In this document: positions 1 through 64,000 of the stretch, in pieces
Numbering within the stretch: the stretch's first letter is position 1
Layout of the letters: each line of letters starts with the position of its first letter
DNA from: Girardia tigrina
Taxonomy: Eukaryota
Assembly (NCBI GenBank): GCA_001938485.1
Contig: MQRK01245452.1
Coordinates: forward strand, 1 to 64,000
Reading direction: 5' to 3'
Length of the DNA stretch: 64,000 bases
The notes under the pieces: model-generated
Told to the model about the DNA's origin: nothing
The model's database searches: none
The model's input: the letters and a program-made list of their open reading frames with translations, nothing else
Made by a program: the position numbers and the translations under genes

Positions 1-1402
1 AAATATTAATCTCGTTAATTCGATTTTTATATTTTGTTTAAATATTCCGGACTTTGCGAAAAACGTGTTTTTTAGATTTAATACAATTTAGGAACGTGTT
101 ATTCATTTTCATTCTCTACAACAGTTTAAAAAGTAAAAAAAAGGTTTTAAAACCTAAAACAAACTTGTACAATAATTAAAATAAACAAAAATCTTAAAAT
201 AAAGAGTTTAAATTAATTAAAACTGATATATTTTAAAAATAAAATATGTAGTAAAAAATTTAAAATAAAGAAATAAGTTAAATTGATTTTTATAAAAATA
301 AATTGGGTAAAAATTTTCATGTAAAATGAAATTATTTTGAAAGTAATTTAAGTTAAGTTAAATAATTTTTGAACGAAATAATTTTGAAAATCAAAAGTTT
401 ATTGTTAGATATTCTAGGAACATACTCAAAATTATTATTAAAAGTTAATTCCAAAATCCAAATATTATTTTAATACACAGTTTTAAAATAAATGATTAAC
501 ATATATCTTTAAAAAAATTTTTTTTGAGAAATAATTTGTCTTATAATTGGTAAAAATAAAAGTACTTATAATATTAATATTTTATGTTTTTTAGGTTTTT
601 AAATTTTTGCCTTTAATAAATTTTATCAATTTTAAACTACGATGACATTATCAAATACTTAATCATTTTGTGAAATTTTATTAAATTATAAAAATCTCTA
701 TTATCATTCTCTAATTAATTACCTTATTAATTAATTAATTAATTACCTTACCTTATTTCAAAGTTTCTACATTTTCATTATCTAATATTTACTTTTAATT
801 AAATTTTATAATTTCAAATTGTAACATTTACAAACTATTTAATAGTTTCATTAAATTTTATTATTTTGAATTATTTTATAATTATCAAATAATTACTTAT
901 TTTAAAAATTTCTACATTTAATTGGTATATTTAATTTTAGATTATTTCAAAAAGTGTAGTAACATTTCTTAATTACTAACATTTATAATAAATTAAATTT
1001 AAAATAAGTTAAATATGTTTGAAAAAAAGTAGTAAATTTCATTTTTTGACTCTTTTGATTTTCAAACTTTATGTACTTTTTATTTTGTTAGGATTTTAAA
1101 TTATAAATTGTGATGAATTATTTGGAGAATTGAAAATTTTTAATAACTCCTTATATCAATAGGCCAGCTTTATTAAACATCAACCGGAAAGGAACATAGC
1201 ATCAATCTATGATGAATCTTAAAACCCTAGGAAACGTTTTACTTAATAAAATATTATAAAAAAAATTATTTCTAAAAATTGAAATGTTCATTATATTTAT
1301 TAAAATTATCCAATCAAATTTTCGAAAATTGAAAATTAAATTTCAAATATTCCCTTTTATTATTTAATTATTTATTATTTATCTTTATAAATTAACTTTA
1401 AT

Positions 1403-2488
1403 ATGAATATTTTTGAAAAGTTATCACAAGCAAATATGGAAAATAAAATTGAAATTTACAAATCGTTATTCATACGTAAAAATTCTAAAAGCAATTTACA
1501 CGACATGATTAAATACAAAAGCATAGAGTGTCTCGGAGAAGGAGCTTTTGGAAAGGTGTACAAAGCGATCAACCAAAAAACAAATGAAGTTTGTGCCATT
1601 AAAGTATTGAAACAGGATCAAGATGAAGAACGATCTGATGTTCTGATGGTTCGAGAAATCGTAATATTGAAAAAGTTAAAACACAGAAACATTGTCGAAT
1701 TAAAAGACATGAGTTTAGAAGAGTCGAAGGAAGATAGATCGATCATCACTTTCTTTTTGGTGTTTGAGTTCTGCGACAAAACACTAGAAGATTTGATATT
1801 CGACTTTCTTTCCTTGAGTGATAAAATCTCAATTATGAAGCAATGTCTCAGCGGTGTCGACTATATGCACAGTAACAAGGTCTTTCATCGCGACTTGAAA
1901 CCGGAAAATATTCTCATCAAAAATAATAATATTGTAAAAATCGCCGACTTTGGATGGGCAAGACTGTTTGAAGAATCGAAAGACGAAAAAAGAGCTCAAT
2001 ATACACCGAATATTGTAACATTGTGGTACCGATCAATCGAGTTACTGCTCCTTTCATATACATATGATCAATCGATTGACATTTGGAGTTTAGGATGCAT
2101 ATTTTATGAACTGTTTGCAAAACGTGTTTTATTTAAAGGACGAAATGAATTAAAACAATTTAAACGGATAAGAGACATATGTGGTGATGTTAGTGAAGAA
2201 GAATGGTTGAACAAATGTAATTTGAAAATACGATTTAAACTAAAACCATCAACGAACAGTAGAAAGAATTTGAAAGAACTTTTGAAAAGTGATGTAAACC
2301 ACAAAGATACAGAAGATGTGATATGTTCAATGTTGAAGTTAAATTCTGAAGAAAGACCTTCGGCAAGTGAGATTTTAAGAAGCCGATTATTTGACAATTC
2401 GGAAGAGGAAATCAAAGAAAACGACGAGGAAGGAAATCATTTGGAGGAATATTTAGTGGAAAAAGTCAAAAAATTAAGTTTAAAATGA
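1403..2488 (+). CDS. Divergent cyclin-dependent kinase (CMGC/CDK family, CDK9/12-like inserts), single exon, 361 aa
   Basis: Uninterrupted ORF with GEGAFGKVYKA, AIK, DVLMVRE (PSTAIRE position), LKHRNIV, LVFEF, HRDLKPEN, DFGWAR, VTLWYRSIELLL and DIWSLGCIF. All catalytic residues are present. The subfamily cannot be resolved by eye. Confidence 0.9.
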   Translation: MNIFEKLSQANMENKIEIYKSLFIRKNSKSNLHDMIKYKSIECLGEGAFGKVYKAINQKTNEVCAIKVLKQDQDEERSDVLMVREIVILKKLKHRNIVELKDMSLEESKEDRSIITFFLVFEFCDKTLEDLIFDFLSLSDKISIMKQCLSGVDYMHSNKVFHRDLKPENILIKNNNIVKIADFGWARLFEESKDEKRAQYTPNIVTLWYRSIELLLLSYTYDQSIDIWSLGCIFYELFAKRVLFKGRNELKQFKRIRDICGDVSEEEWLNKCNLKIRFKLKPSTNSRKNLKELLKSDVNHKDTEDVICSMLKLNSEERPSASEILRSRLFDNSEEEIKENDEEGNHLEEYLVEKVKKLSLK

Positions 2489-3069
2489 ATCGTTTTTTAC
2501 TTATATTTATAAAAAATATTAGTGATTTTATTATTGATGAAACGGTGTTTGTCGTAAGAATTTGTGAGATTGTTCGAGGAAAAAGCGTTCATTTCAGACG
2601 AAAAAAAAATCGATTTGAAAAAAATATTTTTGCGAGTTTTATTAAGTGAAAAAGGATTTGGTTGAAGAAATGAGAAAGAATTAACGTGGAAAATACGAGT
2701 GTTTTCAAATGGGGAAAGAAATGAAATTTAAAATCGAAAAAGCATGGTTAAGAATCTTTATTCATTTTAATTACAATGTCAAACAATTACTATCTAATTT
2801 TTTTTATAGTAATGATTTAATGAAAAATGTTTAAAAAGAAAGAACAAATAGAATTGATACAAAAAACATATTAATCAAGCCAGACCATTACCGCAGAAAT
2901 GGCTAGTGAAAATATTTTTGTTGTTAATAAATGTTTACACTCAAATTGTGACGTTGCTAATAACGATGAATGCTGTCTTAGGATCACACTCACGTAAAAT
3001 ATTTATATGAAACATGTAAATATGAATACATAAATATATATCATGTCGTATATTATTTTTTGTTGATAG

Positions 3070-3187
3070 AGGTCTTTTCCTCATCAATGAAAAGGGTATA
3101 ATTCGGCAAATAACAATTAACGATATGCCCGTCGGTCGGTCAATTGATGAAACGCTTCGCCTTGTTCAAGCATTTCAGTACACAGAC
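3070..3187 (+). pseudogene. Orphan exon fragment of a typical 2-Cys peroxiredoxin (Prx1/2 type)
   Basis: After a T-rich acceptor (ttttttgttgatag) it reads (R)[39 protein letters not shown], matching the Prx1/2 C-terminal region. It stops before the resolving VCP, and no other Prx exons were found. Confidence 0.85.
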
Positions 3188-3214
3188 ATGAAATTACTTT
3201 TACTTTTTTAGTGA

Positions 3215-3263
3215 CAAAATTACTTCGGGATATCAGAATATTAGAGATAATCGACTTTGACTG
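3215..3263 (-). mobile_element. pogo/Tigger-type terminal inverted repeat (solo end)
   Basis: TTAGAGATAATCGACTTTGACTG followed by TA, i.e. a TA-CAGTCAAAGTCGATTATCTC terminus typical of pogo-like elements. Confidence 0.5.
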
Positions 3264-3829
3264 TATGTAGATATACCTTATGACTCGAAAGATTGAAGTA
3301 AAATTTAGAGAAAATTACAAGTCGCAGTAAATTTGAAAAAGAATTCAAGAAATTCTAAAATTGATTTTATTTTTTTCATTTTTTCTAAATTTTATTTCTT
3401 CTCTTTTTTGTGTTATATATATATATTTTATATAATGTCGACTATTATATAAAATTTATTTTATTCTTGAATTTATTATTTAATTTAAAAGAATTATAAT
3501 TATCAAAATTTTTCACAATATTTTAAATTCTTTATTATAGTCCATTTTCTTTTGATCTTTACAATTTAATATATGATTAAGAATAAAGCTGTTTCAACTC
3601 GATTAATTAATAATGTTAAGAATCTTCTGTTTTATCACTGCTTTGTTTTTTTCATTCTGTTTTGTCCTGTTCTGTTTTATCTTGTACAGTTTTATCACGA
3701 ACCTGTTTTATGATTGTGTTTTTCCTACTCAGTTTGAACATTGATTATTTGAATATTTTAAAACGTCGGTGTAAAATATAGACAAATTGGAAAAAAAGGA
3801 TTATAACAAATATATCCATAACAGCGATT

Positions 3830-4080
3830 TTATTGTCGTGAAATTGATTTCATGCATGAGAAACTTAAAAAAACAACCAGCATTGCTCAATCGGCACGAC
3901 CCCATTTTTTTGCACGATAACGCAAGACCCCATAAAGCTTCGATTACTGTTGACAAATTAAATTCTCTACAATATGAAATTTTACTACATCCTCCATATT
4001 CACCTGATATTTCATCGACCGATTACTACCTTTTTCGTTATTATGAATTATTTTGAAGAGAAAAAAAATACATTCAAAAA
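3830..4080 (+). mobile_element. mariner transposase C-terminal fragment
   Basis: IFLHDNARPH ... HPPYSPDISSTDYYLFR motifs. Confidence 0.85.
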
Positions 4081-4232
4081 GGCATATATGTTTTGCCCAA
4101 TCGTTTGCAAAAGTCGTAAATGTCAATGGGAATTATTTCAATTGAATAAAATAAATAATGTGAAATTAGCGCTTTTCGTTTTTTTATTTTCATTAGTTTT
4201 CATTGTTTTTATAATAATAATAATGTGGGTTC

Positions 4233-7200
4233 TTATATAGTGCTGATTCCCAAATGAACTCAGCTGAAAGCGCTCTACAGTCACACCAATAAGTCTTTGT
4301 GCTATATTTTGAGCAACATACACTTGCCACGAAGGTTTTCTGTCTAATTGATATCCGAATTCCGGGCATTTTTTCATTAAAATTTATTCTGGTGCCGCGG
4401 AATTTTCTCCATTCATTTAAAATGACATTCTTGGGAACATAAAATCGACGTATTCTCATTTCTCAGTATTCTGAAATTCTTACCAACAGCTTCCATAAAC
4501 TGATTCTGCCACAGCACTTTTTTCCTTCAAAACAGTCAATATATCTTTCACCATCTCGCAGGGTGGAAACCAAATCGATTTCGGGCTTTTGCAAGGCTGA
4601 AGAAAGTTGTTGCAGAGTTCCAGTGGTTGCTAGTGCACATGTGAGACCAATAACAAAGTCTGAGTGACTAAAGCTATTTTTGAGCACTTCAGCCAGAGAA
4701 TTTCCAGCATCGGATAGCAAACATAGTGTTTTGTAAATTGGAATTATATGCACAAGAAATGCGTAGAAGTGCTTCATGGCGCTCAACCAAATGACTTTCA
4801 CTCAATCTAAGAATTCCTATTGTTGAGGAAGTTGGATCGTTTTCGATTATCACCTCTTTTAGCTTCCCAGTTTGTAAGAGATATGAAGAAAAAAACTGAT
4901 AATCTCTGATACTACACCTAGTATGTTCTTTATCACTGGAATATTACACGCTTTACAGACAACGAGATTGAAGCGGTGGCTGGCACAGTGTGTGTAGAGT
5001 GCCAGGGGAGCCAGCCTTGAAATATGACCTTGAACACTTTCATGACGTCCACCTAAGCTTTTCTAATGACAGATTGAACTGTGACATAAGCTGTAGCAAA
5101 GTTGAGGTAATTCCTTCTCCTGTTAAGTCTTTGACCTCTACAATGGTCAAGAAATCGTCTCTTATTGTATTTTGGTGCATATAACGGACAACGAAGAAGA
5201 GTTGTTATGTTATGGATTCATCCGCGGTTTCATCAGCAAGGATGCCAAAGAAGTTTGAATTTTGAATCTGAATCACTATTTTTCTTGAATTAAGATTCTG
5301 GTGGTGTCGATCAGCTTATTTTGGATACGATTGCTGAAATACATTGTCCCACTTTTCATGTTCTCCAAATGGCTAGCAAGATGGACATCTCCAGCATCAA
5401 TTCTAAATTTTAAAAGGCCTTTGAAAATTCCATGATTTTCTTGTTTTTACCACGTTTTTCTTAGCTTGGTTTCTTGTCTGTCTGTCTGTCTGTTTGTCTG
5501 TCTGGAACAAATCTTGCGATTGATTTTTCTACCACTTTCAGTCATCCAATTGAGCTGAATTTTTTTATACAGGCTTGCTTCCGATGACAATACAATATTT
5601 TGAAACATTTACGGCTCTACGTAAACCGCATATGCTATAATTTAACTTTATGAAAATTTTAACTTTATGAAAAAAATCAATAATATTAATTAATACGTAC
5701 AAAAAAATTATTTTGAAATAAAACTTGCTTTTATTAAAATAAAACTTTGTAATTTTGGTTTTATTATCATTTCTGTTATTCGAAATCAATCGAAAGATTT
5801 GAATTCCTAAATGATAACTAAAAATAGTTAAATAATATTATTAATAAAAAAATTTTTTATAAAAACAACTACGTTTTTCAAGCATTATCAATGCACTGAA
5901 AAGAGGAAAATATTTTTTTTCTAGACATGTGCGAAATTTTTATACCTAACCAAAAACGTGGGTCATATAAATGATCGATTGTTACTAAAAAGCAGTAAAG
6001 AGGAAATAGCAGTTACTAATAGAAGTAATTCAGAAATCCGCCCCACGTTTTTGATTAGGTATAAAATTTCGCACATGTCTAGAAAAAAAATTATTTTCCT
6101 CTTTTGGTGCATTGGTAATGCTTGAAAAACGTGGTTGTTTTTATAAAAAATTTTTTTTATTAATAATATTATTTTATTATATGCTACATTTATATTAATT
6201 AATTTCAAATGCAAATTAATTCAAATCCAGATCAGTGCATTTTGCTGGACATTGTCTTTCTAAGGCGCTTGTCTTTCTGGGAATTTGACGGTCGAATTTT
6301 TATTTCCATTGTATCATTTGTTGTATATGATAATATTAGTAATAATGGTAATTAATAATGGATAATATCAAACAAGTAAATGGTAATTATAAAACAAACG
6401 AAAATGCATTAAACAACGATCTTTGAATAATTTCAGGAAATAAATAAAATTTCAAATCATGCTTGACAAACAGATTGATAAAATAGAAGCATCTTCGTCG
6501 ATCTCATTTTGAAAACAGAATTTCAATGTTTAATAATACATTTCTGCAAACAATTTATAAATATTTACAATCTTCTATTTCATCAAGATAATTCTTTGAA
6601 ACACTTTTACACTTTCAGCAGCATTCGAGCAGCCTATTTCTATTCGAAATAAGCAAAGAGAAACGTAAGATTTTTCCTTGCTTTTCGACACTGAACTCTT
6701 TATTCGACGCTTTCGTCAGATTAATAAATAAATAAACAAACAAACATTCGAAAGCACAATCAACAATGAAAACACACACGTCAAGCACGAAAGAAACATC
6801 AGAGCACTCGAAAGTTAATACAAAGGTTAAAAAACATGCACATAAAATAATCACACCGTGTCAGTAAGTAGGACACTACAGTATGCATGTGACTTAGATC
6901 TCTCCCTCTGGTTGTGAATTTTAATCATTTTTATACTAATTGAGTAACATTGTATTTTTGTACGTTTTAGGCGGGTCCAGTGGTCAAACCTATCTTCTTT
7001 TGTGGCATCCATGGATTGCCACTTTGTGGACATAGAGAACATTCGGAACTTAATTTTAAATAACATTATTAATAAAAAAATTTTTATAAAAATTATTTTA
7101 TAAAAATAATTTTATTTTAAACCAAATTTTAATACTTCTACACTTAATTATCACTTGAGTTTCTCAATATTTGTTCAATTTATTATTTTTTTTCCGTACA

Positions 7201-8514
7201 TCCGTAAAGTAAATGTTTTAAAATATTGTATTGTCATCAGAAGCAAGCCTGTATAAAAAATTCAGCTCAATTGGATGACTGAAAGTGGTCGAAAAATCAA
7301 TCACAAGATTTGTTCCAGACAGACAAACAGAGAAACAGACAGACAAGAAACCAAGCTAAGAAAAACGTGGTAAAAAAGAATCAATACGCAATTGATGAGT
7401 TAATTTATAAAAATCTGCATTAGAAAACAATTGCTTCCCAATTACCATGCAATGTCAACTGCCGACCCAATTCTTTTGCTGGAAACTTTTGTTAGGGTCT
7501 GTGATTATTTTTTATATTTGTTATTTTTTTGTTAATTAATTAATATAGTTTTATTTGTTATTTGCATTATTTTATTTTGTATTTTTTATTTTTTTTGCTT
7601 GTAAAGCCTTTATTTGGAATTAACGCTGAATAAAGGTTTTACACATACCATTGGTTGGAAATTTTATTCATTTTCAATTTTACTTATTGTCTTAATCACT
7701 AGTTTGTAGTTTTTATTCATAAACTCTAATTTCTCTACTCGTTTACATATCCTCTTGTAGTACAAACAAGTCTGCCTCTGTTACTAAATTCTGTTTGTTT
7801 TCTTCTATTTGTTGTTTGTGAGAATAATCCAGCTTCGATATCATATCTTCTTCACCTTTAGATACCCGAATAAAATTTTCTACCATATATGTGCACCTCT
7901 TGTGATAAGTGGTCGCCTGATGGTTGTTCAAATCCCTTCAGAAAAATGGAAGATATTTTTAATACGATAAAATTTTAAAATTAATTTCCCGGGATCTGCA
8001 CTAGGAGTCCATGGTTTGTTAGGTAATTAACTTTTTCGTTAACAGTCAATCGCGTATCTTCAATCATTTTGCAGGTATTACCAATATCAATTGGTGAATA
8101 TAAAGTTTCTACTTCTCTGGCAGAGTCACTGGTGCTTGGAATTATAAAACTTGAGATTTAAGTGCTAGCAATTGTTTCAATGAAATCAACTGATTCTTCC
8201 TCAATTGATTGCTTTGACTTTTTCGAAAAAGTATCGATTTTACGATACTCAGATGTATGCTTCTTCATTTGAAAATTCTGCAAAAAAAACCAAAGAATTG
8301 TAATTAATACTAAATTAAAACACCGCTTTCAATTACTTATTTTATTATTAAACAATATCAAAATTAATAATTAAATACAAATTGAAATGCTATACGAATA
8401 CGAATTTAATGACAAAAAATAACATTTTAGTAACGTACACATAGCTAAAAAATATTTTTTGAAGTCTCTGGGGGGGGGCACGGCCCCCATAGCCCTCCCT
8501 TATGCACGCTACTG
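4233..8514 (-). mobile_element. Decayed hAT transposon (P52rIPK/ZMYM1-like transposase), split by insertions at about 5444-7730
   Basis: Minus-strand frames give NHGIFKGLLKFRIDAGDVHLASHL, FGILADET and HCASHRFNL, with an N-terminal part at 7745-7935. A GC-rich hAT-type terminus CAGTAGCGTGCATAAGGGAGGGCTATGGGGGCCGTGCCCCCC lies at 8470-8514. Confidence 0.8.
5444..7376. mobile_element. Foldback-like composite of DINE-1/HINE-like elements
   Basis: Outer inverted arms of about 170 bp (5444-5615 and 7205-7376) start TTTTTACCACGTTTTTCTTAGCTTGG followed by (GTCT)n. An inner inverted repeat of about 130 bp (5831-5962 and 6041-6173) surrounds a spacer of about 79 bp. Confidence 0.75.
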
Positions 8515-9060
8515 CTTCTATCCACACTGAACGGTTTTAGCCAGAACTACATATGACAGTCTTAACCAACCTTAGCGACGTCTCAGTTTGCATCAGTAAA
8601 CTTTTTGAAATTAATTGAGAAAGTTTCATTAAATAAATTAATTCTCACGTAACATTTTCTAGACATTAAACATGACATCCATATTTATGTATATGTCTTC
8701 ATATCAAGTTTCTCTGTAAACAATAAAAAGAGAGGTTCTATTCATATTATACCACCATTTCGATTATCTGCTACCAATTCCACAAAGGGTCAAATCAATT
8801 GTATCCTCATCTATACTACCTTCCCAATATCATCATGGAATTTCTTCGCTCATCATTTTTAATAGAAAAAATTTAGAACTTTTTTTGTTGAATTTTTAAA
8901 AAGAATTTTGTCAAATAAATCGGACATTTGACAAAAAAACGTCATTTTAAATGAATTTAGTTTGTATAAATTTTTACGACTACAACACTGCAAATGTATT
9001 TACAAAATTTATAAAATATTTATTACAAAATTACATGTTAAACATAGAAACAATTTACTA

Positions 9061-11988
9061 TTACAATCTAGAACGAGGACAAGGTGGTAAAATAAATCCA
9101 CCAAAAACACCTAATTCATATAAACATGAAAACGTTATGATTAGAATGTATAAAATTAAAAATATAAATCCTAGCAGTCGATTAATTCTCCATTTGCTTA
9201 TCATTATCAAAGCGACCATAATAACCAAAGCGGAAAGAAGCGTGATAACGGTATATAGCATGCCAGAACTTGACACTGGTATTACTGACCCTGGAGAAAT
9301 AAAACTAGTTCTGATCATCCATGGAAGGCCAAGACAAATAAGAATGTCAAAAACATTACTTCCAAGACTGTTTGATAAAGCCATGTCACCATAACCTAAT
9401 AAATATTCAAATTCCATATTATTAATAAAAATAATAATTTTTATAATAATAATAATAATTTAAGGAAACTAAAAATAATGTGCTTGATAAAAGAAAAAAA
9501 TCATTAAAAATTTTTAAGGCTATAAACAAAATCTTCAGTTTCATCAAAATATTTATTTATTTTTGTTAAGATTTTGCCCATTTGAAATTTTTGAATATTT
9601 GATTTTTTAACATGTAAAATATTTAAACTCCACTATCTAATAAAAATATTGTGTAAAAAATTGATATCTAAGTTAAAATAAAAAAAACAAGTGTTTTTTA
9701 ATTTAATTGTAATAAATTATTAAAGTTAAGTTTTTTTAGCAAAATCAAAAATTAATTGTTAGAGCTAAGTTTAAAATTCAGAATTATTTATTTCACGAAT
9801 AATTAAAACAAAGTTCTAACGTAAAAGAAAATCAAAGGAATAAATTTTTAAAGTTCAGTTTAAAATCAAGAATAATGTTATAAGTAAATTAATATGGATG
9901 ATTAAATTAAAATACAAATAATGGAATTGTAAAATATTAAACAAACGAAAATTTTTTAAATCCATTGAAATAGTATTAATAAAAATTTTAAATTTAAGAT
10001 AAAATTGTAAAGAATCGCATCTTTACGATTTATAGAAAAACTTAAAATTCCGAAAAAATAATTATTCACAAATTAAAATCGGTATATTATATTTATATTT
10101 ATATTTAAAATGTTGATATCTGGATTATGCAAATTGAAAATATGTTCCACAAAAATTTGTTTAAAAATTGTTATATTGATGTATTAATAAAAGTTGTTTC
10201 ATGAATTCTGCATTTAATCTAGAACCGAATAATTTTATTATTAAAAATTATTTCAACCCCTTATGGATAAAAGACTTGGTCTGTGACAATGTTCCCTACT
10301 GCCTGAAAGAGGTCAAATTGAAGTAAGAGGTATGTTACGAAAAATTTAGAAAATAAGGTCGTCGCCGAGATATCTTTATTTGTTGATCTACGAAGGCATT
10401 TGACAGTGTCTTTAGTGAACTTTTCTTAGCACATCTAATGGAAATAAACATATTGCATAAGATTTTAAATTTAACAAAATTCTATTACTACAATCGTACT
10501 ATCTTCTTGAAGATATTTAATTTAAGTTAAATAAAAGTGATATGCATGTTTGTGTGGTGAAAGCCTGTTTACTCAACAATATATCTCTCGAAATAATGGA
10601 AAACTTCAAATAAACTTCTCTATAGAAATGACGTTCTAAAGTAAAAAGGGTACATTGTTCCTAGTCAATGGTGGTGGCCGCAAAGCTCATGTCTATATCA
10701 CTGACATCGTTGTAGAAATGACTTTCATGAATGATATATTTACTTTTATCAAAGAATACTTAAAGCCGAAATCCGAAAAAAAAGATATTTAACTGGGATA
10801 AGAGTAAATAAGTACGATGCGGAAATTAAAAGAGATGAAGTCAACCCTCTGAAAAGAAACTTTTTGAATTCAAAATATTACATGTAGCTAATTTTCAATT
10901 ACTAACGGCAAAGTTCATATTAGCTCCGTTATACTGAAACAAAACTCTCCAGATAAATTAATTTGTGTACAGTGAACTCTTATAGCATATCCTTCAAAAG
11001 GATACTGCTCCTATTGTTGCATTACGATTCTGGTCTAAATAAGTTTGACGAGAAATTAAGTAATCATTAAAGGATCATAACACCAACGTCGATTTTTGTA
11101 TTTTCAAAGTTCTCCATTCGTTTGTTTATTAAAACTACAGATTTAATTTTTTAATTTAATTTTTTGATTTCATATTTCTTTATCATCGTCACTCCGAATC
11201 CCTACATCCAGATAAATACTTTTCTTTAATTTTTAAAAAAAATTTAAACTTGATTTTGATTACTAATTTCCAAATTTAAACTTATATGATTATTATCATT
11301 TCGTTATTATTATTTTAATTATTTTCTTATTCTATTCTGAAGTCATTATTCACAAATATTTCGACAATTTGGTAGAAACATCAAAGAGCAGAACTATTTC
11401 ACTTTCTCCGTATTTTTTGAACAAAAGGGTTACTAATTTTCCTTTCATTAGTATCATTTTCCTTAATATTCAAAAGCTTTGCTTCACTGACGTGTAAGGT
11501 AAACAAATTACTGAACATATCTATAGTAACAAAATTAAAAATTCCCAAAGCAATCACGCTTTAACCAACAACAAATTTTTCCTGCATTTTTTATTTTTTT
11601 ATCAAAAATAAACAAAATATATTTTGTCAAAAATAATAAACAAATATAAATTAAAAACCAGTAAATCAAAACATTAGATTTTTTATGTCCATTCTTTAAG
11701 CAGACAGAACTCTACTTTATCAACAAAGTTTTTAAAATTGAAAAAATTTTAATTAAAAAACACAATAATAATTAATATAAACTACTGGTAATTTATAAGT
11801 AGATATTTTTAATTAATATTTTTCAGAAACTCCGAATATTGCGTATTTTCTAATTTTGGGATTTTAAAGTTTTTTTCTATCAAATTTTCACATAATCATT
11901 TATTGTCATCGAGAATGAGTAAGTGTGCAAAGTTTGAAGAAAATCAATTGAGTAAAATCCTTGAAAAATAGGTTTTTAAATTTCATAG

Positions 11989-12028
<40 letters not shown>

Positions 12029-15000
12029 AGTAAGCTAATAAAAAGAATGGAATAAATTTTTAAAGTACACAGTGTGGCAATTAAATTCCAAGACTGACCG
12101 AGTAAAAATGACACTGTTTCGTTTGTTCTTTATACAGAGTATTCTTTGCTGATTCAATACACTTTTTACTGCGATTCAATATTGATTCAAATGACTTCTT
12201 GTGGTCATTATTTTGTATTGCCTCTAAGGTACTAGTCGACCCTCTTGGATGGTCGCAATTTCATTAAAAACACCTTCTATCAAACTTCCTTTTAACATTT
12301 TTGAATGGCGACAAGTCAAATTTTACTAAATTTTTGGAATGATTCAAAACACAGATTTTATATTGTGGCAAAGATTGACGAACAACCAACGAGGAGTTCT
12401 ATGGTATTTTATCGTGTAACAGACACCAGTCGCCAAGATAGCAATATTATAATCGGATTTGAAGAATTCTTCAATCAAATGTTGTAAATTTTCCAAACAA
12501 AAAGAATGTGTAACTGTTTGACTATTTGTTTTGAAATCAGGATGAAAAACGTTTTTGCTATCAAAGAAAACAAATGATAATTGTCTTGATTTGGATGGAA
12601 CTTTTGGTGTTGTCTCAGCTTGATGAGAAGATTTTGAGTTCGTTCGGTACTTTGATGCTCTTTATCAGATCACACTGACAAACCCATGTCTTATTATTAG
12701 TAACAATTGATTTAGTGAATGTCAGGCGATAATTTAAAACTTGTACGATCTCTCTAGAAGGTCGGCTTGCCAATTTTTATCTATAGTTTTTGTGCTGAAC
12801 AGATTATTACAGGCCTCGGATTGTGTACCATCTTTCACCTATTGTCTACCACCCAAAAAATGGTTTTGGTCAATCAAAGTCTTTGGTAAAAAAAACACTC
12901 ACTTCCATAAACTTGTTGCATTATTTTGAAGGTTTATGTGTCAGTTTTTTCACATTTTGCATGAAACGTTGTTCTATGTATTCCAATGTTAATAAAAATT
13001 ATATTATTAAACGAAATACCATGTACTTTAGGTGCGCCTTATAGTCTGAAAACTACGGTAGTATTTTTTTATATTCCAGTAAAGTAACGAAGTATGTTAA
13101 TATAAAATGAAATTATTTTTTCGACATTGTCAAAAATAAAGAAAATTTATTTCAAATTTTGATAAAGAAATATAATTTGAGTAAACCTAAGTTATTTTAA
13201 TATAAAAAATAAAATTATACTTACCGACATCGTAGAAACTGAGAAAATTCGGAAAATAAAATGAAAAAGTGAATATCATATGTAAGAAAAACAAATGAAT
13301 ACAATTACTATAAAAGCTAAAATTATTATGATTGTTTTTGCATTTCAAGACTTTATAATCAATCAAAATAAACAATATATAATTACCTTCTTTGGCAACG
13401 AGATAGCCTGCCAAAGCGTCAGGAATTGATGTACCTGCAGCCAAAATCGTCAAACCCATTACTGTGTCCGGAATCCCAGCTGTATCGCCTAATGTCAAAT
13501 AACTACATTACCGACTGATTTATTTGTTTTCTTTAAAATAAGAATATTTATCACTTTGGCAAATCCTTCAAAAAATATTCAAACAGCAGTCTCAATCTAG
13601 ATTTAAAGATATATGTGGTATCATTATATGAAGTAGACATTTTGTTTGTTTTTCTGTTTTGTTATGCCTTATTATAAAGTATATTCAAATATAACCAAAT
13701 TTTCAATGAAGATTCCCTCATCAAGATAAAAGTTGAAAGGTACTTTTTTCAATGAAATGACGCAACTTTGAAGAAATGTCTGAGTTCTCCATTTGACCAA
13801 TCAAATTGCAGTATTTTCAGTACAACAGAATAGAGATATTTTAGGCACTCAAGGGATTTTAATTTTTTATATTAAAATTTTATTTATTCTTAAATATATC
13901 TTATATTCTGATCGAACAACAGATTACATTGTAAATCAAAAATAAACAAAACTTTTGAGAGTATCTGAAATAAAACATTGATTTATTAGGGTGAACCAAA
14001 AGTTTTGTCATATTTTTTATTAAAAATTTAAACATAATTTTACAACAAATAAAAAACATTTAAGTTTCAAAGTAAAGGCCATTTGAATCTATAGCTTGAA
14101 CCCATCTATTGGCAAGTTGTGCGATCCCGCTGCGGTACCAATCCTTGTTCTTAGAAGCGAAGAACTGGTGACACCCGTTTTCGACCTCGGCCACGAAGAA
14201 AGTGTGCCATAGAGCGGAAAAGGGGATAGTCGGATGGTGCAAGATCCAGACTATACGCTGGGTGTGGAAGAAGTTCAAAGGCGTTGAGATTTTGATTTTT
14301 CCTTTATTTGTTTGGCGGTGTGTGGTTTTGGATTGTCCTGTTGTAGAAGAACTCGCTTTCGATTGATCAAAGCGGGGTATTTCTCGCAAAGTGCGCATAT
14401 ATTTGATCAAGTTGGGCGCAGTAAAGGTCAGGGTCGATGTTACGACCATTTGGAACCAGCTCGAAGTGAATCACGCCTTCGAAATTCCACCAAACACACA
14501 AAAGTGCCTTCCTTGAGAAACAATCTCATTTTGCTACCGGTTTCGCCATTTGTACGGGGTCCAACCATTGATTTTGTTGGTCTGTGTGTTACTCTAACTC
14601 CGCGTGTGTAGGTCGAGGAATGATGTTGTCTTTCTTTCATTTGCCTCTGTACATGACCTTGATTGGTTTGAGTGTTCTCTGTACATAGGCATGTCTTGAG
14701 CGTGGTGTATGTTGTGTTTGCAATGGTTTTTAAGGATTTATTTCATTATTTTTTTTACAACCCATCGATAATCATTTATGTAAATCCTGAAAAGTTTTCG
14801 TGTAGCTAAGAACTAATGGAAGTGACGGAAAAGGTCAGTAACGATAATGGAATTTATCAAATATTTTTTTTGGTTGAGGTCAACAACATTCCAGTGGTCA
14901 ATGTACCTCATAATTATGTTTCAAGTCATATTAAATGTACACCAGATAAATTAAAACTGAATATAATGAACTCCATCAAAAGTATTTCTAGTTCATGGCA

Positions 15001-18000
15001 AGAGATGCTACCTTCGTGTAGAAATAACACCAAGAAGTCAAAGATACTTCAAATCTATGTCAAGATATAGTAAACAGTGCCATATTCTTTAACTTAAAAG
15101 ATATGGAAACCACTGACATCAATGAAAAAAATTTGGAGAAAAGGTTCTAACAGATATTCAAGAGAAAAAAATAACAGCAACAAGGATTAGTGAATGCTTG
15201 AGTCTAATTGGCGCTGTAAATGACATTTTTAGAGAAGTCGATCACGCTACTGAAAGGAGTTCAAAATTTGCCAACGTAAGTTCTTACAATAAAATTCATT
15301 ACAAAAAACAAATCAGTCCAGCCAAATCAAAAAGTTACTGAAACAGAACCAGGAGACAGAAATTCTGAATTTATCATCTGATTCTGAATAATAAATTACT
15401 TTTGTACAAATTAAATTTTAATTCAATAGTAATGATTGATTAGAATTTAAAAAGTTAGAATAATTACTTACCGTTGGTTTTGATCTGCTTCATAGTCATA
15501 TGCTTTCAGTGATCTTAATAAATTTTTGTAGAGGTTATTTTTATTCTTATTTTCGGTTGTTGGTTTAATAGATTACTCATTTTTTATTGGTAAGAATAGT
15601 TATTCGTGGACGTACGCGAATAATTATTTTTACAGTCTGGATTACTGAAGTAAACCCACTTTTCATTGCAAGTTACAATTCGACGGATGAAAAGGTCATC
15701 GCATGGATTTTCAAACAATTTTTGACAAGTTTTGAAACGCTTTTCTGCTTGAATTTGTGTCAATTCATGAGGCACTTCTCGACAACGTCTATTGACATTG
15801 CCAAGAGCGTGAAGGTATCGTACAATGGATGTTTGAGGAATATCGAGTTCGGCCGACAATCTGCGAGTACTTATTGAAGGATTTGTCTCGACGGCTTCAC
15901 GAATTGCTCCGGAATCTACGGTCGGCCTGAACGTGCATTGTCTCCGAGGTCAATGTCGCCTTCGTTGAACCTTTTGAACCAATTTTGTGCAGTACGATAT
16001 GAGACCACATTATCGCCTTCAACTTGGCAAATATTTTTTGTTGCTGCAGTTGCGTTTAAGCCCTGTTTCCAGTAATGTCGTAAAAGAACACGAATTTCAA
16101 AATTTTCCATGATTTTTGTAAAAAACCATAAAAATTATATTAACGACTAATTAGAAGTTTTAATATCTATTGTGATAGAGCAGTTCAAGAGCTTTAAAAA
16201 TATATAACACATATATGTAAAATATCTTTATTTGATAATAAGAAACAATTGAACAAAAAGACGTATAAAATACGAAAAGACTTTTGGTTCACCCTAATAA
16301 TTATCATATTCAAAAATAAATTGAAAAATAAATTTCATATTTACTCTTCATTCAGATAGAACTAATAATACTTCGTATCAAAAAGCTTTGTAATAAAAGA
16401 TTTTGGGTCTCAATCGCACAAAGAAATATAAAGTACAAACTATTTGGCTAAATTACATGATTAGACGAATCATACGAAGCTTTAGTAAAACTTATAGACT
16501 TACAATCTCTCGGAAAGTGTAACTATTTTATTGAACAACGCCGGGGGCTGCCTTGTGACTATTTTGAGTTATTACATTCTTTATCCAAATTAAGACAATG
16601 TGAAATGCTTACTATTTAGAAAATAATGATTATTTCAATTTTTCTTAATATTTTATTTAATTTGATCAGTTTGAGATTCATGAAAAGAAAATTATATAAA
16701 AATCACAATTTATCTGATAATCAGAGATGAATATATATTAAAATATATACTTGAAAAATAATTTTTGTTGGAACTTTTTTTTAAGAAATTGATTATTGTA
16801 AATGTTTTGGAATTTCTTTTTCATTATCAAATGGGAAATTAATTCTTATATGATATCGACCCGATATTCCACCCTAACGTAACCATAAGCATAACCCATA
16901 TAAAAAATAGTAAATAATAGTGTAATAAATTATATGGTGATAAAAATGAAATTTCACATATGTAAATCTGGTCATGTGAAATATACTCTCCATAAGTTTC
17001 ACAAGTGTCACCTTTCAACATGTAATTTTATCACAGTATCAAATTATTTTTTCAGTATTTAAGTAAAAACATATGAGTCTTAGCATTCATCCACCTTCAG
17101 GGGTGGTGTGACAAATCTTCTACAAACATTTAGGAAGATATTTCAGTTACTACTGTTAAATATTAAGCTACAAAAACATAACTAATGTACTTGGAAATAA
17201 AAACAAAAATAATAATATACCTGTTAGACATATCATCCACACCAAAAGATATGTAATAACTGAGATCCAAATAACACTTATGGTAAAGGTAAGAAAAAAT
17301 AAATTTCTCCAACACCCAGGTTTACGACAATCAGGAATTGTTAAAAAGCACAATATAGTAACTGGTAACATAGCTACCCAATATAGTCGCTTGAGAAAAC
17401 TGTCAGGAATTACGAAAATTGAAGGTGATTCTCCATCTAAGAACAAATTAAACAACCTTATTCCAAGTCTCGTGTAAAAAACCAATGTTTGTCATATCTG
17501 AGTCCAATTTTACTACTGAACGTGCAGAATCAACATCTCCTGTTTCCATTGTTAATTCTTCATCAGTACTATCCATTAAATCAAGAGAATTAGGGGTTTT
17601 TTGTAGAATCAAAGGATTGGCTTCTTCATCATTTGAAACTTTAGAAATTGGTAATCGTTTTAAAATAAATGAGTGCACTTTCTCATTATTATACAACAAA
17701 ATTATGTAGAATACATATATAATGATCATAATAAATGCTTCGTACCTGAAATGATATTACAATTTGTCAGCAATACAAACTCAATTATTAATGAGGATAT
17801 AGTTAATTGTTAATTTTCACTGAGATAATCTAAGATTTTAAATAACAAGAGTTTTTAAAAACGTTTGTTATTGAAGCGTGGATCCAAAGAATATTTATCA
17901 TTTAATAATGTTGACAAAATTATATATTGGTAATATTTATAAATTGCAATTTTTAGAGTAAAATTTAAATATTTTAAAAGTTTTAATGGTCTAATATTTC

Positions 18001-20722
18001 TGAAATAAAAATTTATTCTTTCTTAGTTTAAAATTATAAAGAGGGAGCTAATTTTAATTTCTCTGATCGAGATTTACATAATTTAAAACTTAAAATAGAT
18101 TCGCCAAATAATAAATCTAGGTAAAAGTTAAATATTTAGGATTAAAACAGAATTATATATTGCATCTAATTTTTTTAGCGCAATTTCCATACTGACAATT
18201 GCGATTATTAATTGGTTATTTCTGTGTGGATGGATGGATGTGTGTCCGCAGCTTTAAGTCGTATCTCCTCCTCATCGAAGCAATATCGAGGGCAAGTTCC
18301 AAAAGCAAATATGTTAAGCAAGTTCGGAGAATGATTGTGGGCCAAAAAAATTCCCGGAATTCCTTCCTGGATTTCCCGGAAAAACAAAAAAACCTCGAAA
18401 AAATGCAGTTTTTGACCTATATGTCGGCAACCAGACCACTTAGCGACTTGAAACATTTACCAATCGATTCCTGCAATAATTTAGAACAATATTGCCGAAG
18501 AAAGTTTTCATAAATATCCTTTCGTTCGGTCACAAAAAATTAACCATAGTCAAATACTGATATAAACGTTTTAATATTTGGGCACCGAATAACATAAGGA
18601 AATTGCGCTTAAATTGTCACTAGACTTTTTATTAACTTGTTTAAAGAATTAAACTTAAATTTAAACAATGAAGTATGATTAAATTTTAATTAAATTATAG
18701 TTTTGGAAATATTAAATAATAAATTAAATATTATTTCTAAATTTTTGACGATTTGAAATTAAATTAAATTAAAGACTTATAATTGTTTGGGTTTCGAAAG
18801 ATATATATATTTTTATATGAGCACTTTTTATAAAATTTTATGTAGAAAAAATTTTAAATAATTCTTTCGGTAAAATTATTAATTTTAAACAAAATAATAT
18901 TTAGTTTAACAAAATTTGGAATTTAAAATTAAAAATATTTTAGTCTTTGTTTTATTTTATCAATTTTCAAGGCTGATGAAAACTACTATATAAACAGCAG
19001 CAAATTTAGTTCAGTTTGCCCCAAAATTTCTCTTAACAAAAACAAAAACCAAGGAGTCAAGTAAATTTGTTATAAAAAATTATTTTTATTTATTATTTTT
19101 TAAAACCTTTTTTAAACCAAAAGTATCCCGTATGGGAAAAAAGGTTTAATTTAATTAATAAACTATCGTTCGTTTTGGAGATTCACAGTTTTTACTGTAA
19201 TCTGTTAACTCGTATGTTTATGTTCTGTCATCAAGAATTAAATGATTATTATTATTTTTGACTTGTTATTTCTTTGTTATTTGAAATAAAGTTTCATAAA
19301 AGAATTTCTGTTCATTATTTATATATTTATGTTGGAAGTCCTTACTGATTAATTGGAGTCAGATTAACGATTAAAGATTAAAGATTTGCGTTTTTTAAAA
19401 AGTAAATATTTAAGATTAAAGATTTTAATACCCAACATAATTAAAGCTAAATTAAAAATTATTTTTTTGAAGTATTAAATGAGATTGTATGAAATATGAT
19501 TTTCTTACAAGCTTTTATTACGTTTCATTTGTTTGTGTATCTGGATGCATCAAATCTTGCGATCGAAAATTCACCCACTTCCCCTTCACCTAGCGACATG
19601 AAACTTTCAGGACTAATGTATTATAGGTGACAATACACTTTTTCACTGACACTGCTCCTCTACCGCGTTTAGTTTGGCCGCAAAAAGTAATTAAAGTGTC
19701 GTTCTCATGTTTTCCTCAGTAGTAGGTTTTGAAATTTGCTACATCTAAATGCAAATAGAAAGCGGGTTTTCGCCTAGTAGGCTTTGATAATTCAGTCAAA
19801 AAAAATGTAGGAAGTGAGTGAAACAGATAAAGAACCGCAAACATATGACAAATTATAAAGCTTGTACACCAAAAATTTTTTGGTATAATTATACTTATTT
19901 ATTTTTAGAGCTTTAAATTAAAAATAGAAATAATGTACTTTTCTAAATAGAAGATAACTAAATAACTAAAATAGGCGAAATTTAGAAAAATGTGGAAAAT
20001 TTATTTGAATTATGTGTATATTAAAATTATATTTTACTTATAATGGATATTCTTATAAATTACCTCAAATATTAATGTAAATAGCAAAAATAATGAAAAT
20101 TTATTATTACAAAACTTTAATTAAATCTAGAATATTCTGTCTGTTTCTTTGTATAAAATATACACCCACATTATCGACACAATTTGTCATTTGAGTGGCA
20201 GTTTATTGAGGCCATTTCGATAAAAAATTGGTCGACGAGTATTTATAAATTCATGGAAGGCCATACTTACTGAATCTTCGAAATTGAATTTTTTCCTATC
20301 AAAAAGTAGTTCGAATTAAGGAATTACGGAAAAAAATGATAGTCAGTTGGGGCTAAGTCTAAGTGAGTATGAAGGATGATGTAGAAGTTCCAACTCCGGT
20401 TCCTATAGTTTTATCAGTCTTAAGTGCATTATTGGATTTTTTTGTCTTTGAGCAAGATGGGAGTTGACTTATTTACCAAACGCAGCTGTATTTCCTTGAG
20501 TTTCCGCATTATATCTTCCAACTAGTAGCAGTCACGTTCCATGAAGTCATAATGGATTACACATGGTTGTGATTTGGTTCTTCATTTGTGTCCGCTCAGT
20601 TCGCTGAATGTTTGTGATTATCATATTGAATCTACTTTTCATCATAAGTGACGATTCGATTAAAAAGTGATTATATTTGTAACGAGAAAGGATCATTAAG
20701 CAATCATATATATTTTCTATGG

Positions 20723-20770
<48 letters not shown>

Positions 20771-23700
20771 TTACCACTTTATAGATCCATCATATAAAAC
20801 AAAAATCAGTGTAACAATCGAAATGCAATAGACGACACTATCCCGGAAAAGTGGCCACCATGTCAGATAAATTGCCTGAAATATTTAGATATTAATCGTA
20901 TATTAATTAAAAGATACATTGTAAAAAATTATAAAACAAAATTAAAGAAATTTAAATTTTAGCCTTATGAATATTGAATTGGACTTATACATCAAATTCT
21001 AGACAATTGTTGAAAGGAATGGGATGAACTAGACAAAACAGTCTGACAAAAACTATCCAACAATGAAGAACAACTGGGAGAATACTTTCAAGAATAATGA
21101 ATGATAATATCACAACTTACATAAGGTATTAGTTGAAAGAAAGCACTTTTGTAGGATAACGGCGGTTACTTTAAAGAATCCAAAATCGTGGAAAATATAT
21201 AAGAAATAATGTTTTATTTCTTTGTTTATACTTTCGATAATGTTTCTTTTGCAGAGAATATGTCTTGTAATTTTAAAAGTATGTCAAAACATCAAACGAT
21301 AATAAAAATTACTACTTATCAATTTAAAATGATGTATTGTAAATAATTAAATTGATTCCAAATAAATTAAATGAATATTGCTAAACAGGTCTAAACTAAC
21401 TGATCCCACAAAAATTCCACAAATTGCTACTATACAGAGAACATTAAAAACTGCTGATCCAACAATGGTACTGATTCCAACATCGTTAGCTGTAATAAAC
21501 ACCCCTAAAGATAGTGATAAATATTTTTTCTTCAAAACATTTTGTAACCTATAACTGAAGTGCATAACTCCGGAGCTGAACTTCCTGCCGCCATGAATGT
21601 AGCACCCGCTACGTCATGCTTAATATGAAGAACTAAAACAATAAAGGAAAATATACAAATAATTACAAATATTGTAATCACAATATAATAAATACTCCTA
21701 AATAAAATACAAATGGATTTAAAATGAATTGTAAATTTGAAGAAAAAGTTGTGTTTGAAAATATTTTTTTCTCCCTCTCATAAAAATGATTTCACATTGA
21801 AATATTTTTTCAAATCTCTTAAAAATATTACTGAGAGTTTATAAAAGTTATATTTTTGCAATTTAATACCAATAAAGTCTCGGCAATTGAGGAAGTATTG
21901 ACAATTTACTTGAATGAACAAAAATAATATATGATTTAGCAGAATTAAAAAGTGATATTTGAAGATTGTTGGTATAAAATTGCTTGAGTAGAGCCTCCAA
22001 AGTTACCTACTTTGTCGCACCAAAAGTGTTAAATTTTTTTAGGAAATATTTAAAAAACTTTTGAAATAATAATTGAATTCCAAGTATAATTTTAAAATTT
22101 AAAAAAAACAAATCAAGAACTAAATAAAATTATGGTAGTAATGAAAAAATTTCGTAAATTTAATTAAAGAAAATGAAATTATTTAATCGTCGAAAATAAA
22201 AAAAATTAAATGGATTATTAAAAAAAGTTAAATGGATTACAAATCTATATAAATTTATTTTTCAAATTTACAATAAAGTTTTTATAAATACCCCATAATA
22301 GATATTATTTAAACAAATTGTGAGGAATATTTTAAATTGTTTGAATGTGTAAATGTATTGAGGATGTATTTAAGTATGTTGAATTTAGAATAGTGTTCTC
22401 CAACCCAGATGGAAATTGGTTTTTTTTATTAAATTTAAAGGATTGACTATTCGAACATAATTAAAATAATTATTTGATAAGTCTATATTTTTAATTTCAC
22501 AATTAAAATTAGGTTTAATAATTTTTAGTAAAATTTAAATTAAATGAATTTTTAATAATTTGATGACATTTTTTATTATTTTGGGATTTATTGAGAAATA
22601 GTAAAAATTATTATTTTTTAATTAATATTTTTAGAGGTTAAATATTTTAAAAATAACTTAGAAAATTTGTTCGAATAATCATGATTAAAAGCAGAAATAA
22701 GAAAACCAATTAGAACGATGGCAAATGATGAAAGGCCTTCTGAGAGTTGTAATGACTCTAAACGTAATTGCAATAAAAATTCAAATGAGACTTGTTTAAA
22801 TGTTCTTAATACAAATAATTATCCATATTTTTTCATGTGAAATATTTCATTAATTAAATAAATATAAAATGTAAAACTCCCACCAGAAGTATTTAATGAC
22901 AGAACATTCTACTTTCATAGTTCTATTGTCTATAGTCAATTCCACGTCACTAATCCCCACACAGTTATCATCGCCATTTGCCAAAACAATTCGTTGCCCA
23001 TACGATCGTAAGGAGCTTCCCTTGATCAACCTATTCAAGACAACAGTTTTTGAGCAACCCGAATCTATCAACGGTGTAACCGACTTGTTGTTAACAATGA
23101 CAGTCATGGTTCGCAGCGCCGGAAATGTCAAAGGGCGAGAGCCGGTCGCCTACAAACTTCTCTGTCCGTTTCCCGACTTGCAATATTTTGCTATGTGTCA
23201 AAGTTGCTTACATTTATACCAAATTATTTGTCCATTAGATTGCCGCAGAGAATTTTCATAACGGTTTACCTTTGTTTGTACCGGATTTACATTATGTGTC
23301 ATACGGTGTTTTGTAAAGGAACTCCATCTAACACTGTTGACCTCACCTCGTTCTTTAAAAACGATGTTGCCCTGACTACCGTTTTCTACCGCTGACATTG
23401 AAATTTGTGGTACACATTTTTTAATACCTAAATACCTGCGACTATGTTCAAACATTTCTGTTAAATCTTAATCACTTGCCTGCTCTAAATTCAATTGCAA
23501 CTCAAACGGCAATCCAGTCAAAAAACTGCCTTGGTCAGATCGTTGATTTTTGATGCCTGCATCTTTACTTGGGAAACGTAATCGTCAATAATCAGTCCTA
23601 CATAATATTTCAAATTAAGTTGGCTGTTCGCAGATCGTCTGGTTAATCCGAATGAATTTTCCAAGATTTGCAGTACATCTCTACAGTTGCTTTGTTTCTT

Positions 23701-26646
23701 TTCATCTAATTCAATGTATATATTTAACGGAACCTCCGTCAACAAAAAAGGAAGATATAGGGTAATCTCTGAAATCCCCTGGACTTTCATAATCATCTTG
23801 AACTTTTTCCACCAACAAATCCATAAAATTAATTTTTCAACACAAATACCCCTTGATAGATATTATTTAAACAAATAATTATACATATTTTTTCATGTTA
23901 AATATTTACTTTAATAAATAAATTTAACATGTAACAAATATTATATTTATTTTTATTACACCGGTTTGAGATTTATGAAATAAATAGTTCATCAATATTA
24001 AAAAAATAAGTGAATTTAATTTAGATTAAATTTGTTTAAATAAAATGTATTAGACATTTTTATAGATAAATAAAACTTGAAAACTGATGTTAGCTTTTAT
24101 TATTGATAACATGGAAGATGTTCCAAAAACATCTAACAAAAGGTATTATAAGCTTTAACAGTAGTAAAAAATGTTCAGCGGATAAAATTAAACTGAGTTG
24201 TAGAAATCGGTGCATGCAAAGACAATAATTATTCCTCACATCACATTTCAAATTTAAAACGCAATCTTTGTAAAAAAAATATTTTTAAAATATAAATATT
24301 TATAAATGACGTAATTATAAAATAGATTAAAACACAATTTTAGTAAATTTGCGACTCATCATGAGTAATTTAATTGATATCATATGAAATTAATTTAACT
24401 CTTAAAAATGCATAGTCATTGAAAGGACTATTCACTTGAAAGATGAAATTTGGTCCAAATTGAAACAAATCCAACTGATGTCGATACATTCAGCTTTAGT
24501 ACATTCAAATGAGTAACTAAGATAACATTAAAATATTTTCGATGAATTAATGATTATTAATTAAACAATAATTTAAATTCAATCCACAAAATTAATATAG
24601 CCAAACTATTGTGTCTATACTGTTGGATTAGAAAATAATATATAATCATTACAATTGAAATATTTGAAAAAAGGCAAAACTTAAAAATATCTACTTCCTT
24701 CAACTTTTTTTTCACAACTTAAAAAACCTTACACCCAAAATGTCAAAAACAAAAATAAAACGATTAAAAATATCTTTTCAAATATCTCAAAGAGAACAAA
24801 AACAAAATAACGAATGATAATATGGATAAACTGAAAAATAGCAGGTCTTAAGTAAAACAGTAAAAATTACGAAAGATAATACATAAAATTTAGAGAGTAC
24901 ATCAAAATATTTAACCCTTTCCAGTCCATTGTTGCCATATGGCAACATATATGAAAAATTAAATTACAGTTATCTATTTTACCCAATTTAAATTTTACAC
25001 ATAATAATAGTTTCTAAAAATTCTAATAGATGACACTACATGTATTAGAATTCAAAAAAGCACGATTCTCACTTGTTTCATAGCAATTTAAATCAACATT
25101 GGGTTTTAAATCAACAATTTTTTTTACAAAATAATAATTTTGGCTTGAAAGGGTTTAAAGAATGGCTTAAGATAAAATATAACCTAACAACCTATTGTTA
25201 ATAAAAAAGGTTATGGATAATTTGCTTTCACAAAAATAATTTTTTAAATCTCAAAAAAAGGACACAAAAAATGATATTGGTTGGATTCAGAATTCCAGAA
25301 AGAGAGATTTTATGAGACCCCAGAGAAGATTTACCCAGATCATATCAATGAAGTTTGAAAACAGGATTTAAATTTTTTTCCATAAAGTCACTTATGAAAA
25401 ATGAGCGAAACTCTAATTGTGGTGAAAAATTTACTTTAAATTAATCATCAACAATTGTTTTTAAGTCTTAAGCAATAAGCCTAGGGAGTATTTTATATTT
25501 TAACATATTGTATAACTTAATAAATAGAAAAAATTATTGTAAATGTAACTGCATTTATAAAAAGTGCAGTATCTAAGTAGCACTTTTAAGGGCGATTATT
25601 ATACATAATTGATTGTGATATAATTTCGAACCTTTTGACTTAATTAAAAAATTAGGATTAAAAAAAATAAATAATGCCGAGAATAAAAACTAAATACTTT
25701 TACCTTCACACATTCTTTCAAGAGAAGAAACAAAATATTCATCACAAATTATTGCCAGTGAAATGAAAAGGTAAATTGATACAGCAATGTGAAATATAAT
25801 TCCTCCTTCTTTCTTTTGTTTTTGTGTCAAAAAATCATTCGGAAACTGCTCAACAGACCGAGGTGTACAATTATTAATTTGAAGAAGACTTCGATGAGGT
25901 CCATCTTAAAATTAATGAGCAAAAATTAATAACTAAAAATTGCTGTTTAAATACGAAAAGTGAATATAGAGTTAACTATTCAAAGTGCTTTTACATGCAC
26001 TACCGTGCAATATAAAGTAAAAAGTTTTTCTCAGTTGAATATTCGGCGATTACAAAGTTTTATTATAGTAATTTTTCAAATTTGAAAAATGAATGAATTT
26101 AAAATTCTGTTTATAGTCTTAAGCTCTGAAATTTCTTTTTTACTCGATTTGAGGTAGTATTTCCCTGTTCTCCGAGTACAGTGTTTAACAAAATATTTTA
26201 TTTACATGAACATAATATATTTCAATTCAATTGCATGATTTAATATTTTTGACTAAAGTTTGATTATAACAGATTCATATTAGATTTTAGTACATACTGA
26301 ATATTGAAACATAATTAAAAATAATATTTTTTCAAAAATAATTTATTTACATAGGATAAATTATAAATCTTGATTTTCGCTAAGTATCTGTGACGTTCTT
26401 TAATATTAACTTTTTTAAAGAAAAATTTGTTAAAATTACTACAGTATATAAACTATAAAATTTATCTAATATTAAAATTCCAATTGAAAAACACTATCAA
26501 ATAACGAGTAAAACTATAATAAACTTACGTATCGTAATCTCAGGCAATAAATAAGCTTTAATTTCTAAAATAATATAATATCCAACAAGTAAAGAAAAGT
26601 ACACAAAAAGAAATTTCAGATAAGTTTCTCGATAACTTTTATGCAT
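9061..26646 (-). CDS. SLC24 (NCKX): K+-dependent Na+/Ca2+ exchanger (SLC24/NCKX family), 9 exons, about 507 aa
   Basis: Exons: 26529-26646, 25704-25904, 21549-21632, 21401-21504, 20775-20875, 17483-17745, 17221-17436, 13387-13488, 9061-9395. All introns are GT-AG and phase-consistent; the total is 1524 nt. Motifs: [15 protein letters not shown], alpha-1 [37 protein letters not shown], alpha-2 LAAGTSIPD and [16 protein letters not shown]. Confidence 0.93.
10255..11060 (+). mobile_element. Decayed non-LTR (LINE) reverse transcriptase fragment
   Basis: LFVDL(frameshift)KAFDSV at about 10375-10410 is the RT motif FVDxxKAFDSV. The rest is heavily mutated. Confidence 0.6.
11670..12056 (-). mobile_element. 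DINE-1/HINE-like non-autonomous element
   Basis: Sub-terminal inverted repeat TCCATTCTTT (11688) / AAAGAATGGA (12042). The 5' end has TTAGCTT followed by (TA)n, and the core motif GATGACAATA is shared with the 5.4 kb element. Confidence 0.6.
12068..12990 (-). mobile_element. Decayed mariner-like element
   Basis: TA-CACAGTGTGGCAATTAAATTCCAAGACTG terminus. The minus strand has DKTWVCQCD (the DETWVY equivalent) and a degenerate mariner C-terminus. Confidence 0.6.
13986..16297 (-). mobile_element. Full-span defective mariner element carrying a nested solo LTR
   Basis: TIRs TTAGGGTGAACCAAAAG / CTTTTGGTTCACCCTAA with TA flanks. Transposase pieces: [72 protein letters not shown]. Confidence 0.92.
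14585..15634. mobile_element. Probable solo LTR (TG...CA) with a 5-bp TSD, containing a Tigger-like 3' fragment
   Basis: GTCTG direct repeats at 14580-14584 and 15635-15639. Removing the insert restores the mariner frame (SNPD|QQNQW). The internal 14950-15350 region encodes SSWQEMLP and [12 protein letters not shown], resembling a Tigger C-terminus. Confidence 0.7.
18171..18630 (+). mobile_element. DINE-1/HINE-like non-autonomous element
   Basis: T-run, then subTIR AGCGCAATTTCC (18177) with an adjacent AATTGCG inverted repeat and a (GGAT)n microsatellite. The partner GGAAATTGCGCT (18598) is followed by a short tail ending in a T-run. Confidence 0.7.
19501..19886 (+). mobile_element. DINE-1/HINE-like non-autonomous element
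   Basis: subTIR TACAAGCTTT (19506) / AAAGCTTGTA (19857), followed by the hairpin ACCAAAAATTTTTTGGT. The core AAATCTTGCGAT...CCACTT...TGACAATAC is shared with the 5.4 kb element. Confidence 0.7.
20170..20620 (-). mobile_element. Decayed mariner transposase 3' fragment
   Basis: The minus strand gives [10 protein letters not shown] followed by a frameshifted [10 protein letters not shown]. Confidence 0.65.
20725..20769. repeat. (AT)n microsatellite directly after the NCKX exon 5 donor
   Basis: Direct reading. Similar (AT)n tracts lie near 11993, 33741, 38451, 50388, 51209 and 54931. Confidence 0.95.
22880..23830 (-). mobile_element. Ty3/gypsy-like gag-protease fragment
   Basis: A gag-like ORF, a degenerate zinc knuckle WYKCKQL*HIAKYC, and the aspartic protease motif LIDSGCSKT. 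Imperfect direct repeats of about 60 bp lie at 22811-22873 and 23871-23934. Confidence 0.8.
24915..25153. mobile_element. piggyBac-like MITE
   Basis: TTAA-CCCTTTCCAGTCCA ... TGGCTTGAAAGGG-TTTAA, with an internal perfect palindrome TGTTGCCATATGGCAACA. Confidence 0.7.
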
Positions 26647-26943
26647 TTTTTTTTGAAAAAAATTTAAAAATAAATTCCGTTCAAGAGACCCTTTCACTTT
26701 GACCTCCACAGTTTATAACACTTAATTTAAATAAAATAACGTTAATTGATAACATCCTTCAAAAAAAATTAATTTAAAACAACCTTTACAAAATTTTCAT
26801 ATAATTTTTGATCATTTACGAAAATCATGTCCGATTAAAATAATTTCAAATAATAAATTTCACACAAAGAAAATTAAACAAAGTTTACTGATTTGTTTAA
26901 ATAATTCAAATGATTGTGTAAATTAGAAAGTGAAAAAGAAAAA
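26647..26943. promoter_or_regulatory. Putative bidirectional promoter and 5' UTRs shared by NCKX and UCK
   Basis: The divergent ATGs at 26646 (-) and 26944 (+) are separated by 297 bp with no recognisable TE. Confidence 0.6.
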
Positions 26944-29900
26944 ATGTCAACCGAAAAAACAATTCCAAAACCGTTTATAATCGGAATTTCGGGTGGAACG
27001 GCGTCGGGAAAAGTAAGCAAATCGTTGAAATTCAAATAATGTTTACAATTTCCGATCGTTATTAGTCGACATTGACAGCGAAAATTTCGCAAACATTAAT
27101 CGCCAGTTGTAACAGTAATATTTGCATAATTAGCGTTGATTCATTCTATAAAAATCTGAATGAATCCGAGAAACAATTGGCGATTGATGGGAAATATAAT
27201 TTCGATCATCCAGGTAGAATAGTATTCGTTTAATAACGAATGTGATAATAAAATCGATTTTCGATTGATTTAAATTAGACGCATTCGATTTTGTGGAGTT
27301 GAATAACGTTCTCGAAACGATTTTGCGACGAGAGAAAGCGGTAATCCACGATTACGATCACCAGACTTTCGAGAGGTTCGATTGTTTGAATGATGCGATT
27401 AACATCGGTTATTTTGGATTGAGAGAGATTTACGAGAAATTTTCTATTTTGTTTTTATACAAATGATTGAAAAAAAGATTTACAGACCCTTAATTATTAT
27501 AAATTATTTTTAATTAATTTATGATTTTTACCACGTTTTACTTAACTTGCTTTGGGTTCTGTCTGTCTTTCTGTTTGTTTGTGATGTTTCACTTTTCACA
27601 CGCTTTTTTAGACCACTTCCACTCATCCGATCGTTCTGAAATTTTTTTATNTAGGCTTCTTCTGCCTGACATTTTGAGATTTTAGCATCTCTGCATCTCA
27701 AAAATGCTCTAATAAATTCAAATTAATTAATTTTAATTTTATATGGACTAAATTGAAATATAAAATTTATAAATTATAAAATTAAATCTTGGTATACTAC
27801 TTATAATAATAAGTAGTATAATAATACTACTAAAAAANNNNNNNNNNNNNNNNNNNNNNNNNNNNNNNNNNNNNNNNNNNNNNNNNNACCTAACCAAAAA
27901 CGTGGGGCATAGAAATAATCGATTGTTACTAAAAAGCAGTAAAGAGGAAATAGCAGTTACTAATAGCAGTAATTCAGAAATCCGCCCCACGTTTTTGGGT
28001 TAGGTACAAAATTTCGCACATGTCTAGAAAAAAATTATTTTCCTCTTTTTAGTCCATATGAAAACGTGGTTTTTAAAACTTTTTTATTTATTATTATTAA
28101 ATAATTAATTTACGCTTTTTTATGAAAAATATTTGTCAATTTTATTTTTTAAAATTATTTTTAATTGTTAAATAATAATAATTAATTTAATTAATATTTA
28201 GTATTTTTTAGTAATTTTTTTGAACTTAATAATAAACTTAATTAAATTTTAATTAATAACTAATATTATTTTAATTTATCAGTTTTTAATTAATATAATA
28301 TTTTTTATTTATTTTATTAAGTAACAATAATTTATTAATATTTAATTAAATAATAATTATTTTATTATTAAATAGTATTTAATTTTTAATATATTTTTAT
28401 TTTCTAATTATTGATTGATATATTTATTACTTAATTATTATTCAATAATATTATTTGATAAGAATTTATTTTACTATTATTTAATTAATATAAATATTGA
28501 TTTATTTTATTATTATTTAATTATTATTTTAATTAATTTATTATTTTTTATTAGTATTTATTTAATTAATTATTTACTGTTTTTATGCCATTAATTGCAA
28601 AACGAATTAGAGACATTCTAAATAATTTTTTATTCATTTATGATTATTTTTTAATTAATAAATGCGGGTGCACTACCGTACGGGCACGAGCAAATATAAA
28701 AATGTGACAATATATAAAAAAATTATCGGCATTCCAGGAAAAATAATTTTAAAATTTTGAAAAATTTCTAAAAAAATGTTCTTTAAGTCACAAAATCTTA
28801 GAAATTATTCGACTTAATTTAGGAAATATTTGTATCGCGATTTCAGAATGAAATAAATGTTTAATAATTTGTTTCATATTTTTTTAGATATGCTTAATAT
28901 AATTTTTATATTTAAAATTGAATATTTTTTTTTGGATTTTCCGCTTTTTAAAATTATTTTAGTTATTTTTTTTTTGAAAAAATTTAAATAAATTTTTCAA
29001 AAATTTAAAATTATTTTTCATGTAATGCCGACAAATGCTTCTTAATAAGAAATTATTTGTCGTTATTATTTACATAATTAATTTTATTATTTAATAATTA
29101 ATTTATATTAATTTAATTTGTAATTAATATATTTAATTTATCATTAATATTAATTTGCGATTATTTATGAATTAATTTGTGATTATTTACGAATTAATTT
29201 GTGATTATTTATTAATTAATTTGTGATTATTTATTAATTAATTTGTGCATATTAATTAATTAATTTGTGAATATTTATTAATTAATTTGTAATTATTTAT
29301 TAATTAATTTGTGAATATTTATGAATTAATTTGTGATTATTTATTAATTAATTTGTGAATATTTATGAATTAATTTGTAATTATTTATTAATTAATTTGT
29401 AATTATTTATTAATTATTTTGTGATTTTTTATTAATTAATTTGTGATTATTTATTAATTAATTTACGATTATTTATTAATTATTTTGTGATTATTTATTA
29501 ATTAATTTGTGATTATTTATGAATTAATTTACGATTAATTAACTGCTCCCAAACTTATTCTATGAATTCCTGCAAATGATTCTTGTTATTATCAACGTGA
29601 AAAACGATATAGAAAAACTTGAATCTACTTCTATTGATTAAAAAAACCCAACGGGAAAATTGCGTATTAAAAATATATTTTTTCACAAGTTGAAAATCGT
29701 GATCTAGTACATCTGTCGTGATACTTCCGGTTCCATTCCATCATAACCGTGTTAAATCTATTGATCGATATTTGATAAATAATGGTAAAGATTGACGACA
29801 AATGAGCGCGAAATTCCGGCCGATGTGAGCGTGGTGCTGGTGGAGGGCATTCTGGCGTTCTATCAGTCAAACATTCGCGACAAATTTCACATCAAGGTTT

Positions 29901-32900
29901 TCGTGGACTGTGATGCGGACACCCGCCTCTCGAGACGAGGTATGATAATCATCGATCAATTGTCCATCTCTATTGTTTATGATTTTCGTTTATCATTATC
30001 ATAAGATTGATTATCAGTTGGTAAATTTTTGAGATTCAGGAATTATTTTTGGATCAATAAATTTTGTCGATTCTCTTCTCATTCGGTGAGATTATTTTGA
30101 TTAATGTCGATTTTATTGAATATTAAATGATTGGGACAAAACAATATCGATTATTTTAAATTATTTGGTAATCAATAAAAAACGGCTACATTGAAAGTTG
30201 TTTGGATTTTTTTTTGTTTTCACAGGATTTTTTAACGTTTGATTGGTGAATAATTTTGATGCAAATAAATAAATTTTTATGGATTTTTATGTGATTTATT
30301 TCGATGAGTTTGTGATAAGCATGAATAATTGATCTTCACTGAGTGTGCAGTATTCTCAGTGACTCGAGACGTCGATCAGAACAAGCGAGACATCAGCACG
30401 ATTCTGAACAATTATTTCCAATTCGTCAAACCGGCTTTTGAGGAGTTCTGTTTGCCAGTGAGTTATTTTGATTTCTTGCATTGAAATAATGGTAAAATCA
30501 ATAAATAACTAAGCAAAAATTGCATTAAAATTGATTAATTTAAAAAATAACTTTTGTTGCAGTAAGCGCGTCCCTTTTTGATACGAATTTTGGAGCGGAA
30601 ATTGAATGTTTTTACCGAACATTTTGTCAGTTTAGGAAAAAATCATAAATAAAATATACTTAGGCTGTCCCAAAAGTCCTCAGGTGGCCTTTAAAAATTT
30701 GGACTGAATATTATTTAGACTGTCATAAATACTGTGTTAAAATTTCAAAGCATAAAATTAAAAAAAGTAAAATTTTGTTTTATTAAAGTATTGAAATTTT
30801 AAAAGTGCAGCGAATTCAAATCAAGCGGTTGTTAACAATGGAACCATATAAATGTTGCCAACTCAAATTAAAAGAGGATTCTCTGCTTCAGAAATTCTTC
30901 AGCAACTTCAGCTGGCATGGGAAGACGCAAATCACCTAGCGCTGAAAACTATTCAACAATGGTTGACTGATTTTGAAAAAAGAAAAGCGGACGTCCTTCG
31001 ACGATTCATCAAGAAGTGGCAGGTCGTCATTAATAGACGATGAAAAGATTAAAGCAGTCAAAGAAGTGATTGATGAAGCTCCAAATGCATCTTTGTGTTA
31101 TATTGAAAATGAACTTTCTTTACTCAAAAATACAGTCCACAAAATTTTGCGTGAAAAACTTCATTACAAAAAAAGTTTGCTCTGTTTGGGTCCCTCACGA
31201 ACTTTATGCTGCTAATAAACAACAACGCATTAACACTGCAAAGCATATACGCCATGTAATTTCACAGATGGGTGATGAAGCATATTCCAACATAGCGATC
31301 GAGGATGAGACATGGGTCTTTTTCCAAGNNNNNNNNNNNNNNNAAGATCACAAAGTTTGGATTCCTTCTAATGCTGTTCCACCAAAAGTGATAAAGCCAT
31401 CGCCAATGACTGATAAAAAATCTCTTGTTTTCGTAACCTTTACCTGCAACAAACGTTTTAATGCAAAAGCACTGCCATATAGTACCAAGATTGCTTATGT
31501 GAACTTTGTTCATGATACGGTGAAAAATGGAGGAAACTTAGATCTAACAGCATCAAGCTAAAGGAACTTAAGTGGTGACATGATAATGCAAGACCTCATT
31601 CTAGCAAAGAAACACCTCTTTTGAAAGAAGAATAATTGAAAAAAATTATCAATCGCCCTATAGTCCAGATTTTAATCTGTGTGTCAGATTCTTGTTTTCA
31701 AAAATGAAGAAAAGTTTTAAAAATCATGTTTTCAAATCACATGAAGAAATTGAAGAAGCTTGTAAATTCTTTTTTAATTCTTTATCAACAGAAACATTAA
31801 AAAATCANNNNNNTAAACTTTTTAACTATTGTCAGTTGGTTATTGACAACAATGGTGAATATGTTGTTGCTTAAGAAATTTTTAAAATATTTTTTTTAAA
31901 TAAATTTTTAAATTCGCTGCATCTAATTTTTTTGTTAGTTAATAATATTATTTTTTTGGTAAGTTTCAAATTTTATGCTTTGAAATTTTAACACAGTATT
32001 TATGACAGTCTGAATAATTTAGTTAAATTTGGTAAAATATTAGTGTTTTTAAAGGCAATCTGAAGATTTTTGGAACAGCCTAAGTATAATTAATAAAATT
32101 AATATTTTAAATAATTTAAAAAAGTAATTAAATTAAATTAAAGTATAATATTTATATAATTAAAATAAGTATTTGAATTAATAATTTGTACGAATCGTTC
32201 TTTTTTTTATTAATTTCAATTTGGTGCTTCAAAATTACTATAATACAGTCAACACTATTATTTCACAAACTATGTAATTTCACAGACTAAGTGACAAAAC
32301 CAAAAAATCAGTGTTGAGATCACATTTTCCATATAATTTCACAATTTTATAATTTCACAGTCATAAAAAATATAATTCTTAAAAACTAATTTTTACTATT
32401 TAAAAAACCAGCATGTTGTATTTAAAATGATAAAATCCTGTTTTAAAATATGTTTTTATAATAATTAAATTCTGAAAAGTAAAGGAGATTATTTATTGTT
32501 AGTAATTTCCTTTTCAATTTAGGAAAACTAATAACCCAATATGAAAAATTTTAACAAAAATATTTTTGTCCCTAAATAGCCTCTCAAAAATTCAATTCGG
32601 GTATTATTGCAGCATTCAAAAGAAAATACAAAACATGTTTTATAAAATGTTTCTATGAGAATTAGAAGCTTAACAAAAATTCTACAAAGATAAACCTTCT
32701 TGAATCAATAAGATTTGGGGTAAAAGCTTGGGATGAGATAAGAAAAATTACAATAAAATTTGTTGGAAACCTACTGGGTTAATTTACGATTAAGAATCTT
32801 TTGACATGAACGAGGAAACTTTAAATCATCATGAAATGAATTCCATAATTTCCGGGTTGGATATTTCACAACCAGTGACATTTGAAGAACATATTTCAAT

Positions 32901-33736
32901 TGAAAGAGAAACTGATGAAGGGAAGAAGAATGAAGTGAAACTTTTAGATAAGATTGAGAACAAAATACTAACTGAAAGATCTGTTAATAAAAAACTCTTT
33001 TATTTGGTATTTTTTTGATAAATGTTTTAATAAATTTTTATAAAAACATAAAAATTATTATGAAAAAAAGTTCCCAAATGGTTAAAGTCCCGAACGATTG
33101 TTGGTCTAATGTTTGTGCTTGGAATGAATTAGAACTGGTGAAATAGGACCATTGCGTGATTGGATGTAAAAAGGAAATTTTAGACTGAAAAATAAATAAA
33201 ATATGAGTGCATAATTGTATATAATTTTTTATATATACTCCTACAAAAAAGTGTTGGTTATGTAATATACACAACTATCAACTTTATAATTTCTCATCTG
33301 TCTTTTTTGGCGTTTTTTATGCACAAAAAAGTGAAATTATAGTGTTGACTGTATATAAATAAATTAAACAAAGTTTTCAAAAAAAAATAATTGAAAATAA
33401 ACGAAGTTTAAATGAAATCAATAACTAATAAATACAGAGGTTCCCAGAAATATATATATGATGTTCCCAACAATAAATATTTTATTAATGGAATAATTTT
33501 TTAATACAAATTATCTTAAAATGTTTTAAATTTTATCAAATATAATTAATGTGGTTCTAAATGTCAGAAATTAATTTGCTTTTAAATATTTATTTTAAAG
33601 CAAAAGTAATCTAACACATAATCGAACTTGTAAAGTAATCTAATTACAATGTAATGAAAATCATGAAGGTAATCATGAGAGAAGGTAAATTATTACAAGG
33701 AAAGTGGGTTTTCAAAAAATGATGTTGTTACCAAAA

Positions 33737-33782
<46 letters not shown>

Positions 33783-36700
33783 ACGTTCAAAATTACTGTA
33801 AATATAATATGTAAAAAATAGGAAATATATATTAGTAAAATTACAATAAGATTTATCTTCTATTTATGATAATTGAAGTTCTTTAAATTTCATTTAAATT
33901 TCCAACAATCATAAGATTGATTAATATTTTGATATAGAACATCTATTTGTTGCTCTTGGCCTAATATAATTTAAATGTCTCTTAATGGTTCCAAACACAT
34001 TTTCTATAGGATTTAAGTCTGGAGAATATGGCGGAAGAAACAAACATTCAACATTAAATATAGAAAATTGTTGTATCACAGATTTAAATATCCTAACAAT
34101 GCGACAAACCTTTTCTTAGCCGTTTTTCCCCAACAAATAATATTATCATAGTCATTTCTTGATCCCTTATTCTTCAAATAATTTTTCAATTGTTTGTTCA
34201 GCCCTTCTTTGGGTATCTATTACGAAATGTTTTTTCGAAACAAAATCTTTTGATATACATCTTTAGACAATATTTTGATTTTTGTAAAATTGTCAACTCT
34301 TCAATACATAAGATAATAAACATCGGTCTTATACATTATTAATTTCTTACATGGAGAACTACATTAATTATATTTGACAAAATTTCAAACATTTTAAGCT
34401 TATTTGTATTAAAAGTTTATAAAATAATTATTGTTTGGAATAAAATAATTATTATTGGGAACAAAATATATAATTCTGGGAAACTCTGTAATATGGTGAT
34501 TAACGAACATAGAGAGAATTTGAATTATTGATTCGGTATTATGTAATGTCTTTGTTACGATATTTGTTGTATGTGTTTGAATATAAAATGAAATTAATGT
34601 ATGTAAGTTATTTATTGTATTTGTTTATCTATAAGAAATAAAAATGTTTTTTACCAGTAAAAATGTTGTGTCACGATACCTCACGACACCTCTTCACATC
34701 ACACTTCATCAATTTGTAAATTTAAACACATTCACATTACATCACCGATAAAAGTTAAAAATTTTTGAGGCACATTTAGAAATAATATATTATTATATAC
34801 ATATTTTAATTGAAATTTAATAAGGAATTTTCAAAATATTTTAAACATATTTCGTAAATTAAATGTCTTGGTGCGAAAGATTTTAAAAAGAAGTTTAAAC
34901 TCTTAAAAATGGTAATCTTAATTTGGTAGCAGTTTTTATCCAAGTTCATCTTCTACAAGGAGCTCAAGCACTTCATCGGATAACACTCGCGTCGGTGGAG
35001 GAATTTTCAAATGAACAACAAAGATAATTCAAATACAGAAATCGATTTACAAAATGTTTCTTTTTGAAATATAATGAATTAATTCAACTTTTTGAACGAC
35101 TAACAAAGAAATATTCAAAATTGAAATTCAATACAATTGATATTAAAATATTCAATATTCACTCTATCCAAGTTGAGGCATGGTTTTCGCAACAAAGGTC
35201 ACGATGAGAAGAATCATTAGAAACATCGACTTCTTTAATATTTAAGAAAACGTTCAATGCTTTAATTGTTATTTTTTTGGGATTTGACACAAAAACATTT
35301 TGTGTGATTTTATTTTGAAATTATTCCATCACTTAAAAACAAAACTCTTTTTAAACTCAAAATTTATTTATTTTCACAATTATTTTTAACATTGAAATTT
35401 ACACTTTTTGTGACAAATTTTCACCATAAAACAAAATCACGCAAGTATCCAATCAGTTCAAATTAATTTTTTCCATCGGCAAAACAAATCATTATCAATT
35501 TCATTTTTACACACATGCGCATCGAGAAAGAATCTATTTATGTACATGTGAATTGACTATTAATAAGTGATCTGAAGATGACGGTTGATCCGTCGAAATA
35601 TATTGTCTATAAATATATTTTTAAATTGACGAGTGTTGTTTTTATATTTAATTATTCGAATTATTATTATTGAAACTTTTAATCCTCAATGAACCAACAT
35701 GGGTCTAATAGACCCATTAACTATAACATATATGCGATATATGCGAGCGTAAATCTATGACTCACCTGTTACTGTTTATATTTATTTTATGCATATGTAT
35801 AAGATATTTATTTCAATTTCATTGCCTAATATTACAACAGAACGAAAGAAAATATTTTTAGTGTAATAATTAATTTACAAATTAAAACCAACATAATAAA
35901 TATTCTTTCGTTTCATGCTGATAAGTAATAAGTTTTATAAAAACACAGTTTCTTCCAAAATATGAAGCAACTGTTTATCCCATGTTACATCAAAACAATA
36001 TTTAACTATGTAAAAGTCATTAATGATAAAAATACCATACTGATCGCGAATAGTAATGTAATTCTTTCTTTTTGTTTAAATTTTTGCACATGATCATTTT
36101 TATGAATGAGTGATCTATTTCTTGTTGACTTGAAAAACAATCCAGTTTTATCGCTATTAAATACGTTGCGTTTTCCATAATTTTCGATTTTTTCTGCTAT
36201 AATTCGGTAAAATTCTTTGAAACTTGTTTTATCAACAAGTTCACACTCTCCAGTGTTAGGGTTTGCTTTTTCTTAATTTTTCTTTTTAGTTTTGATTACA
36301 AATTTTTTGTTAAATCAAACCAATCACCCGTTATATGCTACAAAATCTTCTAAACCAAGTTTTTGAGCTATTTCTAACGCTTAGATTTGCATATAGTTAT
36401 CTGATATACAGTAGTTTTTCCATCTCATTTGAAAAAAACAATCGAAACAGACACTCGTTAAGAAAACCGGTTTTTCTTAGCTTCAATTTGGTCTTTTCTT
36501 TTTCATTTTTAGTATTCATTATCTCCTCGTTTTTAGTAATAATTTCGTTTACAACGCCAACTGAAACTTTGAATTCAGTTGCAATTTATCGTTGCTTCAA
36601 AAAATCATTAAACAGTTTAGGATCACTGTTGATTCGGTCATTTAAAACGAAAAAAAACTTATTTGAATTTTAAATTAACCACAAATTCAGAATTGAAACA

Positions 36701-38447
36701 ATAAAAAAATATATTTCTTTTCAACCAAAAGGCAATTAAAAAAAACTAATGAATATAATTCACAAACAATTTTTTGTCACGACAATACGAAAAAAATCAA
36801 AATCATGTTAAAAATAGACTTTAAAAAGTCGCACTCCCAATTAAAAACAAAATATTAAGAGAAAAAATTTGACAAATCATAATAATAAATTGTGGGCCTC
36901 CAATTCTCATTCGGATTCCCCTGACCAATCAGAGTGAGAATTTCACATTTTCGGTCAATAAATTGCCACTTTCTACTTAACAAACATTCAGTGCACACAC
37001 TCGATAAGACTGATTCATTTAATATTGAGAACAATTTTTCAAATAATTGAACCAAATACTCCATATACTTAATTTCTCATTGTCTCACTGGTTTGAATTG
37101 TTATACCTCCTACAATATCGATTGATAAATTCTCTCGTCTTTTTTGTATCTTGTAGTCGGAATCCATTCAGTGAGAGTCGGAGACAACGATGGGAAAAGA
37201 AATTGGACTGATAACTTTAAAAATTGTTTCAATATAACATTTCATTTATTATTAAAAATTCCCATAATGTTTGTAGCGTGTAATTTTTAAAAATAAATGT
37301 TTAAATACATTAAAGTTATTGACATTTCCGTTTTCTTTGAGATTTCATTTCGTTTCATATATCAAAACCGATAAATCTATTATAATGTCTACGTCGAAGT
37401 TAATCTCCGCGAATTACGAGAAAAACGGATATAATCAGTCGTGGTTCCTATCCTTTAAAACGTAAGCCCGTACAGAAGGCTACAAAATCATAATTTTCAT
37501 CAATTCACAAAATAAAATCATATAACATGGCACATCGAATCCGCTTATTAAATTTCTTATGTTTAATATTTAAAAGAAAGCGTTTAAACAAACATATTAT
37601 GTTTAAATTATTTTATGTAATTATTTATTTTCTAAATTATTTTCTTCTGTATTTTACATTTCTATCTACATATTAATAGAAATTAGAGATAGGTGATTGT
37701 AACCCAAACCCGGTATAAGGCCGAGTCAATTATCGAGTTCGGGTTACAGTTTAGAAAATCGGGCTGAGTTCTGGTTGACAAATATCTGATTTATCACAAG
37801 TTTACATTCTGGTTAATTTGGGTTGTTATTAAATATAGTGGGGTCGGGTCATATTATAATAAAGTCGGGTCGGGTTGAGAGACTTTTAAGGATTAACGCC
37901 TATCTCTAATAAAGATTGCTAGATATAGGTTTAGTAAGATACCAATTTGTTTGTTAATCTCTTTTTATTAGTATTAAATTGCAATTTTAATGTATTATCA
38001 GATTTGAGATTTTCTTTTGAAAATCTTTGAATTTCCATTTGAATTATACTTACATTGTATTATCCATTCTGTAGAAGTCTTCTATTTATCTTCGATTTCG
38101 GTATTTTTAATTCTGATGCAATGAAATAATAACTGCATGATTCACATGTAATAAATGACCTTTCCAAAGATGTCTTTTGATGTTTCTTATATATATGCAT
38201 GGTAATATATGACTGACTTAACATAATTAAGTAAGACTTCTGATGCCGGCTTGACTTCGATCATCCAATCAACAATTATGATCCTGAGGAGGACCTCTTC
38301 ACTTTGTTGAGCGGTATATCATCACTCATCTCTCAACGATACAAAACACACATCAAATTATTTATTTTTGCTTTTTTATACAAAGCGGAGATACCGCTCA
38401 ATTTATTTTTCCAAGAATTCAAAACATAAACAACAAAATAATAATTT

Positions 38448-38481
<34 letters not shown>

Positions 38482-41048
38482 AGTAATATCTTATATAAAA
38501 AATTAACATAAATAATAAGTTATTTAACAATAAAAAAGACATACTTGTTCGCGCTTATTTTTGTAAATGTTTAACTTTTTAAACAAATCAATTGAGTTTC
38601 ATATAGAAAAATTTAAAAGTAATCCATACTCTGAATGTAGTTTGAAATCGCCACCAAATCACAATTCATCTTTTCGTTAAATTTTCTACATGTCTGGCGG
38701 CCATTTTAAAAGATCTCTGAGTCGCGCCTCGTCCATCTTGTCTGGTCTTCCGGAACGAGAAGGGTCATTGAGCACAAAAGTATCGTGTTTAAATCTGGCA
38801 AACCAATCTCAAGCAGTTCTGTCAGGTATAGAGCCGAATCCATATACCGCACTTCAATCCCTTTCTCTTGATTAAAAGCGAAAAGAAAGGTGTCGAAAAT
38901 GCCATTTTCTATTGACTTTATTTTCCATTTGATGGTTTCAGAAAAGAAAAAATTATTATAGACATAACGATTACGTTAATCTTATTATAGGGCATTTTAA
39001 TAGTATATAACACTTAGTCACACATCAAAAAGTTTTTGTAGAAATAATAGATTCATGTACCGAGGGAAACTTACGCAACAAGATAATATTTATAAGTATC
39101 TATTAGTTTCCAAAAATATGTAAAATAAACAAATGATACTGATGTTTAGTGTTAGATATATATATTCTTTCAATTATTTTGAAAGACTTTCTTACAGTAC
39201 CTGGTCCAACAAATCAGGAAAATCTTTTCGAGACCGTATTAAACTCTTATCTTAGTTCCTATAAAATATTAAATAGTGAGTTAAATTTGTGGTCATTGAA
39301 CTCTCGATTACAAAAGTTTTCTGTGTATTATGGATCCGAAATTTATCTTTCCTTTCTCTAATTTTCTATTTTTTTTTGTTTTTTTCTTAAATTAATTATA
39401 AAAATATAATTACTTATAAAAGTCCGTTGGTTTTCGATGGAGACTTGCATATTGCGGAGATTACATAGAGGAGCGACTAGTATTGATGCACAATGATCGG
39501 TTGTTGAAATTAATAATAATCAATTCAGAATGATCAATTAATTTTTAATCTTGAATAAGAATATAATTAGTAAATAATTATTATTTATCGAAAGCCCCAA
39601 ATATTAGTTATTTTTTCACACTCATTTTCTAATCGGTATTTTGATTAAACATTTTCAGAGGTTTCGTGTTTGCTTCCTCTTAAACAGAGCATTAAATATA
39701 ATGGAGCATCTTCTTATACTTATTATTTTTTTAACTTTCTATCGTTTTTCAAAATTCTTCTACTGAACATCCACTGTCAGTATTCAAGAAGAAATCCCTT
39801 TTTATTTTAAATGATAAATTATAGATATTTTTAAAATAATAGATAGCATTCTAAAAAATTAAACGTGATAATTAATGATAAGACTAAATTATAATTAATA
39901 ACACTAAATTAAAAATAATTTCCAAAGTTTATGAAATTGAAAAAATATTTTCGGAGTGTCAGTCGGTGTCGAGTTTCACGACTCCAACTTAATTCCCACT
40001 TTGGCACAGACTCTAACTTCCCCAATTATCCTTAAACTCCGATTTATCCCAATTATCCTTGACTACGATTCCGCAGCCCGGTAAATCAGTATCATGGTAA
40101 AATAGTGAATCTACATAAGAGTTGAAAGATGATGATCGAAATCAACGAGAGAAAGAAAACAGCTCCAAGCAGGGTTTCGATGGAGACTCACAGATCGTGG
40201 AGAGTACATAGAGGAGCGACTAGTGATGACGCACAATGATATGTTGTTGAAATTAATAATAATCAGTTAAAAAAAAAGAAATAAGACTAAAGCCTTTATT
40301 CAAAATCATCTGTTTCAGTGTTATTTATAATTGTAATAATAACGTTTTAATAAATGACAAGTGTTAACATAGTTTGCTGTTATCACCCATTTAAATGTCG
40401 GTCATAATAACGTATTTAATATCGGTTGATCGATAAGAGATCGATATCTATCATAGTCAAGGATTTCATTAATGATAGAGGTGCTTTGATATTAAAAAAA
40501 TATTTTTCTATTGTATTCTAAATTGTTTATCACATTTCCTTCCTTGTTTAGGATATTAAATAAATTTAATTTCAAAGGAATAAGTTACTTTTTTTAATTA
40601 ATTATGACTTCTTTAGTTACAACTATAAATTTTAAAATTAAGAAAAAAATATTTTTACAAATTAATTTTCATTACTAAAATATTCATATATTTATTAAAG
40701 TTTTTAATCAATCAATTTATTATATTTTTTTTCAATACATTAAGTAAAAATAATTCTTGTTATTTCTTCTTATTTATTTTTTATCTTTCACGCTTTAATT
40801 TTTCTTTTTTCTTTATGTATAAACAGACGAAGAAATACGCTGATATAATATTACCGAGAGGTGCGGATAATGTGGTCGGTATTGATCTCATCATCCAGCA
40901 TATCCAGGATGTGCTTAGTCACGGTGAGGCAGTCATGTCTAGTCAGAAAAAAGTGTGTTCTGATGCTAATTTCGTTCATGAGGGTCATCATGTGTGGCGC
41001 ACAAGACAAGTGTCCGAATCTGGCGGACTCTCTACGCGTCCGCATTAA
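26944..41048 (+). CDS. UCK2: Uridine-cytidine kinase (UCK1/UCK2 type), 6 exons
   Basis: Exons: 26944-27012, 27066-27213, 27279-27375, 29791-29939, 30360-30457, 40827-41048. All introns are GT-AG and in phase. Motifs: [78 protein letters not shown], and a C-terminus RQVSES..RPH like vertebrate UCK1/2. The symbol denotes the family, not proven orthology. Confidence 0.93.
27526..28075 (+). mobile_element. DINE-1/HINE-like element in UCK intron 3 (contains a 50-N gap)
   Basis: TTTTACCACGTTTT ... AAAACGTGGTTTT ends and a CTGT-type repeat. The 3' module is nearly identical to 5944-6105. Confidence 0.7.
28726..29031. mobile_element. MITE-like element with inverted repeats of about 42 bp
   Basis: TCGGCATTCCAGGAAAAATAATTTTAAAATTTTGAAAAATTT versus AAATTTTTCAAAAATTTAAAATTATTTTTCATGTAATGCCGA. 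Confidence 0.55.
29140..29540. repeat. 22-bp minisatellite, about 18 copies (TTAATTTGTGATTATTTATTAA)
   Basis: GTGATT recurs at 29179, 29201, 29223 and onward with a 22-bp period. Confidence 0.9.
30659..32084 (+). mobile_element. Full-span mariner-like element with long (about 100 bp) TIRs and a frameshifted transposase
   Basis: TA-CTTAGGCTGTCCCAAAA ... TTTTGGAACAGCCTAAG-TA. Motifs [25 protein letters not shown] and YSPDFNLC. Confidence 0.9.
32246..33351 (+). mobile_element. Internally deleted pogo/Tigger element
   Basis: TA-CAGTCAACACTATTATTTCAC ... GTGAAATTATAGTGTTGACTG-TA, with internal [11 protein letters not shown] and AWDEI..CWK. Confidence 0.85.
33435..34488 (-). mobile_element. Tc1/IS630-like element, deleted
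   Basis: TA-CAGAGGTTCCCAGAA ... TTCTGGGAAACTCTG-TA. The minus strand gives [22 protein letters not shown]. Confidence 0.88.
34863..35207 (+). pseudogene. Divergent homeobox relic inside UCK intron 5
   Basis: 35034-35204 reads YRNRFT...[13 protein letters not shown]...[18 protein letters not shown]. The spacing from Y25 to Q44-V45-W48-F49-R53 is exact, and in-frame stops flank it. Confidence 0.55.
35900..36660 (-). mobile_element. Decayed Tigger/CENP-B-like transposase N-terminal half
   Basis: [16 protein letters not shown] (HTH), [26 protein letters not shown] and [12 protein letters not shown]. Confidence 0.8.
37684..37908. mobile_element. hAT-type MITE
   Basis: TIR TAGAGATAGG / CCTATCTCTA, CGGGT subterminal repeats, and 8-bp flanks ATAGAAAT / ATAAAGAT matching at 6 of 8 positions. 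Confidence 0.75.
38050..38300 (-). pseudogene. Degraded cyclin A/B-type cyclin-box fragment
   Basis: [12 protein letters not shown] at 38253-38288 (compare MRAILVDWLVEV), then FIASE and EDFYRMDNT in other frames. Confidence 0.5.
38650..39087 (-). mobile_element. mariner 5' fragment
   Basis: [26 protein letters not shown], with a TIR-like end near 39065-39087. Confidence 0.75.
39428..40268. repeat. Two diverged direct repeats of about 97 bp (39428-39526 and 40172-40268)
   Basis: Shared TTTCGATGGAGACT...TACATAGAGGAGCGACTAGT...GCACAATGAT...GTTGTTGAAATTAATAATAATCA. Confidence 0.85.
39950..40081. mobile_element. hAT-like MITE end with GACTCC-type repeats
   Basis: Degenerate ACTCC repeats ending ...TTCCGCAGCCCG, resembling a CAGGGCTGCGGAGTC-type terminus. 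Confidence 0.4.
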
Positions 41049-41454
41049 TCAACTATTTGACATTGTGAGATTACATTTGACACAAAACTTTGGTGCAATA
41101 TTCTCCAGAATTAATATTATTATTATTAATAATCTTTTTTTGGAATAAAATTTTTCTACTGTTTTTCTTTTTTATCTTTAAATTATACTTAATGATCATA
41201 CAAAATAATATAATTATTTAAAAACATTTTATTAAAAACAAATCGAAATCTATTTTAAATTAAATATTTCGGTGATTTTATATTACCAATTATTTTATTA
41301 TCTATTACCGATACTGATTTTATAATAATTTATTTAACGATTATCTATTCAGAGGAAAGTTACATTAACTTTCACTTTTTTAAAACAATACGAATGTCAT
41401 TTTAAAATATATTTAAATTTCAAAGTATATATATTTTATATTTCGATGGTTTTA

Positions 41455-42640
41455 CCTGCTATGAATAAGACTGTGTACGGGAGATTATGTAATCAAATAC
41501 GTTAAATTATCCGAAAACTTTTAACAAGTTGGTCAAGAGTGCCATTTGAACATTGATTTTAGGATCACGAGATTAAAAAAGCTTCACATGACATCATCTA
41601 TGGTGTTCTAATCAACTAAAACGTATGGATCTAGATGTATTTGTGTTTTGAAACATCAAATGTGCATTTTTTGTTTAATCGTGAATTGTATAAGCAAATA
41701 GATGGGGTCACAATGAGTCCATTATTAGCACCAATATTAACCAATATATTGTTCTAGATTGTTGAAAGTAAAGTAGAGTTTTATTCAGGAAATATGCCAC
41801 TGTTATACCAAAGATAAGTTAATGTTTTTTTGCCTTTAAATATCACGAACATGTCTCCGTTTCTAAATGACATGAATTCAAATCATCCAAGTATTGTGTT
41901 TACTGTTGAAAGAAATGAAAAATTTCTATTTCTAGATTTAATTATTGATATAAAATACAATCATTTTGAGACAGAAATATATCGTAAGAAAACTGATACT
42001 GGTTTATGCACATCAGCAGACAGTTTTTGTATGTCTAAATATAAAAGGAATATAATAAAAGGTTTGGTTTATTGTCTAATAAAAGCATTGAAAAACTTAT
42101 TAAATTTTTGAATGACAATTGATACTAACCTGGGAGAATATAAAAACGAATAAGTGAATTAGAACAAATTAAGAGTGCTCAGTCTAATAAGACTTAATTT
42201 ATCTGTGGATGATAGAGTCGAGAAGAGTGTTAAGATTGAAAATTCTTTCATACCGGTTTATACAATGGGCTTACGTTATTCCAAATGATTCAAATATCTA
42301 AAGAATTCTATTTTCAAAGCAAAAAATAATCTATCCCAGTCACTTAAAGTTGAAAGTATGTTTTGTAAAAATTACATAATGATTTGAGTTTGTGTTCATA
42401 CGTTGTTTATATGTACTGTGTGCAATGTGACATACATTAGAAAGACTGCTCGTTCACTCTGTAAACGAGTTCAAGAGCATGCTTATAATGAAGGTAAGAG
42501 TAATACTGCTTAGCATAGCAAAACTTGTAAATGTAACTTGAGTATAAATGATTTCAAAATTCTGTACAAGCATTTTAAAAATTATTGTGAGAGGGTGTCA
42601 TGTGATGCATTGTTAATAAGATTTTGTTTAAAGGACACTC
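41455..42640 (+). mobile_element. Decayed Penelope-like retroelement (RT plus GIY-YIG)
   Basis: QIDGVTMSPLLAPILTNI, MNSNHPSIVFTVE, FLDL, EIYRKKTDTG, and the GIY-YIG region CTVCNVTYIRKTARSLCKRVQEH. Confidence 0.88.
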
Positions 42641-43267
42641 AATTTTTTTCAATTTCCGTTTAATTTTACATAATAAATTACACAATCACCCGTTTCACAT
42701 GCATAAGTAGTAAGTAAGCTATTAATGAGTATCAAAAAAACAAACTAATTGAACAATTCTAATTCAATGAATTTGTTTTTTAATAATATATACAAAGAAT
42801 ATTAACAATAAACGTTTTAACACTAAATGCATTACATATAAACAATAACAAGGAACTTTTAGAATTAATGGTACATTTTCGATTGAATAGATTCGTGAAT
42901 TGTGACTATAACATTTAAATTTAAGATTATATATACATTTAAATTAATCTTCTTTTTATCCTTTTTCTATTTTTGATGGATAATAATATCTCCTACAATA
43001 AATAGGTTTTCTCAAGTAACAATAAATTAATAAAGCATTTCCTACCCTTTCATTTTAAGTTTAAATTAATTTCATTAGTGGAACATATTTGACAACATTA
43101 AGTATTTAATTCATATACAAATTCATATGTTCATTACATTGTTTTAAAAGAATTCAAAATATGATTCATTCTATATTCAATTAAATAATAAAGGTACCTT
43201 CAAATATTTTTATATGCGGCCATACTGAAATGTTATGCTATATATCAATATACACTGTATATTATAA

Positions 43268-43345
43268 AGTCTACTTCGGCTGATCCGAACATCTAAAATG
43301 CACAAAAAACGTTCGGATTAGTCGATTTTCGGTTTTGTCGAAAAT
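43268..43345 (+). mobile_element. pogo-like terminus (second copy at 50749-50780)
   Basis: AGTCTACTTCGGCTGATCCGAACA versus TA-CAGTCTACTCCGGCTAATCCGAACA. Confidence 0.5.
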
Positions 43346-44689
43346 CGAGTAATCCGAATAACTGTTTAAATTTACCTAAAAAAAGAAAATTGACCTAATA
43401 AATCTAACAAAAGTTTCTCCTCATAATGAAAAAGATCAATTTGTTGAGGGGCGTTTCCGGCTACCTCTAACATTTTTGGAAACTGATCCATTGTGATAGA
43501 GTTATACAAGTTTCTCACGTTGGTTTTCGCAGTAGGGCACAACCCGAAAAGATGGCGGTGATTTGATGTGGAAATTCAGAATGGCTCCAAAAGGAAATCG
43601 ATGTTCTCCACTCGAATCTGTCGGCGGCTTGTCGTCAGTAAGTCGATTATGATTGTAATCTTCTAATTGCAGCCCGGAGATGTTGTCGGCGACAAAGTTT
43701 GTATGTAGGGCATGTATTATAAATTCAAAAAATTTAAATTGCGAGAATAAAAAGACAACCAGTAGATGCGACGATTTATTGAATGAAAGACTTATTATTA
43801 ACCCATCTAATTAACATTTTTATTTATATTTAGTAAAACTGAGTCTGTTCCGTCTGACGAATCTTTCTTTATGCGGTCACGTTCATACGGGTGACTTATG
43901 AATAATTTAGTAGTCTCATTAATTATCATTAATTTCTGCATAAAATTTAAAATCTCTTAGCGAAATTAATATCACTATATATTATTAAATTTAAAAATTA
44001 TTAATTATAATTAATACTTGAAAATTCTTGATTGTATTTTCTAATAACAATTATTAACGAAAAAAAAAGAAATTTATTTATCCTGATCAGAAGGGAAATT
44101 ATCGTTTAATCAGAACCTTACGGTAATAAATCTATTATATCAGATCTGAAATAATACTTAAATCTTATTGTGTTTCAATTTCAATCATCAATTTTAATAT
44201 TATCAGTTGTGAAGAAATTTTCTTAATATTATAATTGGAAAATTTATCCTATCTTATTTCAAGTTTCCTCAAACAGCGGCATAACATTATCGAGATAAAA
44301 CAATCCAAAGAGCTTTTAAAAGGTTATATTTTTTATATTTCTGTTATTTCTTTTGAATTAATTTTTTATTTAAAATATATATTATAAAAGATAATCATCA
44401 TTTTCTATATTTGGTATATTAATTATATTTGATGCTTTAGTAAAATTTATTAAGTTCAAGTTAGCGATTTAATAGATTTTACACAAGTAAAATAATTATA
44501 ATTTTGATACCTGAATAATGAAACACAGCGAGCATCCTTTTCGGGAATTTCAAAGTGGATACTTTTTTTTAAGTTACTGCTACATCACCGAACGACATGC
44601 TTGATCCAAATCTATATAATATTAAGGGGCTTTTGTGCTGCAAGAATGCTTCTCATGAATTGCCCTGAAGTGCCAAATGTATATGCAGA

Positions 44690-45560
44690 CAATGTTCAAA
44701 TCTACTGTATCTATAATGAAAAATACTGATGAGCTTATAATTGATAAAGCTGAAAAAAATTCACTTCACTGAAGCTCACAATGAACTAATGAGGAAGTTC
44801 AAAATCAAACTTAAAAACGAGTCGGAGGCTTCTTCGTGTCGTTCAAGAGATATTTTCGATAGTATTTCAATGAATCATCGAAATGAAGTTTCATAATCTC
44901 TTATCCAATGGTGGTCAGAGATATGATGTTTAGGAAACATCACCACAAATCAATTATTTATGAAACTGCATTTATATATTTTGAAACCATCGACGCAAAT
45001 GAGTTATTGGAAACTCATTTTAAAGCTGGAATAATCGATGAAGGAGAAACTATGGTAGCACTTTTTTTCAACTTAAATGATGTCAACTTTAAATAACTTT
45101 GATCCAATTTGTAATGATAGAACGTTTTTTGTGCGAAAAATTTTCAATCAACTGTTTATTATTTCCTGGCACAAAGGTCCTCGAACGTTGCCAACATTTA
45201 TTGTTCTTATGAAGACTCGTCAAGATCACCATTACAAAATGGTTATTGAAAAAATAAAAGAGCTGATTCTCCCAGTCAATAAATGTGACTTTGAAAAATC
45301 ATCTATTCGTGCAATTCGTGAAGAATTCAATGAAATAAATTATCAGGTGGCTATTTTCATTTCAAACAGGCAGTTGGGCGAAAATTAGGAGAATTTGGAT
45401 TGAAAAACGTCTGCACGAAAAAACTAACAATTCAATCGGTTGATGAACTTAGTAAAAGAGCTTGGTTTCTTGAGCACTGATAAAATCATGATAGTCTTCA
45501 ATGAATAAAAAGAAGAGGAATTCTTATTATTTCCAAATTATGATCTACAATCCAGTTTTT
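44690..45560 (+). mobile_element. Decayed Mutator-like (MULE) transposase
   Basis: NDRTFF..IFNQLFII, LPTFIVLM, CDFEKSSIRAIREEF, then a frameshifted GYFHFKQAVGRK: the MULE DGTF / DFE / CxFH pattern. Confidence 0.8.
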
Positions 45561-45870
45561 ATACGGCGGACAATTATTTTCTTCACAATTCTTCCAGTTA
45601 AACAAATCTGTTTGAGATGGCTGGATACAGTTTGATGAGTAACGGTAACGTGATTTGCTTCTAAATTCTTCTTAAACTACGGTTTTCACGCGCTGGGTGT
45701 CTACATGGTTTTTCCTAGTCATCAACATTGCATCTATATCCCTGCACATTTTAAGAATAGTCGACTGTATCACATAAAACCGTTCTTGCAATTCTGCTAT
45801 TAAGTATCCTTCTTGTCGTAAGAGACGATGAAAACTTAGGCCATCGTTTAAAGACAAATGGCTAAAATTC
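45555..45870 (-). mobile_element. Tc1-like transposase N-terminal fragment
   Basis: HTH-like LRQEGYLIAELQERF and VTHQTVSSHLKQICLTGRIVKK. Confidence 0.45.
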
Positions 45871-47512
45871 AAAAGAAAGTCAAAGTCTTTGTTCAAATGG
45901 CTGCTGCACATTAAATAATTAATTGCATACTTATTAACTATAATAATCTAATTATTAAAATTTCTATATTGAGAAAATCAAGTTAGTCCCCGCAGCAACA
46001 TCAGTACATTATCATTTTTATTAACTTTATTGCCATAACCCTTATAGATTTAAAGAAGAATCAGTAATCTACTTTGTTCGATATTTGTTTTCTAAAAAAA
46101 ATTTGTGATGACTTTTGCTTTTCGATTCCTTGCATATTCAATTTTAGCTTCGTTATGAAAATATTTGATTATTAGTGACCAAGGGGTAAATGTTATTTTA
46201 TACAGACTACTACGGTTTCATTGCAGGTTAGAAATAATTTATTGATTTTATCCTTTACATGTATTAAGTACGTCATTTGTAGCACAGACATTTTCTTCAA
46301 ACATTAAGAATTAAAATCAAGAAATAACACAAAATATTATTACCTATCAATAATAAGGTTTTTTTAACAGAATTAGGAGATTTTTTAATTTCACTTCATA
46401 ACACACGGTTGCCATGAGTTCGAAAAATAGATTATCGACAATATTCAATAAATAATAATTTCAAATCGTTTATTTTTCCATAACATAACAACTCAATCCA
46501 ATTGATTATTTAAACAAAATCTTAATCAATTCTTTTATAAACTAATAATTTTTCACTCAATTTAATCATTTTTTCTTTTTTTTCAATTTAAAATCAAATA
46601 ATTTTCTTTTTCAAATCAAACAAATTTTTACAGTTGGTTTTTTTTTCAATTTTTTAACACATAATTTTTAAGTCATAATTTTTTGTTAATCACAAACGGA
46701 GTTCACTATTGAATTACATAAATATAAAAACAAAATATAAATTTAAAATAAAAGATAATTTTAGATATCAAATCAAAAAAAAAGATTTTCAGATAAAAAT
46801 TTCTTTTCTGTCCTCAAATCACTTTAGAGTTTGAGTAAAATGTCACAGATTGATTATGAGATGGCGACAAAAGAGAGACGATATAAATAATGATCAAGAT
46901 AAATATAATATCAATAATATTTAAATCCCGAACAATGATATTTATGTTAAAGAAGCTGGACAAAGCAACTACTTTTTTTATTTGCTAAACCTCCTCAACA
47001 TATAATTATATTAGTAAAATGAATGATTCAGTTAAATTTTATCGATTTTTTATCATCAACCAATATAATTAGTTAATAACAACTAAGAAAAATAAACAAC
47101 ATTGGATGAATAAATTCAAGGATGACAATTAAATAATTTATAGAATTAACAACTATTTATTTCCCAGATCAAAATCAGTCCAAAATTTTGTACAGATTTG
47201 ATTTAGTTTCTGATGAATGAATGTGGAATATAATTTTTGGTAAATTACAATTGAAAAAAATCCCAGTACGCATCATTTTGGATTTTTTCTACTGAATTGA
47301 AATTGCTTTTTTCTGAATCTTGTAGGTAATTCGGATATTGTTAATTTGAGTTGGGTATAATTCCAAATGCATTAATTTGATAACTTCGATAAGCAATAAA
47401 TTGTTGTTTGGTTTCTTTTTACGGTAAGTAATTACTGTAAATTTCTTTTTTAAATCTTTATCTTATTCTTTTATTTAATTAATTAATTAATTAAATTATT
47501 TTCGCTGAACTT

Positions 47513-47615
47513 ATGTCAAGCTGCTCTTGATCATCTAGCCGTAGCTAATGTTCAGAATCCAGATTTTCGTCTCAACCTTAATCCATTTACTTCTTGATAT
47601 AAAATAAACATTTTC
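47513..47615. repeat. Dispersed repeat of about 100 bp, second copy at 53691-53792
   Basis: Shared GTCAAG...CTCTTG...ATGTTCAGAATCCAGAT.TTCGTCTC...TTAATCCATTTA...CATTTTCT. Confidence 0.8.
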
Positions 47616-47796
47616 TGCTGGTTGAGCGCGGGGCCTTTGACCACCAGCTAGATGTCGCTGCTATCCAGCTGGATCTCGTCCATGACGCCAGTCAAGCTCA
47701 CTTGCACTCCCTCCCGCATGCGTACGTGTCGGTCCAGCTGCTCTATAGGAAATTGCTGATGGTGAGCGAGTCGCCCTGCTCGTTGATGACCAGATT
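47615..47796 (-). pseudogene. RPL9: 60S ribosomal protein L9 (uL6) fragment
   Basis: NLVINEQGDSLTISNFL(frameshift)EQLDRHVRMREGVQVSLTGVMDEIQLDSSDI*LVVKGPALNQQ aligns with RPL9 [31 protein letters not shown]...[23 protein letters not shown]. Confidence 0.8.
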
Positions 47797-48627
47797 AAAT
47801 TTTTGTCGTAAATATAAAATCCTAAGAGGTAAATAAAATTTTTATTAAAAGATCTACTTTACATTCTTTAGTATCATGCTTTATATTCATTCTCAATTTT
47901 TCTGTTTGTCTTTTGGTGAATGTCATTTAGTTCTCATTTTTCCTTTTCATTATTGAATAGAGCTGAAATTTCGCAAATTTATTCATTTCTGATTACATTT
48001 TAATATTTTATCAAAATGTTCCCAAATTAATAAGATAATTAATCAAAAATCTTTTTAAAACATAAAGAGGAATAAAATCGATAATCAGCAAGAAAACTTA
48101 AGCCAAAATGATAATAAGTCAATGTTTAATAATTGTACTTTTCTGATATTGTGAGACATGGTACTGTACACCTGATTTTTTTTTATTTATCCTTATTTAT
48201 CACTGAAAATTATACTTTAATACATTGCTTTATTACAACTTTGGTGAAATGGTGGGCCACATCAAAAAAATAATCAGCAGGCCACGTACCGAAAATTGGT
48301 GTTTATAATTATTTTTAAGGTCATTTCGAATAATCTTTTTAAACGATTGTTGGTTTACTATTTTTCATGATGTATGATATCGTACTACGTTTTCCTGATT
48401 TAATTTTCCCAGAATTCGAAATTTCTTTAAAATTTTCTTCCTCGTTATCTCGTTGTGTTTAATTGTATCAATAGCAATTTATATATATTTAGCCGAATGA
48501 AACATTGTTTTGACTTGAAAATATTTTAAATCATAAAAAAATAAAACTTTAATATCGTTTATTGCACTATTTTTTCATCATTTAATAATAATTCAAAACT
48601 AAAAAAAATAACTAACCAAATTACATA

Positions 48628-48799
48628 CCGTACTTTACGGTGCATAACGCGCACCTACATTTAAAAAAAATTAAAAACAGGTTTTTGGTATTATTGCAAA
48701 TTTACATTTTACAATTAAAATTGCAAGTGTATAATGCGCATTTCAGTTTTAGCTTAACAAGTTTGGAAAAAAACTGTGATTTATACACTGTAAAATACG
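48628..48799. mobile_element. pogo-like MITE
   Basis: TA-CCGTACTTTACGGTGCATAA ... TTATACACTGTAAAATACGA-TA. A related solo end lies at 13028-13058. Confidence 0.65.
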
Positions 48800-50382
48800 A
48801 TACTTAACTTTGTGATGACACCTGTATTTATATTAAAGTCCTTACATCTAATTATTTACATACGACTTCTTTTAAAACTAAATTTATTAAGTAACAATAA
48901 ACAGTTAATGTTTTAAGATGTATTTTAAGGCTATTAAGAACCACGATGTCATGTCATATGCAACTAGTGAAACCATATAATCTAAACAAAATATTTAACA
49001 AAAATATTTCAGTCTTTCTTTTTATATCCACTTCATCATGAGTATTTTAAGAGAATTAAAGAAGAAGAAAAGATGTACAGTCAGATGCAATCTTAACTGA
49101 TGGACAGGTTATGAAAGTTTAATTTATACACTAATGCTGGTGAAGTATTAGAAAAAAGGAAATAAATTTTAAGAAGTATACCAAAAAATTATATAATTAT
49201 ATATCAATAATTATAATGCGATATGTGATTATATTTTTGTTTGAATTATTGATCTTAATGGATATCAATTTTTTAATCAAATTGTACCTGCTGTAGTGAT
49301 TTCTTAAAATCCCAGATACAAAAATTTTTTTCTCAAAAAAAATAAAAGAATAAAGTTTTATGTCATTGATTAGAAAGAGAATAAACATTCATGACACGGT
49401 TTTGAAAATATAAAAAAAACACAAAAACAAAAACAATTATAAATCAAACAATGAATTTCTTTTAATTGATTAGCAAAAAAAATGTCATTGTGTAACATTG
49501 AATGCGTTTGACTGATAAAGATGTTGAATCACAAAGCGACCGTTGTAAATATTTATTATGAATACAATACGTTTTGTGTTCCTCGTTATTTTTTAATCTT
49601 CATAGAATTTGAGTCACGTTCCCATACTTTTCTTCTATCAGTTATTTTAACTTCGTTCTGTGAAATGAACGAGGAGCAAGACATATTTTGAGAGTCAGTC
49701 ATGATTGGACAATTTAACAACGAATATTATTGAATCATCAAATCTTTTTAACAATTCTAGTGAACCGTCTCAGTTCACTGATTATTGCTAATAACTTTGA
49801 TAGTTTGACTTTGAATTTTTTTTTAAATAACAATCAGTTCTTGAATTCAAATCTTTATTTTTGAAACAGTGAATTACTCACACCATTTACAAATCAACCA
49901 AACACACACACACACGCATAACTTTCTCACCCGCTCGTCATTGGGCAAACATATACACACACATTCACATTTGTATTTTTTCATTTTCTCTCTAATTGGT
50001 GAACAACACACACACTGTCTGTACACACACTTCAAAATATGTGATTGATCAATTTAAAATGAAAACAAAAATTCCACTCACAAATTATAAACAAATGAAC
50101 CTTTGATTAAATAGATAAAATTTGAAAAACACAAATTTCAAATATAAAACCAAAACACCGAAAATGTTAAATCAATTAATTGTTCTATTTGATTTGAATT
50201 CGAGAATTAACAATTTGAACTTTCTCCAGGTGACGATAATAAATTTGTGAAAGAGTGCGAATCGTACTTATTGAAATCCGAGAATTTTTTTGATATAATA
50301 TTGTCGAAATTAAGTTTTGGATGACAGTGGCAAAAATTTAAATTAATTTCGATCATCACTAAACCATATGAACGTGATGATC

Positions 50383-50436
<54 letters not shown>

Positions 50437-51204
50437 GAAAAAACCTTATATTACTTTGGAACTGTTATTCCTTTGTACGATTCCAAAATTAAAAATATTT
50501 TATTGACATTTTTCTCCCTGCATCTCACTAACTTCGCCTAATCTTATTTTTATCTGAATTTATTATAATATATTTAAGTGATTGTTTTAAATATGTAAGT
50601 GATTTGGTCAATTGTCCTATTAGAATTCAAAAGATCACTTTACTTTTTAATATAATTAGTTAGTGAAAATAAAATAAAAGGTAAATAACAATGTACTTTA
50701 AAAAACTTAGCAAATAAAAATAAATAATTAATTTATTAAGAGAAGATACAGTCTACTCCGGCTAATCCGAACACGGAAAAACTTTTAGTTGAAAGTGAAA
50801 AATCACAATAAGAGATGAGATAGTGAAAAGGTTATGTTAATATAACGATCTTCTTACGTTAACTTTTCGGATGTAATTGTAATGATTAACGGACAACGAT
50901 AAGATCGACGAATTGTGAGAGAATCAACCAAAAAATAAATATTTTGAGGATCTTTCAAGTTGGATCGGACAAGATAGTGGATGTTATGATTGGTCTTATA
51001 ATAGGATATTTTCTTTGACGGAATTGAGGTATGTTCTGTAATCACTCGATAAATTAGAATGAGTGGAGTTGGTTTAACACGAAGACGTCAAATGATTAGG
51101 TCATCGTGTGGGACGAGATAAATGAAATGCTGCGCGAGAAATAATTTTTTATTTAATTTTTAAAGTAAAAAATAAATAATTTTATATTATATATAATTAA
51201 ATAT

Positions 51205-51245
<41 letters not shown>

Positions 51246-51249
51246 TTAA

Positions 51250-54200
51250 ATATCAATAAATGATAAGTTTAAGTAAGTAACTATACAAGTCCTCCTATTG
51301 CAAGGGGAGCGTAATATTATTAGAAAAAAATAAAATGGATGAAACCTTATTTCTCTGTGTAGGTAATTTTTGTCATAAACGTCAATTTTAGTTATTGTGT
51401 TAATTTTTAAGTTTTGCTTCTTAATTGTTTCCTCGCTTTCTGAATTCATATTAATATTTGTTTTCTTTCAGCTGTTATATCACTCGAGTTTTGAATATTT
51501 TTTATGACGTCGGATTACGTTGATTCATTATTTTAATCGTTGTGTTAGTAAACATTTCTCGTAGTGTGGGGTTTAGCTGCATGTTTTCTGTCTCTTCTGT
51601 TTTTGAATCACTATCTTTAATGTTTCTAGTTAATACTAGTTCTGTTTGTACATACTTGTCGGAAGTTTTCATTTATGGGCGATTCTTTATTTTTGTGTTT
51701 CTTTATCAACTAGTTTGAACGCCTTCTTGTTTTTGTTTTCAGAATAGATATCATTTTATTTTATTTGTTTGGATTTGGATATTCTCTAAGGTTATGTATA
51801 GTTGGGCTACTTTTAAATTTTGAATTATAAAAAGTATGTATTTTCGGATTATATATATTAACTTTTTCAGATTTTAATGAATATGGTTTTTAACATTTAA
51901 AGGCCTTTTTACGTCGATTTGTACCAAAATATTTTCTTTTCCAAGTTGACTTTTTGTGTTTTGATCTTGGTTTGCGGTTGCTTTTTCTTGGAGGAATTTA
52001 AATTTTGTTTTGTATTCATTTTTCCTAATTTCAACAATTTAGTTTAAGGCCTTCATTTTCATTTTCGATGGTTTCTATTCTTCTTAATAGATATTTTACT
52101 AAGTGTGTATTTAAGTTGCTTATTATGTTTTTGATATTTATTTCATCGTACAGCATACTTTCTTCAAATTAGTGGCACGTTATTTTAGAATAATTGATGT
52201 TAATGGTTAAATGAACTATGTTTTGATATTTTATTTCTTTGTGTATTAAAGATAAGATTTGTATTTATAAAATTCAATCGTTTGCGGAAAGATAAAAAGC
52301 TTTTGTATGTAGGCATTTTATATGAATTAGTTCTGGGATTAAGTGAGGGTAGTTGGTTTTTTGCGTTTCAATCTTTGTAAATATCATGCATGACATATTA
52401 TACGTAAGAACTCTTATGTACATGCACAACATTACTCTATCAACAACACATTACATTAAAACCTTAATCAGAACTAAAAAGCAAACATTAAAAAGATAAT
52501 TAATAGTTAAAAACGTATATTTAATTCTAAAAATGTGTTTAAGTCTGAATGGAACAAAACAGTTTATTCTATCCTCTCAGTTTCTTGTGATTTATTAACA
52601 ATTTAACAAATTAAAAATTTTAGATTAATTCAATCTAACGGTAATTTAGAATTTTAATATAATTTTGTCTCATACTCTGGCTGATTTAATAAACTCATTT
52701 GTAGTGTCGTGTAATTCAAGGACTTGATTGCTGGCATGTGTTTGTTACATACGTATGAGAAATACTGCATTTAATAGTAGTCATATTAAGAAAATATCTT
52801 GCTGGACAATCCAACTTCAGTCAATAGTGAAGTATGACACGGTTTCATCTTTTTATGAATTCCAATTTTGTTACGTTTATTACACGAGTTAATTCTCTTT
52901 CTTGTACACCTAAATACCGAAAATATATAATTGGAATCCAATTATACACACTTGCAACTGTTCCTATTTATAAGTGTTCTTTGTGAATATTGAAAGTCTC
53001 TTCTCATCAATGTATTGTCTAACTCAAAGGTGAACGTGAATAAAAATTACCGTGATTGTAAATCAGTTCGTAGCAGAATTCCTGTTGCTATTTGTCCTTT
53101 GGTGGGGTGCACATTGCGGATGATTATTTCCAAGAAAATCGATAATTAGAATAATGGGAGTGTGTCTGATAATTAACAGGTTAGAAACTCTATGGTTAGA
53201 GAGAGTGCCTTGTTGGGTTGGTTAGACATAGTTATCCTGCTTCCATTGATTTCTATTAATCACTCCCAAGCGTTTACTCTTATATTAATGCTTGCTTGAT
53301 TTGAAAATTTAGTAATTTAAATTTAATAATGATAATTCCGTTATCTTTTATCTTGATTTGTTCGAATGAAAGTTATTGTGATAATTATTTGGATGTGTAA
53401 CTTAAAAGCGTTAATCGATTATCCTCCGGGTTCGGATTCATCCCTGATAACTCATCCTATTACCAACAATAAACTATTTTAATCAACTAAGAATTTTATT
53501 TGTTTCTATTTATTGTTTTATTATTTTCTTTTTATCTTAAATTCCAGTGATTTAAATTTTAGATTCTGTTTAATATATCGTTTGCCTCTAATTATTATTA
53601 TCTTATTAATGTCTCAAAGTTTAGTGAATTAAAATTTTGTATTTTACTTTCGTTTCACATTTACCCTGCTTGTTCAATGTAATTATTTTCGTCAAGTTAC
53701 TCTTGGTCATATAGGTGTATCTGATGTTCAGAATCCAGATGTTCGTCTCGACTTTAATCCATTTATTTATTGATAAAAAAATAATCATTTTCTAGAAAAG
53801 TTCACCAAATTGAGTTCGCTTAAATATAACGTTAAGAATTCAAAAATGTTTTGTTATCATAAATAATCATTAGTTTATCAGACTCGGGGATAATTCAAAC
53901 CCGAATCAAGTCAAGTCTTTTGAGTGTACCTCACGTGATACTCTGTAGTGGTGAAAGTAGTCCGTATCAGAATAGTAGGTAAAGGGCGATCTGGTATTAA
54001 TAGCAATTTGTTACTCAACGGTCGAAATGTCAATAATAAATTTACACAATCTTTCTAATTCTAATTTAGTTTTCATAAGTTCCATGTAAATAATGTATAT
54101 AATAATATTATTTGATTGGATAAGCCGTACCGTACGGTCGTTGTGTTTCTTGCTATGTCATCCTCGGTGCAAGTTAGTAACCTAGAAGACGCTCAAAGCC

Positions 54201-55520
54201 TGGTACTGTTCACAGAGAGATGTACCTTTGCAATAACTATCTCAGATTACCTAGATTACCTAACCCTACCGCGCGATAACATTCATTGTTCGATCCTAAA
54301 TTAAGGAAGATATTCATGCAGTATTTATGTACTTCGACCTGTATAGTCCCGGTATCGACTTCCGATGCGGAAGGAGTCTTGATTGTTGGTTCCCGGTTGA
54401 ACCGTTATTCATTATTATTAGAGTTTAAAATGCGCTCGAATAGAGTGAAGTCATTGAACACCGTATATTTGTTTATAATTTAAATCAGATTATATCAATT
54501 TGTAAATCACTTAAAATCAGTTAATCATAATTTGGTCGTCGTTTTTTAAAATCGTTTAATAATAATTTCTGCCATTTTTATCATTTAATTCATTAAAAAA
54601 TGGTCTTTCTTTACTGATTTTTTTATCACAATTTTTGATAGTGTTCGATCTTTTATTTAGCGATTCAGTTTTAGGTTTTTTCTTAGGCATTTGAGTTTTG
54701 ATTTTCTTTTTATCGATTGTGTTTTTGATTTTTGTGGTTGTTTCGGATTTATTTGTTGTTTCGCTGACAGAATGCAAGACCGACATTAATTGTCTTCTAA
54801 GAGGAGACCTTTTTCGGGTTTCCTAAACTCTTTCTGCTATTAGTTGTGTTTACAGATTTTTCAGATCTTGAAATTTCATATCTATATACGAAATTTTGAC
54901 CAATTGGTTTCTTTTGAAAACAGATTTAATTATATATATATATATATATATTATTGTATAATTTTTGATAAAAATGTATTTCCCTATTTATTCGTTTGAA
55001 AATTACCCGAGTCTTGTATATCGAAAATATTTCAACTCACTGTTGGCACAGATATATATATGTGTATCGAAAATATTTCAACTCACTGTTGACACAGATG
55101 CCATTCATGAAAACACTATCCATATGTCTCTGCCAGATCAATTCTAAATTTATTGTCAAGAGATCTGTTGCCTTGACAATCGTGTCATGTCAGTTTACAA
55201 TCAAAATTTTACTGATATTGGAATTGATAATGAAGACCTTAAATTCGTCTTCTCAGTACTAAGGATCCAAGTAGAAACTAGTTTACTTGGTCATAATAAT
55301 TTCTTGAATTCCAAAATAATGCTGATTTTCACTGAAATCAGATATTTCGTTACTATATCATTAACTTCTGTACATTTTAAAAATAAGTTATCTTTCTCAA
55401 TTGACTGAAATCGAAAATAATTTGACAAACTGTGACACTGGCGAATATATTCGTCTTTTTCTTTGATTATTAATTCCATCGAGTTCTCACTCTCCCTTAA
55501 ACTTCTAAGTTTCTGTCTGA
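51250..55520 (-). mobile_element. Highly decayed, strand-biased LINE-like remnants
   Basis: A-rich minus strand with broken ORFs, and FRYLGV (RT YLG motif) near 52905-52925. The family is unresolved. Confidence 0.35.
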
Positions 55521-55657
55521 TTATTGGGGATGCACTCCTATGGGATCGAGTGTCCCTAAATCGCTTTATAACAAAAAAGTTGTTTATTTAAAAGTACATA
55601 TTTATTATTTAATAGTTTATTAATTATTTTGTGATCATTTTTATTAGAGTACTTATA

Positions 55658-56852
55658 TTAGGGTTATGCATAAGTTCTCGACGTTTTTATTAGATATTCA
55701 TAGACGAGTTACAATATAATGATAAATATTTAATTATCAAAATACTCCCCATTTGAATCTATTACCTTTTGCCATTTTTCTGGCAAAAGATGAATACCTC
55801 TAGTATAAAACCCTTCATCCTTGGAATCGAGGAAATCGTCTATGCAATTTCTGACCTCATCGCTATTTTTGAAGTGTCTGCCAGCCAGGGTATGTTGTAA
55901 TGATCGGAAAAGGTATTAATCCGATGGTGCAAGGTCTGGTGAGTAAGCTGCGTGAGGGAGACCTTGCCAGCCCAACTGCAATATTGCTTCTTTCATTGCT
56001 GAAGCAACATGATGTCTTGCATTATCGTGGAGCAGTATGATTTGCTTACTACCCTGGCAGGTTAATGGTCTTTTTGCCTCGATTTCTTGTACTAAGCGCA
56101 ATAGTTGGTCACTATATCGTTGTGCAGTGACTGTTTGACCAGGTCTCAATAGTTCATAATAGAGAGGTCCCAAAAAATCCTACCAGATGCATAAAAGGAC
56201 TTTATGTCCATGAATATTGCGTTTCGGTGTTGATGTTGTTGTCTGACCTGGATCTACCCATGATTTTTTTGTGCTCTGGATTGTCGAAGTAAATCCACTT
56301 CTCATATCCGGTCACGATTCTCCATAGGAATGATTTCTTTTTGTGGCGGGCAACAAGCGATATGCATGTTGTTAAGTGCTGGTTTGTGTTGCGCTCGTAT
56401 AATTGATGTGGGACCTATTTTCCAACCTGGATCTTTCCCGTAGCTTTCAATCTTCTTACCACTGTTGATTGATTGCGTCTAAGCTTCTTGGTAAGAATTG
56501 TTGTTGATTGGGTGGCACCTTCGTTAAGAAGTGTCTGCAGGTCTTCATCGGTGTTTTCTTTTGGGCGACAACTTCTTGCTTTATCCTAGATATCTTTCTC
56601 ACCATTTCTGAACTTTATAAACCATTCGCGACACGTTGATGCACCAATAGTTCCTTCGTCATAAGCTTGGTCAATCCATTGTTTTGATTCGGTAGGGGAT
56701 TTACCTAAATCAAACATGAATAAAAGCAATGTCTGATGTGATTTTTATCTTCAGCCATTTTAGACGAATCAATTAAAATAAACGGTATTTTAATATAATT
56801 ATAATTTTAAGCACCATCTATATCAGCGTCGATAACTTATGCATAACCCTAA
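55658..56852 (-). mobile_element. Full-span defective mariner element
   Basis: TIRs TTAGGGTTATGCATAAGTT / AACTTATGCATAACCCTAA. Motifs [22 protein letters not shown] and [12 protein letters not shown]. Confidence 0.92.
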
Positions 56853-58082
56853 AAACTTTGGTGAATTTTATATTGCCTAATATTACACATTCAACCATCA
56901 TATTATAACTATATAAAATTATTTATTCTATTAAACGAAACTAATTATTTTTAATAGCTAAAGAAAGTAAACATTAGAGAGTAAATTGGTATTTTATATG
57001 ATGCCAGTTATGTTTTAGGATGTCCTTAATGTAATTCGATATGAACTCGACTAACTTCTGACACAATCTTGAAAACAACTATTCCATAATTGTTGATAGA
57101 AACATAAATTAAATTAATTTAATAAATTAAAAGTTTCTTTATAGTTACAAAAACATTTTTAATTTTCCTTTTCCAACTCTGCGCAGAATGGGAGAGTCAA
57201 AGTTTTGCGTAAAATTCGAGTTTTAAATGTTAATTCTAAAATTTCATGTAGCGGAATTCTAATGTCAAAAATTTCTATTACCTTAAAATGACACAACTAA
57301 TCTCGATTTCAAATGTATGATTCATATTTTTCTCCTCAAAAAAAGGGGAACGAGCAATAGATATTAATGGTAAATAATTGTCTTAATAAATATTCCATTA
57401 AAATCAAGAAAGGGATCGACTGAATAAGCTTTTGATAAAACTAATACACCATACAAAATACATTAACAATTCTTATTGATTTTTAAAGCCTATAAAATTA
57501 TTAAGAGATTGACAATAATGGTGAATTCATAAATCACTCTCAGCAGCAATGTTCAGCAAATTCAGTAAGTTTTTTCGAAATTCAAAAAGTAGTAATGTGC
57601 TTATAATGATATCGATCACTAGAGTTTCACAGTTAACTTGGCTTTACGATGAGTTCCTTTTTCCAAATTTGATGGTCATAATGTTTGATGTCGATAAAGA
57701 TGAATTCTTCCCTGCCATTTTCCAACCGTCTCCGATATACCCACCACCAACGCTACCGAGCTGCAACTTTGCAGCTACATCTACTCTATCACCAGATATA
57801 TTTAACAGATATACAAATTTATTATCAAAAAAGGCATAATATAATAATATATTTTCTTTCTGGAACAAAAATATCAGACAAATATAGTGACTGGAACGAA
57901 TATGGAGTTCTAGAAATTTTGATTAAACATTAATTGTGAAAGTCATTTGACGGTCTAATATTAAATCTGTGCAACTTTTTATAAAATGTGGAATGGACCA
58001 GAATCTCCTCCAAAGGGATATATGAGTAAAATCCTATTTAAAATGCTCATTTGTTAACTGACATTTTAAACTGAGAATGTTA

Positions 58083-58705
58083 TTAGGTTGATGTAAAAGA
58101 AATGTCGTTTTTTAACTGTCAACTTTAAATAAACATAACTTTCTTTAGAATTAACTTTATTAGTCAAAATAAAAACATTACATTGAAAACACTGTTGCCA
58201 ACGGGTAACAAGTTTTTTATTCCAGTTTCATAAAATTCTGGAGTTCTGGAGGCGATGAAATCTTTCAAGGCTCTCTCAGCATCTCCTTGGTTTCTGAAGC
58301 ATTTTTCTTGAAGGAACTGGCTAAAATGTTTGAAAAGGTGATAGTATGTAGGAGAAAAATCTGGTGAGTACGGTGGATGAGGCAAGGTTTCATATCCCAG
58401 TTCGTTGAATTTTAGCATGGTCTTTAGTGCAACATGTATACGAGCTTTGTCATGCAGAAGAATTGACCCATTTCTATTGAGTAATTCCGGCCGTTTTTTT
58501 GTAGTTCTTGTTGCATTTTGTCAATTTCTAATACGTTTCCGACAATACATTTCCGCTCTAATAGTTTCGCCTTGTTATAGGAAGCTGTAACGGATTAAAC
58601 CGTGTGCGGACCTTTGGAGCCTCATTGAAATCCAATCACTAAGCTGAACGTCGCCGGTTGTCGTATAGGATCCATTTTCATCGCACATTACAATTCGATC
58701 CTTCA
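58083..58705 (-). mobile_element. mariner 3' half with TIR
   Basis: TA-TTAGGTTGATGTAAAAGAAATGTCG terminus. Motifs RIVMCDE, LLHDKAR and HPPYSPDFSPTYYHLF. Confidence 0.88.
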
Positions 58706-58899
58706 TATAAACACATAGTGCGATGTCAACACAAATGTAAAGAAATTTCACAAAGATATAAAAACTCATTAGATGATTACCGGATCGTTTTCCACATCCA
58801 AAAATGACAGATATGTTTGGATTTTTATTTTAATCTTATAAATAAGTCCTGGTCTATATTCTCGACGCAGATAAAATAATTTTGTTTACCAAATATGAC

Positions 58900-59366
58900 A
58901 GGGTATTGATGTCAGCAATGTGGTGCAACTGCACACATTGTTAGAGCCACTATGCAAATTTTACCAGTAATGTTTCAAAATCGAATAATTTCTCGAAAAT
59001 TTGATTTTTATGGCTTCCACGATAACCTGATGTAACAGTACAAGACTTTATCCTTTGGGAATATTTTAAAGACAATGTGTACTAAATAAGCCTCGAATTA
59101 TCCAATAACTTAAAGCAAATATACTGGAGGAAATTTGCTCAATACAGCATCAGATGCTAAGAAATGTTATGTAGAATGCCTTACATAGAACTCGTTTTTG
59201 AGATGCTGAAAATAGAGGCCATCAACGTGACATCATTTTTTCATACATAATCAAAATAAAATTATAATTTGTCACATTTGTAAACAAAAAGAATTAATAA
59301 AGTACATTTATATACAAAAAAGATATTTTATTTTGAAATGGTAAAGCGACATGTGTGCCACCCTAT
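58900..59366 (+). mobile_element. DD41D (rosa-type) Tc1/mariner 3' fragment
   Basis: QQ[C]GATAH...NRIISR...WLPR*PDVTVQDFILWEYFKDNVY, with about 41 residues between the second and third catalytic positions. It ends ...GTGCCACCCTA. Confidence 0.8.
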
Positions 59367-59631
59367 GTTGATTTAAAATACCGTATTTATCGGAGTTTAA
59401 GATCGGCTTAATCATTTTATTAAAAAATTACTCCGGTAATTGTATCTCCCATTTAAGTTCGATATATATTGACATTTTATCTTAATACTCATTGTCAAAT
59501 GGATAAAACAGATTCAATTAATTTTTCTTAATATATGTCTTATGTACAAAAATATAGTAATTTTAAAATAATTTTTAATTTTATCATTTTTTATTGTAAT
59601 GATACTACAATTTCAATGGTACTATAGAAGA

Positions 59632-61288
59632 GATTAGCCTGCTTTTAAACGCTTGTCTAAATACTGACACCTCCACTCTAAGTTTCACCTTAAAGTCTTA
59701 CTTTGTACACCCTAGTGTATAAAATAACTAGCACGAACAGTATTTTCCTCATTAATAAAAGCAATCGTTCTCGAAGTTTTCGTGACAAATACAATCATGT
59801 ATCTTTTTAGTTATCTATTTATAAAGATTTACGAATTACTCATTGGCAATATATAAGTAGATTCAAATTATATTATCAGACTTTTCCTGAAGTACATAAT
59901 TTTGTAAGTTTAGGAATTAAAATTATTAACTGATAAATGTAATAATAGTAATTTCTGTCAATAGTTATGAATAATTACAGACTGAATATTTTACATAAAT
60001 ATATATAGACAAATCAAATACAATAGTGCATTTTTTAATGAGAAATGCGTTAATAAAGTAAAAAAAAAGATTATCATTAGAAAGTAACTCGTAAATCAAA
60101 TTCGCCAAATTTTATTTAATAACAGATATCGTTTTAAACAACGATTTTTTAACGTAAATTGTGATAAATTTTTGATATCAAAAAACCTTTACATACAAAC
60201 ACAAACATGCACACACATCCAATCAGAGTATTACATTCCCATAAATATACATTTCAAATATTCATACAGTTCAATATTCACTCAACCACAAAAACAAAAA
60301 AAAACAAAGATCTCTCCATTTAAAGACAGAAATCAATAATAAAGGAATCACATGATTCTAAATTATGACAGACAACAATTATTTACACGTCAAAATAAAA
60401 CATTGAAAACATACACGATGAAGAAACCATATCAAAGTGGTGGTTTTTAAATTATTTAATTTTATATTTATTTCACTTTACTATAATATAATTACAAAAT
60501 TTGGCTCAAATAAAGGCTCAAAAGCTATCACAACGCAAACAAAACGAGAGAGGAAAACGAAACGAGGCATAATGGTCGATACATACATCTGCATTCAATT
60601 ATTCACGTTCGAGCAGAACCGTCACATAAAAGTAAATGAAAATATCAGTTGGTTGATCCCAGCCGCCACTCCTCACGGGCTCGCCAAGTCTTAAAACATA
60701 ATCTGTTACATCAACAGAACATGGATGCAACAGACCGTCATTGTGGACGTACGGAGAGAGAGGGGGATTATTTCCGTTAACGGAAACTTCGAGTCCATTC
60801 GGAAATATTTGCGAATAATTTGCGGCACCGATCGGTGTCTGACGATTTGGAGTGACACCTTAAAATCTTAGCATAATTATCCATTTATATTTTGGTATTT
60901 CTTTATCAAAGTATTTAGTTTTTGAGACAATTAAGTGCGCATTCTTCGTGAATTTAAACGAAATACACTGATTATAAAAGGTCTTATACATAAAAGTGTT
61001 CATCGATTTGGAACGAGACAAAGGCTCCAATAGTGATTGGTAAAAGACACAGTGTAGATGTGCAGTTCGGATTTGATACCCCTGAAACGATTTTCGGAAG
61101 CTTTACACATTTGACTTCAACTTAGCGGTATGTTTTGAATGGAACATTTACACAACCTGTGAAAACCTTGTATGGTGCCGCAATATTTGATGATGACAAT
61201 ATATGACTAGCTACTTTTAAACGCTTGTCTAAATACTGACACCTCCACTCTAAGTTTCACATTAAACTCTTACTTTGTACACTCTAGT
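59632..61288. repeat. Pair of near-identical direct repeats of about 85 bp (59632-59716 and 61205-61288)
   Basis: CTTTTAAACGCTTGTCTAAATACTGACACCTCCACTCTAAGTTTCAC...TTACTTTGTACAC.CTAGT in both copies. Confidence 0.9.
60599..60858 (-). CDS. Probable terminal coding exon (85 aa) of an unidentified minus-strand gene
   Basis: Acceptor ttttaag, then an open phase-1 frame VTPNRQTPIGAANYSQIFPNGLEVSVNGNNPPLSPYVHND...LLERE*. GC content is raised, and the downstream sequence is U/GU-rich like a 3' UTR, with AATAAA near 60112-60117. Confidence 0.45.
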
Positions 61289-61639
61289 ACAGCGGTTCTC
61301 AGATGATGACGTATAGACTAGCTGATACCACTAAATATACAATATATATTACAAGGTACAAGTAATCAAGTATTTCTGAGTCCGGGTAATGAAGGGCTGT
61401 AAATTTGTATTTATATTATCAGTTATTTTGTTTAATAATCCAATATACTTTGATTATTTGAATTATTAAATAACATTTATCAATTTCCATTTTTTTGCCA
61501 TTAATTCTCTAGTGATCATTGTAAGTGAATGTCATTCGAAATATTCCGTAAAGGTATAAAAGTTTTATATATGATATTCTAAACGGTATACTGTGTTTAA
61601 TTTTTGAATATCTGAAATTGTTATTTATTTTCAAGTTTC

Positions 61640-62720
61640 AATGTAATTAAAGCTCCAGACATTCTTTCTCGCTTTGATCCACCAATTTTTATTTCCATCT
61701 TAAATGGACATTTTTTCTTTATTTCCTTTTATTGCTCTAACTCTCTGTTTTTTCTCCCTGTGTCAATTGATAAACCTCTGTTTATACAACTCTCAAGTAA
61801 TAATAACTTTTCAACTTATCAATAAAAGTAAGGAATGAGTTTTTCAAATTCCTTTAAATTTCACTTTACTGAATTTGTATAATTACCACTCTTGTTACTT
61901 AAAACTTCTATAATGATAATAATTTTCATCCGTATATATTATTTTTGGTTAATTTGTACAATTAACCACAAGATTTATATTTATATTTATTTATTTTATA
62001 TTATATATTTATTTGGATTTTTATTTATATTTATTTCTTTCACTCTTCTAACCCTGACTGGAAGCTCTTACTTTAATCGATCGTTACCATATAAGCTGGA
62101 AAAGATTGCTCAAATACCTAAGTGTATAATATAAATTAATATAAGATCAATAATATTATTTTAAAATTTAACCAATATCGCTAATAGTGATTAACAGAAT
62201 TTAAATGAGTTTAATAACTGGCAACAGTTAGAAACATGTTGTAGACTTGTCATTAAGCTTCAATATTTTGTTGTACTTTTGCAGTTAGCAGGATAGTATT
62301 AGATTCTATTAGCCTGGTACTTATCAAATTTAGAGAAATTATATAAAACCACTAATATATTTTTGGTATCTAAAATCTAAAGTAAGAACAGTATACTGAT
62401 CCAGATTCAGTAATTTTACTGCAATCATTTCCGGATATATCGATAAATTCCCGATTTTGGTCCGTTAGTTATTCTGCGATTCTTTTTATCAGATACTGTA
62501 AGATTATTTGATTTCTTAACGACTTTCATTGTTGTAATTCATCTCGTTAATTCTACCTTTGTTATAGCTGTTTCTAGATTGAATTATTATTTACTTAAAT
62601 TATTAAACTAAGCTATTTTATCATTTTTTTATAATAACGTAATTGAAGAACAGTAACTGAACAATCTCTGTTTTCGGTTGACTTCCTCAACTGTTAGCAT
62701 TACTCTTTATTATTACTTTC
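61640..62720 (-). mobile_element. Possible highly decayed LINE RT remnant
   Basis: Strand-biased broken ORFs with faint GPDGI- and YRPI-like stretches. Confidence 0.25.
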
Positions 62721-63277
62721 ATTTTTTTCACATACAGTATGAATATCTCACTATGAGAGATGAAGTTTTGACAATTATCTGTGTTTAGACTATGTTGATT
62801 TTCAAGCAAGATTGAGCTCCTCCATACTTTGCTATCATTTCATCGTGAATGACTGAATTATCATTTTCCTGGAAGATGAATTTGTCGTCGGTGTTCGCAC
62901 GAATGACCACTTATAAGTTCTGCCTTAGCACCATGTGACTTTTTACTTTGGGCTTGGTAGAAAGTGTAAGTTTTCTCAACGAAACCAAGAAATTTGGAAG
63001 AAATTAAAGGGCAAATACATTAATTGACGGCTTTCATCTCTCAAACGTTTCTTGTGAAATCAGTTGATGCGATTCGTGGTAAACTTAGGTAACTGGTGCC
63101 TGTATTAAATTTTAAATAAAGTCCATACAGTAGACCCCACGTGTTTCATGTTAATTCCTTATTGTGCAATTCTATTTCTCAGATATTATAAGATTGTTTG
63201 AAATAAATGTATTTTATATATTAAATCAATATATTGAATATTTCTTTTTATCGCGAGAAACAGAAAAGCAACTTTAA

Positions 63278-63517
63278 CCCTAGCTTTACCAAATATTGGC
63301 TAACCCGAAAATCAGATTTATCTAATTAATTTCCTCATTTTATAATTTTTGGTTCTGTAATCTTCTTTTTTGGTGCAATACTGCATTTGGTAATGACAAT
63401 TTCTGATATCTAAATGTATAAAGATGTCACAAATAAATTAATTCTATAATTATAGAGTATAAAAATATTAATATTCTGAAAACGGGTTATGTGTGACCCA
63501 CATTTGGTATCCAAAGT
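63278..63517. mobile_element. Decayed piggyBac-like MITE
   Basis: TTAA-CCCTAGCTTTACCAAAT..TAACCCG ... CGGGTTA..ATTTGGTATCCAAAG-TTTAA. Confidence 0.5.
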
Positions 63518-64000
63518 TTAAAAATTATTTTAGAAATTACATGGTTTAATGTAATGAAATTAACAAAAATTTTGTGAATATTTTGTACATATTTTCGCAA
63601 TGAGATTTGCAAATCGCCTGCTACAGTTCACACACGATTCTGTGCTTTTTATTTTTCAGATACAACTCTGTTATTTATTCTAAGATTTCAGTTTCCTGTC
63701 AAACCAGCATTTATATTCGTAAATTTTTTTGAAAATTTCAAACCTTTTGTTTCATTTACTGCTTGTTTCATTTAATTAAGGAATTATCTCATTGATTGAA
63801 AGAATTCTTTTAACCAATGTGATAATTATTTATTATTTAAAAAAAACTAAAAAAATCTTACATTATTTGAAAAAAATGTATTTTAATAAATATTACTAAG
63901 CCAGAGGGACATATTTATTAAAAAATAAAAATAGACAAAATAAAAAAAATTAATAAAGATATCTTCTTAAGAATAAGTTGTGATAGATGCCCGGTCAACA

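Follow-up and report, generated by a model that had tools for sequence, protein, structure and literature searches.

We found that Girardia tigrina encodes a kinase of the UCK family in which two residues of the base-binding β-hairpin are exchanged relative to human UCK2, with phenylalanine in the His117 column and histidine in the Phe114 column. We put at roughly one half (0.5) the probability that the product is an expressed, catalytically competent UCK1/2 orthologue that, as predicted here, carries out the ATP-dependent conversion of cytidine to CMP, with an efficiency for uridine that is lower by a factor of at least ten. Both the enzyme class and its key residue are known from earlier work, and the gene is an ordinary housekeeping orthologue; variation of the histidine itself would not surprise a specialist given the alignment.

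The gene lies in a 64-kb stretch of genomic DNA that was analysed as a whole (hereafter the window), on the forward strand (+) between 26944 and 41048. Joining and translation of open reading frames give six exons and an intact 260-residue product, with a joined frame of 783 nt, no internal stops and GT-AG borders at all five introns. Exon 1 (26944–27012, +) runs from the ATG to Walker A Lys23, and its joint to exon 2 (27012 to 27066) is present in spliced contigs from all four sequencing runs compared (X1, X5, X6 and X9); the transcript begins at or before 26900. Exon 2 (27066–27213, +), assigned by translation and residue alignment with joints in spliced contigs, encodes the catalytic Asp48 (27138–27140; human D62), Tyr51 (Y65) and Phe69-Asp70 (F83, D84), together with Val47 (27135–27137) in place of the conserved Gln61. 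Exon 3 (27279–27375, +; 97 nt) encodes the base-binding hairpin YDHQTFER; AG precedes 27279, GT follows 27375 and these coordinates are exact, both ends being backed by X1, X5 and X9. The hairpin codons, read by translation and alignment with human UCK2 (1xrj), run Tyr98 (27353–27355; the retained human Tyr112), Asp99, His100 (CAC, 27359–27361), Gln101, Thr102, Phe103 (TTC, 27368–27370; the column of human His117 and of Thermus thermophilus Tyr93) and Glu104, followed by Arg105, whose codon is split between 27374–27375 and 29791.

The remaining exons complete the catalytic domain. Exon 4 (29791–29939, +), assigned by homology with its first bases in spliced contigs, contains Glu123 (E135), Arg154 (R166) and Cys145 (29909–29911), which replaces Thr157. 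Exon 5 (30360–30457, +) encodes the lid, which aligns with 1xrj as R157-D-V-D-Q-N162-K163-R164, such that Arg157 corresponds to R169, Asn162 (30380–30382) to R174, Lys163 to G175 and Arg164 to R176; Asn172 (30410–30412), encoded by the same exon, corresponds to Q184. Exon 6 (40827–41048, +) ends in RPH, a terminus also found in many animal UCKs, and then TAA. The joints of exons 4–5 and 5–6 were inferred from GT-AG borders, frame and homology. Exons 2 and 3 together span 245 nt, which fits the human 257 nt (a figure from the available portion of PMC11781035) less a four-residue deletion in exon 2. A tblastn search of the 64-kb window with seven UCK queries returned this gene and one match at E 0.70, and no second UCK.

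The surroundings of the gene were also inspected. A sodium/calcium exchanger gene, presumably of the SLC24/NCKX type, begins at 26646–26529 (-), with downstream exons extending to about 9064 (-) and matches to Pfam accession PF01699. It stands head-to-head with the UCK gene, the two start codons being 298 bases apart, and the pair possibly share a promoter. A CDK-like protein kinase frame without introns, about 359 aa long, lies at 1391–2488 (+; PF00069, E 2.3e-63), and its exact sequence is absent from the protein collection. Broken mariner/Tc1-like transposase fragments were recognized by eye in UCK intron 5 (about 30850–31880, +), with similar pieces near 3775–4056, 12344–12661, 15584–16134, 55916–56414 and 58164–58520; only 15587–15949 gives a Pfam match, a weak one. 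Intron 3 holds AT-rich tandem arrays (28185–28584 and 29063–29541) that include a 22-bp unit repeated about 18 times with 90% match. A dispersed short repeat at 27524–27553 has two further copies in the window, with four mismatches, and matches many unrelated contigs, and a retrotransposon-type aspartyl protease fragment at 22850–23149 (-) falls under the Pfam cut-off.

We considered whether the phenylalanine could be an artefact of a wrong splice donor, a misalignment or a base-call error, with the real mRNA encoding His. Spliced contigs from X1, X5, X6 and X9, which come from four studies and are four of the twelve runs listed, were compared with 26880–27600; their spliced state was deduced from the joints, as no listed run is recorded as RNA (the RNA label was guessed, and X9 is unlabelled). 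The joint between exons 2 and 3 is present in X1, X5 and X9, and X6 carries a 14-base loose end that matches the start of exon 3. Contigs X1, X5 and X9 break off at 27375 and continue into the start of exon 4; the loose end past this point is identical to the first 30 bases of exon 4 in X1 and almost identical in the other two. The spliced contigs rule out use of an earlier GT donor within exon 3. The X1 contig (depth 81) has no other letters across 27277–27375, and TTC is therefore present in a spliced transcript, where a cDNA with His at this codon would have overturned the proposal. The length of X1, 836, fits a 44-base leader, the 783-base frame and nine further bases, and this run may derive from the source sample of the assembly. 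Contigs X5 and X9 carry two and four differences in exon 3, which on our reading of the comparison table apparently fall no more than about 30 bases from an end of the exon, and codon 103 was read in X1 alone. Seven differences in X5 and X9 were readable, of which six are synonymous and one changes Ala to Ser, as expected of a working gene.

The register of the hairpin is also fixed. Human UCK2 (1xrj, full-length numbering) reads YDFVSHSR with its last residue at 119, and His100 therefore corresponds to F114 and Phe103 to H117. The alignment is ungapped here, since the 26-residue spacing from P72 to Y98 matches that from P86 to Y112 in 212 of 219 aligned rows. In an unrelated genomic UCK of the Asn type (L002), an inferred intron interrupts the R119 codon at this same phase-2 position, and the position of intron 4 is common to all five genomic UCK loci checked, with introns inferred from GT and frame. 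The artefact explanation can draw on the runs of N in intron 3 of the genomic assembly and on the site codon not being readable in the X5 and X9 contigs. Against it stand the unambiguous X1 contig and its exon 4 joint, shared by X5 and X9, the lack of another exon with the motif on the + strand of 27214–29790, the register pinned by spacing and intron position, and an independent protein (P0098) with the same swap. An artefact is thus nearly excluded. The earlier note's reading of exon 3, with Phe in the His117 column and His in the Phe114 column, is confirmed by the 1xrj alignment, the ungapped register and X1, as is its lid reading RDVDQNKR, with Asn at the Arg174 position, by translation against 1xrj.

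Judged by sequence, the Girardia tigrina gene is an animal UCK1/2 orthologue and a member of the UCK family. Exons 2, 4, 5 and 6 each match uridine kinase models best (PF00485; udk TIGR00235/PRK05480), with single exons under the whole-protein cut-offs, and exon 4 matches UCK2 at E 3.6e-11. A search for homologues using exon 2 by itself gave no matches (seven candidates, none scored; weak evidence), and exon 3 alone matched nothing in the PDB. The protein consists of a stand-alone kinase domain, shares intron positions with animal UCK1/2 genes, stops after RPH and, over the core, is about 55–57% identical to its nearest relatives among the animal UCK1/2 rows. Walker A (G17–S24), the catalytic D48 and E123 are present, and the full set of retained equivalents comprises the P-loop, D62, Y65, F83, D84, Y112, E135, R166, R169, R176 and Y185. 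The catalytic, ribose and cytosine-reading residues are thereby common to the Girardia tigrina protein and human UCK2/UCK1 (1UEJ, 1XRJ, 2JEO; PF00485), whereas the comparison of other positions gives H117F, F114H, R174N, G175K, Q184N, Q61V and T157C. Where dual-specificity enzymes of the human UCK2 type have His or Gln at 117, this one has Phe103, and the substrate-site residues F114, R174 and Q184 are replaced by His100, Asn162 and Asn172. The description of the enzyme as otherwise intact holds for Walker A and the catalytic Asp and is too strong for the pocket, where Q184N and Q61V had been overlooked.

The breadth of these changes raises a different explanation, namely that the enzyme acts on another substrate, such as a riboside that is modified or is not a pyrimidine, or that it is a UCK whose catalysis is slow or partly lost and which has been retained for some other function. 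Four substrate-site changes occur at once (F114H, H117F, R174N and Q184N); the available part of PMC8217354 lists Q184 among the crucial residues, and R174 contacts CTP according to a table in PMC6274218 and is included, with F114 and R176, among the substrate-site residues in a supporting-figure legend of PMC13245873. Among 107 columns with conservation of 90% or more in the 174 other rows of our alignment, the protein departs at 20, and it sits on a long branch. However, many of the 20 departures are conservative (I/V/L/M), and the phosphoryl-transfer and ribose residues and R176 are all kept. Loss of R174 also occurs in 8 of 172 rows that are not aromatic at 117, and Q184 is present in 163 of 174 other rows and hence not invariant. 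The closest solved folds to a model of P0098, our structural stand-in, are UCKs, far above NRK1 (Z about 16–17). We regard a changed substrate or low activity as rather improbable.

Cytidine preference, the reading that we favor, rests on mutants of tested enzymes. Human UCK2 takes both nucleosides equally, while wild-type ttCK from T. thermophilus HB8 (3ASY, 3ASZ, 3W34, 3W8R), the characterised cytidine-only UCK, has Tyr93 at this position and no uridine activity (PMC5614712). Among ttCK mutants, kcat/KM for uridine (per M per s) is 2.6e4 for Y93H, 7.2e2 for Y93Q, 6.1e2 for Y93T, 41 for Y93N and 16 for Y93F (PMC5614712; Table 3 for Y93F). The Y93F mutant, which mimics the Girardia tigrina residue, has a cytidine value of 5.7e4 and hence a preference of about 3,600-fold (PMC5614712, Table 3). 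The earlier note gives this biochemistry accurately for Tyr93, Y93H and Y93F, and in part for Gln, since Y93Q restores far less uridine activity than Y93H (PMC5614712). In the human enzyme, H117Y gives 4.7e4 for cytidine against 9.6e2 for uridine, a preference of about 49-fold (PMC5614712, Table 3). The available portion of PMC9163393 describes bonds of Y112 and H117 to the base, with Tyr112 hydrogen-bonded to N4/O4, and of D84/R166 to the ribose. The residue has been proposed as a single predictor of specificity, with an effect size that its authors did not fully explain (PMC5614712).

On this basis, R176 and Y112 would still read cytosine, and cytidine would be bound and phosphorylated as in UCK2. 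Phe at 117 would be unable to donate a hydrogen bond to uracil O4, which would make uridine a poor substrate, and His at 114 would chiefly serve for packing within the four-residue loop of the hairpin. We predict weak feedback inhibition by UTP because neither uridine nor UMP nor UTP inhibits ttCK (PMC5614712). Uridine salvage would then be left to another enzyme, e.g. UCKL1 or UPRT; human UCKL1 phosphorylates uridine according to the available part of PMC9246348, and such a bypass therefore exists in at least one animal.

Several considerations weigh against cytidine preference. The mutants were measured in scaffolds that retain F114, R174 and Q184: ttCK (3w8r) shares the non-donor aromatic in the His117 column but is bacterial, has Tyr instead of Phe and keeps Phe114, Arg174 and Gln184, where Girardia tigrina has His, Asn and Asn. 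The Girardia tigrina protein thus has the ttCK-type aromatic without the remaining ttCK-type pocket (aromatic at 114, R174, Q184). In addition, the donor at 114 in 45 of 49 rows aromatic at 117 resembles a donor shifted by three positions. The earlier note's proposal that the enzyme may be cytidine-restricted accordingly survives as a likeliest preference and not as a restriction, given that human H117Y shows only the roughly 49-fold preference and that all three residues kept in the background of the ttCK mutants are altered here. Its alternative of a rewired base pocket deserves more weight.

To place the swap in context, we aligned the Girardia tigrina protein with 226 database proteins, comprising the best 120 of 2732 matches, 75 new proteins among the best 120 of 5160 and 31 that were picked; this is a ranked, fly-rich sample and no census. 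In two alignments (A1 and A2) exon 3 was wrongly placed by MAFFT, as was exon 6 in the first of them, and P0151–P0153 (the P0098 cluster), P0140 (unalignable hairpin) and gapped rows were dropped before counting. In this ranked sample, His occupies 117 in all 42 named vertebrate genera, while the 54 named invertebrate genera divide into 33 with Asn, 14 with His, three with Ser, two with Ala and one each with Cys and Tyr. The Drosophila hairpin, for example, reads YDYRTNSL. Phe at 117 was found in three of 223 rows (Girardia tigrina, P0098 and the protist Amoeboradix) and the His114/Phe117 pair in two (Girardia tigrina and P0098). The claim that such an enzyme would be unusual in animals is borne out for the exact swap and not for loss of the histidine, which is missing in 40 of the 54 named invertebrate genera. 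From these sequences, His loss appears ordinary in invertebrates and an aromatic at 117 a rotifer trait, with only the exact swap rare. None of 15 metagenome loci scanned came near the Girardia tigrina UCK (best segment 43–76%), and none of the 11 with the motif in frame is aromatic at 117.

The commonest residue in the sampled invertebrate genera is Asn (33 of 54), and the ttCK table would make these enzymes poor uridine kinases; the same is expected of the two corals with Ala and of Octopus with Cys. Applied strictly, a single-residue rule would make all 33 Asn-type genera cytidine-only too (Y93N, 41 per M per s), a further point against the cytidine-preference reading. We found no test of uridine activity for Asn-type invertebrate UCKs in the literature, and no work on a naturally occurring animal enzyme whose residue 117 is Phe, Tyr or Asn, most subscription papers being outside our coverage.

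Residue 117 covaries with other pocket positions. Arg174 is missing in 49 of 49 rows aromatic at 117, compared to 8 of 172 other rows, and 114 is His, Lys, Asn or Arg in 45 of the 49 versus none of 174 other rows, 168 of which have Phe or Tyr there. The counts are of sequences and not of events, as the aromatic-117 rows belong mostly to one clade and the pattern rests on one to three origins. The loss of Arg174 and the donor at 114 indicate a re-tuned pocket, to which the ttCK data are therefore not cleanly transferable. These patterns bring in a dual-specificity explanation, in which the aromatic and the donor have traded places, residue 114 contacts uracil O4 directly or via water, and both nucleosides are taken. 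The reciprocal 114/117 counts fit this arrangement, as do the joint changes at Q61, R174, G175 and Q184, the listing of F114 as a substrate-site residue (PMC13245873, legend) and a modelled hairpin in which 114 and 117 would form the two ends of one four-residue loop. It is weakened by the small number of origins, by four aromatic-117 rows that retain an aromatic at 114 and by the observation that Lys at position 93 abolishes ttCK activity (PMC5614712). We consider such a pocket a possibility, less probable than cytidine preference. A further consideration against it is geometric: F114 packs on the base and does not lie in its plane. Tentatively, the sequences may point to His114/Phe117, along with Lys/Asn114/Tyr117 in rotifers, as a second natural mode of uracil recognition with matched lid changes at R174, G175 and Q184.

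The rotifer-type UCKs provide one parallel. They comprise Brachionus plicatilis P0316, B. calyciflorus P0317 and 43 rows grouped by search rank and motif, a biased count of 45 because the A2 query contained P0125 and drew in the rotifer clade. All 45 have Tyr at 117 and lack R174, 43 are polar at 114, 44 have Cys at T157 and 35 have Leu at F83, and R119 is lost. Girardia tigrina and the rotifer-type enzymes have in common a hydrophobic residue in the Q61 column, Cys at T157, a changed G175 and the loss of Q184, but the rotifer-type proteins carry Tyr/Lys or Tyr/Asn for Phe/His and are 46–51% identical to the Girardia tigrina protein. All ten rotifer-type rows placed in the tree form one clade (support 100). 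In two of the rotifer-type rows both positions 114 and 117 are Tyr, which makes them doubly aromatic as in ttCK. Each codon of Tyr114/Tyr117 is one base change away from His114/Phe117, and given one origin the ancestor may thus have been ttCK-like, which would favor cytidine preference. The rotifer-type pocket (P0316, P0317, P0125, P0287–P0329, P0333) has Lys/Asn114, Tyr/Phe174 and Tyr184; a literature search found no biochemical study of these enzymes, and those of Brachionus, an animal kept in laboratories, are perhaps a better test case than the Girardia tigrina gene.

P0098, a Logan protein from a cluster of four, shares His114/Phe117, the loss of R174 (Leu), Leu at Q61 and the RPH end, but its identity to the Girardia tigrina protein is only about 52%, Q184 and T157 are unchanged, and Asn replaces R119. 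Its sister grouping with Girardia tigrina is weak (SH-aLRT 55–66). With the trait columns removed, a tree constrained to unite Girardia tigrina, P0098 and the rotifers in one clade is 4.6 lnL better (AU p 0.73), and with two further shared columns dropped it is 6.6 lnL worse (AU p 0.28), in both cases with long branches. A plant paralogue, the UKL3-type protein of Cajanus cajan (XP_029128558.1; P0110), separately pairs Tyr117 with Asn174 but keeps Phe114, which hints that the 117/174 pairing recurs across these sequences. P0110 and P0106 (Amoeboradix) have Phe/Tyr and Phe/Phe at 114/117, without Arg174, and their pockets are nearer to that of ttCK than is Girardia tigrina's.

P0098 also served as the stand-in for the Girardia tigrina protein in AlphaFold modelling. 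Its pLDDT was 39.8 from a single sequence and averaged 79.4 with 66 sequences, reaching 89–97 in ten-residue blocks from 61 to 230. The model superimposes on UCK2-cytidine (1uej) with Z 31.8 and an rmsd of 1.2 over 205 residues, compared to Z 26–29 for ttCK, and places the hairpin strands at 114–120 and 125–134, with His opening and Phe closing a four-residue loop.

The His114/Phe117 swap and the rotifer clade offer an inexpensive way of testing the single-residue rule directly. If cytidine is preferred, the ttCK rule would reach natural animal enzymes, and the UCK1/2 orthologues of rotifers (Tyr) and of many insects, crustaceans and molluscs (Asn) would be predicted poor uridine kinases; these animals would rely on UCKL1 or UPRT to salvage uridine and to take up labels and drugs that are uridine analogues. 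If uridine is taken, the published rule that 117 alone predicts UCK specificity would fail, and the swapped pocket would be a ready scaffold for engineering UCK specificity.
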